IMG/VR virus record: IMGVR_UViG_3300048917_000249 | Span: 1 to 47,747 of that record | Length of the DNA: 47,747 nt | Direction: 5' to 3' (one strand) | Source of the DNA: a virus | Part shown: positions 1-47,747 of the stretch, in pieces | Numbering within the stretch: position 1 is the first letter of the stretch | Layout: the number at the start of each line of letters is the position of its first letter | The notes under the pieces: model-generated | Told to the model about the DNA's origin: nothing | Seen by the model: only the letters and a program-made list of their open reading frames with translations | The model's database searches: none | Position numbers and translations under genes: made by a program

Positions 1-127
1 CCCTGCAGCAGGCGCGCAACCGCCGCAACCTGGCAGAGCACCCGGCCGAGACGCCGATACTCAACACCGTCGGTGCTGTCGCCACCGCGCCGCTCACCGC
101 GCTGCGCGGCCTCGGCATTGGCTCGCT
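1..127. repeat. 127-bp terminal direct repeat, identical to 47621..47747 (circular-closure overlap)
   Basis: Read directly: ccctgcagcaggcgcgcaacc...ggcattggctcgct is present at both ends of the window. Confidence 0.95.
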
Positions 128-1679
128 GCTCGGCAACGTCGGGATCGACACCGCGGCCTCGGCAGTCCGTGGCGCCAGCCAGGCGCCGGATCTTCGCGAT
201 ACCGGCGCGGTCGCCAAGGGCGCCGAGCAAGATGCCGGCATGACGCTGCCGTTCTCGTTAGCCGCCAACACGCTGGTCCGCAGCTTGGGTCCATATACGC
301 AGGCAATTCCGGCGATCGCCCGCGCCGCCGAGGCGCTCGGCATCAAGCTGCCGTTCTTCGCCCAGGCCGAGAGCCCAGCCGTGCAGCAAGCCGGCCGGAT
401 CTATGCCCAGCACAATCTCAGCTCACCGCTCAACAAGGCCTGGACCGGCGCCAACACCGCCACCGAAACCAAAGCAGCCGACCTTGCCAACCGCGCCGCC
501 GGGTCAACCGAAGTCGGATTAGCGCCCTATGCGGCCGGGTCGACCGTGAACCCGGCGCTACAAGGCTCGATCGATGCGGCCCAGGCCGAAAAGGGCCGGC
601 TCAGCGATCAGATCACCAACCTACTCCCGCAATCGTCGGGGCCATCTGGGCAGGCGCCGCGCTTTGACTTCCCGGGTATGCGGAGCACGACAGACGCAAT
701 GGTCCGCGAGCGGGTCGGCATGGGTAAGAGCCCAACCCAGGCCGAAGCTGGCCTTGGTGATCAACTCAGGTTCAGCAATCGGCCGCCTCCGACCGCACAG
801 ACGCAGGGGCCGTGGGGTCAAGCCGGCGGCTCAACCTGGCAGGAATCAGCGCACCACGCCACCGACCTGGGCCAACGCCTGGGGCAGTCGCCAATCCTGC
901 CGCGCGAGGTCGACGACGCCCGCCTCGGCACAATCTACGCAGCACTGCGCGGCGACCAGCGCAGCATCATGCAGCAGCAGGGTTCGCCTGGCGCGCTGTC
1001 GGCATTCGACGCCAACGTGGCGCAGCAGAAGGCGATATCCGACGGCCAGCGGGCGCTCGGCGATGTCATGAAGGATCGCCCCGAGGCGGTGATCAACCTG
1101 GTTCACAACGCGGCCACGACCAAAGGCTCCGGTACCGACATCAACGCGCTCAATGCCGTGATCGGCGGCCTGGGCGCGGCCGAACGTCGTGTGTTAGGCG
1201 GCGGCGTGCTCGGCAAGATCGTCAACGATTCCGGCGGGTCACCGGCGAAGATCGCCAGCGCACTGGACGCCATGCCGGACAGCGCACGCGCCATACTATT
1301 CCCGCCTGGCACCAGACTGGGCAGCGACGTCGACAACCTGCTCACGGTGTCGCGCCAGGTCGGCAACGTGAATAGTCTGCAGGCCGTCGGCTCGCACGCG
1401 ACAGTGCCGAAGATGGACATCAAGGGGTATGGCGGCCTCGGCAGCGCCACCGCGGCCACCGCCGGACTGGGTTGGCTGCTCGGAATGCCGAAGACCTTCG
1501 GCGCCATCGCCGGCGCCGGCGCCGGCGCGTCCGAATTATACAAGCGCACCGCACTGCCATACCTGATGCAGCACGGTCTGTCGCCGCAGACGTCGGAAGC
1601 CATCGCTGCCGCAACCCGCGGCGGGGCGCGTGCAGTGCCGCAAATATTCGACGCCACGCCATTCGGAAGGCAGCGGTGA
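1..1679 (+). CDS. C-terminal part of a wrap-around large internal virion (ejection) protein, continuing from 47164..47747
   Basis: The frame starting at base 3 is open with no stop and runs into track ORF 240..1679. It has the same codon phase as ATG 47164 once the 127-bp overlap is collapsed. It sits among other large internal proteins. Confidence 0.8.
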   Translation, partial: LQQARNRRNLAEHPAETPILNTVGAVATAPLTALRGLGIGSLLGNVGIDTAASAVRGASQAPDLRDTGAVAKGAEQDAGMTLPFSLAANTLVRSLGPYTQAIPAIARAAEALGIKLPFFAQAESPAVQQAGRIYAQHNLSSPLNKAWTGANTATETKAADLANRAAGSTEVGLAPYAAGSTVNPALQGSIDAAQAEKGRLSDQITNLLPQSSGPSGQAPRFDFPGMRSTTDAMVRERVGMGKSPTQAEAGLGDQLRFSNRPPPTAQTQGPWGQAGGSTWQESAHHATDLGQRLGQSPILPREVDDARLGTIYAALRGDQRSIMQQQGSPGALSAFDANVAQQKAISDGQRALGDVMKDRPEAVINLVHNAATTKGSGTDINALNAVIGGLGAAERRVLGGGVLGKIVNDSGGSPAKIASALDAMPDSARAILFPPGTRLGSDVDNLLTVSRQVGNVNSLQAVGSHATVPKMDIKGYGGLGSATAATAGLGWLLGMPKTFGAIAGAGAGASELYKRTALPYLMQHGLSPQTSEAIAAATRGGARAVPQIFDATPFGRQR

Positions 1680-1680
1680 C

Positions 1681-4623
1681 ATGGCCTACATGGATGAAAT
1701 GGCGCTGGAGCGGGAGAAGTCCCGGCAGGCCATGATCGCCGGCAAGACGCCGATGTTTGGCGCCGATACCACGGCGGCCATGCACCAGCTCGGCATCAGC
1801 CTGGGTGTGATCCCGCCAGGCACGCCGCCGAGCCAGACCACCCAGGTGCTGGAGGGGCTGCTCAAGGGTGGCGGACTGGGCAAGATCAAGGTCGACGAGG
1901 CCACCCCACTCCAGGTGCCGACCCTGGCCGGCCGGATGACGGCGTCGCTGGCGCCGCACGGCCAGGCCGACGACGGCACCGGCGCCACGCTCGGTGCCAT
2001 ATTCAAGGGCGCCTCGGACAGTGCACTGCAACAGATGCTCCGCAACCAGCAGCGGCAGCAGGGACCAACGGCACCCGCCGGACCGGGGCCGGTGCAGGGG
2101 CCATACCGACCTGGGCCAGGCGCTAACCGGGCCAGGTTGAATGCACCGATGGCGCCGTCAGCCGCGGGCCCCGGTTACCAGGCCGACCTGGCCTACCTGC
2201 AAGAACGCGGCGGCCACCACAGCGTGCTGAAGGACGGCAAGATCGTTGACGCGCCGCTGACCCAGGCCGGCGGCTACAAGCAGATCGACCCCGAGCTCGC
2301 CGCCAGACTGCGCGCCGCCGGCGAGGCCTATGAGAAACAGAACCCAGGACAGAAGGCCCAATACGGCGAGTTCTCTCGCGGCGAAGACGTCCAGAAGATC
2401 TACCGCGACAGGTACGAAGCCGGCACCGGCGGCATCGCCGCCAGGCCGGGTGGCTCCCAACACCAGCACGGCGGCGCCGGCGACCTGCCGGATAGCGGTT
2501 TCAGGAAGTGGCTGTACGCCGGCAACCAGGACCAATTCGGACTCCACTTCCCGGTCAAAGGCGACGCCCCGCACGTCCAAGCCAACCCGGCTTACAAAGG
2601 GCAACCATTCTCTCAGCCAGCCCCGGCAGCGGGTGCGACACCGGCAGCGGGCGCGGCACCAGCCGGAGGCAATGCCGCTGGCGTGCCGCCGGAGCTATCG
2701 GCCTGGGTCGCCAAGAAAGAGAACTTCACCGACAAAGCCTTCGCCGATTACGGCGGTACCAACATCGGCTACGGCACGGCCGCCAACGGCCGCACCAGCA
2801 TCGACGAGCCGACCGCCCGCGCGGAAATGAATGCCGAGCTGAGCAAGCACCTGGCGACGATCGACGCGCTCAACCCGAACACCCCACCAGCAATCCGAAA
2901 CTCCCTGGCTTCGCTCGGCTTCAACACCGGCGGCGCGGCCCTCAAAGGCACCGGCCTGGCCGCCGCGGTGAAGGCCGGCGATTGGGCCAAGGCCAAAGAG
3001 ATCTTCATGCAGTATGACAAAGTCACCGACAGCGCCGGCAACAAAAAGCCGCTGCACGGCCTGACCATCCGCCGCGGCCAGGAGGCGCAAGCCTTCGACA
3101 ATCCGAACTTCTACAAAGACCCCAAGGCTGGGACGACGGCGGCACAGGATTGGGGTGGCAAGCAACATCCGGCGGCGCAACCCACAGCTCCTGCACAGGC
3201 TACTCCACAGGCTGCGGTACAGCCTGCGGCACCGGCGGCACCGGCTACGGAGCCCGCCAAGGCCGATGCCACGGTTGCTCCACAGGCTTCTCCACAGCTC
3301 GGTCCGTCTGGAGAAGAACCATTGCTGCCGGAAACGCCGGCGGATACACCAGCAACACCTGCGACACCGCCGGCCGCGCCGGCACCAGCTCCCGTGGCCG
3401 CGTCCCCAACCGCAGCACCGGCAGCGGCGGCGCCGGTTCCGCCCCCCGTGGCAGCTCCCCCTGTTGCAGAAGCGGTAAAACCGGCGCCGCCAGCGCCGCC
3501 GCCGGCGCCCGCGCCACCGCCGAAACCTGCGGCGCCCGCGGTCAACCCAGCCCATGCCATCCTCGACACCAAGATTGGCGACCTGGTGAAGCGCGGCGGT
3601 ACGCCGGCGCAGGCCGCGCAGGTGCCGGGCTGGATCGCCAATAAAACCCTGCGCGAGGGAATGAACATGCCCATAGTCGGCGGCCAGATCGCCGCCGGGG
3701 TGGAGCCGTACTTCGGCAAGATGGGCATCACCAAGCAGCAGTTTGACCAGGCCGTGAAGGAAGGTCCACCGAAGGCGGCGACGCTCGGCAAACGCAGTGA
3801 CCTCGGTACCTCGGACGCCACCGATTTCAGCGCCGCGCGCCGTCGGCCGGTGGACCCCAATGCAGCAACCCTGGATCCACTCCAACAGAAGCCGGTACAG
3901 AACGCCGACGGCTCAATCTCGACCGTGCGGACGATTGGCATCGAGGACCAAGGCAAGGAGGTTAACATCCCGACCGTGCCGCCCGAGGGTGGGAAGATCA
4001 TGTCGAATGCCGAGGCCGAGCAACGCTACCGCGACACCGGCAAGCACCTCGGCAAGTTCGATTCGGTCGAGGCGGCCGGCGCCGCCGCGGAGAAGCTGCA
4101 CCAGGACGAGGCGTCACGGATCTCCGAGCAACCGCAGGGTCAGCAGCCGGCGATGACGCCGGAGATTGCCAAGGCCCTGACCGACGCTTTCAAGGATCAG
4201 GACCGGGTAGCGCCGAATGCACCACCAACGTCGACACCGGCGGATGCGTTGCCGGTGCTGCCGGCGCAGCCCGCCGGACCCGCATCCGGTGGCGGGCTGT
4301 CGCTGGCACCCGCCGGTTTGAGCTCGATCCCGACCGGGGCGCTGCCGACCGGCGCACCGGGTAGCCAGGGCGGCGGCATCGCCATGGCCGGCATGCTGCC
4401 GCCGATCGAGAACAGCACCTACTCGACGCCGCTGCTCGACACCGCGGCAGCGAACCGTTCAAGCTTCGGCGCGCCCGGCCTGTCACCGATACCGATGCAG
4501 ACGCTGGGTGGCTGGGGCTGGGGTGGCGGCGGCAACATCGGTGCCGGGCTGGACTGGGGCGGTGGCTTCGACTTCGGCAGCGGCTCGAGTTCTATGCCGA
4601 TTATTGGCGGAGGCGGCTGGTAG
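1681..4623 (+). CDS. Large internal virion/ejection protein with M15-like peptidase and GH24 lysozyme-like domains
   Basis: ATG 1681 lies 2 nt after the upstream stop. SQHQHGGAGD...DAPH matches the zinc DD/LD-peptidase pattern (~2200-2590). KKENFTDKAFADYGGTNIGYG...RRGQEAQAF is lysozyme-like (~2690-3100). A Pro/Ala linker spans ~3170-3540, and the C-terminus is Gly/Trp-rich. Confidence 0.75.
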   Translation: MAYMDEMALEREKSRQAMIAGKTPMFGADTTAAMHQLGISLGVIPPGTPPSQTTQVLEGLLKGGGLGKIKVDEATPLQVPTLAGRMTASLAPHGQADDGTGATLGAIFKGASDSALQQMLRNQQRQQGPTAPAGPGPVQGPYRPGPGANRARLNAPMAPSAAGPGYQADLAYLQERGGHHSVLKDGKIVDAPLTQAGGYKQIDPELAARLRAAGEAYEKQNPGQKAQYGEFSRGEDVQKIYRDRYEAGTGGIAARPGGSQHQHGGAGDLPDSGFRKWLYAGNQDQFGLHFPVKGDAPHVQANPAYKGQPFSQPAPAAGATPAAGAAPAGGNAAGVPPELSAWVAKKENFTDKAFADYGGTNIGYGTAANGRTSIDEPTARAEMNAELSKHLATIDALNPNTPPAIRNSLASLGFNTGGAALKGTGLAAAVKAGDWAKAKEIFMQYDKVTDSAGNKKPLHGLTIRRGQEAQAFDNPNFYKDPKAGTTAAQDWGGKQHPAAQPTAPAQATPQAAVQPAAPAAPATEPAKADATVAPQASPQLGPSGEEPLLPETPADTPATPATPPAAPAPAPVAASPTAAPAAAAPVPPPVAAPPVAEAVKPAPPAPPPAPAPPPKPAAPAVNPAHAILDTKIGDLVKRGGTPAQAAQVPGWIANKTLREGMNMPIVGGQIAAGVEPYFGKMGITKQQFDQAVKEGPPKAATLGKRSDLGTSDATDFSAARRRPVDPNAATLDPLQQKPVQNADGSISTVRTIGIEDQGKEVNIPTVPPEGGKIMSNAEAEQRYRDTGKHLGKFDSVEAAGAAAEKLHQDEASRISEQPQGQQPAMTPEIAKALTDAFKDQDRVAPNAPPTSTPADALPVLPAQPAGPASGGGLSLAPAGLSSIPTGALPTGAPGSQGGGIAMAGMLPPIENSTYSTPLLDTAAANRSSFGAPGLSPIPMQTLGGWGWGGGGNIGAGLDWGGGFDFGSGSSSMPIIGGGGW

Positions 4624-4652
4624 CCTAAAATTTTTTTAGGATTTTCAACCTG
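4624..4652 (+). promoter_or_regulatory. Conserved A/T-tract + GGATTTTCAACCT box, copy A (possible weak terminator or protein-recognition site)
   Basis: AAAATTTTTT-TA-GGATTTTCAACCT sits directly after stop 4621-4623, with an AT-rich palindrome cctaaaa/ttttagg. Nearly the same string occurs at 32652..32680. Confidence 0.45.
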
Positions 4653-4658
4653 GCCCCG

Positions 4659-4871
4659 TCACGTCACCACGATCGCCTTGTGAATGATGTCAACGATCGC
4701 CGGCGGGCAGTCGGGCGTATTCTCAATCTCGGATAACGCATTCAGCAAGCGGACGATGACAACGCGCTTGGCGCTGCTCTCGGCCTTGGCCTGGAGCACC
4801 TCATCCTTCAGCGCCATCATCTGCTCGATCGCATGCGCGTAGCTGTTCGGCTTGTCGTCCCAGGTGCTCAT
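4659..4871 (-). CDS. hypothetical protein (70 aa)
   Basis: Track ORF. Its start overlaps the stop of the upstream gene (4868-4871) within the minus-strand gene train. Confidence 0.6.
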   Translation of the reverse strand: MSTWDDKPNSYAHAIEQMMALKDEVLQAKAESSAKRVVIVRLLNALSEIENTPDCPPAIVDIIHKAIVVT

Positions 4872-5167
4872 TTAAACCGCTCTTCGCGAGACTCCCAATC
4901 GTCATCCGGCGCGTCATCCGGCGCGTCATCCGACGCGTCGTCGACCAGCTCGAAGTTGTCCTCGAAGTACTGCTTCGCCAGCAGCCACTGATCGGCATGG
5001 TTCTTCGGGTTGCGCGCGATCATGTCACCGGCCTTCGGTGAGCCGGCCTTCTTGTCCTCCTCAGAAATACTAACTTTTATCATGCTCTCGCCGGGGCGGA
5101 ACTCACCCGGTTGATAGGGCCGAAGCTCCGCAATCTGCTTGCGACGGTATTGCTTAAAGCCAGTCAT
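4868..5167 (-). CDS. hypothetical phage protein with an acidic DDAP-repeat tail
   Basis: Track ORF. The motif GDMIARNPKNHADQWLLAKQYFEDNF recalls a widespread phage family of unknown function. The C-terminus is encoded by a 12-nt tandem repeat. Confidence 0.7.
   Translation of the reverse strand: MTGFKQYRRKQIAELRPYQPGEFRPGESMIKVSISEEDKKAGSPKAGDMIARNPKNHADQWLLAKQYFEDNFELVDDASDDAPDDAPDDDWESREERFK
4901..4936 (-). repeat. 3 x 12-nt in-frame tandem repeat (gtcatccggcgc) encoding DDAP units
   Basis: Read directly: gtcatccggcgc, gtcatccggcgc, gtcatccgacgc. Confidence 0.9.
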
Positions 5168-5203
5168 GCTTGCCTCTCCTATGTAACGTCGGCGCGATTG
5201 GTT

Positions 5204-5395
5204 TCATTCGACTTCATCGGGCTTAAGCTTTAGCCGCACCATCAGCCTCAGCAGCTTGGCGACCGGCTCCGGTACGGGGTATTCCCCTAGCGCCCAGCCC
5301 TGCGAGGTCCGCCGTCCAACCCCCAGCCAGTCCCCGGCCCTCTCTTGCGAGAGGCCGAGGCGGTCTATGGCGGTCTTGTATTGAGCGGGGGTCAC
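5204..5395 (-). CDS. small HTH DNA-binding protein (XRE-like, 63 aa)
   Basis: The GTG start overlaps the upstream TGA (GTGA). LGLSQERAGDWLGVGRRTSQGW is helix-turn-helix-like. It is a paralogue of the C-terminal part of 20399..20773. Confidence 0.6.
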   Translation of the reverse strand: MTPAQYKTAIDRLGLSQERAGDWLGVGRRTSQGWALGEYPVPEPVAKLLRLMVRLKLKPDEVE

Positions 5396-5568
5396 GCCGC
5401 ATCCCTTTCGAGGAACTCGGCAAGGCGCTGCACCGCTTCCTTCTTTGTCCTGTACGGGCCAGCGTATGTTCCGCCGCTCTTCACGTAGTAGATGTTCCAA
5501 AGACCGTTGTACCAATCCTTGCGAACTTCGACTTCCAGACCGCAGATCGTCGGGGTTGCTTTGGTCAT
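5392..5568 (-). CDS. hypothetical protein (58 aa)
   Basis: Internal ATG (MTKATPTICG...) preceded by GGAGcaagcaa; the longer track ORF would start at a GTG without an RBS. Confidence 0.55.
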   Translation of the reverse strand: MTKATPTICGLEVEVRKDWYNGLWNIYYVKSGGTYAGPYRTKKEAVQRLAEFLERDAA

Positions 5569-5643
5569 TTGCTTGCTCCGTTGTTGGTATGTCCAACATA
5601 CGCTAATTCTGCGTATACGCAAGTCCCGCGTAATCACTTAATA

Positions 5644-5976
5644 TTACAGCCTAATCCGGTTCCCGGTCCATCTAACCCTTGATTTCTCTGGGCTATCGCC
5701 ACGGTTGACGTTCTCGCTATAGGTCACAATTTCTAAATGGTCGGGGTTTACGCATGCCGGATTCCGGCAGATGTGGTCCAAGCATAGCCCATCAGGTATC
5801 GGCCCGCGCTCTATGCTGTAGACGACCCGGTGGGCGTTCTGGACCTTGTTCTTGCCGTTCACGGGGAAACGGGCGGTCCCGTATCCACTTGCACTATGCG
5901 CCCCAGACCATAGCCAGCAGCCAGTATTCGGCTCTGGGTGGATGCGCGAATAAATTCGGTCAATATATTTCTGCAT
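5644..5976 (-). CDS. HNH homing-type endonuclease
   Basis: ATG 5976 is preceded by AGGAGGaacgacg. Motifs: SGYG...HRVVY...LCLDHICRNPACVNPDHLEIVTYSENVNR (HNH_3-like). The local DNA is AT-richer. Confidence 0.85.
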   Translation of the reverse strand: MQKYIDRIYSRIHPEPNTGCWLWSGAHSASGYGTARFPVNGKNKVQNAHRVVYSIERGPIPDGLCLDHICRNPACVNPDHLEIVTYSENVNRGDSPEKSRVRWTGNRIRL

Positions 5977-6022
5977 CGTCGTTCCTCCTGCAACCAATCC
6001 CGCCGCCCGTAGTGACGCCAAG

Positions 6023-6205
6023 TTAAGGCGCTCGGCCAATGTACCCGCCGCACTCCCCAGGTGCGGCGACCTCAACCCGATAGTTCAGCGGGCCGACGCG
6101 CCAGAGAATCCATTTCGATCCGTAGTTCTGGTGTGCCCACGCGAACCAAGCCATGCCGTCGCTCGGCCAGCGCCAGTAAAAAACTCGTTCCGGTCGTCTC
6201 GCCAT
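6023..6205 (-). CDS. hypothetical protein (60 aa)
   Basis: ATG 6205 is preceded by AGGAGAcaaccg; the longer track ORF begins with TTG. Confidence 0.5.
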   Translation of the reverse strand: MARRPERVFYWRWPSDGMAWFAWAHQNYGSKWILWRVGPLNYRVEVAAPGECGGYIGRAP

Positions 6206-6310
6206 CGGTTGTCTCCTATTGACGCCAAGTATGTGGGGCACCTTTCTGGGTCGTTTAAGATTGGCTCTGCCGAACGGGCCAATCCCCCACTTGCTTGCGA
6301 TCAATGCGGG

Positions 6311-6619
6311 CTAGGCGACCGCCAGCCGCGCCTTGTGCTTCTCAACCACCTTGGCCAGTTTCTCGACAACGCGCCGATCTAGCTTATCGCCCTCGATGCC
6401 GAAGCACTTGGCGAGTAGTTCGAGATAGACCCGAATATCGGCAATCTCGTCCTTCACTTCCTCGGACAGGTCGGCACCGTCGCGCCAACGTTTCTTAATC
6501 ATGTTGGCAAGCTCGCCAGCCTCACCGCATAGCGCGAGCGCAAGGAACCGTTCGTCGCTGTTCGAGTAGGCCGGGAATAGATGGCCGGTCATCTTTTCGT
6601 GCAGGGCATAAAGGTCCAT
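6311..6619 (-). CDS. mazG: MazG-like nucleotide pyrophosphohydrolase
   Basis: LALALCGEAGELANMIKK ... EIADIRVYLELLA is the EAGE/E..D metal-binding helix pattern of the all-alpha NTP-PPase (MazG) family. Confidence 0.75.
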   Translation of the reverse strand: MDLYALHEKMTGHLFPAYSNSDERFLALALCGEAGELANMIKKRWRDGADLSEEVKDEIADIRVYLELLAKCFGIEGDKLDRRVVEKLAKVVEKHKARLAVA

Positions 6620-6684
6620 TTCCGTCTCTCCTGTTGCGACTAGGTGCTTGTGTTTCCAACAAATTTAGACGTGCTTGCTCACCA

Positions 6685-6894
6685 TTAACGGTCAGGGCTT
6701 TCGCCATAGCCGTGTGAACTTTGTTCAGACAGCGCCGCGTAAAACCCCCGCCACCACTCCAAATTCATCGCCTGTTCGACCGCGACTAGAACCCTGTCAT
6801 CGTACCCTTGACCGGCAGGGATACGCGCGAGCAACTGACGGGCGTCAACTCGTGGGATGGCCTCAAGCTGTTCTTTCGTCATTGGCGTCCTCAT
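6685..6894 (-). CDS. hypothetical protein (69 aa)
   Basis: Track ORF in the minus-strand gene train. Confidence 0.55.
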   Translation of the reverse strand: MRTPMTKEQLEAIPRVDARQLLARIPAGQGYDDRVLVAVEQAMNLEWWRGFYAALSEQSSHGYGESPDR

Positions 6895-6904
6895 AGAGTG
6901 GCGG

Positions 6905-7126
6905 TCAGTGGTCGAGACGTGGATTGGCCGCCCTTAGTCTCGCAAGCCCACTCTCAAACTGCTTCATCACCTGTTCGACAGCGGTGCTGGTTCGGCCTTC
7001 TTTGAAGTCTTTGATCCTGTCGTTCAGGATCAATGCTTCGGCGTGGTCGCCAATGGCCGCAGCTTGGTCGCGCTGGCGGCGAAGATCAGCCAGAATAAGG
7101 TCGCGGTCTGATTTCTCGGTATCCAT
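6905..7126 (-). CDS. hypothetical protein (73 aa)
   Basis: Track ORF, predicted helical, in the minus-strand gene train. Confidence 0.6.
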   Translation of the reverse strand: MDTEKSDRDLILADLRRQRDQAAAIGDHAEALILNDRIKDFKEGRTSTAVEQVMKQFESGLARLRAANPRLDH

Positions 7127-7204
7127 TTTAAGCCTCCAACCTGATTTTGTGACACTGAGGGCGCATCAATCGAACCTAAGCGATTGCCGAGCGCACTCCC
7201 CGCA

Positions 7205-7244
7205 ATTAAAAGGGCCGCAACATCCGTGCTTGGAGTTGCGGCCC
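7205..7244 (-). terminator. rho-independent terminator after the PEP-CTERM-like gene
   Basis: On the minus strand: gggccgcaac - 13-nt loop - gttgcggccc, followed by TTTTAATT, 27 nt after the stop at 7271. Confidence 0.6.
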
Positions 7245-7270
7245 CGTTCACCTGATCGACCAAGCAATGA

Positions 7271-7993
7271 TCAGGCTACACTACGCCGACGCCGCTGACG
7301 CAACGCAACCAAACCACACAACGCAGCTACTAAGCCTGGCAATCCGGCGCCGGCGATCGGCAACGGCACTGCTGTCGCAGTCGGGTTGATGGTGTTGCCG
7401 CTGCCCGTCTCAAACAGTGCGCCCGAGTTGGCGGTAGCGACAGTACCGTCAAGGAAGCCGACGATGTACATACCCTGCGCGCCACGGTTCAAACTGAACG
7501 TCGGCGTGAAGGGGCCGTTCGGGCCGCTGAGAGTCTGTACGCCAAGATCAACTTGCAGCACATAGAACCCGGTCGCCGTCGGCAAGAAAACCTGCGACGC
7601 CGGCAGATAGGCGTCGATTGGGTTCGATGGACTGGCGGTCAGTCCGAGATAGGTGTCGAGGAAGCCCGACGTCCACGCGGTGGAAGAAAACAGCGAGAAG
7701 TTCTTGCTGCCGCCCGGAACAGTGCTGCCGGTGATGGTGACAGTGTTGGCCGGATTCACCGAAGCCGTGTTGGGCACCAGAATGTCCAGAACCAGATCGC
7801 CGGTCTGCGGACCGGGCGAAATGGTGAAACCGAAGTTAACCGGCGGATTGCTAGTGATCGGTGTGTTGGTGCCGTTGTCATTGCAAACAGCCGAGCAGAA
7901 TCCGTGCAGCGGATCTTCGATGGTGTCAGCATAGGAAGTCGTGGCGGCGCAGAGCAGCGCGCCCGCCACAAGTAAACGTCGCAATTGACTCAT
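7271..7993 (-). CDS. secreted protein with an N-terminal signal peptide and a PEP-CTERM/VPLPA-CTERM-like C-terminal sorting anchor
   Basis: N-terminus MSQLRRLLVAGALLCAATTSYA/DT. C-terminus AVPLPIAGAGLPGLVAALCGLVALRQRRRR, i.e. a P-x-P motif, a hydrophobic helix and an Arg cluster. Confidence 0.75.
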   Translation of the reverse strand: MSQLRRLLVAGALLCAATTSYADTIEDPLHGFCSAVCNDNGTNTPITSNPPVNFGFTISPGPQTGDLVLDILVPNTASVNPANTVTITGSTVPGGSKNFSLFSSTAWTSGFLDTYLGLTASPSNPIDAYLPASQVFLPTATGFYVLQVDLGVQTLSGPNGPFTPTFSLNRGAQGMYIVGFLDGTVATANSGALFETGSGNTINPTATAVPLPIAGAGLPGLVAALCGLVALRQRRRRSVA

Positions 7994-8154
7994 TGGTGTG
8001 GTTCCTCTGTTGGGTGATCGTCTGATTTGACCGCAACGACTTTAGCACGCGCCTTCGGTTTTGCCTGCGGATCATGTTCCGCAATTTGATTGCGGACACG
8101 ATACACCTTGGCATCGGTCAACATCAGCTTGCGTAATTCGGCTTCTGAGTCCAT
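7990..8154 (-). CDS. small hypothetical protein (54 aa) translationally coupled to the PEP-CTERM-like gene
   Basis: Hand translation from ATG 8154: MDSEAELRKLMLTDAKVYRVRNQIAEHDPQAKPKARAKVVAVKSDDHPTEEPHQ*. Its TGA overlaps ATG 7993 (ATGA). It falls below the track length cut-off. Confidence 0.5.
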   Translation of the reverse strand: MDSEAELRKLMLTDAKVYRVRNQIAEHDPQAKPKARAKVVAVKSDDHPTEEPHQ

Positions 8155-8161
8155 CGAACCG

Positions 8162-8189
8162 ACTATAAATCAAATATTCTGAGAAGCAA
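8162..8189 (-). promoter_or_regulatory. sigma70-like promoter (TTGCTT-16-TATAGT) driving the 8154 gene; the transcript would be near-leaderless
   Basis: Minus strand: -35 at 8184-8189 and -10 at 8162-8167. The ATG lies 7 nt after the -10. Confidence 0.45.
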
Positions 8190-8192
8190 CGC

Positions 8193-8221
8193 TTGCCTGC
8201 TCAAAAATGTTGGGATAATGC
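8193..8221 (+). promoter_or_regulatory. sigma70-like promoter (TTGCCT-17-TAATGC) driving the Cro-like gene; the transcript would be near-leaderless
   Basis: -35 at 8193-8198 and -10 at 8216-8221. ATG 8229 lies 7 nt after the -10. It is back-to-back with the minus-strand promoter, with the -35 boxes 3 bp apart. Confidence 0.45.
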
Positions 8222-8228
8222 TGACACC

Positions 8229-8459
8229 ATGACAACTCTCAAAACCACGGCGGAAGTGATCACCGCGCTGGGCGGCATCGACGCGATGTCGGAGCTGACC
8301 GGCACATCGATCAACGGCGTCTACAACTGGCGGGCAGATAAGCAATTCCCGGCAGATACTTACCGACTGATCAAGGACGAACTCATGGATATCGGCGCCG
8401 ATGCGCCCGACTACCTATGGCCGATGCGTGTCCCACCCAAGAGAAGGAAAGCAAGATGA
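8229..8459 (+). CDS. Cro/YdaS-like HTH regulator (76 aa)
   Basis: MTTLKTTAEVITALGGIDAMSELTGTSINGVYNWRADKQFP is a Cro/YdaS-type HTH pattern. It is the first gene of the rightward block. Confidence 0.6.
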   Translation: MTTLKTTAEVITALGGIDAMSELTGTSINGVYNWRADKQFPADTYRLIKDELMDIGADAPDYLWPMRVPPKRRKAR

Positions 8460-8776
8460 ATGAACAAGCCGAAACATTGAAGAAACTGGCCAACGAACTG
8501 ACCGAACCATCGACGCAGTCGCTGGCAGTGGCCGACCAGGTCATCAACCGAGCCGCGGCCGCGATGGCCGATGTCCATGCCCACGCCATGTCGCGCGTGA
8601 CGGGAATGCGCGAACAGCTGGATTCGCTGGAGAAAACCATCATCGAAGCCCGGGCCCGGGCCGAGGCGCATATGTCGACATTCATGCGCCTGGTCACCGA
8701 AGGCGAAGAGACGATCCGCGCCATGGAGATCGCGGTCGCGCGTGTTGAGGACCATGTGATCGGAGGGCCGCAGTGA
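8456..8776 (+). CDS. hypothetical coiled-coil protein (106 aa)
   Basis: ATG 8456 overlaps the upstream TGA (ATGA), with gagaaggaaa upstream. Confidence 0.6.
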   Translation: MNEQAETLKKLANELTEPSTQSLAVADQVINRAAAAMADVHAHAMSRVTGMREQLDSLEKTIIEARARAEAHMSTFMRLVTEGEETIRAMEIAVARVEDHVIGGPQ

Positions 8777-8988
8777 TGGCCTGGAAACCAGAGGTGCGCG
8801 TCGTCAATGATGATCGCTGGTATGACAACGCTATTAGATGCGAAACCGAAGCCGAAGCCGAGGCCTATGCCCGCGACCTGTTGCACCGCTGGACCTCGGC
8901 TCGGGAATCCCGCGCTGTCGAATGCGAAGATCCGGTGAACGGCAAGTGGGTCAACGGCAAATGGCAATGGAATGAGGACGTGCGCTGA
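8776..8988 (+). CDS. hypothetical protein (70 aa)
   Basis: ATG 8776 overlaps the upstream TGA, with GGAGGG 8 nt upstream. Confidence 0.6.
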   Translation: MAWKPEVRVVNDDRWYDNAIRCETEAEAEAYARDLLHRWTSARESRAVECEDPVNGKWVNGKWQWNEDVR

Positions 8989-9545
8989 TGCGCGTGCTGG
9001 TGGCCTGCGAGTTCAGCGGCATAGTCCGCAGCGCCTTCCGCCAGCGCGGCCACGATGCATGGTCCTGCGACCTGTTGCCGGCCGAGGATGGCGACTTTCA
9101 TCATCTGCAATGCGATGTCAGGGATATCATGACGCGGCCGGGCTGGGATCTGATGATCGCGCACCCGCCCTGCACCCACCTCGCCGTCAGCGGCGCCCGG
9201 TGGTTCAAGGACAAGCCGAAGGAGCAGGCTGACGCGCTCGCTTTCGTGCGGACCCTGCTCGACGCGCCGGTGCCGCGCATCGCGCTGGAGAACCCGATCA
9301 GCATCATCTCGTCGCGAATCCGCAAGCCAGACCAGATCATCCAGCCGTGGATGTTCGGCCACGGCGAGGTCAAGGCGACCTGTCTCTGGCTCAAGAATCT
9401 TCCGGCGCTGGCGCCGGCCGCCGTCGTCGACGGCCGCAAGCCGCGGGTGCATTTCGTGTCACCCGGCCCGGATCGGTGGAAAGCGCGCAGCCGGACACTA
9501 CCGGGCATCGCTGCCGCCATGGCAGACCAGTGGGGGAGAGCATGA
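8988..9545 (+). CDS. short C5-cytosine DNA methyltransferase-like protein
   Basis: VACEFSG (motif I-like), AHPPCTHLAVSG (PC motif IV-like), ALENP (ENV motif-like). No obvious target-recognition domain at 185 aa. Confidence 0.5.
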   Translation: MRVLVACEFSGIVRSAFRQRGHDAWSCDLLPAEDGDFHHLQCDVRDIMTRPGWDLMIAHPPCTHLAVSGARWFKDKPKEQADALAFVRTLLDAPVPRIALENPISIISSRIRKPDQIIQPWMFGHGEVKATCLWLKNLPALAPAAVVDGRKPRVHFVSPGPDRWKARSRTLPGIAAAMADQWGRA

Positions 9546-10105
9546 GCCAACCCTGGACCCACACCGCCGGCGCCAAAGCCTATCCACGCATCAATGAACA
9601 TTACGTAGAGCCGAGTTGGGTAAGTGAGCGGCTGTTTGAAGAGGAAACATTCATCGGTGGGGTGTTCGATCCCGCTTGTGGGTTCGGCCGCATCGTGGAA
9701 TCGGCAGTCGAACATGGGCTGGATGCGTACGGTTCAGATATCGTCGATCGTGGCAACGGTTACCCGATCGCAAATTTTTTCGATACCACCGATATGCACG
9801 ACAGTGTTGTGTCAAACCCTCCCTTTGACGTCTTCGAGAAGTTCGCTATCCGCGCGCTGACGCTGGCCCGCGACAAGGTGGCACTGATCATGCCGACCGC
9901 ACGGCTCAACGCCGCGCATTGGTTAGAAGAAACACCGCTGCGGCGCGTCTGGTTGTTGACCCCGCGGCCGTCGATGCCGCCGGGCCATGTCATCACGAAC
10001 AAGGGCAAGGTGGGTGGCGGCAAAAGCGACTACTGTTGGATTGTTATGGAGCACGGATATAGTGGCAAACCAGAGATGCAATGGTTGCACCGGGATGAAG
10101 CGTGA
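9542..10105 (+). CDS. N6-adenine (or N4-cytosine) DNA methyltransferase
   Basis: ATGA start overlap. VFDPACGFG (AdoMet motif I) and SNPPF (motif IV). Confidence 0.7.
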   Translation: MSQPWTHTAGAKAYPRINEHYVEPSWVSERLFEEETFIGGVFDPACGFGRIVESAVEHGLDAYGSDIVDRGNGYPIANFFDTTDMHDSVVSNPPFDVFEKFAIRALTLARDKVALIMPTARLNAAHWLEETPLRRVWLLTPRPSMPPGHVITNKGKVGGGKSDYCWIVMEHGYSGKPEMQWLHRDEA

Positions 10106-10106
10106 G

Positions 10107-10376
10107 ATGAAATCAAAACGTAAGCGACAAACCAAGAGGTCCACCATGCACAAGGAGCCTGGCCTACGTTTTGTTTATCTAACCCTCCCCGAAAACGAAG
10201 ACCCCATCCTCAATCTCAACGACGGCACCAAACACATCCGGTACAGGGTTACCCGCGATCAGCTGTTCGATCTCAACAAGCAGATCGCGGACACCTTGGT
10301 AAATCACAAGATCAGCGACAAGAACGCTTTCGATGAGCAATTGGTGCTGAACCTGGAGAAAGCTGCTAATCTATAG
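10107..10376 (+). CDS. hypothetical protein with a basic N-terminus, AT-richer gene
   Basis: Track ORF 9987..10376. ATG 10107 follows the upstream stop directly (ATG 10095 is also possible). It is convergent with the helicase gene, 4 nt apart. Confidence 0.5.
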   Translation: MKSKRKRQTKRSTMHKEPGLRFVYLTLPENEDPILNLNDGTKHIRYRVTRDQLFDLNKQIADTLVNHKISDKNAFDEQLVLNLEKAANL

Positions 10377-10380
10377 ATGC

Positions 10381-11778
10381 TTAGACGTCCTCCTTTACTC
10401 CTTGATGACGGCGCAGATAGCCCTCGAACGCTTGCTGCGCCGTCATCTTTTTATGCACGCGATCGATCTTCATCTGGTCGACAGTGCCATCGGCTACGCA
10501 GACGCGGACCACCACCGGCTTGATCTGCCCGGAACGATGCAGCCTGGCGATCGTTTGTTCCCACAATTCTGGCGACCAGGTGGGGCTGACCCATGCCATG
10601 TCGCAACCGCCGAACTGGAGATTCAGGCCGTGGCCGCCTGATGCCGGATGGATTGCCATGAACGGCAGCTTGCCTTCATTCCAGCGGGTGATGTTGTGAT
10701 CAGATGTTTTGTCGGTGATCCCCTCACCGAGGTACGGCAGATCTTCGCCAATGAGCCGGCGCAGCATTCGCAAGTCCTCGCGATATTCATAGACGAACAG
10801 CACCGGCCCCGCGGCACTGTCGATGATATCCTGCGCCCACTCCTCCTTCTCCGAGTGGATGGCAGCAGTCGTACCATCGTCGTAGACGAATCCGTTGGCG
10901 ATCTGAGCGAGCTTGCCCGTTGCCACCGCAGCGGACGAGGCGAGGACCGTCTCATCGCCATTACGAAGCAGCAGATGCTCTTCCATGTCATTGTATTGCT
11001 TACGGGCGCTGGCCGGCAGTGTGATCCGGTCAAACAGGATCGAAAGCTCTGGCAGCTGCGGCAGCTCGTCGTCGCGCAAGGTGACGCACAGCGGTGCGAT
11101 TTCCTTGTGGATCAATTCCTCCGCTCCCGGCAGCGGCGCCCACTGGTAGCCCTGGTAGTCAACCGGATAGAACCGCGCCTTACGCCAGCTATAAAACGAC
11201 CGGCCCCAAATTTTTCCGCGGGTTATCACCGTGGCCGGCATAAACAGATCGGCGACACCGGACGGCCGTAGCGTTCCGGTCAGGCCCCAGATCATGCGCC
11301 ACCGCTTGGCGTGTCGGAGCAGCATCCGAGCTCGCACACCGGAGGGATCGCGCAACTTCGACACCTCGTCGATGATCAGCAGATCAAACAAAGGATGGTC
11401 ATCGGGGTATTTGGTCAGCTCCGACAACAACCAATCGACGACGTCGATGCCGAGAATGTTGATCTTAAACACGGTGGAGTCGGCCAGCATGTCGGCACGC
11501 TGCCGTGGCGTGCCGGTGATCACCTGGTAGGTCAGCCCGGCGGTGTGCGCCCACAGCTTGATCTCGTCCGGCCATACCATCCTGGCAACACGCTTCGGTG
11601 CGATCACCAGGACGTTGCGAACATGCTTGTCGCGGATCAGCTCCTCGATCGCGGTCAGCGCCGCGATGGTCTTGCCGCCGCCCGGCCGCGCCACCGCGAT
11701 CTTCTCATCATTCTCATAGAGTGCGCTGGCGATGCGGTTCTGGTAGGGGCGTAACTCTGATTTAAGTCTCACCTTCAT
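10381..11778 (-). CDS. SNF2/DEAD-like superfamily-2 helicase
   Basis: RPYQ...ARPGGGKT (motif I), LLIIDEVSKL (motif II), HRSGQ (motif VI). The start is uncertain (ATG 11778, 11787 or 11793). Confidence 0.85.
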   Translation of the reverse strand: MKVRLKSELRPYQNRIASALYENDEKIAVARPGGGKTIAALTAIEELIRDKHVRNVLVIAPKRVARMVWPDEIKLWAHTAGLTYQVITGTPRQRADMLADSTVFKINILGIDVVDWLLSELTKYPDDHPLFDLLIIDEVSKLRDPSGVRARMLLRHAKRWRMIWGLTGTLRPSGVADLFMPATVITRGKIWGRSFYSWRKARFYPVDYQGYQWAPLPGAEELIHKEIAPLCVTLRDDELPQLPELSILFDRITLPASARKQYNDMEEHLLLRNGDETVLASSAAVATGKLAQIANGFVYDDGTTAAIHSEKEEWAQDIIDSAAGPVLFVYEYREDLRMLRRLIGEDLPYLGEGITDKTSDHNITRWNEGKLPFMAIHPASGGHGLNLQFGGCDMAWVSPTWSPELWEQTIARLHRSGQIKPVVVRVCVADGTVDQMKIDRVHKKMTAQQAFEGYLRRHQGVKEDV

Positions 11779-12085
11779 GCACCTCATCTTCATCAGCTGG
11801 ATCTGGTTCGTTTGGCTCAAAATCTACATCGTCGTTGGTAGGTACCTGTGACCAATCGTGGGTACCGTCAGATTCCAATATCTCTACAACAGCATCGATA
11901 ATGGACTCGGACACCAAACCACCAAACTGATGCTCAAGCTCTTCACGGGCATCGCAAGGGCCGCCCCAGATGTAAACGTATTCACCCTCATCATGCGGAC
12001 AGCTCTCGGCCGGATCTTCGTACCGACATAAAAACCAACTGGTCATATGTTTAATGATCGAAGCCCTATCTAAGGTATCGCTCAT
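11762..12085 (-). CDS. highly acidic hypothetical protein (107 aa)
   Basis: ATG 12085 overlaps the upstream TGA (ATGA). The C-terminus is NDDVDFEPNEPDPADEDEVHEGET. Confidence 0.6.
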   Translation of the reverse strand: MSDTLDRASIIKHMTSWFLCRYEDPAESCPHDEGEYVYIWGGPCDAREELEHQFGGLVSESIIDAVVEILESDGTHDWSQVPTNDDVDFEPNEPDPADEDEVHEGET

Positions 12086-12510
12086 ATCGCACCTGCCCTT
12101 CTCGCTAGATCCTGAAGCCACATCCATTGCCTGTCAGAAAACTGCACCGATCCGTAGATTTGCGCGCGGTCGACCATGGCGGCTAAGAACTGCCGGGCTT
12201 TGTTATTAAGCGGGCTCCGCAGGATCAGATGCACCAGCGCCTTCAGCTCCTCGGCCGACATGCTTTGCTGTCGGCCGGTCGGATACGATTTCGCTTGGCG
12301 TGGTGGCGGCTTTGGCGCCGATCGCGCCGCCTGGCCGATCGAGCCCACAATGTCATGCCAGTCCAGGCCGTGGCGCTTGAGCAGGCCGGTGATGCGGCCG
12401 GCGGCCGCGGCGCTCTCGCCCTCATTGACCGAGCCGAGCACCAGCATCAGCTTGTTGAGCTGGTCGCGGATCTCCGGCGGGATCGGCCGGGTTGCGGTGT
12501 AGGGAGGCAT
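12082..12510 (-). CDS. hypothetical protein with a DUF2786-like N-terminus
   Basis: DQLNKLMLVLGSVNEGESAAAAGRITGLLKRHGLDWHDI resembles the DUF2786 helix pair common in phage replication modules. Confidence 0.55.
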   Translation of the reverse strand: MPPYTATRPIPPEIRDQLNKLMLVLGSVNEGESAAAAGRITGLLKRHGLDWHDIVGSIGQAARSAPKPPPRQAKSYPTGRQQSMSAEELKALVHLILRSPLNNKARQFLAAMVDRAQIYGSVQFSDRQWMWLQDLARRAGAI

Positions 12511-12511
12511 C

Positions 12512-14668
12512 TCACTCAGCCTCCAACTTGGAATAATATGGCTGAATAGTTTCCTCAGACATCAACGGCAGGCCTTCGGACCAGTCGAAGCCCTGGCGCA
12601 TCACCCGGCGCAACGAAGCGACATACTCCTGCGCATGCTCCTCCGGGCATTCGCACAGCACCTCATCGTGCGAATGCAAACGGACGTGGAAGTCCTGGTC
12701 CTCGCAACGCACCAGAGTGCCGCGCAGCAGGTCAGCGGCGGTCGCCTGGACGATATTTTCACAGAGCGTGCCATGCCAGATGTGCGACCGGGTGCGGCCC
12801 TTCCAGAAGCGCAGCTGGGTCTGGACGTCGACGACCTTGTCGTCGTCGTCCAGGATGTTGACCCGCTCGTACTTGATACCCCTGTAGGCCAGGCAGCGGC
12901 CGGACGGCAGCTGGCAATACAGCGTGCCGCCGAGCACCTGCTTCAGGTAGACGTAGGACACCCGGCCAGCCTCGAACGTGGCGCCGGGCGCCTCCAGCGC
13001 CTTGTTGACGGCGCCCCATAACCCATAGGAAGTATCCGCATCGTGCTTACCCCAGAACCGAACACACCAAGGATTGGCCTTACGCCACCGATCGACCACA
13101 TCCTTGGCCTCGGACGCGGGCAGATAAAGCCCGTAGTTGGCGCCCATGGCGGCCAGCGCGCCGACCCCGCCGCCGAATCCCAGAGCCAATTCAGCGACTT
13201 TGCCGCGCTGCCGTAACGCTTTGGTGATTTCGGTAACGGCTAGACCGGACATCGCCGCGGCCGACCGGGTGTACAGATCCGGCAGAGAGGGATCGTTATC
13301 GATGTCGCGGAAGATCTGCAGCCGCGCCAGGGCGCCCTTACTCTCAGGACCAACCAGCCACGGCAATACTCTTGCCTCAATCTGGCTGAAGTCGCTGACC
13401 ACGAACTGATTCGTTCCCTTGGGAACAAAGGTGGGCCGAATCAGCAACGCCAGCTTGCGGACCACTGGCGTGTTATCGCCCAGCGCGGCGAATTCGTTAT
13501 AATTGGCGCCGTTGAGGATGGCCTCGATCGCATCGTGCTCGTAAGGCAAGAAGCTCCGCGTCAGGTTCTGGATCTGGACGCCGCGGGAACTGGCGCGGCC
13601 GGTTTGCGGCGCACCATTGAAGACATATTGCCCATAAATGGTGTCGTCGACCTGCTGGGTCAGGATCTTCTTGTACTTGGCCGGCGTGGTTGACCCGCCG
13701 TACAGCCGGATCTGCAGCGCGCGCTCGGCAACCTGCATGCCGCAATCACGGCAGTAGGGAATCAGTTTCTCAATACGCGATCGGGTTAGGCTGTATTTAG
13801 CCGGACGGGTAACAGTGCCATATTCATCCTCTTCCTCCTCCCGCTTCAGGATGATGTTGCGGCCATCGGTATTGGGCGCAGTCTCCATCTGATCGAGCAG
13901 CCATTTGGTCAACAACTTGACCTGACCTACGGTGGCGACCGCGCCGCCGGTCAACTCTTGCAGCTCCTCGTTGCTGCGCCACTTGGCGTCATTGGCGAGG
14001 CTGTTGGCCTTGCGGGCAAACTTACGATCGATGCCGATGCCGCGATCGTTGATCTGCTCCATAGCCCAATACTCTTTCCACTCGCGCAGCGGCAATTGCC
14101 GGGTCCGCAGGAAGAGCGAGCGCATGGCCTCGATGTCGCCGATCGCGTAATTGCAGAACTGCATCCACTGGATCGGATGTGTTTGCGGCGTACCGACAGA
14201 TTTGGGCTCGCAGAACAACCCGATAAGCTTCTTGCCATCCTCGACCTTGTGGATGCTGCCGGAGGCCTGACAGGCGCCGGCCAGGTCGGGCGGCAGGCCG
14301 GCCGCGGTGGCCTGCACCGACGGGTCGATAATCATGTCGGGGCGGATTTTAGGGGCATCAATCAGGGTGCAATTCCAGATCGAGCGGTCAAAACCGGCGT
14401 TGAACGCCGCGAACATGCCGCGGCCGTTCAAGGCGCGACCGTAATAGTCCGTGAAATCCAGTGGGATGTGCTGCCAGCACATCGGCCGGCCGGGCTCCGG
14501 CGCGGTGACAATCTGCACCGGGCCGCGGCCGATCGCATAGGTCAGTATTATTGCCGCAGCCTTCGGATCGCAAGCGTAGCGCACGGCGCCGGCGTCCTGG
14601 AGATCGACGCCGCTCCGGGTTTCAAAATCAAAAAAGCAGATGTGGTCTGGATTGAAGGTGGCGGACAT
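12512..14668 (-). CDS. family-A DNA polymerase with a 3'-5' exonuclease domain
   Basis: FFDFETRS (ExoI), VVSDFSQIEARVL (motif A), RQRGKVAELALGFGGG (motif B), LHSHDEVLCE (motif C). Confidence 0.9.
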   Translation of the reverse strand: MSATFNPDHICFFDFETRSGVDLQDAGAVRYACDPKAAAIILTYAIGRGPVQIVTAPEPGRPMCWQHIPLDFTDYYGRALNGRGMFAAFNAGFDRSIWNCTLIDAPKIRPDMIIDPSVQATAAGLPPDLAGACQASGSIHKVEDGKKLIGLFCEPKSVGTPQTHPIQWMQFCNYAIGDIEAMRSLFLRTRQLPLREWKEYWAMEQINDRGIGIDRKFARKANSLANDAKWRSNEELQELTGGAVATVGQVKLLTKWLLDQMETAPNTDGRNIILKREEEEDEYGTVTRPAKYSLTRSRIEKLIPYCRDCGMQVAERALQIRLYGGSTTPAKYKKILTQQVDDTIYGQYVFNGAPQTGRASSRGVQIQNLTRSFLPYEHDAIEAILNGANYNEFAALGDNTPVVRKLALLIRPTFVPKGTNQFVVSDFSQIEARVLPWLVGPESKGALARLQIFRDIDNDPSLPDLYTRSAAAMSGLAVTEITKALRQRGKVAELALGFGGGVGALAAMGANYGLYLPASEAKDVVDRWRKANPWCVRFWGKHDADTSYGLWGAVNKALEAPGATFEAGRVSYVYLKQVLGGTLYCQLPSGRCLAYRGIKYERVNILDDDDKVVDVQTQLRFWKGRTRSHIWHGTLCENIVQATAADLLRGTLVRCEDQDFHVRLHSHDEVLCECPEEHAQEYVASLRRVMRQGFDWSEGLPLMSEETIQPYYSKLEAE

Positions 14669-14691
14669 GGTGGTGACGTCCTGTGGTGGTG

Positions 14692-14743
14692 CCCAGGCCC
14701 CGAATAAGGGGCCTGGGGGAGATGCAGGGGAGATGTAGGGGAG
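14692..14743 (-). promoter_or_regulatory. GC-rich hairpin plus 2.5 x 11-nt tandem repeat between the 14744 gene and the polymerase gene
   Basis: cccaggcccc-gaataa-ggggcctggg (14692-14717), then ggggagatgca / ggggagatgta / ggggag (14716-14743). There is no U-tract. Confidence 0.4.
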
Positions 14744-15538
14744 TTAGGCCACAGCCGGCCGGCGACGCTGCGCCCGCGGCGGCGGCGAATTCACCGGCTC
14801 GAGCTTGTCGTCCGCCGGCTCCTGCACCGGCGCCTCCTCGACCAGCGCCGGCTTACGGGGCCGGGCCGTGGTCGCGGCCGGCGTCGAACCCATGTCCTTG
14901 GGCAGCGCCGGCACCGGACCATTCGACTTCAAGTTGCCCTGAAGGTCGGACCAATCCACGACTTCAAAGATCGGGTTGTGGATCCAGCCATAATCGCTGT
15001 GCTTATATTTTTCCGACTTGAACATGATCACCGGGCAGGGGAAGGCGCGATCGGTCCTCAACTGGCTCTTCACCGCATCTTCCAACTTTTTGAAGCCCTT
15101 CATGGTGCCAACGGAGCCGTTTTTGAACATCACCTCGGCGCCGGCATCCTCGCCATTCAAGCAAATTGCCTCGAACGAACGCTGCTCCTGGAACGGAAAG
15201 CCTTCGATCGGCCCAGGCTTCGACGGCTTGGGCTCGCTCATGGGCACCATCACCTCACCGAGGCGCTCGTTCTTCCGACTGCCGGGATAGTTGCTCCAGC
15301 AGATGAAGCCGTGACAGATGCTGAGAATGTTGATCAGCCAGCGCGAGCCGACCTGCATCGGCTCATCGGCCTGGCCGATGTTCCAGGTGCCGTCGTTTTT
15401 GCTGAGCTTGATCAGATCCTTGCCGCCGCCGGCCACCAGGGTGGTCGATTGGGATTCCTCAATCCCGGCCAGCAGCCGGTCGGCGAGGTCGTTCGACAGG
15501 GCTGTCGAACCAAGGGAGCGTTTGACGATATCATTCAT
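14744..15538 (-). CDS. hypothetical replication-module protein (possible ssDNA-binding/annealing protein, by position only)
   Basis: Track ORF lying between the PD-(D/E)XK nuclease and the polymerase, where SSB-type genes sit in comparable modules. No motif was recognised. Confidence 0.6.
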   Translation of the reverse strand: MNDIVKRSLGSTALSNDLADRLLAGIEESQSTTLVAGGGKDLIKLSKNDGTWNIGQADEPMQVGSRWLINILSICHGFICWSNYPGSRKNERLGEVMVPMSEPKPSKPGPIEGFPFQEQRSFEAICLNGEDAGAEVMFKNGSVGTMKGFKKLEDAVKSQLRTDRAFPCPVIMFKSEKYKHSDYGWIHNPIFEVVDWSDLQGNLKSNGPVPALPKDMGSTPAATTARPRKPALVEEAPVQEPADDKLEPVNSPPPRAQRRRPAVA

Positions 15539-15613
15539 GTTCGCGTGTCCTTATGGTTTAAGTTCTAGTGACCGGCGCAAATATCCAAAACCGGCCTGTT
15601 CATTGCAGCACAG

Positions 15614-16870
15614 CTAGGTGCCGTGGCGCAATTCCTTTAAGGCCTGGCTGAACTCCAGCGCAGCCTGTTTACGATCGATCTTCGGTGCCGGATCGCTCTC
15701 CGGCACAACCGTGGTTTCGTCAGTCTCCGGCGCGACGCGCAGGTGGTCGGGGATCTTCACGCCCAACCGTTTGGCCGCCTTGTCGGCAACCGCAAAGGTC
15801 TGCAGCTTGTGCTGCCAGATGTCGGCGTCCTTGAAGCCAAGCCCGCGCAGGGTGTCGCTAACCAGTGTGTCGTCGACCCACTGACGCAGCTTGGTCTTCA
15901 ACTTGAGCTTCCAGCCCGGCACGGTGCCGCCGGCTTCCAGGTAGGCGTGCAGCTGCTCGTCGACGGCCTTCTTGTATTCGTAGGCCATGTCGGCCAGCAC
16001 CTTGGCCTTGCCGAGGAATTCACCGTAGTCGCCATCGTCGGTGTCGACTTCCAGCGGCCGCGCCGGCGCTATACCAAGCGCGGTCAGTTCGAACAGCGGC
16101 TCGGTGTGCTTGGGGCAGAACGGTCGGGCCGGGCACCAGCGGCAGTGGTCGCCGACGCTGAGCGGCGGGTTCTTTTCCAGTGCTTCGACGATCGCCGCGT
16201 CGATGTCCTCGATGAACATGTCGACCTCGGCGCGGGTGATCGGCGTGTGCGTCAGCGAATCCTCGGTGCGCGGCTGGATCACTGCGACCGCAAAACGCTT
16301 CTTGGCAAAAACGCTGGCCGGCAGCGTGTGCATGGCGGCGGCGAAATAAAACATCAGCTGCGGGTTCACCAAGTCGCCGATCTTGTCCTGGTAGACCGCT
16401 TTGACGGGGACACCCTGGCCAAATTTCCAGTCGACCATGATGACGATTTTCTTGTTGGCAATTAACAAGTCCGTGGTGCCGAAGGCGCCGGGCACACCGG
16501 GAAACTTCACGGCCAGTTCGTTGGCGATGACGCGGAAGCCACCGCCGTAGATCCGCATCAACTCATAGAGGTTGTCGATCGCTGGAATGATGGAGTCGTC
16601 GATGTGGTGCTGCTCGATGACGCGGTCATAGAACGGATGGCCAATGGTTTCGCGTGCCAAAGCCACCATGTTGTCTATGCCGGTGGGGAAGCCGCCGAGA
16701 TAAGACGCAACAAGATGATTCATCACGGCATGCATCGCGCTGCCGTAGTTGGCGTATTCGGATGGCTGGTCGATCTGTTCTGGTATGCGCTGGATTAGTT
16801 GAAACGAACCCGGGCAGTTCAGCAGACGCTCGGCAGTAGAGCCGCCGACGATGTTAGAATGCTTGGCCAT
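15614..16870 (-). CDS. PD-(D/E)XK nuclease, DUF2800/Cas4-like, with a C-terminal Cys cluster
   Basis: ATG 16870 is preceded by AGAGGAtaac. MAKHSNIVGGSTAERLLNCPGS is a DUF2800-type N-terminus. DLLI...VDWKFGQG is the nuclease core, and CRWCPARPFC is a Cas4-like cluster. Confidence 0.75.
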   Translation of the reverse strand: MAKHSNIVGGSTAERLLNCPGSFQLIQRIPEQIDQPSEYANYGSAMHAVMNHLVASYLGGFPTGIDNMVALARETIGHPFYDRVIEQHHIDDSIIPAIDNLYELMRIYGGGFRVIANELAVKFPGVPGAFGTTDLLIANKKIVIMVDWKFGQGVPVKAVYQDKIGDLVNPQLMFYFAAAMHTLPASVFAKKRFAVAVIQPRTEDSLTHTPITRAEVDMFIEDIDAAIVEALEKNPPLSVGDHCRWCPARPFCPKHTEPLFELTALGIAPARPLEVDTDDGDYGEFLGKAKVLADMAYEYKKAVDEQLHAYLEAGGTVPGWKLKLKTKLRQWVDDTLVSDTLRGLGFKDADIWQHKLQTFAVADKAAKRLGVKIPDHLRVAPETDETTVVPESDPAPKIDRKQAALEFSQALKELRHGT

Positions 16871-16916
16871 GTTATCCTCTGTTCTGTTTGCAGCACCCGA
16901 TAGAGCACAGCACAAC

Positions 16917-17228
16917 ATGGCCGTCAAATTATCTGTGAGAGAAAGCGCGATCGAGCGCGAACTGGTGGCGCGGGTGCAGGCGATGGGCGGGCGCTGCGAC
17001 AAGGTGCGGGTGATCGGCCGGCGCGGTTTCTTCGATCGCCTGGTGGTGCTGCCGGGTGGGGTGGTCAAGTTCGTCGAACTCAAACGACCGCGCGGCGGTA
17101 GGCTGTCGGAGCACCAGCGGCAGTGGGCTGAGAGCTACCGCCTACTAGGGCTAGTGGTTGCGCTGGTGATCTGCTCGGAAGATATTGACGCGCTGCTGGC
17201 GCAAGCGGAAGGCCGGCAGGGGTATTAG
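16917..17228 (+). CDS. VRR-NUC domain nuclease
   Basis: ESAIERELV...GRRGFFDRLVVLPGGVVKFVELKRPRGGRLSEHQRQW matches the VRR-NUC pattern. Confidence 0.75.
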   Translation: MAVKLSVRESAIERELVARVQAMGGRCDKVRVIGRRGFFDRLVVLPGGVVKFVELKRPRGGRLSEHQRQWAESYRLLGLVVALVICSEDIDALLAQAEGRQGY

Positions 17229-17283
17229 CCCTACCGGCCCCCATGTCCGCTATTCCTATCCCACCACAGAAGAGGAACAACAG

Positions 17284-19908
17284 ATGACGAATAACGATAA
17301 AAAACCGCCGCGGCAATACCTGGTCACGGTCACGTTCTTTGACAATTACGCGGCGAAAACCAAGCGGGAAGAGCAGCTTACGCTGCCCAATCTGGCAATT
17401 ACGATCCAGAACGAGAACCGGATCGAGAAAAACCGGCTCCCTTGGTTGAAGCTGGCGGTGTTCGGCGAGGTCAAGACCGCCAAGGGCTCGCTGCGCCACG
17501 ACGCCAATATGCAGCTGATCAGCGGCGTCGAGGTCGAGCACGACTCCGGCCGGATGAGCTTCGACCAGGCGGTGCAGCTGCTGCAGGCCGCGGATATCTA
17601 CTGCCTGATCTACACATCACCATCACATCTGGTGGCCAACGAGGACGGCGTCGCGGTCGAGAAGTGGCGGGTGCTGGCGCCGACCTCGGAGCTGCTGCCG
17701 GTGGCCGATCGATACAAGCTGGCGGCCCGTATCAACGGCGTGCTGGAAGGCGTTGCCACGGCCGAATCGTTCACGCTGTCGCAGTCGTATTATTTTGGCA
17801 GCGTGAAGCACAATCCGGCGCATTTCGCGCAGGTCATCGACGGCGAATACTTCGTCGATTGCTGCGACGACCTCGACGCCGGCGCGATCGGGGCGCCGGT
17901 CAAGGTGAAGGGTAAGGCCAAAGCGTCACCCCAAACCGGACCGGAGATGGCGCCGAGTCACACCGAAGCGGCCCTGGATGAATTTGTTCGCACCGCCAAT
18001 GATATCAACGCCCACGGCGATCGGCAGTGGCATAACAACATGCGCTCGGTCGTGGCTTCGATGGTGAAGAAGTTCAAGACCGACGCCGAAATCTACGAGA
18101 GATGTGCGCCGGCGTGCCGCGAAGGTTATGGCGACAAGGATGTGAAGAAGCTGATCGACACAGCGCGGGTGAAATACGAAATAACCGATCCCGAAACCAG
18201 CTCGAATGAGTTTATAAAACTGCTCGGTGAGTTCACAGAAGAGGTTGCAGCAAGCGGCGAAGAGCCACTGAAAGGCTGGAAGCAACGCAAGCCGGTGATC
18301 CGCTACGGCAAGCTCGCCGACATGGTCGACGCCGCGGCGCGGACGCTTATCGCAGCAGATGTGCCGTTTTACCAGCGCGGCGGCATGTTGGTGCGTCCGG
18401 TGGTGATGGACCTGAAGACCTTCAACGATGGGCCGACGTTCTCGGCGCAGCTGGTCGTGGTCGACGTGCATTACATGGCGGACACGCTGTCGCGGCACGC
18501 CGACTGGGTTAAATTCAACAAAACCGAGGGTAAATGGGTGCCGGCCAACCCGCCTACGGCGGTGTGCCTGGCATTGCTGGCGAAGTTCGGCGACTGGCCG
18601 TTTCGCGTGCTCGCCGGTATCATCACCACACAGACATTACGGCCGGACGGCAGTATTTTATCAGAAGCCGGCTACGACCCAGCCACGCAATTGCTACTGA
18701 TCAACCCGCCGGCGATGCGGCCGATCGCAGAACATCCCACTGTGGTGGATGCCGAAGCGGCGCTGGATGTTTTATGTGAGTTGCTGGAGGAATTCCCCTT
18801 CACCGACAACGACGAGCTGCTGAGCACATCGCGCGCAGTGGGGTTGTCGGCGATCATATCGACGGTGTGCCGTGGCGCTTATCCAGTGGTGCCAATGCAC
18901 GTGGTCGACGCGCCGGCCGCCGGCACTGGCAAGTCCTACCTATTGTCGACGGTGGGCTGGATCTCAACCGGCCAAGCGATGCCGGTGATATCGGCCGGCA
19001 AGACCGTCGAAGAAACCGAGAAGCGGCTCGGCGCTGCCGTGATCGCCGGGCAGTCGTTGATCTGCATCGACAATGTCGAGGGTGAGCTTGGCGGCGACGC
19101 GCTCTGTCAATTGATCGAGCAAGTGCGGCCGAGTGTTCGCATTCTCGGGCAGTCCAAGCTGATCGAGGTCGATGGCCGATCGATGTGTTTTTTCGCCAAC
19201 GGCAATAACATCAGCCTGGTCGGCGATATCTATCGGCGCGTTGTGACCTGCCGGCTCGATGCCGGTGTCGATCGGCCGGAGAAGCGGCAGTTTAAGAAGA
19301 ACCCGAAGGCGATCATCCTGGCCAACCGCGGGCACTACGTGGCGGCCTGCCTGACCATCTGCCGGGCCTATCTGGCGGCCGGACAGCCGGGCAGGTGTCC
19401 ACAAATCGGCTCCTTTAATGAATGGTCGAACCTGGTGCGCTCGGCCCTGGTCTGGCTCGGCGAGGCTGACTGCGTCGACACCATGGACAACGCGCGGGCA
19501 GACGATCCGCACCGGCTGGCACAGCAAGCCCTGCTGGCGCAGTGGCGGGACACCTTCGGTGGGCGCGGCATGCTGCTGAAGGATGTGATCGCCAAGTGCA
19601 ACGAGACGATCGCCGGCGCCGACTTCGATCGGCTCGGCGAGCGGGCCGGCATGCGGCACACCTACGAAGAGCTCAGGCAGGCTGTGATCTCAACCAACCC
19701 GGAGGCGCATCGCCGGGTCATCGATCCGCATGCGCTGGGGCAAAAGATGCGGGCGTACAAGGACCAATGGGTCGGCGGAATGCGCTTCACGAAGGCAGAA
19801 CGCAACCAAGAAATTCTTTGGTATGCGGAAATCAAAGGTGAAAGACCGGAAATCAAGTACAAGCCGGTAAAGGGTAAAAGTAAAATATCCAATGAAATCA
19901 ATGGGTGA
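17284..19908 (+). CDS. primase-helicase (N-terminal primase-like region plus P-loop SF3/VirE-D5-like NTPase)
   Basis: ATG 17284 is preceded by gaagaggaacaacag. Walker A is DAPAAGTGKSY and Walker B-like is SLICIDNVEGE. The protein is 874 aa. Confidence 0.75.
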   Translation: MTNNDKKPPRQYLVTVTFFDNYAAKTKREEQLTLPNLAITIQNENRIEKNRLPWLKLAVFGEVKTAKGSLRHDANMQLISGVEVEHDSGRMSFDQAVQLLQAADIYCLIYTSPSHLVANEDGVAVEKWRVLAPTSELLPVADRYKLAARINGVLEGVATAESFTLSQSYYFGSVKHNPAHFAQVIDGEYFVDCCDDLDAGAIGAPVKVKGKAKASPQTGPEMAPSHTEAALDEFVRTANDINAHGDRQWHNNMRSVVASMVKKFKTDAEIYERCAPACREGYGDKDVKKLIDTARVKYEITDPETSSNEFIKLLGEFTEEVAASGEEPLKGWKQRKPVIRYGKLADMVDAAARTLIAADVPFYQRGGMLVRPVVMDLKTFNDGPTFSAQLVVVDVHYMADTLSRHADWVKFNKTEGKWVPANPPTAVCLALLAKFGDWPFRVLAGIITTQTLRPDGSILSEAGYDPATQLLLINPPAMRPIAEHPTVVDAEAALDVLCELLEEFPFTDNDELLSTSRAVGLSAIISTVCRGAYPVVPMHVVDAPAAGTGKSYLLSTVGWISTGQAMPVISAGKTVEETEKRLGAAVIAGQSLICIDNVEGELGGDALCQLIEQVRPSVRILGQSKLIEVDGRSMCFFANGNNISLVGDIYRRVVTCRLDAGVDRPEKRQFKKNPKAIILANRGHYVAACLTICRAYLAAGQPGRCPQIGSFNEWSNLVRSALVWLGEADCVDTMDNARADDPHRLAQQALLAQWRDTFGGRGMLLKDVIAKCNETIAGADFDRLGERAGMRHTYEELRQAVISTNPEAHRRVIDPHALGQKMRAYKDQWVGGMRFTKAERNQEILWYAEIKGERPEIKYKPVKGKSKISNEING

Positions 19909-19917
19909 AAATGGATA

Positions 19918-20126
19918 TACCCTCACGTACCCTCAGTCCCAGCCCCTGGAACATGATTCTATGTTCTCGTTTATGGTATGTGATGAGAACGAGAATCGCC
20001 CCCGCGTGACCTAGAATGAGGGTACGAGAGGGTACAGAGCAAAAATGGCATTGATATCGTTGAACAATCCCCCTGTGCCCTTCGAAATCTGTTCTATTTT
20101 GTTCACACATGTTCCGTTTTGTTCAC
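19918..20126. promoter_or_regulatory. repeat-dense ori/operator-like spacer
   Basis: TACCCTC at 19918 and 19928 faces GAGGGTA at 20018 and 20028. An inner imperfect inverted repeat spans 19955-19997. GTTC occurs at 20091, 20101, 20111 and 20121 with a 10-bp phase. Confidence 0.55.
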
Positions 20127-20141
20127 GGTAGAGAGGAATAT

Positions 20142-20402
20142 ATGGCTAGAGTGACTGCGGATGCGGTTGAGATACAGATCGTCAACGAAAACGGGATCAC
20201 GGTGGATGGGCTGGAGGTGACCTGCGCCAAGTGTGGGCACACGGTCGAGGTGTATGGCACTCACCAGCAATCGGCGAAGCGCGGCGGTGTGATGCTGTCC
20301 GAGGACTGTCTTGAGAATGAGCGCAATTTTTATGTGGTCTACGGCGTCGACCTCGATCGGGATGACGAACCCGACGAGGACGACGACGAGGATGATGACT
20401 AG
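20142..20402 (+). CDS. hypothetical protein with a Cys pair and a poly-acidic tail (86 aa)
   Basis: ATG 20142 is preceded by GAGAGGAatat. The C-terminus is DRDDEPDEDDDEDDD. Confidence 0.6.
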   Translation: MARVTADAVEIQIVNENGITVDGLEVTCAKCGHTVEVYGTHQQSAKRGGVMLSEDCLENERNFYVVYGVDLDRDDEPDEDDDEDDD

Positions 20403-20773
20403 TGGTGCTCTTCGGGGATGCCGTGTTTTTCGTACATGTCCATGAGCTTGGCCACGACTACCGGCACTGCGGATGTGCCGTTGCTCATGCGGTAGATGGT
20501 CGAGCGACCCATGCCCAATAGCCGGTGCGCGGTCGAGACGTTGTAGCCCAGCCTGGCCAACCCCTGGACAAAGCGTTCCTTGGTCATGGCGGGGCTTCCG
20601 CCCCTGGGGGGTGCGCCAGAATTTGCCACGGAATTATCCGGCTCGGGTTCAGGCTGGTGCCGGCCTTGCAATAGCCGGTGGATCCGCGTGGCTTCGCCAG
20701 GTTGGATTTTTGGGCCGTGTCTGGATGCGGATGAAATGGCCTTCTCTACGGCGGTTTTGTTGTATTCGGTCAT
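20399..20773 (-). CDS. HTH DNA-binding protein (124 aa)
   Basis: The C-terminal LARLGYNVSTAHRLLGMGRSTIYRMSNGTSAVPVVVAKLM aligns with the 5204..5395 protein. Confidence 0.65.
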   Translation of the reverse strand: MTEYNKTAVEKAISSASRHGPKIQPGEATRIHRLLQGRHQPEPEPDNSVANSGAPPRGGSPAMTKERFVQGLARLGYNVSTAHRLLGMGRSTIYRMSNGTSAVPVVVAKLMDMYEKHGIPEEHH

Positions 20774-20831
20774 GTTACGGGTTCCTGTTTTTCAAGATCA
20801 CGATCTGTTCTGGTCGCGCGCGGGTGCGCGG

Positions 20832-20863
20832 AAGCCCTCGGCGCGTCGCCGCGCCGAGGGCTT
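20832..20863. terminator. perfect 14-bp GC-rich hairpin (bidirectional terminator-like)
   Basis: aagccctcggcgcg-tcgc-cgcgccgagggctt, followed by tgatttgg on the plus strand. It lies between two minus-strand genes. Confidence 0.4.
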
Positions 20864-20886
20864 TGATTTGGTGCTGTGCTGCGGCG

Positions 20887-21186
20887 CTACCATACGCCGA
20901 GACGTTCGAGGGCTTCACGGTCGCGTTGCGCCATGATCTGGTATTCGCGCGGCAACGATTCGAAGTGCGCCTTTACCTCTTCAAACAACGCGCGTTGCTC
21001 CGCGGTCATGAATAGGATGGCGCCGATTGATACTTGGTAGGGATTGCACACCATCATGGCGCCCTGCCACGCGGCCGCGGCCGCGGTCTCCGACCGCGGG
21101 CATCGTGCGAGCAACTGCCCGCGGTTTTTTCCCTTGGTGGCATAGGCGCCGGCCAAGGCTGTCTTTGCATTTGCTGATAGGGTCAT
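20887..21186 (-). CDS. hypothetical protein (99 aa)
   Basis: Track ORF. Confidence 0.6.
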   Translation of the reverse strand: MTLSANAKTALAGAYATKGKNRGQLLARCPRSETAAAAAWQGAMMVCNPYQVSIGAILFMTAEQRALFEEVKAHFESLPREYQIMAQRDREALERLGVW

Positions 21187-21211
21187 GGTCTGGTCTTTCC
21201 TGTTAGGTGTT

Positions 21212-21499
21212 TTAGTAATCGAGGCCGGCGGCTTTTAATCGTGCGGCATAGCGGGATAGGGCATTGCCCAAACGGATCAGCGTTGCGGTGTTCCATTCGG
21301 CCGCTATTTCATATTCATACTGTGATTTGTCAGAGCCGAATGGCGATTGTCTGAATTGCCATTGCGGTGGCACTAGGTCAGGCGCCTTGTCGGTCAATGC
21401 ATCTGCCACAGCGAACAACCACGCCATGGTAGAGCCCCACGCATCACCGGAATCGAAGTTTAGCCGTATCTCGGCGAAAGCTTGTTTCGTATCTGACAT
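21212..21499 (-). CDS. hypothetical protein (95 aa)
   Basis: ATG 21499 (MSDTKQ...) is preceded by AAAAGGAAacgaac. Confidence 0.6.
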   Translation of the reverse strand: MSDTKQAFAEIRLNFDSGDAWGSTMAWLFAVADALTDKAPDLVPPQWQFRQSPFGSDKSQYEYEIAAEWNTATLIRLGNALSRYAARLKAAGLDY

Positions 21500-21527
21500 G
21501 TTCGTTTCCTTTTCTGTTATCGGCATG

Positions 21528-21575
21528 ATTGCCGCTTATGCCCCGCGGTAAACCGCGGGGCATAGACTGCAATCA
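21528..21575 (-). repeat. conserved hairpin repeat, copy 1
   Basis: attgccgcttatgcc-ccgcgg-taaa-ccgcgg-ggcatagactgcaatca, with an 11-bp stem. The flanks are shared with 22064..22109. Confidence 0.85.
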
Positions 21576-21589
21576 GAATCCAACCAGCG

Positions 21590-22024
21590 TCATGCTGCGA
21601 TTTCCCAACGGCGGCTGAAATCGCGCAACCACTTCCTTTGTTCGTCGGTCAGGCTTTCATCGAAAAAATGTTCGTCGGCAGAGCCAAGGCTGAGTCCCTG
21701 CGCCTTATTCCATTCCGCATACTCATCGATGAGGCAATTGATTGCCTTGTCATCCGCATAACCAGCGGACATCGCGAAATCGAAAAGCTTGCGCTCAAGG
21801 GATTCCAGATCGTCAGAAATCCACTCGCGGCGATCAAGAATAAGGTGCCACTTACCCTTGGCGCGGGCTGCATCCGGCCAATGATCCTGCACTTCATCGA
21901 TGTATAGAATGCCAAGGTACAGATTGCCTTTGGCATTCGGCTCACCTTCCCATTGGGCGTCAGACAGAACCTTGCCAAGGTCGGTGCAGTATCGGCGCGT
22001 TGCTTGGAATTGCTCGAAGTTCAT
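21590..22024 (-). CDS. hypothetical protein (144 aa), single-gene cassette between the two hairpin repeats
   Basis: ATG 22024 (MNFEQFQ...) is preceded by GGAGAGaccaaa. The DNA is AT-richer. Confidence 0.65.
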   Translation of the reverse strand: MNFEQFQATRRYCTDLGKVLSDAQWEGEPNAKGNLYLGILYIDEVQDHWPDAARAKGKWHLILDRREWISDDLESLERKLFDFAMSAGYADDKAINCLIDEYAEWNKAQGLSLGSADEHFFDESLTDEQRKWLRDFSRRWEIAA

Positions 22025-22063
22025 TTTGGTCTCTCCATCAGCGGGCAGGATTGCCCCTACACT

Positions 22064-22109
22064 ATTGCCGCTTATGCCGCGGGCAATGCCGCGGCATAGA
22101 CTGCAATCA
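22064..22109 (-). repeat. conserved hairpin repeat, copy 2
   Basis: attgccgcttatgccgcgg-gcaatg-ccgcggcatagactgcaatca, with a 9-bp stem. Confidence 0.85.
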
Positions 22110-22913
22110 CCCGACAACGAATCCGCTTTGGTCTTGTTTGCCTTTGCCTTTCGCGTAAAGCGCAACGGCACTGGCCACGGGGTCAATGTGACGGACGTCC
22201 GTGTCATCCCCGTCGACGATCGGCAATCCCATGAATGAATCGCCGCGTGCAAGCATGCCTTCAACGGCCGATCGTGTACGGAACACAACAGCCAAGCGCA
22301 TGTTAGCGGCGATTGCCAATTGCACTTGTTTCTGGAATTCAGGCACGCCCGAATAAGAGAACGTCAAATCATAGTTTGATGGTACGTTTTTGCGATTGGA
22401 TAGTTTCGTGTAGTCATAAAATTGCACCGCGGGATAGGCTTGGATAATTCCATAATTCTCCCAGCGTAAATCGGACGTTCCGTTCAAGCGCACCAACAAA
22501 ACATAACCGTTTTTTGCCGCGTGCTTTTCAAAGCATCGCACTTCGTCTTTGATCATGGCGATAGCTTCGGAACGGAATTGAAGGAAAAACAATGTTTTGC
22601 GAAGGCGCGCAAATTGCACTGTGGCCATGGCGCCGCGGCCGCTTGTGTTCAGGCAGGGTTCCCAACATTTGGCCAGATCAGCGTTAGCGCACACATTGAC
22701 GCCCGACATAGTGAAAGGCGCCAAATAGAGAATCGCGGTCCTGAAACCTAACTTATTCCCTTTGATCACTTTCGTTGAGCCGTCGAGGCGCAACATGGCG
22801 GAAGGCTTTTTGCTGAACCAACGCAAAAGCTTTTTTGAGCTTAGGATTTGTTCGCGCGTATCGGGAGCAAGCTTGCTTAGATCGTATATGATCGTCTCGG
22901 CTGAATACTTCAT
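22107..22913 (-). CDS. GP88-family-like phage protein (function unknown)
   Basis: STKVIKGNKLGFRTAILYLAPFTMSGVNVCANADLAKCWEPCLNTSGRG...ARLRKTLFF resembles the GP88 (PF17338) N-terminal pattern as I recall it. Confidence 0.55.
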   Translation of the reverse strand: MKYSAETIIYDLSKLAPDTREQILSSKKLLRWFSKKPSAMLRLDGSTKVIKGNKLGFRTAILYLAPFTMSGVNVCANADLAKCWEPCLNTSGRGAMATVQFARLRKTLFFLQFRSEAIAMIKDEVRCFEKHAAKNGYVLLVRLNGTSDLRWENYGIIQAYPAVQFYDYTKLSNRKNVPSNYDLTFSYSGVPEFQKQVQLAIAANMRLAVVFRTRSAVEGMLARGDSFMGLPIVDGDDTDVRHIDPVASAVALYAKGKGKQDQSGFVVG

Positions 22914-22976
22914 GGGTCGGTGTCCTGTTGTGTTCGTTTCAGTGATTGCATATTGTCCCGATAGGGACAGGAGTCA

Positions 22977-23303
22977 ATGGTCTTGTCAGATAATTTGAAA
23001 AATAATTCAAAGCCCCAATGGGGCAATGCCGCGTGGCGTGCGGCCATGGCAAAGCATGCGATAAAACCGGGATATGCGAATAGGCGCCGTTGCATTGCCA
23101 TTGCGCGCCACAGCGGAAAGCATTGTGGGCAGCTAGCGATGACGGGCGTTAGTGTTTGCAGATGGCATGGCGGTTATATGTTGCAAGCCACAAAGCGTAT
23201 CAGGGAGGCAAAGCGCAATGCAGAGCAAGCCCCGCTTAATCGAAGCGGCCGACAAGCCAGGCGCCGATTTAAACGCGCCAGTGACGATCCAAGCCACTCT
23301 TAA
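22977..23303 (+). CDS. hypothetical protein with a C-x-C...C-x-x-HGG zinc-ribbon-like motif
   Basis: ATG 22977 is preceded by AGGAGtca. The motif is RHSGKHCGQLAMTGVSVCRWHGG. The Arg-rich 3' tail overlaps the next ORF by 86 nt. Confidence 0.5.
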   Translation: MVLSDNLKNNSKPQWGNAAWRAAMAKHAIKPGYANRRRCIAIARHSGKHCGQLAMTGVSVCRWHGGYMLQATKRIREAKRNAEQAPLNRSGRQARRRFKRASDDPSHS

Positions 23304-23487
23304 GGATATCGTTAGAGAGGCGCTGCTAGGGCTGCTAAGCGACCCAGAGGCTAGCGCGGCCGCGAAAGCCAGCGCCGGCCGCACGCTACTCGAGTATTTT
23401 AGTGAAGAGAATCAAGGGGTTAATAAGCGCGGCGCGGAAATGACCGCGGCCGAATTGAACGACGCTATCGAACGGTTCAAGCGTTAG
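23218..23487 (+). CDS. hypothetical protein (89 aa); weak candidate for a DNA-binding or small-terminase-like protein
   Basis: ATG 23218 is preceded by GGGAGGcaaagcgca. AAAKASAGRTLLEYF recalls a helix seen in some small terminases. This is a weak call. Confidence 0.5.
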   Translation: MQSKPRLIEAADKPGADLNAPVTIQATLKDIVREALLGLLSDPEASAAAKASAGRTLLEYFSEENQGVNKRGAEMTAAELNDAIERFKR

Positions 23488-23523
23488 CCGCGTGCGATTC
23501 GGCGTGCGAGTCGGCGAATTATC

Positions 23524-23586
23524 CAATGATATCAAGGGAAACCTCCTCATTAAAAAAGAGGAGGCGCGGCCGCGTTGATATCATTG
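23524..23586. repeat. nested inverted repeat (12-bp outer arms, 7-bp inner stem)
   Basis: caatgatatcaa ... cctcctc-attaaaaaa-gaggagg-cgcggccgcg-ttgatatcattg. Confidence 0.9.
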
Positions 23587-23676
23587 AGTAATAAATAGCT
23601 CAACGATGTCAAGGACTTAGCATATCGCCCCCTGGCGGGGTCGGGTTGAGGGGCGGTCCGCGCCCGCAATGCAGCG

Positions 23677-23798
23677 TGGCAAAATTTTTACAGTTTGAAG
23701 CTACCCGCGGCAGCGTTGGCAGAATTTTTACAGTTTGAAGCTACCCGCGGCAGCTATCGTTAGTAAAATTTTTACGGTTTGAAGCTATCCGCGGCATG
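23677..23798 (+). repeat. three direct ~38-bp repeats (periods of 40 and 44 bp)
   Basis: tggcaRaatttttacagtttgaagctacccgcggcagc occurs twice (23677-23714 and 23717-23754). The diverged third copy tagtaaaatttttacggtttgaagctatccgcggcatg lies at 23761-23798. Confidence 0.95.
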
Positions 23799-23833
23799 GT
23801 AATCCGCGTTTAAAATTCTTCTCTCCGTTTACC

Positions 23834-23854
23834 ATACCCCTACGGGGTATTTTT
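23834..23854 (+). terminator. short plus-strand intrinsic terminator candidate
   Basis: atacccc-tac-ggggtat followed by tttt. It overlaps the 3' end of the convergent gene 23840..24406. Confidence 0.4.
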
Positions 23855-24406
23855 CGGCTCGTTTTTGTCCGCTTCTAATACCCCGTCTAAAGCGCGGATG
23901 AATTCTTCCACCCATCGATCTTCCACCCACACGCCAGTGATGCCCGACGCCACGCCGGCGGCGCGCAGCATTTCCTGTTTGCGCGACTCTGCGATCGGCA
24001 GCGGCTCCGCTGGCGGCTCTTTAAACACAACAGGAGTGTTCTCGACGATCTGGTGTTTGAACACATGTTGTGGTGACGCCATTGGGTCAACGACTGCGCC
24101 GCTGGCGCGATCGATGACGGCGTAGTTCTTCCACCAGCTCACCGGCTCGCGGTCGATCTTTGCATCGGATGGTATCTGCATCATGTGAACCCGCGACATG
24201 TCGCAGGCCTGTTCGTCGGAATTGATTTCGATCCGCCGCGCGCCGCGGCGCAGCAGCCGCCGGCCGCCTTCCGATATCGCCAGGTTGCCCCAGTCGTCGT
24301 AGGCCAAGCCGGCGTCCAGCAATTCGCGAGCGGTTGAGTGCATGGTGTTGAAGCGCGCGCCGTCTTCCAGGCTGCGCAGCGCGTGCATTGCGTCGGCCGA
24401 TAGCAT
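23840..24406 (-). CDS. hypothetical protein (188 aa), a lone minus-strand gene
   Basis: Track ORF 23840..24421. ATG 24406 is preferred because AAGGAAccaac precedes it. Confidence 0.65.
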   Translation of the reverse strand: MLSADAMHALRSLEDGARFNTMHSTARELLDAGLAYDDWGNLAISEGGRRLLRRGARRIEINSDEQACDMSRVHMMQIPSDAKIDREPVSWWKNYAVIDRASGAVVDPMASPQHVFKHQIVENTPVVFKEPPAEPLPIAESRKQEMLRAAGVASGITGVWVEDRWVEEFIRALDGVLEADKNEPKNTP

Positions 24407-24461
24407 GTTGGTTCCTTTCATGCGATAAAGCCCAAGGCCAATAGCTTAGAGGCAACGTATC

Positions 24462-25868
24462 ATGCCCGCCATTGTTCGCCCAAAACAGTCGATCTTGTTT
24501 TCCGATCGGCCGCGCGGCCTGGTTCAGGCTGATTTGCTCGACGCCCAAATTCACAATCTGGTGCAGGCCATCCACTCGACGCAGGTTGCGTTGGAAGAGA
24601 TCCGCCGCGACGACGGAAAACTGAAAAATAACATCGTCGGTCGCGACCAGCTTGAACAGGATATCAAGCACAGCCGCTCGGAGATGGACAGCGTCGAGCA
24701 GCGCGTCCTCGCTGCCGCGCAGAATGCCGTCGAAGCGGTCGGTCGCGTGGTCAGCGCCGGTCGTGATGTTGATTTTCGCGCCAATGACGCCGAAGCGGCC
24801 GCCGTCAGCGCCGCAAAATCACTTTCTGCGGTGACGCTCGACAGTGCTACGGCGTTTGACGCGGCGTCCGACGCTGATAATTCGGCCGATCGAGCGGAAT
24901 CCGCGGCGATCCAGTCGGAAAATTGGTCGAATCACAGTCTGGCCAATTCTGATAACGCCATCGCCGCCAAAAACGAGGCCACGCAGTGGGCTGAGTACCT
25001 CGCCGGCCCCGTGGTCGACCCCAACGCGGCGCCGGCGTACATCCAAAACCACCCTTATGGCCACGGTTTGTATTATCAGCCGGTGCAGGGCGGCGTGGCG
25101 GGTCTGTGGTCGGCAAAATGGTGGGCGCTGTACGCGCAAAACCTGGTTGGCAACGTTGGATTTTATTATTTAGGGCCGTCCGACAGCCCGCCGATCCCGG
25201 GCGGCCAGAATCCGGTCACCGGCCAGGCTTATCCCAATCCGATCGCGCCCGGATCGTTCTATTACGACACCTCCAGCCATCCGCCGCAGGTGATGTTCTG
25301 GAACGGCGCGCAATGGATGCCGCCAAATCCGAATGTCACGGCCGGATACCTCGCCAGATTTTATTACACCGCTGCGGCCGGCCAAACCGTGTTTTCCGGC
25401 AACGACAACAACGGCGTCCAGCCGTCTTTCACCACCGAAGGCCATAACGTCCACGTCAACGGCGTCAGATTGGTCCCCGATGTCGATTTCACCATCGACA
25501 ATCCGAACCAATCCATGAGTTTGATCGAAAGCGTGCCCGCCGGCAGCAGCATCCAGTGGGATCTGTTGATTCCCGGCGACAAGGTGAATTCTGCGGCGTT
25601 GGACGCGTTCAAGATCGAGACTCTGACGCCGAACGGCTCGCAGGTTTCTTTCAATCTGAGTTACATCGACCCGGCCAGCAGCACTTCGACACCGACCGAG
25701 ATCGGCACCGGCTCGCAACTGCAGGTCTCATTGGATGGCGTCATCCAAGAGCCCGCCGTCGATTACACCGCGATCGGCAGCGTGTTGACGATGGCCACAC
25801 CGCCGCCGGTCGACAGCAAGCTTTGGGCCGTCTGGTACCGGCCGCATGTGCAACAGGATCTGCCATGA
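24462..25868 (+). CDS. tail fibre-like protein (468 aa)
   Basis: First gene of the late block. It has an Ala/Ser-rich helical N-terminal half (AAAVSAAKSLSAV...AESAAIQSENW) typical of fibre shafts. Confidence 0.6.
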   Translation: MPAIVRPKQSILFSDRPRGLVQADLLDAQIHNLVQAIHSTQVALEEIRRDDGKLKNNIVGRDQLEQDIKHSRSEMDSVEQRVLAAAQNAVEAVGRVVSAGRDVDFRANDAEAAAVSAAKSLSAVTLDSATAFDAASDADNSADRAESAAIQSENWSNHSLANSDNAIAAKNEATQWAEYLAGPVVDPNAAPAYIQNHPYGHGLYYQPVQGGVAGLWSAKWWALYAQNLVGNVGFYYLGPSDSPPIPGGQNPVTGQAYPNPIAPGSFYYDTSSHPPQVMFWNGAQWMPPNPNVTAGYLARFYYTAAAGQTVFSGNDNNGVQPSFTTEGHNVHVNGVRLVPDVDFTIDNPNQSMSLIESVPAGSSIQWDLLIPGDKVNSAALDAFKIETLTPNGSQVSFNLSYIDPASSTSTPTEIGTGSQLQVSLDGVIQEPAVDYTAIGSVLTMATPPPVDSKLWAVWYRPHVQQDLP

Positions 25869-27499
25869 GCCAGAACCTTCGCGTCGCCACCTGGATCCCT
25901 GTTATTGATCCCGACATTGACGGCGAGGTGATCACTGCCACCGGGCCGGCTTCGGTCAACGAAGTGGTGCCGACCGCGTTCTCGATCGGCGGCGGGCCGA
26001 AGGGCGACAAGGGCGACAAGGGTGACAAGGGCGACCCCGGCGTCAACGGCACCAACGGTGTCGACGGCGCGGTCGGCCCGGTCGGCCCGCAAGGACCGCA
26101 GGGCATCCAGGGCGTCAAAGGCGACAAGGGCGACAAGGGCGACCCCGGTGCGGCCGGCTCCGGCACCGGCGACATGCTGGCCGCCAATAACCTGCTCGAC
26201 GTTGTCAACAAGCCGCAGTCGCTGATCAATATTGGCGGTGTGCCCGAGGCGCCGTTTGATGGCGTCACTTATGCTCGCAAGGACAAGACCTGGATCCCCG
26301 GCGGCACCGGTCCGGCCGGACCGACCGGACCGGCCGGCGCGCCGGGCGCGGCCGGACCGCAAGGGCCGAAGGGTGATCCTGGCGCGGCCGGTACCGCCGG
26401 CGCCCCCGGCGCACCCGGCGCCACCGGCCCTGCCGGTCCGGCGCAGTCGGTCACGGTCGCCGATACGCCGCCGGCGTCGCCGACGCCCGGCCAAATGTGG
26501 TGGGAGAGCGATTCCGGTCTGCTCTACATTTGGTTCAACGACGGCACCTCGTCGCAGTGGGTGATCGCGACACCGATGCCGGATTATTCGACGCTGGCGA
26601 TCGATGCCAACGTCGTACACAAGACCGGCGATACTCTGACCGGGCCACTGATTGCTGCGGCTGATCCGACCGTGGCGCTCGGTGTCGCGACCAAGCAGTA
26701 CGTCGATAGCAAAGTCAGCGGCGGTACTTTCCGCCCGCAGCTTACGGCGGCTCGCTCTTGGTATATTCGCACTGACGGCAACGACACTAACGACGGCAGT
26801 GCTAACGACGCGGCACATGCGTTCGCAACCATTCAGAAAGCGTGGGACACTCTCTGCAAGTACGATTGCAACGGCTTTGCCGTCAACCTTGTGTGCGGCG
26901 CGGGGATGACGTTCACGGCTGGTCTGGTGACCAGCAGTACGGTCGCGCCCGTCAACGCTTTCAATGTCACGCTCGACGGTGGTGGCTCGACAATACAAAC
27001 GAGCTTTGGTGCTTGTGTCCTGCACACTGCGGCCAATGTCGGGCTATACATATACAACGCTATTCTAAGGCCGGGGCTTGGTGGCGACTGTGTTTCGGTC
27101 AGCGGACGCGGCGTCAGATGTACGATTGCAGGCAACATAACATTTGGCCCAGCCAACGCTCCCCAAGCCCACGTGAAGGTTTTAAACGGAGCCTACTGCA
27201 ATCTGTCCAACGCCTACACAGTGACCGGCTCGGCTGGTTATCACTTCAATGTTAGTAAGCAGTCGATGCTTGAAGTGAACGGTGTCACTGTCACTCTGAC
27301 GGCTGGCCTTGCTTTCACTGCTTTTGCTCTGTGCGACCAACTCGGTTTCATTAGCGCGACGACCATGACCTACACCAACGGGGCTTCGATTACGGGGAAG
27401 CAGTATCAGATCACCGCCAACAGTGTCATCGCTACCGGCGGCAGCGTTTTTCCTGGCGGCACTGCGGGTACGGTAGCAACCGGCGGCCAGTACATCTGA
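25865..27499 (+). CDS. collagen-like tail fibre protein
   Basis: ATGA start overlap. There are two Gly-X-Y blocks (GPKGDKGDKGDKGDPGVNGTNGVDG... and GPAGPTGPAGAPGAAGPQGPKGDPG...). GDTLTGPL and ATKQYVD are fibre motifs. Confidence 0.85.
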   Translation: MSQNLRVATWIPVIDPDIDGEVITATGPASVNEVVPTAFSIGGGPKGDKGDKGDKGDPGVNGTNGVDGAVGPVGPQGPQGIQGVKGDKGDKGDPGAAGSGTGDMLAANNLLDVVNKPQSLINIGGVPEAPFDGVTYARKDKTWIPGGTGPAGPTGPAGAPGAAGPQGPKGDPGAAGTAGAPGAPGATGPAGPAQSVTVADTPPASPTPGQMWWESDSGLLYIWFNDGTSSQWVIATPMPDYSTLAIDANVVHKTGDTLTGPLIAAADPTVALGVATKQYVDSKVSGGTFRPQLTAARSWYIRTDGNDTNDGSANDAAHAFATIQKAWDTLCKYDCNGFAVNLVCGAGMTFTAGLVTSSTVAPVNAFNVTLDGGGSTIQTSFGACVLHTAANVGLYIYNAILRPGLGGDCVSVSGRGVRCTIAGNITFGPANAPQAHVKVLNGAYCNLSNAYTVTGSAGYHFNVSKQSMLEVNGVTVTLTAGLAFTAFALCDQLGFISATTMTYTNGASITGKQYQITANSVIATGGSVFPGGTAGTVATGGQYI

Positions 27500-27508
27500 G
27501 GATGATCA

Positions 27509-28933
27509 ATGCTTGATTTTCCATCATCGCCCACTGTCGGTCTGAAATATCCGGCCACGCCGATCACTGGCATCCCGACCTACACGTGGGACGGCGAGAA
27601 ATGGACGACGCAAGGGCCGTCGATAGGCGGTCAGTTCGTGCTGAAGGCTGGCGACACGATGACGGGCGATCTGACGATCAGCAAGGCAACGCCAGTTATC
27701 AATATCAATAAGCCGTCTGCTGGAAGCAGTGCGAATATAATTGCCGCGTCGAACGGCTTGTCTCGGTGGGCGGTGAATTTAGGAAACAACACCGCGGAAA
27801 GCGGTGCCAATGCAGGCTCTGATTTTGGTTTGGCCAGGTTCGATGACGCTGGCGCAGTTCTTGGCTTCCCACTTAATATTACTCGATCTACCGGACTTGC
27901 AATAGTTGAGGCCGACCCCACCGCCGCGCTCGGTGTCGCCACCAAGCAGTATGTCGATAGCAGTGCTGGCTTGGCTGCGGCGGGGATGCAGATCAATGGT
28001 GGTATGGAGTTTGATCAAGCTAACGCTGGCGCTTCAGTTGTAATCGGGGCTGGAGCGAGTGGTGGAAAATCAATTGATAGTTGGGGATTTAACGCGGGTG
28101 GAACGAGTGCGGCTTTCACCTTGCAACAAGTGCAGTCAGTTTTTCCTGGGTTCAACAAGGAATTAAAGCTGACTGTTACGACAGCGCAGCCAACAATTGG
28201 CGCGTCCATCATGGATATTGAGGCTTATATAGAGGGCTATCGAATAGCTCGATTGGCCCCCGGCACGGCTTCAGCAAAATTAGTTACGATTGGGTTTTGG
28301 GTGAAGTCATCTGTAGCCGGTACTTTTCCCGTATACCTGTGCAATAACAACATAAGCTCTCTCGCTCAGGGAAACATAACAATCACCGCAGCAAATGTTG
28401 CTCAATATGTAAACGCTACAATACAGGTGCCGACAACCGGCACTTGGCTGACCGACAACAGTCTTGGAATGGTTTTAAAATTTCGGGTGATGCAAGGAGG
28501 GTTCAACATCGCCGCCACTGTCGGCAACACCTTTGAAATCACCGGCCTTGTCGTTCTCCCCGGCGCTCTGACAATCACCGCCGCGCAGTCGCCGCTGCTG
28601 ATGCGTCCGTATGATCAGGAACTGCAATTGTGTAAGAGATACTTCTATAACGGAATTCCACCATTGCGTGGCGTTGTATCTGGATCGACCACCGGAAGCA
28701 GATTGGGGGCACGTCATCCCGTAACCATGCGCGCAACGCCGACGCTGATCCTGACCGCACCGCTTTTTGTTTTTGACGGGACAAGCCCGACAAACCTTAC
28801 GGCTATCGTTACCAATTTCAGCACGCCAGACGTTATAGAATGCGAAGCAACAATAGGTGCCGGGCTGACCGTTGGTCGAGTACTGGTAGTCTACCAGCAG
28901 AGTGGAAACCTCAATGTAGATGCGAGGCTTTGA
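27509..28933 (+). CDS. tail fibre protein with an AT-richer distal half
   Basis: GDTMTGDL and ADPTAALGVATKQYVDS are shared with the previous gene. The composition drops after ~27990. Confidence 0.8.
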   Translation: MLDFPSSPTVGLKYPATPITGIPTYTWDGEKWTTQGPSIGGQFVLKAGDTMTGDLTISKATPVININKPSAGSSANIIAASNGLSRWAVNLGNNTAESGANAGSDFGLARFDDAGAVLGFPLNITRSTGLAIVEADPTAALGVATKQYVDSSAGLAAAGMQINGGMEFDQANAGASVVIGAGASGGKSIDSWGFNAGGTSAAFTLQQVQSVFPGFNKELKLTVTTAQPTIGASIMDIEAYIEGYRIARLAPGTASAKLVTIGFWVKSSVAGTFPVYLCNNNISSLAQGNITITAANVAQYVNATIQVPTTGTWLTDNSLGMVLKFRVMQGGFNIAATVGNTFEITGLVVLPGALTITAAQSPLLMRPYDQELQLCKRYFYNGIPPLRGVVSGSTTGSRLGARHPVTMRATPTLILTAPLFVFDGTSPTNLTAIVTNFSTPDVIECEATIGAGLTVGRVLVVYQQSGNLNVDARL

Positions 28934-29241
28934 TGGCTGACTATCAACTCACCAACACCGACAGTGTCATCCGCACCGAGGACGGCGCTTGCATTCCCAA
29001 CGATCCGGCCAATCGCGACTGGGCCGAGTACGAGCAATGGCTGGCAGACGGTGGCGAGCCCGATCCCTACGTTGTGCCGGAGCTGGTGCCGCCAACGCCA
29101 TCCAGCGAGCAGACCACGCTCTACGAACACGAAAACCGCATCCGTGCGCTGGAGGGTCAGCCGCCGTTGTCGGTCGCTGATTTCATCGCCAAGGGGTCGC
29201 AGCCCAAACCACAGGTGCAACCCTCCAAGAAGAAGAGATGA
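28933..29241 (+). CDS. hypothetical protein (possible fibre assembly/chaperone, by position only)
   Basis: ATG overlaps the upstream TGA. The sequence includes IPNDPANRDWAEYEQWLADGGEP. Confidence 0.6.
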   Translation: MADYQLTNTDSVIRTEDGACIPNDPANRDWAEYEQWLADGGEPDPYVVPELVPPTPSSEQTTLYEHENRIRALEGQPPLSVADFIAKGSQPKPQVQPSKKKR

Positions 29242-29441
29242 TCCAGACCACCGGCAAGATCATTGGCCACGTCACCGAAAGCCTCAAGGACAGGCCGCTG
29301 GCGCTGGCGCTGGTTCTGGTCAACGTGCTGTTTCTGATCATGACGTCCGGGTTGCTGTATTCGGTCAACGAACACGGCCTGCGCCGTGATAAGTTGATTT
29401 CCGATCTGATCCAACTGTGTTCACCCAAACGCGGAGACTGA
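29238..29441 (+). CDS. small single-pass membrane protein (67 aa)
   Basis: ATGA overlap. The TM segment is LALALVLVNVLFLIMTSGLLY. Confidence 0.6.
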   Translation: MIQTTGKIIGHVTESLKDRPLALALVLVNVLFLIMTSGLLYSVNEHGLRRDKLISDLIQLCSPKRGD

Positions 29442-29443
29442 AG

Positions 29444-29842
29444 ATGGCGAATTACCACATCGAAGCCAACGAAGTGATTTCGATCGTCGGTCCGGCCAAG
29501 ATTAGCGTTGTGTCCGATGTTCCGCCGGTTACCGCGGTGGTCGAGGCGCCGACCATCACTGACTTAGAGCCTAGTTCGGTGGCGCTTGGTGACCCTGACG
29601 TCGACCTTCACGTTACCGGAACCGGGTTCACCGAAATTAGCCGCATCGTTTTTGACGGTCACGACGAACCCACCAAGCTGATTTCTGAGACTGAAGTCAG
29701 TACCGGCGTGAAGCCGTCGTTGTTCACCGAAGCCAAGGATATCGGCGTTGCGGTGCGCAACGGCAGTATGATCAGCTCCACACTGCCGTTCACCTTCACC
29801 GCATCCGGCACCCGCAGCACGAGCCGTCGCAAAAGGGACTGA
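29444..29842 (+). CDS. IPT/TIG-like Ig-fold domain protein
   Basis: PTITDLEPSSVALGDPDVDLHVTGTGFTEISRIVFDG...VAVRNG...LPFTF matches the IPT/TIG pattern. Confidence 0.6.
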   Translation: MANYHIEANEVISIVGPAKISVVSDVPPVTAVVEAPTITDLEPSSVALGDPDVDLHVTGTGFTEISRIVFDGHDEPTKLISETEVSTGVKPSLFTEAKDIGVAVRNGSMISSTLPFTFTASGTRSTSRRKRD

Positions 29843-29844
29843 TC

Positions 29845-31026
29845 ATGTCTTTTGTCCGTCATCGCCGGAATCACGATCCGGTCGTTACCTTTCCGCCGAC
29901 GATCGAGCCGGGCGAACTCGCGATCAACACCGCAAACCGGCAGATCACGGCGGGAGATTCCGACCCCAGTTCGCTTGGACTGCCGATGGCGGTGCTGGCG
30001 GTGCGGATCTTCGACGCCCGCGGCAAGTACGCGATCGGCGATTACGTCGTCCAGGGCGGTTATCTGTACCGCTGCAAGGTGGCGCACGGCCCGGCGGCGT
30101 TCGTGGCGGCTAGTTTCGAGCAGATCGCCGGTGTTGACGCCACGGCGACGACACTCGGCAACTATTTGATGTTAACCGGCGGCACCTTGAGTGGCGCGCT
30201 GCAATTGCCGGCCGCGGCGCCGACCGCGGCGACCCAGGCCGCCAACAAGAAATACGTCGACGATCAGGTCACTAACTTGATCCTCGGCCAGGTTTCGGCT
30301 TCGACGATCAACAACACGCCGTCCGGCAATATTTCGTCAACCACGGTGCAGGGCGCGCTCAGCGAGCTCGACGCCGAAAAGGTGGCCAAGGCTGGCGATA
30401 GCATGACGGGCCAGTTGGCGCTGCCGGCCACGCCGGCGTCTGGCCCGGCCAATGCGGCGCGGCGCGACTACGTCGACAGTGTGAGAACCGACTTCGGTGC
30501 GGCTGATGGAGTATTGCAGACCAATATTGACGGTAAGGTCGCCAAAGCCGGTGATACGCTGACTGGACAATTATCGCTGCCGACCGTGCCGGCTCCGGTG
30601 GCCGCCAATGCGGTCCGCAAGGATTACGTCGATACGCTGCTGGTTCCGGCCACGGTCGCCGAGTTCACCAGCAACGCCAGCGTCGTCAAGATGCTGACGC
30701 CGGCGACGGTCTGGAATGCGGCCAATCTGGTTAGTTTGAACGGCGCCGCCGTGCAGCCTGACTTCGGCGCCGGCATCGACTTCTACTGGCCGCTCAACAC
30801 CAGCTGCACGCTGTACAACCCGCTGCGGATGAAGGTGGGGCAGAAGGGGATGTTTTACTTTGGCGTCGCCGGTCCTGGCTGCAATGTCGGCGCCTGGGAT
30901 AGCGCCTGGAAATTTCCCAATGGCTTAAAGCCAATATTTTCACCCAGCGGCGGCTTCGACGCGATGTCCTACGCCGTCGTCAACACCTCGTTTATCTGCT
31001 GTTTCTTCGCCGCCAGTATGGGTTGA
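29845..31026 (+). CDS. tail fibre-like protein (393 aa)
   Basis: Repeated LTGGTLSGAL / GDSMTGQL / GDTLTGQL units, each followed by a (K/R)(K/D)YVD motif. Confidence 0.75.
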   Translation: MSFVRHRRNHDPVVTFPPTIEPGELAINTANRQITAGDSDPSSLGLPMAVLAVRIFDARGKYAIGDYVVQGGYLYRCKVAHGPAAFVAASFEQIAGVDATATTLGNYLMLTGGTLSGALQLPAAAPTAATQAANKKYVDDQVTNLILGQVSASTINNTPSGNISSTTVQGALSELDAEKVAKAGDSMTGQLALPATPASGPANAARRDYVDSVRTDFGAADGVLQTNIDGKVAKAGDTLTGQLSLPTVPAPVAANAVRKDYVDTLLVPATVAEFTSNASVVKMLTPATVWNAANLVSLNGAAVQPDFGAGIDFYWPLNTSCTLYNPLRMKVGQKGMFYFGVAGPGCNVGAWDSAWKFPNGLKPIFSPSGGFDAMSYAVVNTSFICCFFAASMG

Positions 31027-31027
31027 T

Positions 31028-31714
31028 ATGCCGATTCCTGGACTAGTTGCGCCGGCTGTCCTCGTAGCGATCAAGGTGAAGCCTCGCTATATCGACGTCG
31101 GTTACAGCGCCAACGTCAATTTGCGTAATTTGCACGATCAATATTACAGCACCTGGCCGCCGCGCACCCAGGTCGTTTTCACCATCAGCTCGTATGTCTT
31201 CTCTAACGCTTACTACGCGCCGGCGCTCGATCTGAGCAACTTCCCGGCTGATTTCGAGATCATCCTGATCAACAATGGCCACATCCGCGGCGCCGGCGGC
31301 GCCGGCGGGGGTTATTCCGGCTCAACGGCGGCAGAACCTGGTGGCACGGCGCTGTACCTCCGCAACTACGTCAAGATCCAGAACAACGGCACGATCTACG
31401 GCGGCGGCGGCGGCGGTAACGGAAACGCCGGCAATGGCGGCGGCGGCGGCGCCGGCGTAAATCCCGGTTTGGGCGGCAATCATTATCCGGGCTTTGGTCG
31501 GGCACCGGACGGTAGCGAATATTCCGGCGGCTATATCGGTGATGGTCAGGGCCGCTCTGGTGGTGACGTCGGTCAGGGCAGTGCTAACGGTCAGCGTGCC
31601 GGTTATTGTTGGGATGGCGGTGGATACATTCTGTCGTTCGGGACTTGGGATAGCGTCCGTAACATTTGGACGAACACCGGCAATCCAGGTGCATACCTGG
31701 GGCCGGGAGCGTAG
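31028..31714 (+). CDS. glycine-rich protein (228 aa)
   Basis: GAGGAGGGYSG...GGGGGGNGNAGNGGGGGAGVNPGLGG. It lies adjacent to the fibre genes. Confidence 0.65.
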   Translation: MPIPGLVAPAVLVAIKVKPRYIDVGYSANVNLRNLHDQYYSTWPPRTQVVFTISSYVFSNAYYAPALDLSNFPADFEIILINNGHIRGAGGAGGGYSGSTAAEPGGTALYLRNYVKIQNNGTIYGGGGGGNGNAGNGGGGGAGVNPGLGGNHYPGFGRAPDGSEYSGGYIGDGQGRSGGDVGQGSANGQRAGYCWDGGGYILSFGTWDSVRNIWTNTGNPGAYLGPGA

Positions 31715-31723
31715 GAGGACGTC

Positions 31724-31957
31724 ATGAAGAAGCGTAAAGTCGTAAAACGGCAGGCCAAAAAGGCCATCCGCACGAAGTCTAAGAAGAGGAAATCCAAGAT
31801 GACCACCAAGAAGCCGATCGACGAAGACCCTCATCCGGCACCGAAGCATCCAGACAAGCAAGATCACAAGCCGGCAGAGGATGATCCGATGGCGAAGCCG
31901 CCGGATTCACCACCCAATCCGAACCTGCCGCCGGAGCAGCCGCAACCGCACAAATGA
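31724..31957 (+). CDS. small protein with a very basic N-terminus and a Pro-rich C-terminus (77 aa)
   Basis: AGGAGG RBS overlapping the upstream TAG. The N-terminus is MKKRKVVKRQAKKAIRTKSKKRKSK. Confidence 0.55.
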   Translation: MKKRKVVKRQAKKAIRTKSKKRKSKMTTKKPIDEDPHPAPKHPDKQDHKPAEDDPMAKPPDSPPNPNLPPEQPQPHK

Positions 31958-32238
31958 CCGAGTGGCCTAAAAATCCACAATTGCAAGTTGGCGGGGCCTT
32001 AGAACCGGCCGGCCCCGTCAATGTTTTCAATGAGAAGGTGGCGACTGCGGAAGCGATCAATCGCGCGATCGCCACCAAGACCACCTACGATGCGACGCAC
32101 CCGGCGGTGCCACCGCCGGAGGTAATACCGCCGCCGCCAGGCATTCCGATCAGCGCCGGCGGTCCGATCGACACCCCCATAGACGGGGTCAAGTACATGT
32201 TAGATATTTCCACCGCGGCAGCGCGCCGCCGACGCTAA
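31954..32238 (+). CDS. hypothetical protein (94 aa)
   Basis: ATGA overlap with the upstream gene. Confidence 0.55.
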   Translation: MTEWPKNPQLQVGGALEPAGPVNVFNEKVATAEAINRAIATKTTYDATHPAVPPPEVIPPPPGIPISAGGPIDTPIDGVKYMLDISTAAARRRR

Positions 32239-32252
32239 CAGGCCAACGACCG

Positions 32253-32465
32253 ATGATGCGGCTTGCCGCAGTGGTGGTGATCGCCATGCTGATGGTGAGC
32301 TGCCGCAGTGGCCGCTGGGCTTGGGTCGACGAGGAGCCGGTTGTTGCACCAGTGGTCGCGAAATGTCGCGGCGGTACGGTCAACACCGAGCGTCGTGTTA
32401 CTGATGTTTCAGTGCTCGGCCGCACCCGCAGCACCACCTATCGCACTGACGCTTGTCTCGACTAG
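32253..32465 (+). CDS. small lipoprotein (spanin- or exclusion-type candidate)
   Basis: MMRLAAVVVIAMLMVSC is a signal peptide with a lipobox-like LMVSC. Confidence 0.6.
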   Translation: MMRLAAVVVIAMLMVSCRSGRWAWVDEEPVVAPVVAKCRGGTVNTERRVTDVSVLGRTRSTTYRTDACLD

Positions 32466-32476
32466 GGAGGAATACG

Positions 32477-32647
32477 ATGAGCATAGGTCTGCTATTTTGG
32501 GTGTTGATGGTGCTCTGGTTCGTAAGTTGGCTCGGCGCAATCTACGGGCCTGGCGCCTATCCTTGGGTACATGCCAACAACGTGCTGTTCTTCATCCTGC
32601 TGTTCTTGTTGGGATGGCATGCTTTTGGCTTCGTTATACACGCTTGA
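32477..32647 (+). CDS. two-TM small membrane protein (56 aa), holin candidate
   Basis: ATG 32477 is preceded by GGGAGGaatacg. The TM segments are IGLLFWVLMVLWFVSWLGAIY and VLFFILLFLLGWHAFGFVI. Confidence 0.55.
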   Translation: MSIGLLFWVLMVLWFVSWLGAIYGPGAYPWVHANNVLFFILLFLLGWHAFGFVIHA

Positions 32648-32651
32648 GCCG

Positions 32652-32680
32652 CCCAAAAATTTTTTCGGATTTTCAACCTA
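32652..32680 (+). promoter_or_regulatory. conserved A/T-tract + GGATTTTCAACCT box, copy B
   Basis: AAAATTTTTT-C-GGATTTTCAACCT begins 5 nt after stop 32645-32647 and ends 14 nt before ATG 32694. It matches 4624..4652. Confidence 0.45.
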
Positions 32681-32693
32681 AAGGAACCACATC

Positions 32694-32921
32694 ATGGCAA
32701 TGCCAAAAGTCCCGATCGTCAAGATTAATCCGCCGCCGGTTGCCAAGGCGCCGCCACTCACTTCCAAGACCATGGACACTTACACGCATCACACCTCGCC
32801 GGTGAAAGGCCCGCAGCCGATGCCGGCGGAAGTGGACCCCATCAGCTCCAAACCGAAAGCGAAGATCAAGACACTGCCGGACGTGCCGCCAGCCAAATAC
32901 AAGCATGTCGAAGAACCCTGA
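32694..32921 (+). CDS. Pro/Lys-rich small protein (75 aa) upstream of TerL
   Basis: ATG preceded by aaaggaaccacatc. There is no small-terminase motif. Confidence 0.5.
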   Translation: MAMPKVPIVKINPPPVAKAPPLTSKTMDTYTHHTSPVKGPQPMPAEVDPISSKPKAKIKTLPDVPPAKYKHVEEP

Positions 32922-34482
32922 CGAGGTCATCCAGCTCAAGCTGCTAAAGCGCAAACGTGCGATCCTGGATGCGCGTGGTGATCTGATTGCGTTCACGCAG
33001 CTGATGATGCCGGATCCCAATTTCGACGACAGCGTCGAGCATTCGCTGTATCAGCCGCAGAGTTTCCACCGGCTGATTGCCAAGTCGCTGGAGGAGGTCG
33101 AGCGCGGCGATTACCGGAGGTTGATGATCAATGTCGGACCCAGATTTGGAAAGACTACGCTCGCTAGTGCCATGTTTCCTGCATGGTACGTTGGTCGACA
33201 TCCTGACCGCTCTATTATTGTTGCTACTTACAACGAGCATTACAGCTGGGATCTTGGCCGTCGGGTAAGGGATATTATGGAGACACCTGAATACAAGCAG
33301 GTGTTCCCTGAAACAGAAATCAAAGTTGGCGCCAATGCGGTTAACCGAGTTCAGACGACGCGCGATGGGGTCGTCTTCTCTGTTGGACGTGGTTCCTCGA
33401 TCACCGGCCGCGGAGGTCACTGCATACTTCTTGATGACCCTATTAAGGACCGAACTGAAGCTGACTCCGTTATCGTTCGTGAGAAACTATGGAGCTGGTA
33501 TAATCAAGTGCTCCGTACCCGGCTCATGGACTCAACGGGCACTATCGTCATTGTCCAGACCAGATGGACCGAGGATGACTTAGTCGGTCGCCTGATCGAC
33601 CCGATGAATCCGTACTTCAACGTCGAGGAAGCCAAGGCCTGGCGCAAGATCGACCTGCCGGCGTTAGCGGAAGCGGATGATCCACTCGGCCGTAAGGAGG
33701 GAGAACCACTATGGCCGGAGCGGTTTACTAAGCAATATCTGGAGGAGATCCGCTCCACCGATCCGCGTGGCTTTGCTGCGCTGTATCAAGGCCGACCCGG
33801 ACCCAAGGACGGCGCCTTCTTCAAGTCTGACGACATCATCACCTACAACAAGATGGATGACGTCCCGGCGTTCCATAAACTCAGGTTCTATGGCGCGTCG
33901 GACCATGCCGTATCGGTTGCTAAATCCGCCGATAAGACCTGCCTCCTGATCGCTGCGGTCGACGAGAAAGACCACATCTGGATCATGCCGGACCTGGTCT
34001 GGGAGCGCCTCGATTCGCATGACGCGGTCGAGCGCATGCTCGGTCTGATGAAGAAATACCACCCGCAGTTCTGGTGGGCGGAAGGCGGCAGCATCACCAA
34101 GAGCATCGGTCCGTTCCTGCGCCGGCGGATGCGGGAAAAGCAGATCTTCTGCGCCATCGACCCGATCAGCCCGGCTGCAGACAAGCAGCAGCGCGCCCAG
34201 GCGATCCAGGCCCGATCGTCAATGAAGATGGTACATTTCCCCGGCTTTACCCGCTGGTGGTCTGATGCCTTGGATCAGATCCTGAAGTTTCCGCACGGAT
34301 CGAAGGATGATCTGGTAGATACATTAAGCTTGATCGGATTGGGGCTTGCCAAAATGCACGGCCGTACCCGCACCAGGCATGTTGAACCTGAGATCGTGGC
34401 AGGTTCGTTCCGTGAAATGATCGAGAACACGCGCCGGCGTGAAGGGCGTGAAAAGCGCGGCAGGAGTCTGCAAGGATGGTAG
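32905..34482 (+). CDS. terL: terminase large subunit
   Basis: Walker A is GPRFGKTT and Walker B is ILLDDPIKD, with QTRWTEDD following. The C-terminal nuclease region has GASDHA...LLIAAVD. Confidence 0.9.
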   Translation: MSKNPDEVIQLKLLKRKRAILDARGDLIAFTQLMMPDPNFDDSVEHSLYQPQSFHRLIAKSLEEVERGDYRRLMINVGPRFGKTTLASAMFPAWYVGRHPDRSIIVATYNEHYSWDLGRRVRDIMETPEYKQVFPETEIKVGANAVNRVQTTRDGVVFSVGRGSSITGRGGHCILLDDPIKDRTEADSVIVREKLWSWYNQVLRTRLMDSTGTIVIVQTRWTEDDLVGRLIDPMNPYFNVEEAKAWRKIDLPALAEADDPLGRKEGEPLWPERFTKQYLEEIRSTDPRGFAALYQGRPGPKDGAFFKSDDIITYNKMDDVPAFHKLRFYGASDHAVSVAKSADKTCLLIAAVDEKDHIWIMPDLVWERLDSHDAVERMLGLMKKYHPQFWWAEGGSITKSIGPFLRRRMREKQIFCAIDPISPAADKQQRAQAIQARSSMKMVHFPGFTRWWSDALDQILKFPHGSKDDLVDTLSLIGLGLAKMHGRTRTRHVEPEIVAGSFREMIENTRRREGREKRGRSLQGW

Positions 34483-37109
34483 ACACTTTCCAATCCTCCA
34501 TGATGGATGTGTTCGCTGGCGCTTTTGATGAAAACAACAGTGAGCCGGACATCAACCCAACCACCGGCAAGCCCAATAGCATTCCGCGGGCTAACCCGGA
34601 TCCGCCCGAGCGGCGCCGCAAGCTGGTCAAGGACTGGACCCGCAAGGTCAAGCGGGCGAAGCGGTACTGGAAGCCATCATTCGATCGGATGCGCGAGGAT
34701 CAGGCGTTTGCCTTTGGCAAGCAGTGGTCGAAGAACGACCAGGACAAGCGTTACGTCGCCAATCTCACACTCCGGCTGGTCGCGCAGAAGACTGCCTTCC
34801 TTTATGCCAAGAACCCCAAGGCGGTGGCCAAGAAGCGGCCGCGGCTCAATGCCACCTCATGGGATGAATCCCAGACCACGTTGAACCAGCTAATGCAGTC
34901 TGCGGCCATGATGATGCAGCAGGCGCAAGCCTCTGGCGCCATGGCTGGCGGAATGCCGGGCATGCCTGGGGGGATGCCCGGCATGCCACCCGGCCTGGCC
35001 GGCCAGGCCACCGGCGCGATCGGCAACACCATCCAGGGCATGATGCCGATGGCGACCGGGCAACCTCCCGACATCGGCATGCTGATGGCCGGCGGCGGTG
35101 CGCCCACGCAGTCGGCGATGCCGTCGCCGTCGATGAACTCAATAGCGGGCCAGACCGGCGCCGCCCTCGGCGGCGCCACCATGCCTGGTATGGGCGCCGG
35201 CCCAATCCCCGGGTCGATGCAAGAGCCGCAGCGGCTCGGCGACCAGCTCGGCCAGGCCGCCGCCGGCGCCGCAGCCAACAACCTGGTGCCCCCTGGATCA
35301 CCGATGGTGGCGCAGGCGGTCGGCTCCGGCATGGACATCATGATGGACGCCGCCCGCGTCAAAAACGAAAACCTGATGATGGACAAGCTCGCTCGCACCT
35401 TGGAGCTGCTTTACAGCTACGAGGTCGACAACCAGCCGCATCCATTCAAGGGCATGCTGAAGATGACCGTGCGTCGGGCGGTCACCAACGGCGTCTCCTA
35501 CGTCAAGCTCGGCTACGAGCGGGTCATGGCGCTACGTCCAGATCTGGAGAAGGGCATCGCCGACATGAACGAGCGGCTGGCGACCTTGCAGCGCCTGGCT
35601 GCGGATGCCACCGACAGCATCACGGACGACACCGATCAGGAAGCCGAGCAGATCCGGTTGCTGGTCGCGGACCTGCAGAAGCAGCAGGGCGCGGTGGTCC
35701 GCGAAGGTCTTACCTTTGATTTCCCGCAGAGCACTAGGATCATTCCCGACATCAAGTGCATCGACATCAAGAATTGGGTGGCGGCCGATTGGGTTTGCGA
35801 AGAGTACCTGCTGTCGGTCGACGAGATCGAGGAGATCTACAACGTCGATGTCCGCGGTCATTGCACCGAATACGGATCCGACGACGAAGACAGCAACGAT
35901 CCGGCCGCGACCATGCACTCCTGGTCGAACACCAAGAACAGCAAGGATGAGGCGCGCGGCGATCCTAACGCCTTGGTGTGGGAGATCTACAATCGCAAGG
36001 ATGGTCTGGTCTATGTCATCTGCGATGGCTATCGCGAATTCTTGAAAGAGCCGGCCGGGCCAGAGATCTACAACGAACGGTTCTATCCCTGGTACGGCTT
36101 GATCTTCAACGGCCTTGAAGATGAGAAGGAGCTGTATCCGCCGAGCGATGTCAGGCTGATGCGCGACATGCAACTCGAATACAATCGCTGCCGCGAAGGC
36201 CTGAAAGAGCAGCGCATCGCTGGCCGGCCGTTCATCGCCGCGGTGTCGGGCGCGCTGGATGAAGAAGACCTCAACAAGATCACCAACCGCGAAGCCAACG
36301 CGGTGATCGAGCTCAACGCGCTGCAGCCGAACCAGGATATCAAACAGCTGCTGCAGCCTTACGCCGGCCCGGGGGTGGATCCTAACCTCTACGAAGTCAG
36401 TCCGGTCTACGAAGACATTCTGCGGACCACCGGCATTCAGGAAGCCAACTTAGGCGGCACCTCGAACACCACCGCGACCCAGGCGCAGATCGCCGAAGGC
36501 TCGCGCATGACCAGCATGGGTTCTAATATCGACGACTTGAACGACCTGTTAACCCAACTAGCCCGCAACGGCGGGCAGATCCTACTGCGTGAAATGAGCC
36601 AGGAGCGGGTTAAGAAGATCGTCGGGCCTGGCGCAGTGTGGCCCGCCGAGCCGGTCGCCCAGGACATCGCCAACGAGATCCTGCTGGAGATCGAAGCCGG
36701 TTCGATGGGCCGGCCGAACCAGGCGCAAGAGATCTCTAACGCCCAGCGGCTGATGCCGCTGCTCATCCAGCTGCCCGGCATCGACCCGGAATTCCTCGCC
36801 AAGGAGACGCTGCGCCGATTGGACGATCGCCTCGACCTCACCGAGGCTTTCAAGTCCGCGCTTCCGTCGATCGTGGCCATGAACGGAGCGATGTCGGGCG
36901 CCGGCGCCGGTCCCGCCGGACCGACCGCGCCAGGGGCCGGCGCCGGACCGGGAGCTTCGATGGGTCCACAGGGAGCCGTCAACGCGCCTGGTGGCGGCTC
37001 AGCAGGTCCGCCACCGAGCGCGCCGGATGCCCAGACCACACTGGATGGCGCACCGCCGGGTCGACCGCATCCGATGCCGTCACAGGTCAAGATGCCGGGG
37101 CTGCCGTGA
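34476..37109 (+). CDS. portal protein (877 aa) with a Met/Gly/Pro-rich insertion
   Basis: It directly follows and overlaps TerL. Size and position fit a portal. The low-complexity block spans ~34890-35230. Confidence 0.75.
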   Translation: MVDTFQSSMMDVFAGAFDENNSEPDINPTTGKPNSIPRANPDPPERRRKLVKDWTRKVKRAKRYWKPSFDRMREDQAFAFGKQWSKNDQDKRYVANLTLRLVAQKTAFLYAKNPKAVAKKRPRLNATSWDESQTTLNQLMQSAAMMMQQAQASGAMAGGMPGMPGGMPGMPPGLAGQATGAIGNTIQGMMPMATGQPPDIGMLMAGGGAPTQSAMPSPSMNSIAGQTGAALGGATMPGMGAGPIPGSMQEPQRLGDQLGQAAAGAAANNLVPPGSPMVAQAVGSGMDIMMDAARVKNENLMMDKLARTLELLYSYEVDNQPHPFKGMLKMTVRRAVTNGVSYVKLGYERVMALRPDLEKGIADMNERLATLQRLAADATDSITDDTDQEAEQIRLLVADLQKQQGAVVREGLTFDFPQSTRIIPDIKCIDIKNWVAADWVCEEYLLSVDEIEEIYNVDVRGHCTEYGSDDEDSNDPAATMHSWSNTKNSKDEARGDPNALVWEIYNRKDGLVYVICDGYREFLKEPAGPEIYNERFYPWYGLIFNGLEDEKELYPPSDVRLMRDMQLEYNRCREGLKEQRIAGRPFIAAVSGALDEEDLNKITNREANAVIELNALQPNQDIKQLLQPYAGPGVDPNLYEVSPVYEDILRTTGIQEANLGGTSNTTATQAQIAEGSRMTSMGSNIDDLNDLLTQLARNGGQILLREMSQERVKKIVGPGAVWPAEPVAQDIANEILLEIEAGSMGRPNQAQEISNAQRLMPLLIQLPGIDPEFLAKETLRRLDDRLDLTEAFKSALPSIVAMNGAMSGAGAGPAGPTAPGAGAGPGASMGPQGAVNAPGGGSAGPPPSAPDAQTTLDGAPPGRPHPMPSQVKMPGLP

Positions 37110-37172
37110 CAAAGATCTTGATTTGACGTAAGTATCGATCAGAGGTGCCGATTGGCACCGGGAGAATTCAGT

Positions 37173-38165
37173 ATGGCAGGGAACGACAAGCTACCCACCG
37201 CGGTAGAGTCGATCGACAATGTACCTTCGCCAGGTACCGACGGCGATGCCGGTGGCAGTCTACTTGATGTATCCAACCGCGGAGATCTTCGCGGCGATTA
37301 CATAGACGCCAACGACACTGGGGATTCGCCAACCCGCGTTGCACGCAAGTCCGATCCTGAACCGGAGTTGCCGGAAGAAGCGACACCTGAAGAAATAGCC
37401 AAGCTTTCCAAAACGGCACAGCGCCGCATCAAGAAGCTCAACGCGCAACGCACGAAGCTCGCGGGCGAGTTACAGCGGCTTAAGCGGCTCGAGCCGGACG
37501 CTATCATGGCGGCCAAGGTAACCGGGTACATGCGCGAGCATGACATCGGTCAGGATGATTTCGTCTTTGGCATGGACATGATGGCGGCGATGCGCCGCGG
37601 TGATTTCGCGAGGTTTCATGCGGGCGTAAGCCCGTACATGAAACTCTGCGAAGAGTACCTCGGCATTTCATTGCCCCCGGATCTGCAGCAGCAGGTCAAT
37701 CAGGGTCACATGACGACACAGGCTGCTGCCATGTACTCGCGAGAGCGCATGGACAAGGCTATGGCTCAGACCAACGCGGTCCGTAGTCAGGCCACGTTGC
37801 AACAGCAGCAGCAGGCGTCGGCAAAGGAAATTCTGGCTAACAAGGTCGCTAACGCCGTCAACAACTGGGAAGCTCACAAAGAGATATCGGACCCGCGGTA
37901 CGCAGACAAAAAAGCCGCCGTTCAGAACACGATGTGGGCTGTGGTGCGTGAGCAAGGCTCGCCGCAGTCGCCCGAGCACGGCATTCAGATCGCCGAAGAG
38001 GCGTATCGCCGCGTCAACGAGCAGTACCGCGGCTGGGTCGCACCCCAGCGGCGTCCGACATCGAGAGTTCCGAGCAGCACAGGTCGAACCGCAGGCGTTG
38101 CGCCCGAGGCAAAGACACTGCTGGAAGCAGTCCGATTTGCTCGCGAAGGAGCGCCGCGCCTCTAA
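37173..38165 (+). CDS. scaffolding protein
   Basis: ATG 37173 is preceded by GGGAGAattcagt. The protein is helical and Gln/Ala/Lys-rich, and lies between the portal and capsid genes. Confidence 0.65.
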   Translation: MAGNDKLPTAVESIDNVPSPGTDGDAGGSLLDVSNRGDLRGDYIDANDTGDSPTRVARKSDPEPELPEEATPEEIAKLSKTAQRRIKKLNAQRTKLAGELQRLKRLEPDAIMAAKVTGYMREHDIGQDDFVFGMDMMAAMRRGDFARFHAGVSPYMKLCEEYLGISLPPDLQQQVNQGHMTTQAAAMYSRERMDKAMAQTNAVRSQATLQQQQQASAKEILANKVANAVNNWEAHKEISDPRYADKKAAVQNTMWAVVREQGSPQSPEHGIQIAEEAYRRVNEQYRGWVAPQRRPTSRVPSSTGRTAGVAPEAKTLLEAVRFAREGAPRL

Positions 38166-38182
38166 TTTAAGGGGCCGCTGCT

Positions 38183-39304
38183 ATGCCTGTTTATACCGCG
38201 CCACTACTCGCGCATATCACCACTGCTGCTCTCGATTGGTGGATGAACAAAGGGACCGCCTTCCAGGAGGCGATCCAGGAGAAGCCGCTGCTCGCGGCGA
38301 TGGAGTCCAAGAAGAAATCGTTCCCGGGCGGCAAGGGCAATATTGTCATTAGCGTCAAGGGAGATTACGGCAACACGGCCGCGCCCGGCACCGATGATCA
38401 GCTCAAAGGCTATGAGCTGGCCGACAGCGTGACCTACTACACGCCGGCCAACCTGACCCAGGCGATCTTCCCCTGGAAGGAACACCACATCGGCATCATG
38501 ATGACGCACTCGGAACTGAAGTCCGATGGCATCAGCGTTACCGATGGCCCTGGCATGGAGGAGGACACCTCCGAGCATTCCGGCCGTGACGATACCGTCC
38601 TGGTCGGCCTGCTGCAGGACGCCTTGCAAGACGTCTCCGAGCAGTATGCCCGCGGCATGAACAACCTGCTGTGGACCAACGGTGCCACGGACGCCAAGGC
38701 CCTCGCCGGCATGGCGGCACTTATCACCGACGATCCGACCACCGGCATTGTCGCCGGCATCAACCGCGGCCAGAAGCCGTGGTGGAGAAACCGCGCCTAC
38801 ACGACCGCAATGGGTGCAGCTGTGACAGCCACACCGGCGCTGTCGGCATGGGGTGGCGGACCGATCACCTCGGCCGCGGCCAACGGCGGTGCGTTGATCA
38901 CCTTGCTCCAGAAGGAGTATCGGCAGCTGACCCGGTACGGCGCCAAGCCGAACACTGGGTTCTGTGGATCCGACTGGCTCACCGCCCTGGAGACAGAGCT
39001 GCGTGCCAACGGCAACTACTCGATGCAGGGCTTCTCCGGCGGCAAAGACATCTCGGTCGGTCAGATCTCCTACATGGGAACCGACTTCGAGTATGACCCG
39101 ACGCTCGATCAGCTCGGCAAGAGCAAGCGTTGCTATTGGTATGACTCGCGAGACATCTACCTGGTTGCCATGCAGGACGAGTGGCGGCACCAGCATTCAC
39201 CCGAGCGGGCACCCGACAAGTACGTCATCTACCGCTCGATCACTTCGACCGGACAACTCTGTGCGCGGCGTCTTAACGGCGCTGTCGTGATGGATATTGC
39301 CTGA
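38183..39304 (+). CDS. major capsid protein
   Basis: Position after the scaffold gene and a size of 373 aa fit a major capsid protein. No motif-level proof. Confidence 0.7.
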   Translation: MPVYTAPLLAHITTAALDWWMNKGTAFQEAIQEKPLLAAMESKKKSFPGGKGNIVISVKGDYGNTAAPGTDDQLKGYELADSVTYYTPANLTQAIFPWKEHHIGIMMTHSELKSDGISVTDGPGMEEDTSEHSGRDDTVLVGLLQDALQDVSEQYARGMNNLLWTNGATDAKALAGMAALITDDPTTGIVAGINRGQKPWWRNRAYTTAMGAAVTATPALSAWGGGPITSAAANGGALITLLQKEYRQLTRYGAKPNTGFCGSDWLTALETELRANGNYSMQGFSGGKDISVGQISYMGTDFEYDPTLDQLGKSKRCYWYDSRDIYLVAMQDEWRHQHSPERAPDKYVIYRSITSTGQLCARRLNGAVVMDIA

Positions 39305-39378
39305 TCGAAACGGCCGGGGTGGCGGTGGTTTTTCCTGCAAGATTGGCCGCCCTCACCTCGGCTTCAACAGGAGGTTAA

Positions 39379-39618
39379 ATGGCTGAGCAGACCCAACAAG
39401 CCAAACAAGGCAGCATCGGTGCCTTCCGTGTTCGCGAGAGTTTCAACCCGTCGCAGGACAATTTGGTCGACAAGATCAAGCGGTACACCGCGGATCTGAT
39501 CGACATCTGCGAGGATCTGAAACCGCACGATGCGCGGCTCGCCGCGCTGGCGCAGACCGCATACGAAGAGGCCGCGATGTGGGCGGTCAAAGCAGCGACG
39601 GCGGACAAGAAGTCATGA
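39379..39618 (+). CDS. Acb2/Tad1-hairpin-like small protein (candidate cyclic-nucleotide sponge)
   Basis: AGGAGGttaa RBS. FNPSQDNLVDKIKRYTADLID and LAQTAYEEAAMWAVKA match my recollection of the Acb2-family signature. It lies directly after the capsid gene. Confidence 0.45.
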   Translation: MAEQTQQAKQGSIGAFRVRESFNPSQDNLVDKIKRYTADLIDICEDLKPHDARLAALAQTAYEEAAMWAVKAATADKKS

Positions 39619-40067
39619 GCAAACAGATTCAGTACTGCACCTGCAAGATCAACCTGGCCGGCCAGAATTGCCACACCGTGATCTACAACGAATTCAATCC
39701 GGTGACCTGGCCGGAAGTGCAAGTGTTGCAGGCGGTCCACGGCGACGAGAATGTCATGGACGTCATGCCGTGCGGCATCGGCGAGGTGTGGCCGACCGAA
39801 GAGAAGAACCGACTTGCCAGCATCTACGGTCGCAAGGTTGTCGAAGCGTGTTTCCCGGGGCGGGCGTTCCGCATGGACTACATGATGACCGAAGATGTGA
39901 ACCTGCCACGCTACGACGGGGGTACGCCATCTGTCGTGGTGGCGCCGCCAGGCAGCGATGACGAGGATGTGGAAGCTAGCTCCGAGCCCAACCTGGAGCC
40001 GATCTTTAGGCCTTCACCACGCGGTCGCCGAACACCACCGCCGCCGGAGCATAAGGACGCAGGTTAG
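39615..40067 (+). CDS. hypothetical virion-module protein (150 aa)
   Basis: ATGA overlap with the upstream gene. Confidence 0.65.
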   Translation: MSKQIQYCTCKINLAGQNCHTVIYNEFNPVTWPEVQVLQAVHGDENVMDVMPCGIGEVWPTEEKNRLASIYGRKVVEACFPGRAFRMDYMMTEDVNLPRYDGGTPSVVVAPPGSDDEDVEASSEPNLEPIFRPSPRGRRTPPPPEHKDAG

Positions 40068-40864
40068 TGCCACTCAGTGTCACGCTGCTGGAACTGCGCC
40101 GGCTGCTGCGTTCTGAAACCGGCACGTCGCTCAACCCCCAACAGGGTGTACAGGCGCAGGACACGCTTGACCTGATTTTGGCGAGGCAGCAGCGCGAGCT
40201 GTGGGACGCCTATAACTGGCAGCACCTGAAGATCTGGACCGACGTGCCGCTGACCGGCGGCCAGTCGCTGTACAGCTACCCTGTGCAAATGGCGTTCGAC
40301 CAGATCACGCGCGTCTATGTGACCTTAGCAACCTACGATACCGTCATTCCCGATCAGATAAATTCGGCAGGGGCCTGGGAGCCGTTGGCCTACGGCATCA
40401 AGCCATTCATGCTGCACCTCGGCCCGGCCAGGGTCGGCAAGCCGATGCGCTGGGGCAATGTGGCATCGATCAATACCACCGGCCCTACGCCGATCACCAA
40501 TCCAGTCGGGCAATTCCAACTGTTGCCGACACCGCCGCCGGACACCGGCGCAATACCGAAGGTTGGCTATGTGCTGCGATTCGAAGGCCAAGCGCCGTTA
40601 TCCCCGCTGGTCGCGCCGACCGACACTTGCATTCTGGATTCCGAGGCGATCGTGCTGTTCGCCGCCGCCGAGATCTTGGCTACGCAGAAGAGTGAAGCGG
40701 CGCCAATGAAGCTGACCAAGGCGCAGAATTACCTGCGGCGTATTCTCGCCGACCAGGGCGCCGACAAGCGCGTCAATTACAACATGGGTGGCAACCACCG
40801 CGGCGGCATCGACCCCGACAAGTCTTATCGGCGTATCCCCTACATCGACTACATCCCGAGCTGA
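40067..40864 (+). CDS. virion structural protein (head-tail adaptor candidate)
   Basis: The GTG start overlaps the TAG by 1 nt. The call is based on position only. Confidence 0.6.
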   Translation: MPLSVTLLELRRLLRSETGTSLNPQQGVQAQDTLDLILARQQRELWDAYNWQHLKIWTDVPLTGGQSLYSYPVQMAFDQITRVYVTLATYDTVIPDQINSAGAWEPLAYGIKPFMLHLGPARVGKPMRWGNVASINTTGPTPITNPVGQFQLLPTPPPDTGAIPKVGYVLRFEGQAPLSPLVAPTDTCILDSEAIVLFAAAEILATQKSEAAPMKLTKAQNYLRRILADQGADKRVNYNMGGNHRGGIDPDKSYRRIPYIDYIPS

Positions 40865-41042
40865 TGATGGAATTGTGGAAGCCCATACCCGGATTTGTTG
40901 ATGCCGTGAGAGCCGGCAGAACCTGGACTTCCGTAACCTAGGGAGGACCGGGCCATGCCCTACTTTCACAATTACTGATTTTGCTGCTGGACTTGACCTT
41001 CGACGATCCGAACTGACCGCGCCGGCCGGAACGCTGCGGGCG

Positions 41043-42401
41043 ATGACCAACTGCCACGTCACGCCTGGTGGTGAGATCGAGAAGCGGATGGCTTTCGTGC
41101 CATTCTGGGCGTGCGATCCATTGAGCAAAGGCATCGTCGAAGTTAACCAGAAGCTCTACGCCTTCGGCCCGAACGGCCCCTACACCGTCGAGCCGCCGTC
41201 CGGCACCTGGTCGGTTGGTGTCCTTGGACAAGCCACGCCAACCATCTTTGAAATCATCGACTACGACCTGTTCGACAACAAGGTCTTCACCCTGTTGTGG
41301 AAGGACGCTGCCGGCACGGTCGGCCGCTACTACGACGGCGTCGACCAGCCGTGGGCGCGCGGCTTCTATTGCCGGACCTACAAGAACAAGATGTACACGG
41401 TGGAAAACTCCATCTTGTATTTTTCCGCCAACGGCAATGCGGGTGACTGGTCTGGCTTGAACCCGAACGACCCGTCGAAATACACCAACTACATCGACCT
41501 CTCGTTGGGCGACAGCGACATGTCCGACAGCGTGGCGCTGGAGGTGTACTACGACAAGCTGGCGATCTTCTCATCGACCGCGGTGCAGCTGTGGATCATG
41601 GACCCGGACTTCACCAAGAACCAGTACGTCCAGACCCTGCGTCAGGCCGGCACCACGGCCTGGCGCAGCGTGATGCAGTATGGCTCCGGCGACGTGATGT
41701 ACCTGTCGCAGTCCGGCGTCAGATCGCTCCGCGCTAGAAACTCTTCACTAGCCGCGGCGGTGTCCGACATCGGCTCGCCGCTGGATCCGCTGCTGCAGGA
41801 TCTGTTCCGCAGCATGGGCCAGGACTGGATGAGCGGCACCATCGCGCTGCTGCAGCCGGTCACCGGAAGATTCTGGATCATCATGGCCGGATCCAAAGCC
41901 ACACCTGACGCGCCGCTGACATCTAAAATATACGTTCTATCGGCCTTCCCCGGCCCGAAGATCACGGCTTGGAGTGAGTACGACGCCGGCTTCGTCATCA
42001 CCGCGGCCTGCATATACAAGAACCGTGTGGTGGTTCGCGACGACAAGAATCAGGTCTACGCCTACGGCGGCATCTCCGACATCGGTCCGACTTATGATAA
42101 TTGCCCGGTCGAGCTGATCTTCCCATTCCACGCCGGCGAGGGTGTCGCCACCTTCAAGTCCTTTGCCGCGCTCGATGCCACCTGCTCCGGCGTACCCTGG
42201 CAAGTATCGGCCGCGTTCAATGTTCAGGATTCCACGGTCGAGGACTTCATCGGCATCTTCGACGGCCCGTCGTTCCCGCAAGGCAAGATCCAGCTGTACG
42301 GCCACACCACTCACATGTCGCTGCGGCTGCGCTCGCAGGACATCGGCCCGCAGGTGCTGTCCAACCTGATCGTCCACTACCAGGGAGGTGAGACCGGATG
42401 A
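41043..42401 (+). CDS. virion structural protein (tail hub/nozzle candidate); the 5' end is probably longer
   Basis: Track ORF. The same frame is open back to 40902 and reads ...TFTITDFAAGLDLRRSELTAPAGTLRA before M1. A strong RBS with an ATG sits at 40955 in another frame. Confidence 0.7.
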   Translation: MTNCHVTPGGEIEKRMAFVPFWACDPLSKGIVEVNQKLYAFGPNGPYTVEPPSGTWSVGVLGQATPTIFEIIDYDLFDNKVFTLLWKDAAGTVGRYYDGVDQPWARGFYCRTYKNKMYTVENSILYFSANGNAGDWSGLNPNDPSKYTNYIDLSLGDSDMSDSVALEVYYDKLAIFSSTAVQLWIMDPDFTKNQYVQTLRQAGTTAWRSVMQYGSGDVMYLSQSGVRSLRARNSSLAAAVSDIGSPLDPLLQDLFRSMGQDWMSGTIALLQPVTGRFWIIMAGSKATPDAPLTSKIYVLSAFPGPKITAWSEYDAGFVITAACIYKNRVVVRDDKNQVYAYGGISDIGPTYDNCPVELIFPFHAGEGVATFKSFAALDATCSGVPWQVSAAFNVQDSTVEDFIGIFDGPSFPQGKIQLYGHTTHMSLRLRSQDIGPQVLSNLIVHYQGGETG

Positions 42402-42916
42402 TCAACATCGCGGTCGCCGACCGGGGCATGATCGATCATGTGCTGCAAGGCCTGCGTGCGGCCGATGTCGAAGAGATGACCGCGGCCGGCACCGACATCG
42501 GCAAGCTCGCCGTGCAGATCATGCGACACAAGCTGTTTGCTTTTTGCGCCTGGGGCTTTGACTGCGGTCCAATCGCAGTGTGGGGCCTGGTGCAGAAGCG
42601 CCAGGGCGTCGGTGCCGGATTCGCCTTCGGCACTGACGACTGGGGCCGCGCCGTGCTACCAATGGTCAAGCAGATCCGCGGATTTGTCCTGCCACTATTA
42701 GTCGACCTGAATATCCACCGCGTCGAGGCGGTGGCAATGCGTAAGCGCGACGATGTCAGACGTTTCATGAGTTTGATTGGTGCCAAGGCCGAAGGCACGC
42801 TGACCGGCTATGGCACTTACGGCGAAGACTTTGTCTCTTACCGATGGCTATCTGATGAATATGGCAGTCACCGAACTCAAGAAGCCCAAGCGGACTGTGC
42901 GTACCCCGCACATTAA
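42398..42916 (+). CDS. T7 gp13-like/DUF2833-like (acetyltransferase-fold) internal virion protein
   Basis: RAADVEEM...CGPIAVWGL...GAGFAFGTDDW...RFMSLIGAKAEG resembles the gp13/DUF2833 pattern as I recall it. Confidence 0.5.
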   Translation: MINIAVADRGMIDHVLQGLRAADVEEMTAAGTDIGKLAVQIMRHKLFAFCAWGFDCGPIAVWGLVQKRQGVGAGFAFGTDDWGRAVLPMVKQIRGFVLPLLVDLNIHRVEAVAMRKRDDVRRFMSLIGAKAEGTLTGYGTYGEDFVSYRWLSDEYGSHRTQEAQADCAYPAH

Positions 42917-43364
42917 TATCCGCATGGGCGAGTCCAAGGATGCGGCGATGGTCGCCGAATTCCTCGGGCATTTCTTCGAGCTGTCGAAGTGGTCGGAGTT
43001 CCTGAAGTATCACCAGGAGCGGACCAGGGTGTACCTGCAAGCCGCGATCGGCACTCAGTTCGCCATGTACGTCCTGGCGATGGACGGCGAGGAAATGGTG
43101 GGTGTCTGTTCCTACCATGTGTTCGGTGTGTTCTCTGAACCAATGGCGGTGATGGACGAGACTTACACTATACCAAAGTATCGCCGCACTGACCTTGGGC
43201 GCAGGTTGATCGAAACCGTCATCACGCTGGCCCGCGCCGATGGCTGCAAGGTGATGAATTTTCCCATCTGCTCGGGGATGAAGGAGCAGAACTCCCTCAT
43301 GAACATGATCGGCCGGCACTTCGGCGCCGAGCCGGTCGGCATGATCTTCAGAAAGAAACTCTGA
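42861..43364 (+). CDS. GNAT-family N-acetyltransferase
   Basis: VMDETYTIPKYRRTDLGRRLIETVITLARADGCKVM is GNAT motif A-like. The start is 42855, 42861 or 42810. Confidence 0.65.
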   Translation: MAVTELKKPKRTVRTPHINIRMGESKDAAMVAEFLGHFFELSKWSEFLKYHQERTRVYLQAAIGTQFAMYVLAMDGEEMVGVCSYHVFGVFSEPMAVMDETYTIPKYRRTDLGRRLIETVITLARADGCKVMNFPICSGMKEQNSLMNMIGRHFGAEPVGMIFRKKL

Positions 43365-43365
43365 T

Positions 43366-43389
43366 ATGACAGTCAACGGACAGGTGTGA
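43366..43389 (+). other. 7-codon mini-ORF (MTVNGQV*) ending in the conserved stop-start cassette
   Basis: Read directly: atg aca gtc aac gga cag gtg tga, then c, then ATG 43391. Confidence 0.35.
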
Positions 43390-43390
43390 C

Positions 43391-43684
43391 ATGGGCGGCA
43401 AAGGCAGAAGCAATCAGCAGATGCAGACGGAAACCGCCCCACCGCCGCCGGCGCCTGACGTGCCACTGCCAGCTGCACCTGAAGCGCCGCCGCCACCGCC
43501 GCCACCGCCGCCACCGCCACCACCAGACGTGCCGCCACCGGCGGCACCGCCGCCTGACATTACGCCGATCTCGCCAGGCGAGGCGATAAGCCAGGTGGAA
43601 GTGACAAAGGATCCCACGAAAACAACCGGCGACTTGCTGGCGCAATCCGTTGCGGATCCCACCAACCTAACCGGGCAGGTGTGA
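43391..43684 (+). CDS. small MGGK-initiated protein 1, poly-proline (97 aa)
   Basis: Starts MGGKGRS and ends TGQV*. Contains 13 consecutive Pro codons. Confidence 0.7.
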   Translation: MGGKGRSNQQMQTETAPPPPAPDVPLPAAPEAPPPPPPPPPPPPPDVPPPAAPPPDITPISPGEAISQVEVTKDPTKTTGDLLAQSVADPTNLTGQV

Positions 43685-43685
43685 C

Positions 43686-44024
43686 ATGGGCGGCAAGGGC
43701 GGCGGCGGCGGCAACTACTACCAGCAACCCGTCGACAAGTCGGGCAATTCCACGCTGGAGGAAGCGACCAAGACGCTCGCCAACACGGCGCCGGTCGACA
43801 TGTCCAAGATCCAGTCGAACATCGACGTCAAGAAAGCCGCCGCGGCCGCGACCGCGAAGCCGCAGGATACCGTAACCAGTGTTACCGCACCGGCCGAAGG
43901 CGTGTCCGGCACCGAAACCACCAAAGACACCACCGGAGACGTCGCCAAGAAGGCTGTACTGACGCCGCCGAAGTTCTGGGAAGATTACGCAAAAGATCCC
44001 AATACAACAAACACACAGGTGTGA
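43686..44024 (+). CDS. small MGGK-initiated protein 2 (112 aa)
   Basis: Starts MGGKGGG and ends NTQV*. The junction is identical to the other two. Confidence 0.7.
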   Translation: MGGKGGGGGNYYQQPVDKSGNSTLEEATKTLANTAPVDMSKIQSNIDVKKAAAAATAKPQDTVTSVTAPAEGVSGTETTKDTTGDVAKKAVLTPPKFWEDYAKDPNTTNTQV

Positions 44025-44025
44025 C

Positions 44026-44670
44026 ATGGGTGGCAAAAGCGGACCATCAAATAACCAAGCCGTGCAGCTGCAGATGCAGCAGGCGCAGGAAGCCAGGGAC
44101 AAGGAGAACGCGCGCCAGGCCCGGCTCAACCAGGGCAAGACCGCGATCGATAACATCTTTGGTAACGACAACTTCGGCGATCCGTTCTACGACAAGTATA
44201 AGAACGCCGAGCTGGACTACACGCTGCCGCAGCTGAGTACCCAGTACACCGAAGCGAAACGTAACGCCGAGAATGACCTGGCTCGAGCTGGTCTGCTGCG
44301 ATCAGGCGCTGCCGGCTTCGTGCAGAACAAGCTGACCCAGCAGCAGGGCGTCAATGAAGCAGGGCTCCGCGCCAAGGCCGACACTGATACAGCGGCGTTG
44401 CGACAGAGCATCGCCGCCCAACAGCAGCAAGCCTACAACCAGCTGTACGCCACCGAAGACCCGACCGTCGCTGCCAACACGGCCGCTAACTCGGCCGCCA
44501 ATGCCCAGCTGCAACAGCCGAACGTCAGCGCGTTAGGTGATATGTTCAAGCCGATCGCGATCGGCCTGGGCTCGGCGATCGCACCAACGTATGGGCAGTC
44601 TGAAGCCAACCGTCAGCTCGCTGCCGCCAGCGGCCGCGGCCAGGGCAACATAACTACGACGCAGGGTTAA
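44026..44670 (+). CDS. MGGK-initiated protein 3, Gln/Ala-rich (214 aa)
   Basis: Starts MGGKSGP. The sequence has an internal-protein-like composition. Confidence 0.75.
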   Translation: MGGKSGPSNNQAVQLQMQQAQEARDKENARQARLNQGKTAIDNIFGNDNFGDPFYDKYKNAELDYTLPQLSTQYTEAKRNAENDLARAGLLRSGAAGFVQNKLTQQQGVNEAGLRAKADTDTAALRQSIAAQQQQAYNQLYATEDPTVAANTAANSAANAQLQQPNVSALGDMFKPIAIGLGSAIAPTYGQSEANRQLAAASGRGQGNITTTQG

Positions 44671-44674
44671 GCTT

Positions 44675-45370
44675 ATGTGCGACCCGATCTCGATCATTGG
44701 CTTAGGCTTCTCGATCGGCATGCAGATGTACAACATGCAGCAGCAAGCCGACATGGCGAGCCAGCAGCAGTCTGCCAATGATCAATGGGTCGCCTACCAG
44801 CGCAAGCAGTCGCAGGACTTCCAGGCCCGCGACGAGAGCCTGCGCCAGAACGCCGAGGCGGCGCGGCATGGCTCGCTTGATGAGCTCAGCGCCGCCAACC
44901 AAACGATAGCGCAAGGCAAGGAAGCCGACCGGCTGACGACATCGTTGACGCCGGAAGACATTGCCAAGCAGGCGGCTGGTGATCCGAATGCGCTCGCCAG
45001 CGCGATGTTTTCGGGCCAGCAGGGCGGCTCGCAGGAGATGCAGACCCAGATCCAGGGCAGCATCCAGCAGGCCGCGGTCGAGGCCCGCAAGCGCATTGCC
45101 GCGCTCGCCAACGTGCAGTCCTACGGCGGCTCGCAGTACGGTCTGACCAACCGCGCCAACACCATCTTCAATGCTGCAGGGCAGGACATCCGCCTGGCCG
45201 GCAACGAACGCGCCGGCGACCTGTCGGCCTACAATATCGCCAAGGCGGTCGAACCCATTCACATCGCGCAGTACAGTGGCGGTTCGGCTGGCGGCCTGGC
45301 GACCGCCGGCGCCCAGTTCACAGGCCAGCGGCTCGGCAACACGCTGGCATCGAGCATGGGGAGCGCCTGA
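44675..45370 (+). CDS. internal virion protein with a hydrophobic N-terminus (231 aa)
   Basis: N-terminus MCDPISIIGLGFSIGMQMY, with Gln/Ala-rich sequence after it. Confidence 0.7.
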   Translation: MCDPISIIGLGFSIGMQMYNMQQQADMASQQQSANDQWVAYQRKQSQDFQARDESLRQNAEAARHGSLDELSAANQTIAQGKEADRLTTSLTPEDIAKQAAGDPNALASAMFSGQQGGSQEMQTQIQGSIQQAAVEARKRIAALANVQSYGGSQYGLTNRANTIFNAAGQDIRLAGNERAGDLSAYNIAKAVEPIHIAQYSGGSAGGLATAGAQFTGQRLGNTLASSMGSA

Positions 45371-47163
45371 TGGCCTCGGATTTCCTGCGGTTCCAGCAAG
45401 ATCCTTCGCTGGGTAATGCGTTAACCGGCATCGTCTCCGACATCGCCGCCGCGCCCGGCAAGGCGTTGAGCAACACCCATACGGTCGAGGAAATCCTGGC
45501 GCTGCGCGCCAAGCAGAAGCGCGACCAGGCGGAATTCGACGCCAACACCGCCGCCGGCAACGCTACAGCTGCTGCCTTAGCCGGCGTCGGGCCGCCGTTG
45601 AGCACGCGCGATGTTCAGTTTCAACCGCAAGGGCCGGTTAATCCGGCCGATCCGGTCGACCCCAATGCCGTGAAGCTCGGCGACCAGATGGTGCTGCCAT
45701 CATATGCGTCGACCGAGCAGTACATCGACCCGAAGGTGGCCGAACGGTACAAGCGCGAGCTGCCGATGTTTCAGGGTATCGCCAAGGCGGAAGCCTACAA
45801 GAATCCAGGCGGCGTTCCCGGCATCTATTCCAGGGCTTCTATCGGCCTGGGTGGCGCCCCGACCGATCCGGCCGAGATGCAGCGGCTGTCCGGCATCACC
45901 ACCGGCACGGTCACGCCACTCAAGGGCGAGCCCTACGTCGCCGTGTCACCGGACGGCAAGACCCAAATGGTCCTCGGCATGTCCCCGGATGGCGGTGTCC
46001 ACGACATGCAAGGCCGGCTCATGAAAGACATCGCGCCACAAGGCACCGTCCCTGTGCAGGCCAGTAACGTAAATGTCGGGGCTAAGCCGCACTCGATATT
46101 CGAGAACGAAGGCACTCGAATGGCGGCGATCACGGACGCCAACAATGCCGTCCTCGCTGGCAAGCCGCCCAATCCAGCAGACACCCGTAACATATCGATC
46201 GCGATCCGCCAGCAGTACCCGGAGATCAATAAGCTGATGCCCGACGCCGTCGGCAACACCACGGAATTCCGCAACTACGTCGAGAGGGAAGCACCGCCAG
46301 AAATGCAGCCGATCCTGCGGCACATCTACAATACGCTGCCGGAATTCAAACAGCCGCAGGCGGCGGCCGCGGTGCCGGGCGCTGATCCGTCGACTGCGGG
46401 CGCCGTGGTGCAGCAGGCGACCCCGACCCTGCCGGGGATGCGGCCGGCCACCGGCCCGCAGCCGAACATCCTCGTCAATCAGCCGGCCAGTCAGTACCAG
46501 AATCATCTGGGCTTTGCGGTTCAGCGCGCCGACACCGAGCGCCAGCACATCGTGTCGATGATCTTCAACGGCCAGCCAATACCGCCGTCGGGGATGCTGC
46601 CGAAGGATGCCTACCTGCCGGACTGGAAGGCGGCGCTGATCGCCGAGAACCACCCCGATGGGCTCATCAGCAGACAGCTGATGAACGCGGTCGACCCCAA
46701 AGCGCAGGAATATTACGCCGCGGCCAAAGCCTGGATCGAGCCGGTGCTGCGGCTGGCCTCGGGCGCCGCGATCCGAACCGAAGAATACAAAGACTACATG
46801 TACATGTTCATCCCGATGACCGGCGACAGTCAGCAGCTGGTCGCGCAGAAGCTCAACCGCATGCGGGAATGGCAAGAAGCGACCGGCGGCAACGCCACCG
46901 CCAACCAGGCCACCGCCACCTTGATTGCCAAGGCTAATGCGAACAAAGACCCTGAGATGGCCCGCCTGGCCAGCATGATGCAGATCAGGGCCAGGGAAGC
47001 CAAAACCGCCGACATCCCGGCAACCCAATTGCCGGCGGTCGCGCCAAAGGCGCCGGGTGCTCCGGGTGCTACAGGTGCCAACGTACCGAACCCAGCCGCG
47101 GTGCAATCGCTCATGAACACGATCCGGGGCAGCGGTGGCGGTGCAGAAACAGGAGGACTGTAA
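45370..47163 (+). CDS. large internal virion (ejection) protein (597 aa)
   Basis: ATG overlaps the upstream TGA. Position fits an internal protein, but no motif was recognised. Confidence 0.75.
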   Translation: MASDFLRFQQDPSLGNALTGIVSDIAAAPGKALSNTHTVEEILALRAKQKRDQAEFDANTAAGNATAAALAGVGPPLSTRDVQFQPQGPVNPADPVDPNAVKLGDQMVLPSYASTEQYIDPKVAERYKRELPMFQGIAKAEAYKNPGGVPGIYSRASIGLGGAPTDPAEMQRLSGITTGTVTPLKGEPYVAVSPDGKTQMVLGMSPDGGVHDMQGRLMKDIAPQGTVPVQASNVNVGAKPHSIFENEGTRMAAITDANNAVLAGKPPNPADTRNISIAIRQQYPEINKLMPDAVGNTTEFRNYVEREAPPEMQPILRHIYNTLPEFKQPQAAAAVPGADPSTAGAVVQQATPTLPGMRPATGPQPNILVNQPASQYQNHLGFAVQRADTERQHIVSMIFNGQPIPPSGMLPKDAYLPDWKAALIAENHPDGLISRQLMNAVDPKAQEYYAAAKAWIEPVLRLASGAAIRTEEYKDYMYMFIPMTGDSQQLVAQKLNRMREWQEATGGNATANQATATLIAKANANKDPEMARLASMMQIRAREAKTADIPATQLPAVAPKAPGAPGATGANVPNPAAVQSLMNTIRGSGGGAETGGL

Positions 47164-47747
47164 ATGGCCGAGCAGCCTCCGTTGTCGCGCGAAGAACTGA
47201 CCAACTACCTGGGGAAGGCCACCCCGGGTTCGCAGGAATATGTCACCGCCAAACAGCTGCTCGACGCCATGCCGCCGGCGCCCGGTACGCCTGGCGCCCC
47301 GTCGCCGCCAACCTACAGCAGCGAGACTGGCATCAAGCCGTTTGGGCCGCCGGACATCAACTACCAGGCGCCGGTCGCAGACGTCCGCAGTTCGCTGGCA
47401 CCGCTGCCGGAAGCCGATCGCACCGCCGGTCTGAACAAGTGGGCCGACATCCAGGAGCAGCAGCAGAACGCCCAAGGTGGGCCACTGCGTAAGCTCGGCG
47501 ATATCACCCGCAGTATTGTTCAGGGCACTCCGGCCGGCAACTGGCCCGATCGCGCCAACGCCTACGTCAGCTCCAAGCTGCCGGAATCCTATGGCGGCCG
47601 ACCCTACGATGAGGCGCTGGCCCTGCAGCAGGCGCGCAACCGCCGCAACCTGGCAGAGCACCCGGCCGAGACGCCGATACTCAACACCGTCGGTGCTGTC
47701 GCCACCGCGCCGCTCACCGCGCTGCGCGGCCTCGGCATTGGCTCGCT
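47164..47747 (+). CDS. N-terminal part of the wrap-around internal virion protein (continues at base 128 and ends 1679; 711 codons in total)
   Basis: TAAATG junction at 47161-47166. Hand translation MAEQPPLSREELTNYLGK... runs without a stop to the window end. Confidence 0.8.
   Translation, partial: MAEQPPLSREELTNYLGKATPGSQEYVTAKQLLDAMPPAPGTPGAPSPPTYSSETGIKPFGPPDINYQAPVADVRSSLAPLPEADRTAGLNKWADIQEQQQNAQGGPLRKLGDITRSIVQGTPAGNWPDRANAYVSSKLPESYGGRPYDEALALQQARNRRNLAEHPAETPILNTVGAVATAPLTALRGLGIGS

Follow-up and report, generated by a model that had tools for sequence, protein, structure and literature searches.

The genome of an uncultivated phage, analysed here over its 47,747 nucleotides (IMG/VR record IMGVR_UViG_3300048917_000249, positions 1 to 47,747; hereafter the window), carries the gene of a 240-aa secreted protein that ends in a tripartite C-terminal tag of the form V-P-x-P-x-x-G-A-G-L-P-G-L, followed by a hydrophobic helix and then RRRR. 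We name this the GAGLPGL tag. As far as alignments and model searches can define it, the GAGLPGL tail is a separate class outside all curated models, distinct from both PEP-CTERM and VPLPA-CTERM. The same tag terminates unrelated proteins in other phages and in alphaproteobacterial genomes, and between sister phages the domain preceding it has been exchanged as a cassette. The explanation that we favor, with slightly better than even confidence, is that Sec-exported cargo bearing the GAGLPGL tag is processed by a host enzyme, is encoded in a slot whose content can be swapped, and modifies the host envelope.

The phage and its cargo protein

The window holds the complete genome of a phage, circularly permuted, and encodes PolA, a helicase, a primase, an exonuclease, the large terminase, the portal, the major head protein and tail fibres. 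No tRNA genes were found in it, and comparison with the DNA of deposited phages matched only the methyltransferase and helicase genes and gave no clue to the host. The phage looks virulent, and lysogenic conversion is unlikely for it because no integrase or repressor was found among its larger ORFs. Every one of its ORFs of at least 80 aa has at most three transmembrane-like segments, which leaves the window without a multi-pass membrane enzyme and agrees with the earlier statement that the phage encodes no exosortase.

The features of the cargo locus are collected in Table 1. At its N-terminus (MSQLRRLLVAGALLCAATTSYA, followed by DT) the 240-aa protein shows a hydrophobic core between a basic n-region and an S-Y-A cleavage-type site, and 66 homologues have signal peptides that align with this segment, as expected for the cleavable signal peptide that the original prediction (a first reading of the DNA) had assigned to it. 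A lipoprotein N-terminus was ruled out, the A-L-L-C stretch lacking the small residue needed at the −1 position of a lipobox. The ORF is intact and has a ribosome-binding site (GAGG). Its GC content of 0.602 and GC3 of 0.70 compare with a GC content of 0.605 for the window and a GC3 of 0.65–0.84 for the functionally assigned genes, and by these two measures no foreign base composition was seen. The identical protein recurs on 17 metagenomic contigs that belong to this phage and come from several samples.

A homology search returned 857 homologues, and the alignment yields DPLHG[FY]C...DNGTN...ATANSGA[IL]F as the signature of the mature-domain family. The AlphaFold2 model (mean pLDDT 81.4) has a beta-rich core and a C-terminal helix. 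Foldseek searches of the PDB and BFVD returned no structural relative of the mature domain (best E 0.03, TM ~0.3); a weak likeness of the model to p53-like and Ig-like beta-sandwiches was taken as noise and gave no functional inference. Since the mature domain has neither a structural nor a functional relative, the biological role of the cargo protein can only be guessed.

Table 1. Features of the cargo locus in the window
Feature	Position	Strand	Basis
Gene of the 240-aa secreted beta-sandwich protein with C-terminal tag	7271..7993	−	stop codon 7271-7273
Signal peptide, aa 1-22 (MSQLRRLLVAGALLCAATTSYA), predicted cleavage before D23	7928..7993	−	read from the sequence and alignment
Mature domain, aa 23-206, replaceable part of the cassette	7376..7927	−	conserved alignment columns
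Tag signature motif, V209-P-L-P-I-A-G-A-G-L-P-G-L221	7331..7369	−	invariant residues in homologue tails
Tag hydrophobic segment, V222-L231 (VAALCGLVAL)	7301..7330	−	sequence and AlphaFold2 helix
Basic cluster, R232-Q-R-R-R-R237, then S-V-A and stop codon	7283..7300	−	sequence
Intrinsic-terminator-like hairpin, GGGGCCGCAAC...GUUGCGGCCC, then T-run UUUUAAUU	7204..7245	−	folding
Candidate sigma-70-type promoter (weak), TTGCTT-16-TATAGT	8162..8189	−	8/12 consensus positions
54-aa ORF, ATGA overlap with the cargo gene, doubtful, lineage-specific	7990..8154	−	ORF list
Divergent 76-aa gene, conserved locus anchor	8229..8459	+	95% identical in L252/L253

A cassette exchanged between sister phages

Two viral contigs, L252 and L253, represent sister phages of the window, with PolA 83% and the 76-aa neighbour 95% identical and flanking genes at 83–95%. 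At the same locus they encode an unrelated mature domain with an identical tail (AVPLPIAGAGLPGLVAALCGLVALRQRRRRSVA). DNA homology between the window and L252 extends over 8776-8170, 7983-7919 and 7372-7238 and is lost between these blocks. The second block comprises signal-peptide DNA and matches the corresponding region of L252's unrelated cargo gene at 84% identity, while the third, running from the tag to the terminator, is 89% identical to L252 8401-8533. A different mature domain sits between conserved signal-peptide DNA and conserved tag and terminator DNA, and this constitutes a cassette swap. The window's block at ~5200-7130 is absent from L252/L253.

The locus had been described beforehand as a self-contained moron, consisting of two genes with a promoter and a terminator of their own, and the components of this description fared differently. 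The terminator is well founded: the hairpin and T-run lie in a 68-nt stretch with a fold energy of −28.7 kcal/mol (z = −2.3), and in the sequence of L252 a similar hairpin, rich in GC and with a T-run (TTTAATTT) behind it, can be read at the homologous position; a consensus terminator scan missed the hairpin of the window only because the loop is longer than 8 nt. As to the sigma70-like promoter, the hexamers TTGCTT (8189-8184) and TATAGT (8167-8162) with their 16-nt spacer are indeed present in the 74-nt divergent intergenic region, but only 8 of the 12 consensus positions agree and a promoter scan of the region (2 sites against 1.1 expected) did not call them. The candidate −35 hexamer falls within the first block conserved with L252. 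Given the divergent intergenic position and the occurrence of TTGCAA-17-TACGCT at the homologous place in L252, a promoter here is plausible but unproven.

The ATGA overlap that suggested a two-gene unit is real, but the upstream 54-aa ORF is doubtful. It has a GC3 of 0.49, against 0.65–0.84 for the window's functionally assigned genes, it is absent from L252/L253, and it does not resemble the 47-aa ORF that precedes the homologue in viral contig L001; on these grounds the claim of a two-gene unit is weak, and the ORF was rejected as a conserved partner gene. NCBIfam and Pfam gave no family match for it, nor did PHROG or Pfam for the divergent 76-aa gene. Moron-like behavior is seen in the terminator and in the variability between relatives, the slot in L252/L253 holding a different mature domain instead of being empty; the promoter is a candidate, and neither a foreign composition nor, among the larger ORFs, an integrase or repressor was found.

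A tripartite tag outside the curated models

The C-terminus indeed has the architecture of a tripartite sorting signal that had been ascribed to it, with a proline motif, a hydrophobic stretch and an Arg cluster, the motif beginning 32 aa before the protein end. GAGLPGL and VAALCGLVAL together form a predicted membrane helix, and AlphaFold2 places a helix at model residues 217-238. The transmembrane-like middle segment (GLPGLVAALCGLVAL in the window) is a feature of the other listed tails as well, and the basic end, RQRRRR in the window, reads RRRR or WWRRR(Q/K) in them. Twenty tails were collected through homology of the mature domain, with the motif not used as a search pattern; none of them departs from the residues P, P, G, A, G, P and G, and V and G are almost as constant. 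The consensus of the class starts with VPGP, the VPLP spelling of the window being a minority variant. Eight attributes of tripartite C-terminal sorting signals have been set out (Haft, 2023, preprint, doi 10.1101/2023.06.07.544157), including a transmembrane-like middle segment, a terminal cluster of 2-5 basic residues that are mostly Arg, a signal peptide on most carriers, and many pairs of carriers with only the tag in common; the GAGLPGL class displays all eight.

Assignment of the tail to PEP-CTERM or VPLPA-CTERM, as originally proposed, was not upheld. Neither TIGR02595/PF07589 nor TIGR03370 matched the whole 240-aa protein or its 37-aa tail at E<=10, and its closest relatives likewise matched no CTERM model, while control tails from homologues were detected: the PEP-CTERM controls P0007, P0046 and P0022 scored 19.9–26.9 bits (TIGR02595/PF07589 cutoff 16), and PEP-type relatives matched TIGR02595/NF035944. 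TIGR03370 is able to report VPLPSA tails, since the family members P0051 and P0097, which have such tails, scored 22.0 and 18.6 bits with it (cutoff 25.35). Weak matches elsewhere in NCBIfam and Pfam (PVV_CTERM, E=0.33; GVDTG, E=3.9; DUF4190) were discarded as noise and do not amount to membership of a curated class. Pro-Glu-Pro is absent from the window's tail, which has V-P-L-P, with prolines that align with those of PEP and no Glu. No curated model for the GAGLPGL tag exists in NCBIfam 20.0 or Pfam. The original prediction had named the lack of a CTERM hit, together with homologues that are ordinary tail-anchored proteins, as speaking against it. The first was found, but the homologues are not ordinary tail-anchored proteins, and at the position aligned with the GAGLPGL tail many of them end in a bona fide PEP-CTERM, PEPxxWA-CTERM or VPLPA-like signal.

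This substitution of one tail for another is extensive within the mature-domain family. Among ~150 members retrieved, 49 have GAGLPGL, 48 PEPxxW, 43 PEP and 4 PLP tails, and both prolines of V-P-x-P are invariant in all 67 of the 67 aligned members, whatever their tail class. The GAGLPGL class differs from the PEP and VPLPA tails in the alignment by a four-residue insertion and by its own invariant GAGLPGL block. Phages take part in the substitution: viral contigs L130/L131 encode the window's mature domain (72–75% identity) in front of a PEPxxWA tail, and the next gene there also ends in this tail, and in L001 and L005 both members of a tandem gene pair end in GAG[LIM]PG tails. Mixing of tag classes within one locus was not seen among the 94 viral loci, in which tandem pairs were compared. 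Judging by these tails, the tag class appears to follow the presumed host. Two further phage-borne tagged families lead back to PEP-CTERM proteins, one belonging over its full length to NF033947 (“cistern family PEP-CTERM protein”; 114 bits, cutoff 60) and the other showing whole-length likeness to the FxDxF PEP-CTERM family, under the model cutoff.

Distribution in bacteria and viruses

Genomes and viral contigs were searched with back-translated DNA pattern scans that used the motif as the pattern, so that counts are lower bounds and invariance of the motif inside these sets is circular. For the genomes, the motif stood within 45 aa of the ORF end in 96 of 125 among the matches listed; the true tags listed lie mostly ~28-37 aa from the ORF end, on diverse carriers. 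The matches listed include at least six in the MAG GS_HAYS_MAG_00001, at least four each in AP_8 and MFD03346.bin.1.73, and at least two each in Bradyrhizobium centrosematis LMG 29515 and Bradyrhizobium sp. McL0615. Several occurrences per genome are thus found, among the matches listed, in Bradyrhizobium, Xanthobacteraceae and other Alphaproteobacteria, and the expectation that the tail would hint at the host proved right: the tag points to a host clade comprising Bradyrhizobium, Xanthobacteraceae and related Alphaproteobacteria.

Among the viral matches listed, 129 of 130 are C-terminal, and the tag is present on at least 118 IMG/VR contigs, with at least 108 distinct carrier sequences. Full-length viral carriers are mostly 180-310 aa long among the matches listed and have a signal-peptide-like start, judged by eye from a hydrophobic core preceded by a basic n-region and followed by an A-x-A-type site. 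Grouping the mature domains of 113 listed viral carriers by BLAST (E<=1e-5) gives at least 20 clusters, and no Pfam domain was found in eight cluster representatives. Tagged genes form tandem pairs and one triplet in 17 of the 94 viral loci. Their recurrent neighbours encode portal protein, major head protein, endolysin, integrases, RecT and tail fibre protein; in L005 the homologue of the 240-aa gene adjoins an integrase. A phmmer search with a 34-aa tail, which has little power, gave 45 matches, almost all C-terminal, and tblastn against deposited phages and plasmids gave none, either with the protein or with consensus tails, the latter probably having been masked as low complexity. The occurrence of the same tag on unrelated proteins suggests that many soil-type phages place proteins of their own in the host envelope via host machinery.

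A proposed mechanism and its alternatives

No exosortase, rhomboid or CPBP protease was found near the sampled chromosomal and viral tag genes (for exosortase, within ~4 kb on the chromosomes), and clustering of all ORFs from 49 chromosomal and 94 viral loci revealed no recurrent multi-pass membrane protein. The multi-TM neighbours scanned comprise a sugar transferase, an M50 peptidase with CBS domains, an AbrB-family protein, a histidine kinase, an acyltransferase and two proteins without a Pfam match; none of them recurs.

We propose that the beta-sandwich protein is exported by Sec and that, once the signal peptide has been cleaved, its C-terminal helix would serve as an inner-membrane anchor whose Arg cluster faces the cytoplasm. 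The GAGLPGL tag would be indigenous to Bradyrhizobium, Xanthobacteraceae and related Alphaproteobacteria and would share ancestry with PEP-CTERM. Most likely, a host membrane enzyme, either an exosortase-like transpeptidase or another intramembrane protease, would recognise the motif and remove the anchor, after which the mature domain could be handed to the cell surface or to exopolysaccharide. The slot would be ordered as promoter region, signal peptide, exchangeable mature domain, tag and terminator, and recombination via the conserved signal-peptide and tag sequences would exchange mature domains between phages. The gain for the phage is likely a host envelope modified in infection or lysogeny, with receptor masking, superinfection exclusion or changed aggregation as conceivable outcomes. 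Surface remodelling or superinfection exclusion had also been put forward in the original prediction, and we regard both as candidate roles.

The conserved motif could also serve something other than enzyme recognition, such as helix capping, oligomerisation or a recombination arm. On a rival view the protein is never processed and a plain type-I anchor keeps it in the inner membrane; its periplasmic beta-sandwich would block injection or confer immunity, and the motif would be structural or a recombination arm. Inner-membrane superinfection-exclusion proteins are common in phages, the tail is unmatched by any CTERM model, a sorting enzyme was found neither in the phage nor near tag genes, and the tag DNA behaves like a recombination boundary between the sister phages, all of which is in keeping with an unprocessed anchor. 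Yet an anchor of this kind needs no seven invariant residues common to ~20 unrelated families and to chromosomal genes of many genomes, nor does it account for a GAGLPGL tail at the place where homologues have bona fide PEP-CTERM, PEPxxWA or VPLPA-like signals, for the curated PEP-CTERM families among the carriers, or for the full set of Haft attributes; we give this account about one chance in four. Rather less probable is a true exosortase substrate of the VPLPA-CTERM or PEP-CTERM kind, with a tail that has diverged past the reach of the HMMs. Its VPLP start, the alignment of V-P-x-P with VPEP and VPLP tails at two invariant prolines, and the VPEP/VPLP tails of homologues would be explained in this way, but VPLP is the minority spelling in a class with the consensus VPGP, the four-residue insertion and the invariant GAGLPGL block are missing from PEP and VPLPA tails, TIGR03370 and TIGR02595 stayed silent at E<=10 while controls were detected, and the taxonomic range among the matches listed (Bradyrhizobium, Xanthobacteraceae) is a set of its own.

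It is improbable, finally, that the cargo gene is passively captured host DNA, or an artefact of binning or assembly, with no phage function. The mature-domain family is mainly bacterial, some of its 857 matches lying on contigs of hundreds of kilobases, and the gene's composition, being that of the phage, gives no sign of a special origin. Against this stand the recurrence of the identical gene on the 17 contigs of the window phage in several samples, the completeness of the circularly permuted genome, a slot that is retained and refilled in sister phages, tagged cargo beside phage hallmark genes in at least 118 viral contigs, and an intact ORF with a GAGG ribosome-binding site and a terminator.

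Processing of the cargo by a host enzyme thus remains the account we favor. A broader reading, which we hold more tentatively and at somewhat less than even confidence, is that phages of Bradyrhizobium, Xanthobacteraceae and related soil Alphaproteobacteria shuffle a fast-evolving repertoire of small surface proteins by recombination, the mature domains being exchanged between the signal-peptide and tag arms as an arms-race module for superinfection exclusion, receptor masking or surface remodelling, and that the tag, which would direct all of these proteins to the host envelope, belongs to a new host sorting system related to PEP-CTERM/exosortase yet separate from it. If true, this would add a new class to the prokaryotic C-terminal sorting signals, in soil Alphaproteobacteria. 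The class is invisible to Pfam and NCBIfam, so that its proteins are expected to be annotated as hypothetical, and the tag offers a handle on the cognate sorting enzyme through phylogenetic profiling. Phages would then routinely carry cargo with the sorting tag of their own host, PEPxxWA in some and GAGLPGL in others, and the tag could serve to predict the hosts of uncultured soil phages. The slot represents a natural cassette system and points to strong diversifying selection on the proteins that phages display on infected cells.

Comparison with known systems

We found no paper that mentions “GAGLPGL”, and joint mentions of PEP-CTERM and phage in the literature searched were, as sampled, incidental only; the remark in the original prediction that PEP-CTERM-type cargo is not a described phage function therefore agrees with this literature, which holds no prior description. 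The closest known system is PEP-CTERM/exosortase sorting (XrtA/EpsH; TIGR02595, PF07589; Haft, 2006, PMC1569441). With it the GAGLPGL tag shares the tripartite build of proline signature, transmembrane helix and Arg cluster, the location at the extreme C-terminus of signal-peptide proteins, many carriers per genome, the aligned V-P-x-P, and curated PEP-CTERM homologues of tagged families. It differs in having no Glu, a longer signature with the invariant GAGLPGL, no HMM match and another taxonomic range. In other lineages the place of the GAGLPGL tag on the window's mature domain is taken by PEPxxWA-CTERM (NF035944) or VPLPA-CTERM (TIGR03370); cases include viral contigs L130/L131 for PEPxxWA and the family members P0051/P0097 for VPLPSA, the latter just under the TIGR03370 cutoff. 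The window's tail matches neither model, and its VPLP start is a local variant of VPGP.

WGxxGxxG-CTERM (NF038039) is an orphan tripartite signal to which no sorting enzyme has been assigned (Haft, 2023, doi 10.1101/2023.06.07.544157). The GAGLPGL tag is likewise recognised by architecture and distribution without an assigned enzyme, but the motifs are different, and WGxxGxxG-CTERM has a curated model whereas GAGLPGL has none. Dependence of phage cargo on a host sorting enzyme has a precedent in SasX, whose C-terminal sorting signal depends on host-encoded sortase A. SasX is a prophage-borne LPXTG surface protein of Staphylococcus (PMC7047976) and resembles the GAGLPGL cargo as a phage-carried surface protein that uses a host sorting enzyme, as we propose for the latter; unlike this cargo, it belongs to a Gram-positive host and to LPXTG/sortase chemistry, and is a single known gene with no repertoire of swappable cassettes.

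The Llp lipoprotein of phage T5, and lipoproteins of the Cor type, block the receptor and thereby bring about superinfection exclusion (PMC9586334). Llp is a small envelope protein of a virulent phage that is delivered via host lipoprotein maturation and Lol (PMC9586334). Its address is an N-terminal lipobox and its function has been demonstrated, whereas the cargo protein carries its address in a C-terminal tag and has a function that we infer; with this difference, T5 Llp is the functional model that we propose for the cargo protein.

Sequence Class of the C-Terminal Tail

The 240-aa product of the cargo gene begins with a typical Sec signal peptide (MSQLRRLLVAGALLCAATTSYA/DT), which aligns with those of its homologues, and ends in V209-P-L-P-I-A-G-A-G-L-P-G-L, VAALCGLVAL, RQRRRR and SVA. 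Signature motif, hydrophobic helix and Arg cluster are thus all present, and both the signal peptide and the tripartite C-terminus of the original prediction were borne out. The proposed membership in the PEP-CTERM or VPLPA-CTERM class was not: neither the full protein nor its isolated tail matched a CTERM model of NCBIfam release 20.0 or Pfam at E<=10, although controls were detected. VPEP-tailed relatives matched TIGR02595 and NF035944, and VPLPSA-tailed relatives matched TIGR03370 (22.0 and 18.6 bits, under the 25.35 cutoff), indicating that the CTERM models do work on this protein family; five relatives with window-like tails gave no model match. We refer to this tail as the GAGLPGL tag.

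The mature domain is beta-rich in an AlphaFold2 model (mean pLDDT 81.4), for which a fold search returned no structural relative, and belongs to a large, mainly bacterial family (857 matches). Tails are interchangeable within this family, with 49 GAGLPGL, 48 PEPxxW, 43 PEP and 4 PLP tails among the approximately 150 members retrieved. Alignment of 67 sequences places the V-P-x-P positions of all tail classes in register, both prolines being invariant, and gives the GAGLPGL class a four-residue insertion and an invariant block of its own. The consensus of 20 tails, gathered purely through mature-domain homology, is AVPGPIVGAGLPGLIAACGGLLALARRRRQ (P, P, G, A, G, P and G invariant); the VPLP start seen in the window is a minority spelling of VPGP.

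Distribution in Bacterial Genomes

Eight attributes have been published for tripartite C-terminal sorting signals (Haft 2023 preprint, doi 10.1101/2023.06.07.544157), and the GAGLPGL tag displays all eight. The back-translated pattern V-P-x-P-x-x-G-A-G-L-P-G-L was scanned over 185,579 species genomes. Among the genome matches listed, the motif lay 45 aa or less from the ORF end in 96 of 125, true tags mostly having it ~28-37 aa from the end on carriers diverse in length and N-terminus; the other matches were internal, chance-like and in unrelated taxa. Named sources among the matches listed were Bradyrhizobium (B. centrosematis LMG 29515, strain McL0615), Xanthobacteraceae, Pseudolabrys, Methylocella and Roseiarcus, together with many uncultured Alphaproteobacteria, and single assemblies contributed at least 2-6 matches each. 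Given this C-terminal position, the diversity of carriers, their number per assembly and their taxonomy, the tag is best read as a modular address label whose native range is a single alphaproteobacterial clade. The expectation that the C-terminus would hint at the host therefore holds to the level of this clade, which is the best host hint available for the window phage.

Near-identical tagged ORF fragments also occur in three MAG contigs assigned to different phyla (L043, L052, L100; labels including Verrucomicrobiae and Acidobacteriaceae), which suggests mis-binned mobile or phage DNA and not true hosts. Judged by eye, chromosomal tags mostly have Trp-Trp ahead of the Arg cluster and no Cys, and many tails on viral contigs and cargo homologues end in ...GLPGLIAACGGLLALARRRRQ, with Cys in the helix and no Trp. 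These endings could represent sub-classes of the tag; a tally covering the viral set only was mixed.

Tagged Proteins in Phages

The same pattern, scanned over IMG/VR, was C-terminal in 129 of 130 matches on at least 118 contigs, among the matches listed, and the tagged proteins comprised at least 108 distinct sequences. Full-length carriers among these matches were mostly 180-310 aa with, by eye, a signal-peptide-like start, and BLAST sorted their 113 mature domains of 100 aa or more into 20 clusters with no relation to one another, that of the window being a minor one. The eight cluster representatives scanned had no Pfam domain. One is a full-length NF033947 ‘cistern family PEP-CTERM protein’ (114 bits; cutoff 60), and another resembles the FxDxF PEP-CTERM family over its whole length, under cutoff. 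Two such genes, one of the cistern family (114 bits) and one weakly FxDxF-PEP-CTERM-like, stand in tandem on the IMG/VR contig L223 (9113.. and 9753..), both with the GAGLPGL tag in place of PEP-CTERM.

The commonest neighbors of viral tag genes are portal, major head protein, endolysin, two integrase families, RecT, helicase, DNA methyltransferase and tail fiber protein (ten recurrent families scanned, one without a PHROG match); the contigs that carry the tag are genuine phages or prophages. Of 94 viral loci, 17 have two or three tagged genes, and no locus mixed tag classes. The closest cargo homologues (72-75% identity) occupy at least four further phage-like settings, among them L001 (SNF2 helicase, amidase, TIG-domain protein) and L005 (YqaJ/RecT, GcrA, lysozyme, with an integrase immediately upstream). 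In both, the homologue has a GAG[LIM]PG tail, and an unrelated gene bearing this tag as well comes after it. The same two-gene layout recurs in L130 (7914-9482) and L131 (7794-9431), where the window’s mature domain carries a PEPxxWA-CTERM tail and the unrelated second gene has that tail too. The tag class would thus follow the presumed host, a pattern to be expected were the tail obliged to fit a recognition system encoded by that host.

Cargo Exchange and Flanking Signals

Two sister phages, L252 and L253, are close to the window in PolA (83% identity), helicase (95%) and the adjoining 76-aa gene (95%). In the corresponding position, and divergent from the 76-aa gene, both encode a member of the unrelated ‘...FEHFRIDVA’ family, the second-largest viral cluster among the matches listed, with a tail identical to that of the window (AVPLPIAGAGLPGLVAALCGLVALRQRRRRSVA). 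Three DNA blocks are kept with L252 (see table), and the ~550 nt coding for the mature domain have no similarity between window and sister phage. This locus therefore works as a slot: its address parts stay in place, and its cargo is swapped. A neighboring block at ~5200-7130 (131-aa ORF, HNH endonuclease, MazG-like gene, two small ORFs) is replaced in L252/L253 by 94-aa and 107-aa ORFs, and reads as an accessory island adjoining the slot.

Features of the cargo locus and adjoining genes in the window
Feature	Position	Strand	Details and evidence
Cargo gene, 240-aa ORF	7271-7993	minus	ORF reading
54-aa ORF, 5' of cargo gene, ATGA overlap with cargo ORF	7990-8154	minus	ORF reading
Terminator-like hairpin	7204-7245		GGGGCCGCAAC...GUUGCGGCCC plus UUUUAAUU; fold energy
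Candidate promoter	8162-8189		TTGCTT (8189-8184), 16 nt, TATAGT (8167-8162); 8/12 consensus match
Block kept with L252: 76-aa gene and intergenic DNA up to -35 element	8776-8170		89% identical
Block kept with L252: signal peptide	7983-7919		84% identical
Block kept with L252: tag, stop codon, terminator	7372-7238		89% identical
Two adjoining DNA methyltransferase genes	8988-10105		phrog_757, phrog_799

The locus had been described as a two-gene unit with its own promoter and terminator. The terminator stood up, as the 68-nt hairpin stretch folds well (-28.7 kcal/mol, z = -2.3); a consensus terminator scan made no call there only because the loop exceeds 8 nt. The sigma70-like promoter is present as sequence, but a match of 8/12 is no better than chance; its place in a divergent intergenic region, with the -35 area kept in L252, nevertheless makes a promoter there plausible. 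Likewise, the ATGA overlap exists, but it is doubtful that the 54-aa ORF is a real gene: its GC3 is atypically low (0.49 vs. 0.65-0.84 in the functionally assigned genes of the window), it has no family match in NCBIfam and Pfam scans, and it is absent from L252/L253. The ORF is lineage-specific, and if TATAGT were the true -10 element, transcription would start near its ATG (8154), giving a leaderless mRNA.

The Phage Genome

The gene content of the window identifies it as a phage genome: family-A DNA polymerase, SNF2-type helicase, primase-like protein and exonuclease; large terminase, portal, major head protein and tail fibers; two DNA methyltransferases, HNH endonuclease, MazG-like protein and a 997-aa protein with a lysozyme domain. 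A gene of ~711 aa spans both ends (1-1679 and 47163-47747, compared with contig L006, 7740-9875), which makes the window a circularly permuted, complete 47.7-kb genome. No integrase or repressor was found among the larger ORFs (small ORFs being covered in part), and the phage thus looks virulent. On 17 metagenomic contigs, which come from several samples, the identical cargo gene has the same surroundings. The paired methyltransferase genes and a GcrA-like gene near the cargo homologue of L005 are consistent with an alphaproteobacterial host.

Proposed Function and Comparison with Known Systems

As originally predicted, no exosortase is encoded here: no ORF of at least 80 aa in the window has four or more transmembrane-like segments, and an exosortase-, rhomboid- or CPBP-type enzyme is hence not phage-encoded. 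We suggest that a host membrane enzyme would recognize the motif, cut off the anchor and hand the domain outward, the phage thereby using a host sorting route to change the envelope of the infected cell. The main alternative, that the tail is a plain, unprocessed membrane anchor, is less likely, as the motif is conserved across unrelated families. Were a host enzyme to process the protein, an exosortase-like one would head the list of candidates, since the tag can be aligned with PEP-CTERM and takes its place on the same families of proteins. The sampled chromosomal and viral tag loci yielded no recurrent multi-pass membrane protein near tag genes. In B. centrosematis LMG 29515 and relatives (L028, L090, L117), a chromosomal 282-aa tagged gene lies ~1 kb from a 486-aa Bac_transf sugar transferase (PF02397), a single case that recalls the exopolysaccharide loci of classic PEP-CTERM proteins.

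The tag has no curated model in NCBIfam 20.0 or Pfam, its motif is absent from the literature searched, and within that literature PEP-CTERM and phage came together only as an incidental mention in the articles examined; deposited phage genomes contained no homologue of the cargo protein. What appears to be new is the class of tag, its prevalence among phages and the cassette layout, whereas tripartite C-terminal sorting signals and phage cargo exploiting a host sorting pathway are known kinds. Rapid cargo turnover would suit a role in an arms race, for instance by masking receptors or through superinfection exclusion. Analogies are Llp of phage T5, which relies on the lipoprotein pathway of its host (PMC9586334), and SasX, a prophage-borne LPXTG protein (PMC7047976).

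Follow-up and report, generated by a model that had tools for sequence, protein, structure and literature searches.

A phage GNAT acetyltransferase gene co-varies with the N-termini of adjacent internal virion proteins: a candidate N-alpha-acylation system

Gly, Ser, Ala, Val and Cys form the substrate set of NatA- and Rim-type N-terminal acetyltransferases, and NatD acetylates the SGRGK N-termini of histones H4 and H2A. Cys and Gly are also the two classical residues of N-terminal lipidation. Among ejected phage proteins, the T4 internal proteins IPI-III are packaged and ejected as a set of otherwise dissimilar proteins that have a common short N-terminal capsid-targeting sequence, which is cut off by the prohead protease. 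In T7, residues 2-15 of gp6.7 bind the portal barrel, as resolved by cryo-EM. IVP-A, the T7 gp13 protein, is needed for morphogenesis yet absent from finished virions (Hardies 2016, PMC4819975), and its Pfam family, PF11090, is labelled 'probable scaffold protein'. After ejection, the gp14-type proteins (IVP-B) enter the outer membrane (review PMC8954989; PMC11784390). Here we describe a viral locus at which an additional GNAT gene lies in a module of this kind, between an IVP-A-like gene and an array of small genes.

Gene order and array at the start of the internal-virion module

The window analysed is a viral DNA stretch of 47,747 nucleotides, in which region 42398-44670 is best read as the start of the internal-virion (ejection/core) module of a soil podovirus, with Bradyrhizobium prophage copies in its clade. 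The module would run from a tail-hub gene through IVP-A, a canonical GNAT gene and the array to genes for gp14-like, gp15-like and lysozyme-bearing proteins. The order tubB, gp13-like, GNAT, MGGK array, gp14-like is kept in all ~130 close loci. An ORF check upheld the layout proposed by a sequence-only reading of this DNA, namely a gp13-like and a canonical GNAT gene followed by three consecutive genes whose products begin MGGK(G/S); residue 6 of these proteins is R, G and G, with Pro7 in protein 3, as that reading had reported.

The gp13-like gene (42398..42916, + strand, 172 aa) matches PHROG 308, the T7 gp13 family, over its full length (E 2.5e-9; T7 gp13 itself matches at 1e-42), and its product has no Pfam match. 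In all relatives it is preceded by a tail hub gene of the P22 gp10-like type. The top Foldseek PDB matches of its AlphaFold model (pLDDT 90.4) are all GNAT acetyltransferases (E about 3e-9), and its CoA pyrophosphate loop is degenerate, with FGTDDWGRA in place of Q/RxxGxG/A. The GNAT gene (42855..43364, + strand, 169 aa), whose first 62 nt lie within the 3′ end of the gp13-like gene, scores 37.6 bits against Pfam Acetyltransf_1 (PF00583; cutoff 20.7, E 2.9e-9) and matches PHROG 1249 (acetyltransferase). Foldseek matches of its model (pLDDT 89.9) include NatD/NAA40, PaiA, RimI-type enzymes and polyamine acetyltransferases; the last are the closest, and the likeness to NatD and RimI is unspecific. 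The GNAT, only 148-172 aa long, has no NMT or HlyC-type Pfam match. With its Pfam cutoff passed and its loop and acidic, His and Tyr residues invariant (D113-L114-G115-R116-R117, D101-E102 and S86-Y87-H88 in 39 homologs), the GNAT looks catalytically intact.

The three MGGK ORFs lie consecutively on the + strand, each beginning 1 base past the preceding stop codon. Protein 1 (43391..43684, 97 aa, MGGKGRSNQQ) is Pro-rich, has the C-terminal end ..PTNLTGQV and is also found, with a GTG start, in the 99%-identical relative L001. Protein 2 (43686..44024, 112 aa, MGGKGGGGGNYY...NTTNTQV) is the conserved penultimate member, and its ortholog (MGGKGGGG[GQ][NDQ]YY) lies directly 5′ of the gene for protein 3 throughout the close clade. 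Protein 3, hereafter P3 (44026..44670, 214 aa, MGGKSGPSNNQ), has more than 200 close homologs, Bradyrhizobium prophages among them, and 1337 50%-identity clusters at E<=1e-3, with members in Rhizobium phage RHph_N65 and Microcystis phage Mae-Yong1326-1. P3 is the founder of a large family of podovirus internal proteins, and the shorter MGGK genes are its paralogs. The array would be a tandem set of low-complexity paralogs that share MGGK(G/S)G at the N-terminus and a strand-like motif at the C-terminus, in which P3, the last, would be the conserved ancestor. Its products are hydrophilic and rich in Gly, Pro, Gln and Thr.

Array copy number varies through recombination: in practically all related IMG/VR contigs the GNAT gene is followed by 1 to 5 MGGK genes, and the first MGGK start overlaps the GNAT stop as TGATG in most relatives. 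The mini-ORF at 43366..43389 (+ strand, MTVNGQV and a stop) is, from its alignment with L001, evidently the leftover 3′ end of a first MGGK gene missing from this genome, as L001 carries a 131-aa MGGKSPGS... gene at this place. No other plausible ORF of the whole window has an MGGK start. Downstream, the gp14-like gene (44675..45370, + strand, 231 aa) is assigned as IVP-B by its position, conserved across relatives, and by its N-terminal type only: MCDPISIIG belongs to the type seen in T7 gp14 (MCWAAAIP) and epsilon15 gp14 (MCSPAIAL), and a pairwise comparison with T7 gp14 gives no significant similarity. It is followed by a large internal virion (gp15-like) protein of 597 aa (45370..47163, + strand), whose position is conserved in relatives and which has no Pfam or PHROG family match. 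The position of the MGGK genes within the module, together with the N-terminal motif MC..PKVDT of GNAT-less P3 relatives, which matches the N-terminal loop by which T7 gp6.7 binds the portal, argues for the placement of the MGGK proteins among the internal virion or ejection proteins, where the sequence-only reading had put them.

Within the window, an identical sequence, CAGGTGTGAC-ATGGG, precedes all three MGGK genes. It belongs to a 48-nt repeat (family D1) recovered in three copies on the + strand, at 43360..43407, 43655..43702 and 43995..44042, the first of which comprises the ..GQV codons, an SD-like AGGTG, TGA, C and ATGGGNGGCAA. The junctions diverge widely across relatives, and the MGGK arrangement is found again in >100 related viral contigs with synonymous codon changes. 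In 142 distinct MGGK genes, codon 2 is GGC in 81, GGT in 57 and GGA in 4, and codon 4 is AAA in 86 and AAG in 56; third positions vary freely, and the constraint therefore acts on the protein.

Co-variation of residue 2 with the two GNAT-fold genes

Co-variation was counted over 80%-identity clusters, with about 67 lineages falling into three genomic states. Where the gp13-like gene occurs alone, P3 starts MC in 12/12 clusters and in 3 further short contigs, and both P3 and the gp14-like protein begin Met-Cys (12-15/15). Where both genes are present (51 clusters), residue 2 of P3 is G in about 40, S in 4, A in 1, V in 1 and C in 5, and the gp14-like protein retains its Met-Cys start. Where the GNAT occurs alone (3 clusters), residue 2 of P3 is G, S or A and no protein has a Met-Cys start, the N-terminus of the gp14-like protein changing too where the gp13-like gene is lost. 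Not one of the about 67 lineages combines a non-Cys P3 with the absence of the GNAT (uncorrected Fisher p = 3e-10), and the complete genome of the GNAT-less Mae-Yong1326-1 contains no further GNAT. A non-Cys start is not enforced by the GNAT, since P3 retains Cys2 in five GNAT+ lineages. Residue 2 flips repeatedly between C and G within one GNAT+ clade (L258 MCFGGGSDDSS, L259 MGGKSDDSSS, L262 MCDLFGG, L265 MGSLFGG), and Cys2 is never lost in GNAT-less lineages of equal divergence. Extra array genes begin MGGK in GNAT+ genomes and MC in the GNAT-less L152.

Phylogenetic independence of this correlation is limited, as a single clean GNAT+/GNAT- split is recovered in 41% of NJ bootstraps (first data set). 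Beyond these relatives, Cys2 of gp14-type proteins goes with gp13-type genes in T7, epsilon15 and 8 diverse phages, and is absent in SP6, phiKMV and RIO-1. Our literature search returned no published account of a GNAT/N-terminus pairing, nor a description of a link between IVP-A and Cys2 of IVP-B.

Candidate N-alpha-acylation and its alternatives

The best explanation, to which we give a probability of about one half, is N-alpha-acylation, probably acetylation, of small-residue N-termini by the GNAT once Met has been removed, with gp13 serving the Cys2 class. Residue 2 of P3 is always small and MetAP-cleavable (G, S, A, V or C), which is the substrate set of NatA/Rim-type enzymes. The array proteins would be deformylated and Met1 would then be cleaved off, as Gly2 makes them substrates of MetAP; an acyl group, in all probability the acetyl of acetyl-CoA, would be moved by the phage GNAT onto the free alpha-amino group of residue 2; and the capped N-terminus would be required for procapsid-core docking, on the model of gp6.7 and its portal-bound residues 2-15, or for function on ejection. 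As the proteins of GNAT-less relatives start Met-Cys and Cys2 always occurs with IVP-A, two GNAT-fold proteins would match two N-terminal classes: IVP-A appears to serve Cys2, and the GNAT Gly/Ser/Ala2. Altogether, the comparison of genomes suggests that the phage caps the front ends of its injected proteins chemically. Against this stand the MGKK start of T7 gp7.3 in a phage with no second GNAT, and array genes of relatives with the starts MPW, MPY or MPT, on which NATs act poorly. Mature P22 gp7 likewise exposes KGGKGG through host proteolysis with no GNAT, and a Gly/Lys-rich N-terminus can therefore work alone.

The sequence-only reading had proposed that both GNAT-fold genes form an acylation system akin to N-myristoyltransferase (NMT). 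A functional link between the motif-A GNAT and the Gly2-type start gains support from their co-variation. The NMT-like two-GNAT enzyme is not supported: each gene occurs without the other and tracks a different N-terminal class, so there is no obligate pair, and Ser, Ala and Val at residue 2 in relatives argue against NMT-type Gly2 specificity. Nor is myristoylation supported.

Long-chain lipidation, in which the GNAT, alone or with the gp13-like protein, puts a fatty acyl group (from acyl-CoA or acyl-ACP) on Gly2 and IVP-A does likewise to Cys2, would yield lipid-anchored penetration proteins like myristoylated VP4, mu1N and VP2. It would fit the tracking of each classical lipidation residue by one GNAT-fold gene, and the MGGK proteins are encoded in the ejection module, whose gp14-type proteins insert into the outer membrane (PMC8954989, PMC11784390). 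It is nevertheless unlikely, given Ser, Ala and Val at residue 2 against the strict Gly2 need of NMT, the independent occurrence of the two genes, the hydrophilic MGGK proteins, and a small GNAT that has no NMT/HlyC-type match and is nearest to short-chain acetyltransferases; the T7 cryo-EM study, which resolved gp6.7 residues 2-15 on the portal barrel, reported no lipid.

The GNAT could also, like the apparently loop-degenerate IVP-A, be a chaperone or adaptor that brings clients to the procapsid core, binding their N-terminal peptide with residue 2 as an unmodified key contact. Binding accounts for the co-variation as well as catalysis does, and agrees with the morphogenetic role of an IVP-A absent from T7 virions (Hardies 2016, PMC4819975), with the scaffold label of PF11090 and with a gp13-like protein that does not have the canonical loop. 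What makes it improbable is that the second GNAT scores above the Pfam gathering cutoff and keeps the pyrophosphate-loop region together with invariant acidic, His and Tyr residues of the kind seen in active enzymes, and that binding alone gives no reason for the restriction of residue 2 to amino acids that suit both MetAP and NATs.

Very little weight goes to the view that the MGGK start and junction are a translation-reinitiation cassette spread by tandem duplication, next to an unrelated accessory GNAT (e.g., a polyamine or antibiotic acetyltransferase) linked by chance. The near-identical junctions of the window, each with SD-like AGGTG and a stop codon, the recombining copy number, the polyamine acetyltransferases at the top of the Foldseek matches and a possible single acquisition event for part of the data speak for it. 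However, junctions differ widely among relatives that keep MGGK with synonymous changes, and even distant clades, with a GNAT only 34-36% identical, keep MGGK or MGKK on a single-copy P3; residue 2 has changed repeatedly where the GNAT is present and never where it is missing, and the gp14-like N-terminus shifts upon gp13-like loss.

Least probable is histone-tail-style N-epsilon acetylation of Lys4 and nearby lysines, tuning DNA or portal binding: MGGKGG, which resembles the H4 tail SGRGKGGKG, and a Lys within the first 4-7 residues of most GNAT-linked N-termini favour it, as does T7 gp7.3 contacting DNA through K84/K85, but GNAT presence co-varies with residue 2 and not with Lys, and at least four GNAT-linked lineages (L143, L177, L179, L185) lack Lys throughout at least their first 10 residues. 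N-termini such as MVGGGGNN, MAGSAPTN, MSGSHSSN and MGGGGGGGDN favour the alpha-amine over Lys4, which the sequence-only reading had offered as a second target, and do not fit a general Lys4 target.

Comparison with known systems

The product of 42398-42916 belongs to the T7 gp13/IVP-A family (PHROG 308, PF11090; including epsilon15 gp13 and P22 gp14), has the same position after the tail-tube-B/hub gene, and its GNAT fold agrees with the HHpred result in Hardies 2016 (PMC4819975). Unlike in T7, epsilon15 and P22, a second, canonical GNAT follows here. The array products resemble T7 gp6.7 (core protein; PF17570) and gp7.3 as small, low-complexity, presumably ejected proteins: GNAT-less P3 homologs begin MC..PKVDT(S/N), like gp6.7 (MCFSPKIKTPKMDTN), and the MGGK start recalls the MGKK of gp7.3. 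No profile-level homology was detected (Pfam and hhalign both negative), P3 is longer (205-390 aa) than gp6.7 (88 aa), and its genes lie between IVP-A and IVP-B, not upstream of the portal gene.

The mature start of P22 gp7, KGGKGGADKSAK, is nearly identical to the P3 N-terminus of locus L178, MSGGGKGGADNSAKK, with weak homology between P3 and gp7 (uncorrected pairwise E about 5e-5; hhalign negative). Maturation of gp7 by host OpdA is another way for an ejection protein to acquire an exposed N-terminus rich in Gly and Lys; it proceeds by proteolysis of a 20-residue leader, in contrast to the Met excision proposed here, and in a phage with no second GNAT. With T4 IPI-III, the array has in common a packaged or ejected set, here presumed, with a short conserved N-terminus, but no protease link is evident at this locus and the paralogs share both N- and C-termini.

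As with NMT and picornavirus VP4, reovirus mu1N and polyomavirus VP2, small Gly2 proteins would be released on entry after GNAT-fold chemistry, here putative, on the N-terminal amine. Unlike in NMT, the locus encodes neither an NMT domain nor a fused double GNAT, Ser, Ala or Val can stand in for Gly2, and the two GNAT-fold genes can occur apart, each going with its own N-terminal class. A further parallel lies with the bacterial and eukaryotic N-terminal acetyltransferases RimI/J/L, NatA and NatD/NAA40, which have the GNAT fold and modify the small residues that Met excision uncovers. The presumed substrate, rich in Gly and Lys, resembles the H4 tail, and NatD and RimI-type enzymes are among the Foldseek matches of the GNAT, which reaches no equivalog score (NCBIfam rimI, 17.6 bits vs a cutoff of 86.4). 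Unlike RimI, NatA and NatD, the enzyme is phage-encoded, and its presumed substrates would be internal virion proteins of the same phage, whose genes follow directly downstream.

Gene order and the two GNAT-fold genes

With ~47.7 kb and no tRNA genes, the window is a genome of podovirus type; among its products are the large terminase (32905-34482), the portal (34476-37109), the major capsid protein (38183-39304) and a family A DNA polymerase. Positions 1-4000 have a G+C content of 68%, versus ~60%, with a strong positive AT skew, and span ORFs of 479 and 997 aa, the latter with a lysozyme-type domain; these two presumably encode the last of the internal virion proteins. Two tail genes are followed, on the + strand, by a gene of the T7 gp13 type (gp13-like, or IVP-A; 42398-42916), a canonical acetyltransferase gene (GNAT; 42855-43364) and an array of three ORFs whose products start with MGGKGR (43391-43684), MGGKGG (43686-44024) and MGGKSGP (P3, 214 aa; 44026-44670). 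These are followed by an ORF for a 231-aa protein starting with MCDPISIIG (44675-45370), gp14-like by position and N-terminal type only, and by that of a 597-aa protein. The layout and the three MGGK starts described in the sequence-only reading are confirmed in every detail. The same order, i.e., tubA, tubB, gp13-like, GNAT, array, gp14-like and gp15-like, is found in all of the ~130 IMG/VR loci recovered by scans with the GNAT, P3 and tail-hub proteins. The 452-aa tail gene upstream of the gp13-like gene shares 34% identity with a P22 gp10-type protein of Microcystis phage Mae-Yong1326-1, the "packaged DNA stabilization protein". Among isolated phages, no close relative of the window was found at the DNA level, and tblastn with P3 and GNAT gave no match in the phage collection. 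P3 homologs of 63-64% identity sit in 8-Mb Bradyrhizobium chromosomes (P0113 and P0116, from B. ottawaense and strain USDA 326), which indicates that the clade includes prophages and that Bradyrhizobium is a likely host genus.

To our knowledge, the function of the widely conserved IVP-A (T7 gp13) has been unknown for decades and its role never explained. The match of the window's ORF to PHROG 308 (E 2.5e-9), the same family that T7 gp13 matches at 1e-42, is full-length, while Pfam PF11090 gives no match to it at E ≤ 0.1. Its place is that of IVP-A, with the tail-tube-B/hub gene before it and the internal virion proteins after it. The top PDB matches of its AlphaFold model (pLDDT 90.4) in Foldseek are all GNAT acetyltransferases (E ~3e-9, TM 0.6-0.7), and it reads FGTDDWGRA in place of the canonical Q/RxxGxG/A loop, a region that is not Gly-rich in relatives either. 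T7 IVP-A was already noted to match "as an acetyltransferase" by HHpred (Hardies et al. 2016, PMC4819975); in T7, morphogenesis depends on it and virions do not keep it (Hardies 2016 citing Kemp 2005, PMC4819975).

The GNAT gene, for its part, matches Pfam PF00583 with 37.6 bits against a cutoff of 20.7 (E 2.9e-9), and its AlphaFold model (pLDDT 89.9) adopts the GNAT alpha/beta fold, with more than 600 GNAT chains of the PDB retrieved by Foldseek at E ≤ 1e-3 (TM ~0.65). At the position of motif A it reads R110-R-T-D-L-G115-R-R, in which Asp replaces the first Gly of Q/R-x-x-G-x-G/A. D113, L114, G115, R116 and R117 are invariant in 39 homologs, as are D101-E102 and S86-Y87-H88, and the protein looks catalytically competent. 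Assignment to a specific subfamily was attempted and set aside, as NCBIfam, PDB sequence search and Foldseek return generic GNAT similarity only. With 17.6 bits against a cutoff of 86.4, the protein is not a member of the curated N-terminal acetyltransferase (NAT) family TIGR01575 (rimI). Polyamine acetyltransferases come first in the Foldseek ranking, followed by NatD at ranks 5, 7 and 10 and RimI-type enzymes at ~42-50; PaiA is also among the neighbours, besides NatD/NAA40. The neighbours of the predicted structure are not specifically N-terminal acetyltransferases. The gp13-like and GNAT genes, read in different frames, share ~60 nt (42855-42916; 62 nt in the window) here as in every close relative, which suggests coupled expression.

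The MGGK array and the P3 family

Every MGGK gene starts one base past the preceding stop codon, inside a 48-nt junction repeat (..CAGGTGTGAC-ATGGGNGGCAA), and no further credible ORF in the window starts with MGGK. In related loci the array comprises one to five genes starting with MGGK(G/S/D/A), and in most relatives the GNAT stop codon overlaps the first MGGK start (TGATG). Codons 2-4 are synonymously variable in 142 distinct MGGK genes and the junction sequences differ from relative to relative; the constraint therefore bears on the peptide and not on the RNA. An RNA-level constraint on ATGGGNGGNAAR is out, given that third codon positions and upstream junctions are free to vary among relatives. 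Each ORF is shifted by +1 from its predecessor at GTG-TGA-C, an arrangement reminiscent of prfB. A programmed +1 frameshift is rejected on sequence grounds: re-pairing on UGU is not possible for a P-site tRNA-Val on GUG, and every gene comes with an SD and an ATG of its own. Termination-reinitiation is the simpler reading of these junctions.

Array members have dissimilar, low-complexity interiors and share a C-terminal motif (..S-[MIL]-x-T-T-Q-[TV] or ..TGQV). In MGGK protein 1, an uninterrupted run of 13 Pro (43480-43540) lies inside a longer Pro/Ala-rich stretch, the DNA of which is the only part of the region with blastn matches in cultured phages (Achromobacter and Mycobacterium phages). 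Some relatives contain extra array genes with MPW, MPY or MPT starts, and also MGW or MGF (L023 4813-5632, L043 4020-5339 and L044 4339-5633, three viral loci). Their products end in ..S[IL]S[LTI]TK, from which it follows that the C-terminal motif is wider across the array than the N-terminal one. The array changes its copy number by recombination: the mini-ORF MTVNGQV* (43366-43389) is a remnant, from the 3′ end, of a fourth gene of the MGGK type, 131 aa long, that is present in the 99%-identical contigs L001-L003, and the near-identical junction repeats probably mediate such gains and losses. P3 is the ancestral member: more distant clades, whose GNAT shows 34-36% identity, have no array gene besides it. 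Its close homologs number more than 200, some in Bradyrhizobium chromosomes, and its superfamily forms 1337 clusters at 50% identity.

Residue 2 and the GNAT-fold genes

The first hint of a relation between GNAT-fold genes and the residue that follows Met1 (residue 2) came from two cultured phages. Rhizobium phage RHph_N65 has both the gp13-like gene and the GNAT, and its P3 starts with MGKKGGG; Mae-Yong1326-1, whose genome is complete, has the gp13-like gene and lacks any GNAT, and its P3 starts with MCRLPGPKIDTT. Divergent loci were then gathered by profile-based scans and classed with local HMMs, narrower P3 profiles having given few loci, and clustering of P3 at 80% identity yielded 67 clusters in three genomic states. 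Where the gp13-like gene stands alone, P3 starts with Met-Cys in 12 of 12 clusters and in three short contigs, typically as MC..PKVDT(S/N), and the gp14-like protein is also Met-Cys. Where both genes are present (51 clusters), residue 2 of P3 is Gly in ~40, Ser in 4, Ala in 1, Val in 1 and Cys in 5, and Met-Cys is retained on the gp14-like protein. Where only the GNAT is present (three clusters; loci L173, L178 and L185), P3 starts with MA, MS or MG and the gp14-like protein has lost Met-Cys, starting with MVAAAPL or MGGMLGL. Among the loci classed, there is no non-Cys P3 without a GNAT and no Cys2 protein without a gp13-like gene (Fisher p = 3e-10 for residue 2 against GNAT, uncorrected).

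The phylogenetic weight of this co-variation is moderate. A single clean split between loci with and without the GNAT appears in 41% of NJ bootstraps of the first data set, so that the number of gains and losses is ambiguous. The GNATs of the RHph_N65-type clade (L135 5473-5919) and of the window's clade lie at the same position, with a BLAST E of 0.55 and cross-HMM scores of 5-38 bits, a low likeness that could reflect either very fast divergence after one ancient gain or two independent acquisitions. Within one GNAT-bearing clade, where the rest of the N-terminus is conserved, residue 2 repeatedly flips between Cys and Gly (MCFGGGSDDSS, MGGKSDDSSS, MCDLFGGSS, MGSLFGGGE), whereas it is always Cys in P3 of equally divergent GNAT-less lineages. 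Extra array genes obey the same rule as P3: in the GNAT-less locus L152 (2795-3943), an additional 382-aa gene between the gp13-like gene and P3 starts with MCPTNGST, mirroring the MGGK paralogs of GNAT-bearing genomes. Residue 2 of P3 is always G, S, A, V or C in GNAT-linked lineages, five of which keep Cys2, and in the 150 best superfamily representatives G (56), C (37), S (27) and A (9) make up 85%. The co-variation gives real comparative support to the earlier suggestion of a functional tie between the GNAT and the Gly2 N-termini found on small proteins of the ejection module.

The Cys half of the pattern extends beyond the clade. IVP-B, the gp14-type protein, starts with Met-Cys with IVP-A directly upstream in T7 (L212, MCWAAAIP), in epsilon15 (L290, MCSPAIAL), in the window's whole clade and in eight of eight sampled phages (L291-L298): Ralstonia P-PSG-11, Vibrio 1.021.A, Pseudomonas AF, Prochlorococcus P-SCSP1k, Nostoc Nsp-JY18, Pelagibacter EXVC019P, Rhizobium RHEph01 and Vibrio ICP3, the last counted as Met-Cys with an annotated start of MKMC. 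T7 gp6.7 also starts with MC. Where IVP-A is missing, IVP-B starts with Met-Ala, Met-Gly or Met-Val, as in SP6 (L288, MAIGTALT), phiKMV (L289, MAFWLPLL), RIO-1 (L299, MGIEVAIG), L173, L178 and L185; its absence in SP6 and phiKMV was judged on the tubB-to-IVP-B region, data for these two and RIO-1 coming also from Hardies 2016 (PMC4819975). In RIO-1, a different small protein takes the place of IVP-A. P22 is the one exception seen, with IVP-A (gp14) present and gp7 starting with MLYAFT. The window's own ORF at 44675-45370 has no PHROG or Pfam match and aligns with T7 gp14 and P22 gp7 at pairwise E values of 0.003-0.02, obtained with no composition correction; its position and its MC-plus-hydrophobic N-terminus agree with IVP-B.

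A possible residue-2 code and its counterparts in known systems

The rule that pairs IVP-A/gp13 with Cys2 and the second GNAT with Gly, Ser or Ala2 suggests that core assembly in podoviruses includes an undescribed step in which N-termini are modified or recognized. The residues G, S, A, V and C are the classical substrates of N-terminal acetyltransferases. All residue-2 variants of P3 are small and MetAP-cleavable, and their combination with a competent-looking, translationally coupled GNAT leads us to propose N-terminal capping. P3 and its paralogs, the presumed substrates to which GNAT translation would be coupled, would be deformylated and their Met excised; the GNAT would then cap the alpha-amine of residue 2, most probably with acetyl-CoA as acyl donor, and the cap would be needed for docking in the internal core or for action on ejection. 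IVP-A would serve the Cys2 class. It may be speculated that an N-terminal Cys is N-acylated via a thioester intermediate with little catalytic help, while Gly, Ser and Ala would need a full N-acetyltransferase. The whole mechanism is drawn from comparative inference, and the packaging of MGGK proteins in virions is presumed. In its full form, i.e., a podovirus residue-2 code in which IVP-A acts on Cys2 of gp14- and gp6.7-type proteins and the second GNAT on Gly/Ser/Ala2 of P3-type proteins and their paralogs, both producing N-acylated, possibly lipidated N-termini required for core assembly or membrane insertion at genome ejection, we give this reading roughly three chances in ten. Its IVP-A/Cys2 half would span T7-like and epsilon15-like phages, cyano-, pelagi-, vibrio- and rhizobiophages. 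The array genes starting with MP do not fit the NAT substrate profile.

Among the alternatives, long-chain acylation by such a small GNAT is possible. Lys4, proposed earlier as another acceptor, is unlikely as a general target of the GNAT because four GNAT-linked lineages have no Lys near the N-terminus.

No publication was found on N-terminal modification of podovirus ejection proteins, on a gp13 substrate or on Cys2, and the words "cysteine" and "acetyl" are absent from a review of ejection proteins (PMC8954989). Phage-encoded post-translational modification of ejection proteins is essentially unexplored, and the co-variation makes both this question and the role of IVP-A open to simple experiments. 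If confirmed, the code would bring a new step into core assembly and genome delivery in podoviruses, and thousands of small virion proteins now called "hypothetical" could be annotated by a genomic rule. The testable residue-2 rule is the more interesting outcome.

Several known proteins resemble the P3 family at their N-termini. GNAT-less P3 (MCFSKPKVDNS) and T7 gp6.7 (MCFSPKIKTPKMDTN) have the same N-terminal motif; of four P3 homologs compared with the gp6.7 family (PF17570), none has a Pfam match, and hhalign aligns only "MC". Residues 2-15 of T7 gp6.7 wrap the portal barrel in 12 copies (PMC11784390), a structure that offers a plausible reason why the N-terminus would matter. Mature P22 gp7, from which host OpdA removes the first 20 residues (RefSeq), starts with KGGKGGADKSAK, strikingly like the MSGGGKGGADNSAKK of L178 P3. 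P22 gp7 (L249 9369-10058) may be related to the P3 family, as the two align at an uncorrected pairwise E of ~5e-5 (L178 3989-4630), with a negative hhalign result. Homology of P3 to either protein was not retained, Pfam, PHROG and hhalign being negative; the N-terminal motifs and weak uncorrected BLAST matches remain as leads. T7 gp7.3 (MGKK) and mature P22 gp7 (KGGKGG) have Gly/Lys-rich N-termini without a second GNAT.

Myristoylation of Gly2 by the two GNAT-fold proteins acting as an NMT-like pair, the original proposal, is not supported, because a Pfam search of both yields no NMT domain, residue 2 need not be Gly, and the genes are separable, occurring independently in relatives. Eukaryotic NMT consists of two fused GNAT folds of ~400 aa (Pfam NMT and NMT_C), whereas the window encodes two separate proteins of ~170 aa. 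NMT needs Gly2 absolutely, while GNAT-linked P3 homologs also start with MS, MA, MV or MC. Rim/Nat-type enzymes, in contrast, act on the small residues bared by Met excision, and residue 2 of GNAT-linked P3 fits this pattern.

What the first reader, a model, noticed from the sequence alone, without database searches (positions are those of the whole stretch)
43366..44040. An identical stop-start cassette (CAGGTGTGAcATGGGyGGCAA) is reiterated three times, creating a train of MGGK-initiated cistrons
The exact 15-mer CAGGTGTGACATGGG occurs at 43381, 43676 and 44016. In each case it encodes ...Q-V-stop, then one nucleotide, then M-G-G-K of the next gene, so each successive cistron is in the +1 frame. 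The first copy terminates a 7-codon mini-ORF (MTVNGQV*) that begins 2 nt after the GNAT stop codon. The mini-ORF looks like a vestigial or dedicated coupling ORF. AGGTG within the cassette can serve as the Shine-Dalgarno for the next ATG. Outside the cassette the three proteins are unrelated in composition (poly-Pro, Thr/Lys/Ala-rich, Gln/Ala-rich). What is conserved is therefore the junction and the N-terminal MGGK(G/S), not the protein bodies. This points to a selected translational-coupling or stoichiometry device, to a selected N-terminal tag, or to both.
Basis: seen in the sequence. Interest (0 to 1): 0.7.

Follow-up and report, generated by a model that had tools for sequence, protein, structure and literature searches.

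The report
Tandem MGGK-tagged small phage genes
The thrice-repeated 15-mer marks the boundaries between tandem copies of a small, fast-evolving gene family in a phage's DNA-ejection operon; the repeat reflects conserved protein ends plus a ribosome-binding site, not a special DNA device, though the conserved MGGK start right after an acetyltransferase gene is a testable lead.

Summary
CAGGTGTGACATGGG occurs exactly three times, each as Q-V-stop, one base, M-G-G-K.

Over 100 related loci (metagenomic phages, Bradyrhizobium, Brucella and Rhizobiales prophages, Rhizobium phage RHph_N65) show what is conserved. After a T7 gp13-like gene and a GNAT gene, every close relative has 1-5 consecutive cistrons starting MGGK. 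Their Gly and Lys codons vary synonymously. Stop codons and spacers (-1 to 13 nt, mostly 9) also vary, and only 9 of 75 distinct junctions carry the cassette. Selection therefore acts on the peptide ends, not the DNA.

The 97-aa and 112-aa proteins are not unrelated. Both carry the family's C-terminal module (HMM E 8e-6 and 2e-7).

The 7-codon mini-ORF is the last 8 codons of a deleted first family member, which is intact in near-identical relatives.

All junctions in this operon are tight, so coupling is not specific to the cassette.

Most likely this is a tandem paralog family of largely disordered internal or ejected virion proteins. Local homogenisation explains the nucleotide identity.

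Why MG[GK]K is conserved is inferred, not shown. It may be an address tag, or a substrate of the adjacent GNAT.

The parts
42398..42916 (+). T7 gp13-like internal virion protein A (IVP-A), a non-structural assembly factor with an acetyltransferase-like fold
   Evidence: phrog_308 at E 2.5e-9. T7 gp13 itself hits phrog_308 at 1e-42. Homologs occupy the same position in all relatives. The acetyltransferase-like nature of IVP-A is from PMC4819975.
42855..43364 (+). GNAT acetyltransferase gene; in relatives its stop overlaps the first MGGK start (TGATG)
   Evidence: PF00583 at 37.9 bits against a cutoff of 20.7, and phrog_1249. It lies immediately upstream of the MGGK genes in nearly all relatives.
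43366..43389 (+). 7-codon mini-ORF MTVNGQV*, the remnant of a deleted first family member
   Evidence: It aligns with the last 8 codons of L030 gene 1 (...GSMTVNGQV*). The roughly 400-nt gene is intact in L007-L009 (131 aa) and L030 (141 aa).
43381..43395 (+). Junction copy 1: Q-V-stop, C, M-G
43391..43684 (+). 97-aa MGGK protein: a 13-proline run and a truncated family C-terminal module (TTGDLLAQSVADPTNLTGQV)
   Evidence: The C-module HMM gives E 7.7e-6. Orthologs in L007-L009 and L054.
43676..43690 (+). Junction copy 2
43686..44024 (+). 112-aa MGGKGGGGGNYY protein, the conserved last small member of the train; predicted largely disordered
   Evidence: Orthologs in most close relatives. 46 homolog clusters in 5.8e9 proteins and 14 representatives in 1.84e9. 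The C-module HMM gives E 1.6e-7. AlphaFold2 pLDDT 57.5, pTM 0.18.
44016..44030 (+). Junction copy 3
44026..44670 (+). 214-aa MGGKSGPSNN protein, the conserved helical protein of the ejection module; its N-terminal 8 residues are flexible
   Evidence: Homologs in more than 100 loci, always downstream of the GNAT: directly after it in distant relatives, after the small MGGK genes in the close clade. AlphaFold2 pLDDT 82, with helices at 9-44, 52-87, 94-143 and 146-161. No PDB fold match.
44675..45370 (+). 231-aa MCDPISIIGLG... protein, next member of the operon, with a hydrophobic N-terminus
   Evidence: Conserved in relatives. T7 gp14 also starts MC followed by a hydrophobic stretch, but BLASTP is not significant.
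45370..47163 (+). 597-aa downstream operon protein (its stop-start is a TGATG overlap); orthologs mostly start MGS

Best explanation
The three copies are the boundaries between tandem paralogous genes. These lie in the internal-virion (ejection) protein operon of a temperate podovirus-type phage of Bradyrhizobium-like hosts.

Each junction consists of four pieces:
- the last codons of one family member (..T-x-Q-V)
- its stop codon
- a Shine-Dalgarno sequence that in this lineage sits inside the last two sense codons (cAG GTG)
- the first codons of the next member (M-G-G-K)

Shown:
- The peptide ends are under purifying selection, while the nucleotides, spacer and stop codon are free to vary.
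- The 97-aa and 112-aa proteins belong to one family. It has a Gly-rich MGGK N-terminus, a variable low-complexity middle and a conserved C-terminal module.
- Family members are gained and lost precisely at the junctions.
- The mini-ORF is what remains of one such loss.

Inferred:
- The exact 15-21 nt identity within this genome comes from recent duplication or gene conversion between junctions.
- Ribosomes pass from cistron to cistron by termination-reinitiation, as at all the other tight junctions of this operon.
- The proteins are mostly disordered virion-internal or ejected proteins, comparable to T7 gp7.3 and gp6.7.
- Their C-terminal module is an anchoring peptide.
- Their flexible G-G-K N-terminus (after Met removal) is a handle recognised or modified by the gp13-like and GNAT pair encoded just upstream.
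For: Peptide-level rather than DNA-level conservation:
- All 53 close relatives carry 1-5 consecutive MGGK cistrons after the GNAT.
- Codon 2 is GGC 42, GGT 30, GGA 3. Codon 4 is AAA 47, AAG 28.
- Only 9 of 75 distinct junctions have CAGGTGTGAC.
- Spacers run from -1 to 13 nt. The upstream stop is TGA 31, TAG 19, TAA 2.
- The C-terminal Q-V is encoded as CAA GTA in other clades.

Paralogy:
- The family alignment shows N-terminal MGGK(G)n and a C-terminal TGDxLxxxVLxPPxYW...GSxxTTQT.
- An HMM of the C-terminal 55 aa was built without the window proteins or their orthologs. Among 687 six-frame segments of the window it ranks the 112-aa ORF first (1.6e-7) and the 97-aa ORF second (7.7e-6).

Gain and loss at junctions:
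- The window lacks gene 1 except for its last 8 codons.
- L019 lacks gene 1 exactly from ATG to ATG compared with L011.
- Copy number varies from 1 to 5.

Homogenisation:
- Junction identity within a genome is 0.44, against 0.375 between genomes; 22 of 5000 permutations reach this.
- The Bradyrhizobium prophage repeats a different junction, GGGAGyGTGTGATGGG.

Operon context:
- A gp13 homolog, a GNAT, and a downstream transglycosylase-domain protein are present, and the genome is circular.
- There is no promoter, terminator or Rfam hit in the region, and the junction RNAs are less structured than shuffles.
- All operon junctions are tight.

Disorder:
- The 112-aa model has pLDDT 57.5. In p214, residues 1-8 precede the first helix.
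- In T7 gp7.3 (MGKK..., 99 aa) only the C-terminal loop is ordered; it anchors in the nozzle channel, and the protein is ejected (PMC11784390).

Link to the GNAT:
- p214 homologs that follow a GNAT start MG[GK]K, MGGG, MSGGGK, MAGS or MSGS across lineages down to about 30% identity.
- The three GNAT-less relatives start MC... instead.
Against: - There is no direct evidence that any of these proteins is in the virion, ejected or modified.
- No sequence or profile homology to T7 gp7.3 was found (hhalign probability 0.1%). No PHROG or Pfam family matches.
- p214 has no structural match in the PDB.
- Some family members start MPW, MPY or MPT instead of MGGK. The N-terminal tag is therefore not required for every member.
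- The within-genome homogenisation signal is modest, and the genomes are phylogenetically non-independent.
- The three GNAT-less loci may represent a single evolutionary event, and one GNAT-positive locus (L127) starts MCFGGG.
- A small residue at position 2 is common in proteins generally.
Confidence: 0.72

Rival explanations
1. The MGGK N-terminus is specifically the substrate of the adjacent GNAT. After methionine removal, the enzyme acetylates or acylates the N-terminal glycine or Lys4 of the proteins encoded downstream. That requirement is why the motif is conserved on several cistrons. This refines the tag step of the best explanation rather than replacing all of it.
For: - The GNAT passes Pfam's threshold.
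- Its stop overlaps the first MGGK start (TGATG) in nearly all relatives.
- The GNAT followed by an MG.. protein is conserved down to about 30% identity, in Rhizobium phage RHph_N65 and in Brucella and Rhizobiales prophages.
- The three relatives without the GNAT have MC.. N-termini instead.
- The N-terminal 8 residues of p214 are flexible and exposed in the model.
Against: - The GNAT's substrate cannot be read from its sequence. The best PDB and NCBIfam hits are weak and mixed: polyamine, aminoglycoside and RimI-type enzymes, E 0.0005-0.03.
- Family members starting MP.. exist.
- L127 has a GNAT but an MC start.
- The GNAT-less loci may be one clade.
- The GNAT could instead be a host-directed effector or a second IVP-A-like chaperone.
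Confidence: 0.3
2. [quoted passage not shown] They would direct a variable set of cargo proteins into the procapsid core or the portal-tail channel. The variable middles would be host-interaction or counter-defence functions.
For: - The ends are conserved, the middles are highly variable and the copy number is variable.
- The genes sit inside the internal-virion-protein operon next to the IVP-A assembly factor.
- In T4, diverse internal proteins share only a conserved targeting sequence (PMC3012670).
- The C-terminal anchoring of T7 gp7.3 is a precedent for a terminal peptide doing the docking.
Against: - The middles are mostly Pro/Ala-rich and low-complexity with no recognisable domains, which makes them unlikely enzymes or inhibitors.
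- No prohead protease or cleavage motif was identified.
- No virion data exist.
Confidence: 0.3
3. One reading: the nucleotide cassette itself is a selected translational-coupling or stoichiometry device.
For: - Three exact copies in one genome, and the same cassette in the closest relatives L007-L009, L030, L053 and L054.
- AGGTG is complementary to the anti-SD sequence.
- The 1-nt stop-start gap favours reinitiation.
- The deletion that made the mini-ORF preserved an unbroken chain of 1-nt junctions.
Against: - Only 9 of 75 distinct junctions in the family carry it.
- Most use a 9-nt spacer with TGAGGA or TAGGAG.
- Orthologous junctions differ between clades while the peptides stay the same.
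- The other operon junctions are equally tight without the cassette.
Confidence: 0.1
4. The short repeats function mainly as recombination sites that shuffle, duplicate or delete gene cassettes, like the boundary sequences proposed for modular phage evolution.
For: - Gene presence/absence polymorphisms have end points at the junctions.
- Copy number varies from 1 to 5.
- Junctions are somewhat more alike within genomes than between them.
Against: - No nucleotide motif is conserved across the family.
- The similarity is explained by coding and SD constraints.
- No dedicated recombinase is nearby.
- Recombination at the repeats is better seen as a consequence than a function.
Confidence: 0.1
5. 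The junction is a programmed +1 frameshift (prfB-like: SD, XXX UGA C, next frame +1) or a readthrough site that fuses successive cistrons into a polyprotein.
For: The geometry resembles prfB superficially: UGA followed by C, an upstream SD-like AGGUG, and the next ORF in the +1 frame. In relatives, 27 of 52 junctions have spacers of 9 or 12 nt, which would be in frame.
Against: - The P-site codon GUG cannot re-pair in the +1 frame (UGU). This rests on established codon-anticodon rules.
- The SD overlaps the P-site codon instead of lying 3 nt upstream.
- Frame relations differ among relatives (-1, 1, 2, 8, 9, 10...).
- Every downstream ORF keeps its own ATG (GTG for the 97-aa ortholog in L007-L009) and a conserved Met-Gly-Gly-Lys, which makes sense only for a true N-terminus.
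Confidence: 0.03

Closest known systems
T4 internal proteins (IPI, IPII, IPIII and alt-locus variants) with the N-terminal capsid targeting sequence
   Same: Several adjacent genes for virion-internal proteins share only a short conserved terminal peptide. Their bodies and gene number vary between related phages (PMC3012670; compare).
   Different: This is a different phage type (podovirus-like rather than a myovirus). The tag sequence is different. A second conserved module is present at the C-terminus. No prohead protease or tag cleavage is known here. The bodies are low-complexity rather than folded inhibitors. Encapsidation is untested.
T7 gp7.3 (PF11653) and gp6.7, the small ejected virion proteins
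   Same: Both are small (88-99 aa against 97-200 aa) and mostly disordered. gp7.3 starts MGKK, and only its C-terminal peptide (..KKSLSVARSSGGGINI) is ordered. That peptide anchors in the tail channel, and the protein is ejected at infection. The family here ends in ..GSLSVTK..GSLTTTQT or ..TGQV.
   Different: No detectable homology (hhalign probability 0.1%; no PF11653 or phrog_1320 hits). The genes sit between the gp13-like/GNAT genes and the larger ejection proteins, not upstream of the portal gene. Here the family is multi-copy and the proteins are acidic or neutral, whereas gp7.3's N-terminal part is mostly positively charged.
Podovirus internal virion / ejection protein operon (T7 gp13-gp16; P22 gp14, gp7, gp20, gp16)
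   Same: The gene order matches: tail hub protein, gp13-like IVP-A, then a series of helical proteins ending in a large protein with a muralytic domain (PMC4819975; PMC8954989).
   Different: There is an extra canonical GNAT gene and an expandable train of small MGGK genes between IVP-A and the larger proteins. p214 and the 231-aa protein have no sequence or fold match to gp14 or gp7.
Translational coupling by overlapping or abutting stop and start codons (TGATG, ATGA, stop-N-ATG) in phage late operons
   Same: There is a 1-nt gap between stop and start, an SD lies inside the upstream coding sequence, and the initiation region is unstructured.
   Different: Nothing mechanistically distinctive was found. 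The only unusual aspect is that three junctions are identical, which paralogy explains.
prfB (RF2) programmed +1 frameshift site
   Same: The superficial layout matches: an SD-like element, a sense codon, UGA followed by C, and a continuation in the +1 frame.
   Different: There is no slippery P-site codon, the SD position is wrong, the downstream ORF has its own conserved start, and the frame relation is not conserved in relatives.

Membership tests
Podovirus internal-virion-protein (ejection) operon, T7 gp13-gp16 type | A gp13 (IVP-A) homolog at the head of the module | tested here: met
   window 42398-42916 hits phrog_308 at E 2.5e-9. T7 gp13 hits the same family at 1e-42.
Podovirus internal-virion-protein (ejection) operon, T7 gp13-gp16 type | Position after the tail tube / hub genes, followed by large proteins including one with a muralytic domain | tested here: met
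   The major capsid gene is at 38183-39304. The 452-aa protein is homologous to the protein annotated 'packaged DNA stabilization protein' in Mae-Yong1326-1. The ORF at 1630-4623 has an endolysin-type domain. The genome is circular, with a 127-bp terminal overlap.
Podovirus internal-virion-protein (ejection) operon, T7 gp13-gp16 type | Sequence or fold homology of the approximately 200-aa protein to gp14 / P22 gp7 | tested here: not met
   No PHROG or Pfam hit for p214 or the 231-aa protein. The PDB profile search gave nothing below E 0.24. Foldseek against PDB gave nothing below E 1. BLASTP of the 231-aa protein against T7 gp14 gave E 0.12.
Podovirus internal-virion-protein (ejection) operon, T7 gp13-gp16 type | Proteins are packaged in the capsid and ejected into the host | not testable with these tools
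   Requires virion proteomics or infection assays.
T7 gp7.3 family (PF11653, phrog_1320) | Sequence or profile homology | tested here: not met
   hhalign of family alignment A4 against 120 gp7.3 homologs gave probability 0.1%. No Pfam or PHROG hits.
T7 gp7.3 family (PF11653, phrog_1320) | Small, largely disordered protein with a conserved terminal anchoring peptide | tested here: met
   AlphaFold2 pLDDT 57.5 and pTM 0.18 for the 112-aa protein. The conserved C-terminal module is shown. Any anchoring role is inferred only.
T4-type internal proteins with a capsid targeting sequence | A short conserved N-terminal peptide shared by otherwise divergent adjacent genes | tested here: met
   MGGK(G)n is on 1-5 adjacent cistrons in all close relatives.
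T4-type internal proteins with a capsid targeting sequence | The tag directs encapsidation and is removed by the prohead protease | not testable with these tools
   No protease was sought or found and no proteomic data exist.
GNAT acetyltransferases (PF00583) | Match to the family profile above the curated threshold | tested here: met
   37.9 bits against a cutoff of 20.7.
N-terminal (N-alpha) protein acetyl/acyltransferases (RimI/J/L, NMT-like) | Specific membership, or a demonstrated protein N-terminal substrate | tested here: inconclusive
   The rimI model scores only 17.6 bits against a cutoff of 86.4. Other weak hits are to aminoglycoside and polyamine enzymes. The substrate cannot be assigned from sequence.
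prfB-like programmed +1 frameshift | P-site codon able to re-pair in the +1 frame, SD about 3 nt upstream, frame relation conserved | tested here: not met
   GUG to UGU cannot re-pair. The SD overlaps the P-site codon. Spacers of -1 to 13 nt in relatives give all three frame relations.

The most novel reading that the evidence does not exclude
The phage GNAT, translationally coupled to the MGGK genes, N-acylates or N-acetylates the glycine N-terminus (exposed after Met removal) or Lys4 of a set of ejection-module proteins. This would mark them for incorporation or help them engage the host envelope. It would be a bacterial-virus counterpart of the N-terminally myristoylated penetration proteins of non-enveloped eukaryotic viruses (picornavirus VP4, reovirus mu1N; this comparison comes from general knowledge and was not tested). 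The tandem expansion would then be a family of enzyme-tagged, rapidly diversifying ejected proteins.
Probability: 0.12. Interest if true: 0.85.

Novelty: new variant of a known kind. Interest (0 to 1): 0.45.

Why it matters
As a translational device the cassette is ordinary: abutting stop and start codons with an embedded SD, made identical by paralogy.

What the relatives reveal is more useful.
- It is an undescribed, expandable family of small disordered proteins in the ejection operon of Rhizobiales phages and prophages.
- It has no Pfam or PHROG family.
- Only 14 representatives of the 112-aa member's lineage exist among 1.84 billion proteins.
- Both of the family's termini are conserved.
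- The family sits directly behind a GNAT whose pairing with an MG[GK]K-type N-terminus persists to about 30% identity.

Small ejected proteins of podoviruses have only recently been placed structurally (T7 gp6.7 and gp7.3). How they are recruited is not explained in the papers read here. The role of the acetyltransferase-like gp13 family is also unclear.

This locus makes that question testable in culturable systems, namely the Bradyrhizobium ottawaense prophage and Rhizobium phage RHph_N65.

Tried and rejected
- Close cultured relatives: blastn of the region against 50,697 phage records found only poly-Pro low-complexity matches. tblastn of p214 found nothing. Only the capsid protein linked to Mae-Yong1326-1 and RHph_N65.
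- Homology of the small family to T7 gp7.3: the resemblance at the N-terminus (MGKK) and C-terminus (..SLSV..) looked promising. hhalign gave probability 0.1%, and PHROG scans of 32 members gave only scattered single hits. It is kept as an analogy only.
- p214 as a gp14 / gp7 homolog: a PDB sequence profile search and Foldseek on a good model gave only generic coiled-coil matches.
- GNAT as a recent duplicate of the gp13-like gene: BLASTP E 3.4, so not supported at the sequence level.
- GNAT substrate class from sequence: inconclusive.
- RNA element, promoter or terminator at the junctions: no Rfam hit, scans at background level, and junction RNAs less structured than shuffles.
- Programmed frameshift: rejected on codon re-pairing and the lack of frame conservation.
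- Assembly artefact: rejected. The cassette occurs in independent metagenome contigs, and the architecture occurs in isolate genomes.
- Literature: no paper in the library mentions an MGGK motif in phage proteins or N-terminal modification of podovirus ejection proteins by a phage GNAT.
Full report
OBSERVATION

The 15-mer CAGGTGTGACATGGG occurs at 43381, 43676 and 44016 on the + strand. It occurs nowhere else in the window, even with two mismatches allowed. Dinucleotide-preserving shuffles give a mean of 0.12 matches, and none of 100 reaches three.

Reading the sequence and the ORF list confirms the anatomy. Each copy is CAG GTG TGA (Q-V-stop), one C, then ATG GGy GGC AAr (M-G-G-K). The copies join ORFs 43391-43684 (97 aa), 43686-44024 (112 aa) and 44026-44670 (214 aa). 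Identity extends to about 21 nt and then decays.

The mini-ORF MTVNGQV* runs from 43366 to 43389. It begins one base after the GNAT stop codon (43362-43364), so it has the same stop-N-ATG geometry as the cassette.

GENOMIC CONTEXT

The window is a complete, circularly permuted phage genome. Its first and last 127 bases are identical, GC is 60.5%, and the unique length is about 47.6 kb.

It encodes a DNA polymerase, terminase, portal and major capsid protein. Just upstream of the finding lie three genes:
- A 452-aa protein. Its homolog in Microcystis phage Mae-Yong1326-1 is annotated 'packaged DNA stabilization protein'.
- A homolog of T7 gp13, the internal virion protein A. It hits phrog_308 at E 2.5e-9, and T7 gp13 itself hits that family at 1e-42.
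- A canonical GNAT acetyltransferase. PF00583 scores 37.9 bits against a threshold of 20.7.

Downstream come a 231-aa MCDPISI... protein, a 597-aa protein and, across the circular junction, a 997-aa protein with an endolysin-type domain. This is the layout of the podovirus internal-virion / ejection-protein operon (PMC4819975; PMC8954989).

All junctions in this operon are tight, with gaps of -4, +1, +1, +1, +1, +4, -1 and 0 (the GNAT start overlaps the gp13-like gene by 62 nt). The region has no promoter-like or terminator-like excess and no Rfam match. The three junction RNAs are less structured than shuffled controls, with z-scores of +1.0 to +1.8. This fits open initiation sites in a polycistronic mRNA.

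RELATIVES

A search with the 214-aa protein returned 53 viral contigs. An alignment-based search added about 40 more distant ones. Isolate genomes add further loci: a prophage in Bradyrhizobium ottawaense, prophages in Brucella anthropi and another Rhizobiales genome, and the cultured Rhizobium phage RHph_N65. The phage is therefore of a temperate type whose relatives infect Rhizobiales. The architecture is not an assembly artefact.

In every close relative the GNAT gene is followed by a train of 1-5 cistrons that start MGGK. In nearly all of them the GNAT stop overlaps the next start as TGATG. The last two members are conserved orthologs: a 112-121-aa protein starting MGGKGGGGGNYY and the 213-219-aa protein starting MGGKSGPSNN. 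The members before them vary in number and sequence.

WHAT IS CONSERVED

Among 75 distinct junctions upstream of MGGK starts, only 9 carry CAGGTGTGAC.
- Codon 2 is GGC 42, GGT 30, GGA 3.
- Codon 3 uses all four Gly codons.
- Codon 4 is AAA 47, AAG 28.
- The upstream stop is TGA 31, TAG 19, TAA 2.
- The spacer ranges from -1 to 13 nt, with 9 nt the commonest (26 of 52) and 1 nt in 8.

The C-terminal Q-V of the 112-aa ortholog is written CAA GTA TGA GGTGAC... in another clade. Selection therefore acts on the peptide ends, M-G-G-K and ..T-x-Q-(V/T/I), not on the nucleotide string.

THE SMALL PROTEINS ARE PARALOGS

Full sequences and a 32-member alignment show a common plan:
- MGGK followed by a glycine run
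- a variable segment
- a Pro/Ala-rich linker
- a conserved C-terminal module (..P-I-S-P-G..T-G-D-x-L-x-x-x-V-L-x-P-P-x-Y-W..) ending in G-S-x-x-T-T-Q-T, T-G-Q-V or S-L-T-K

I built an HMM from the last 55 residues of 23 members. The window's proteins, their close orthologs and all 112-aa orthologs were left out. Against all 687 six-frame segments of the window, it ranks the 112-aa ORF first (E 1.6e-7) and the 97-aa ORF second (E 7.7e-6). The 214-aa protein is third and marginal (E 0.028). So 'unrelated bodies' is not correct for the two small proteins. The 97-aa protein has a shortened version of the module.

Some members in other clades keep the C-terminal module but start MPW, MPY or MPT.

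THE MINI-ORF

In the near-identical relatives L007-L009 a 131-aa MGGK gene sits between the GNAT and the 97-aa gene. In L030 the equivalent gene ends ...GSMTVNGQV* and is followed by the same cassette.

The window's ATGACAGTCAACGGACAGGTGTGA aligns with those last 8 codons, and about 400 nt are missing. The mini-ORF is thus a deletion remnant. It still gives an uninterrupted chain of 1-nt stop-start junctions and keeps the SD for the next gene. Whether it is kept as a relay or is simply recent cannot be decided.

A second example of precise gene loss is L019. It lacks gene 1 exactly from ATG to ATG relative to L011.

WHY THE THREE COPIES ARE IDENTICAL IN THIS GENOME

Junctions are somewhat more alike within genomes than between them. 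Mean identity of the 21 nt before the ATG is 0.44 against 0.375, and 22 of 5000 permutations reach this. The genomes are related, so this is only indicative.

Some genomes repeat their own variant. L051 has two identical 36-mers, and the Bradyrhizobium prophage has GGGAGyGTGTGATGGG twice. L054, a fairly close relative, has the cassette at one junction but a 9-nt-spacer junction before its p214 ortholog.

The simplest reading is recent duplication or gene conversion between paralog ends, superimposed on the peptide and SD constraints. The same repeats are natural substrates for the observed gene gains and losses.

NATURE OF THE PROTEINS

The 112-aa family is rare and unannotated:
- 46 clusters among 5.8 billion proteins, all 'hypothetical'
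- 14 representatives among 1.84 billion
- no Pfam, PHROG or NCBIfam family

Its AlphaFold2 model is low-confidence with a few short helices (pLDDT 57.5, pTM 0.18), so as a monomer it is largely disordered.

The 214-aa protein gives a confident helical model (pLDDT 82). Residues 1-8 (MGGKSGPS) and 162-214 are disordered. It has no PDB fold match and no PDB sequence match.

The best functional analogy is T7 gp7.3 and gp6.7, small proteins ejected at infection. In gp7.3 (99 aa, MGKKVKK...KKSLSVARSSGGGINI) only the C-terminal loop is ordered. That loop anchors between nozzle subunits in the tail channel (PMC11784390). Profile-profile comparison finds no homology (probability 0.1%), so this remains an analogy.

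A second analogy is the T4 internal proteins: diverse bodies that share only a capsid targeting sequence (PMC3012670).

THE N-TERMINAL MOTIF AND THE GNAT

In distant relatives (about 30-50% identity in p214) the GNAT is still immediately upstream. The p214 homolog there starts MGGKS, MGKKGGG, MGKKDGG, MSKKDGG, MSGGGKGG, MAGGGKG, MGGGGGGG, MGGSNS, MGGGSS, MAGSAP or MSGS... One locus has MCFGGG.

The three relatives that lack the GNAT are Mae-Yong1326-1, L142 and L143. Their homologs start MCRLPGPK, M(GM)CGNNNK and MCAPSGDGG.

This co-occurrence, the translational coupling and the flexible exposed N-terminus fit the GNAT (and/or the acetyltransferase-like gp13 homolog) acting on, or handling, the G-G-K N-terminus. 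It rests on perhaps one independent loss. The GNAT's substrate class cannot be inferred from sequence, and MP-starting family members exist. I put this at about 0.3, and the stronger version (lipid-type acylation analogous to myristoylated penetration proteins) at about 0.12.

REJECTED ALTERNATIVES

A prfB-like +1 frameshift is excluded for three reasons:
- GUG cannot re-pair as UGU.
- The SD overlaps the P-site codon.
- Frame relations vary among relatives, while each ORF keeps its own start and conserved N-terminus.

A dedicated nucleotide coupling cassette is not supported by the comparative data. A dedicated recombination signal is unnecessary to explain the data.

VERDICT

The cassette is an ordinary coupled gene boundary, made conspicuous by tandem paralogy and local homogenisation.

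The underlying biology is a new variant of known kinds of virion-internal protein loci. It is an expandable family of small, disordered, doubly end-tagged proteins behind a GNAT in a podovirus ejection operon. It carries a testable hypothesis about N-terminal handling.

Noticed in passing
window 1-127 and 47621-47747: The first and last 127 bases are identical. The window is therefore a complete, circularly permuted (or terminally redundant) genome of about 47.6 kb, and the ejection operon runs across the window ends (the ORF starting at 47164 continues at the start of the window).
   Followed up: partly
window 44675-45370; L139 (T7) 565-831 and 9429-10019; L060, L142, L143: Several ejection-module proteins start with Met-Cys. 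Examples are the 231-aa MCDPISIIGLG... protein here (and all its orthologs), T7 gp14 (MCWAAAIPIA..), T7 gp6.7 (MCFSPKIK..) and the p214 homologs of the GNAT-less relatives. This is a second recurrent N-terminal dipeptide in this class of proteins, and its meaning is unknown.
   Followed up: partly
window 43391-43684 (Pro run encoded at about 43490-43530): The 97-aa protein contains 13 consecutive prolines and is 32% proline overall. Such runs normally need EF-P for translation. An ortholog in L054 has an even longer run, and L045 has an unrelated member with about 16 prolines.
   Followed up: no
window 42855-42916: The gp13-like gene and the GNAT gene overlap by 62 nt as called. A similar 47-nt overlap is called in the Bradyrhizobium prophage (L140 5801-5847). 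The two proteins show no pairwise sequence similarity (BLASTP E 3.4).
   Followed up: partly
L007-L009 (e.g. L007 3817): In three near-identical metagenomic relatives, the 97-aa ortholog follows the same cassette but starts with GTG instead of ATG (CAGGTGTGACGTGGGCGGCAAA).
   Followed up: no
L140 (Bradyrhizobium ottawaense GCA_041261765.1, JBGBZK010000001.1, about 3,573,979-3,588,620); L144 (Brucella anthropi OA9225); L145: The same module occurs in bacterial chromosomes, which points to temperate phages of Rhizobiales. RHph_N65 also carries an integrase. This provides culturable systems for experiments.
   Followed up: partly
related loci L010-L059, junctions between train genes: 27 of 52 distinct junctions have spacers of 9 or 12 nt. 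In those the downstream cistron is in frame with the upstream one, separated by a single stop codon (often TGA). This is probably just the optimal TGAGGA-N6-ATG geometry, but readthrough fusion in those relatives was not examined.
   Followed up: no
window 42765-43547 (-) and 43560-44171 (-): Long antisense ORFs (260 and 203 aa) overlap the GNAT and MGGK genes. No evidence for them was found, and they are most likely a by-product of the high GC content.
   Followed up: no
proteins P0252, P0253, P0256, P0269, P0275 (homologs of window 44026-44670): JGI names some p214 homologs 'microcystin-dependent protein'. This label does not fit their context and seems to be annotation carry-over.
   Followed up: no
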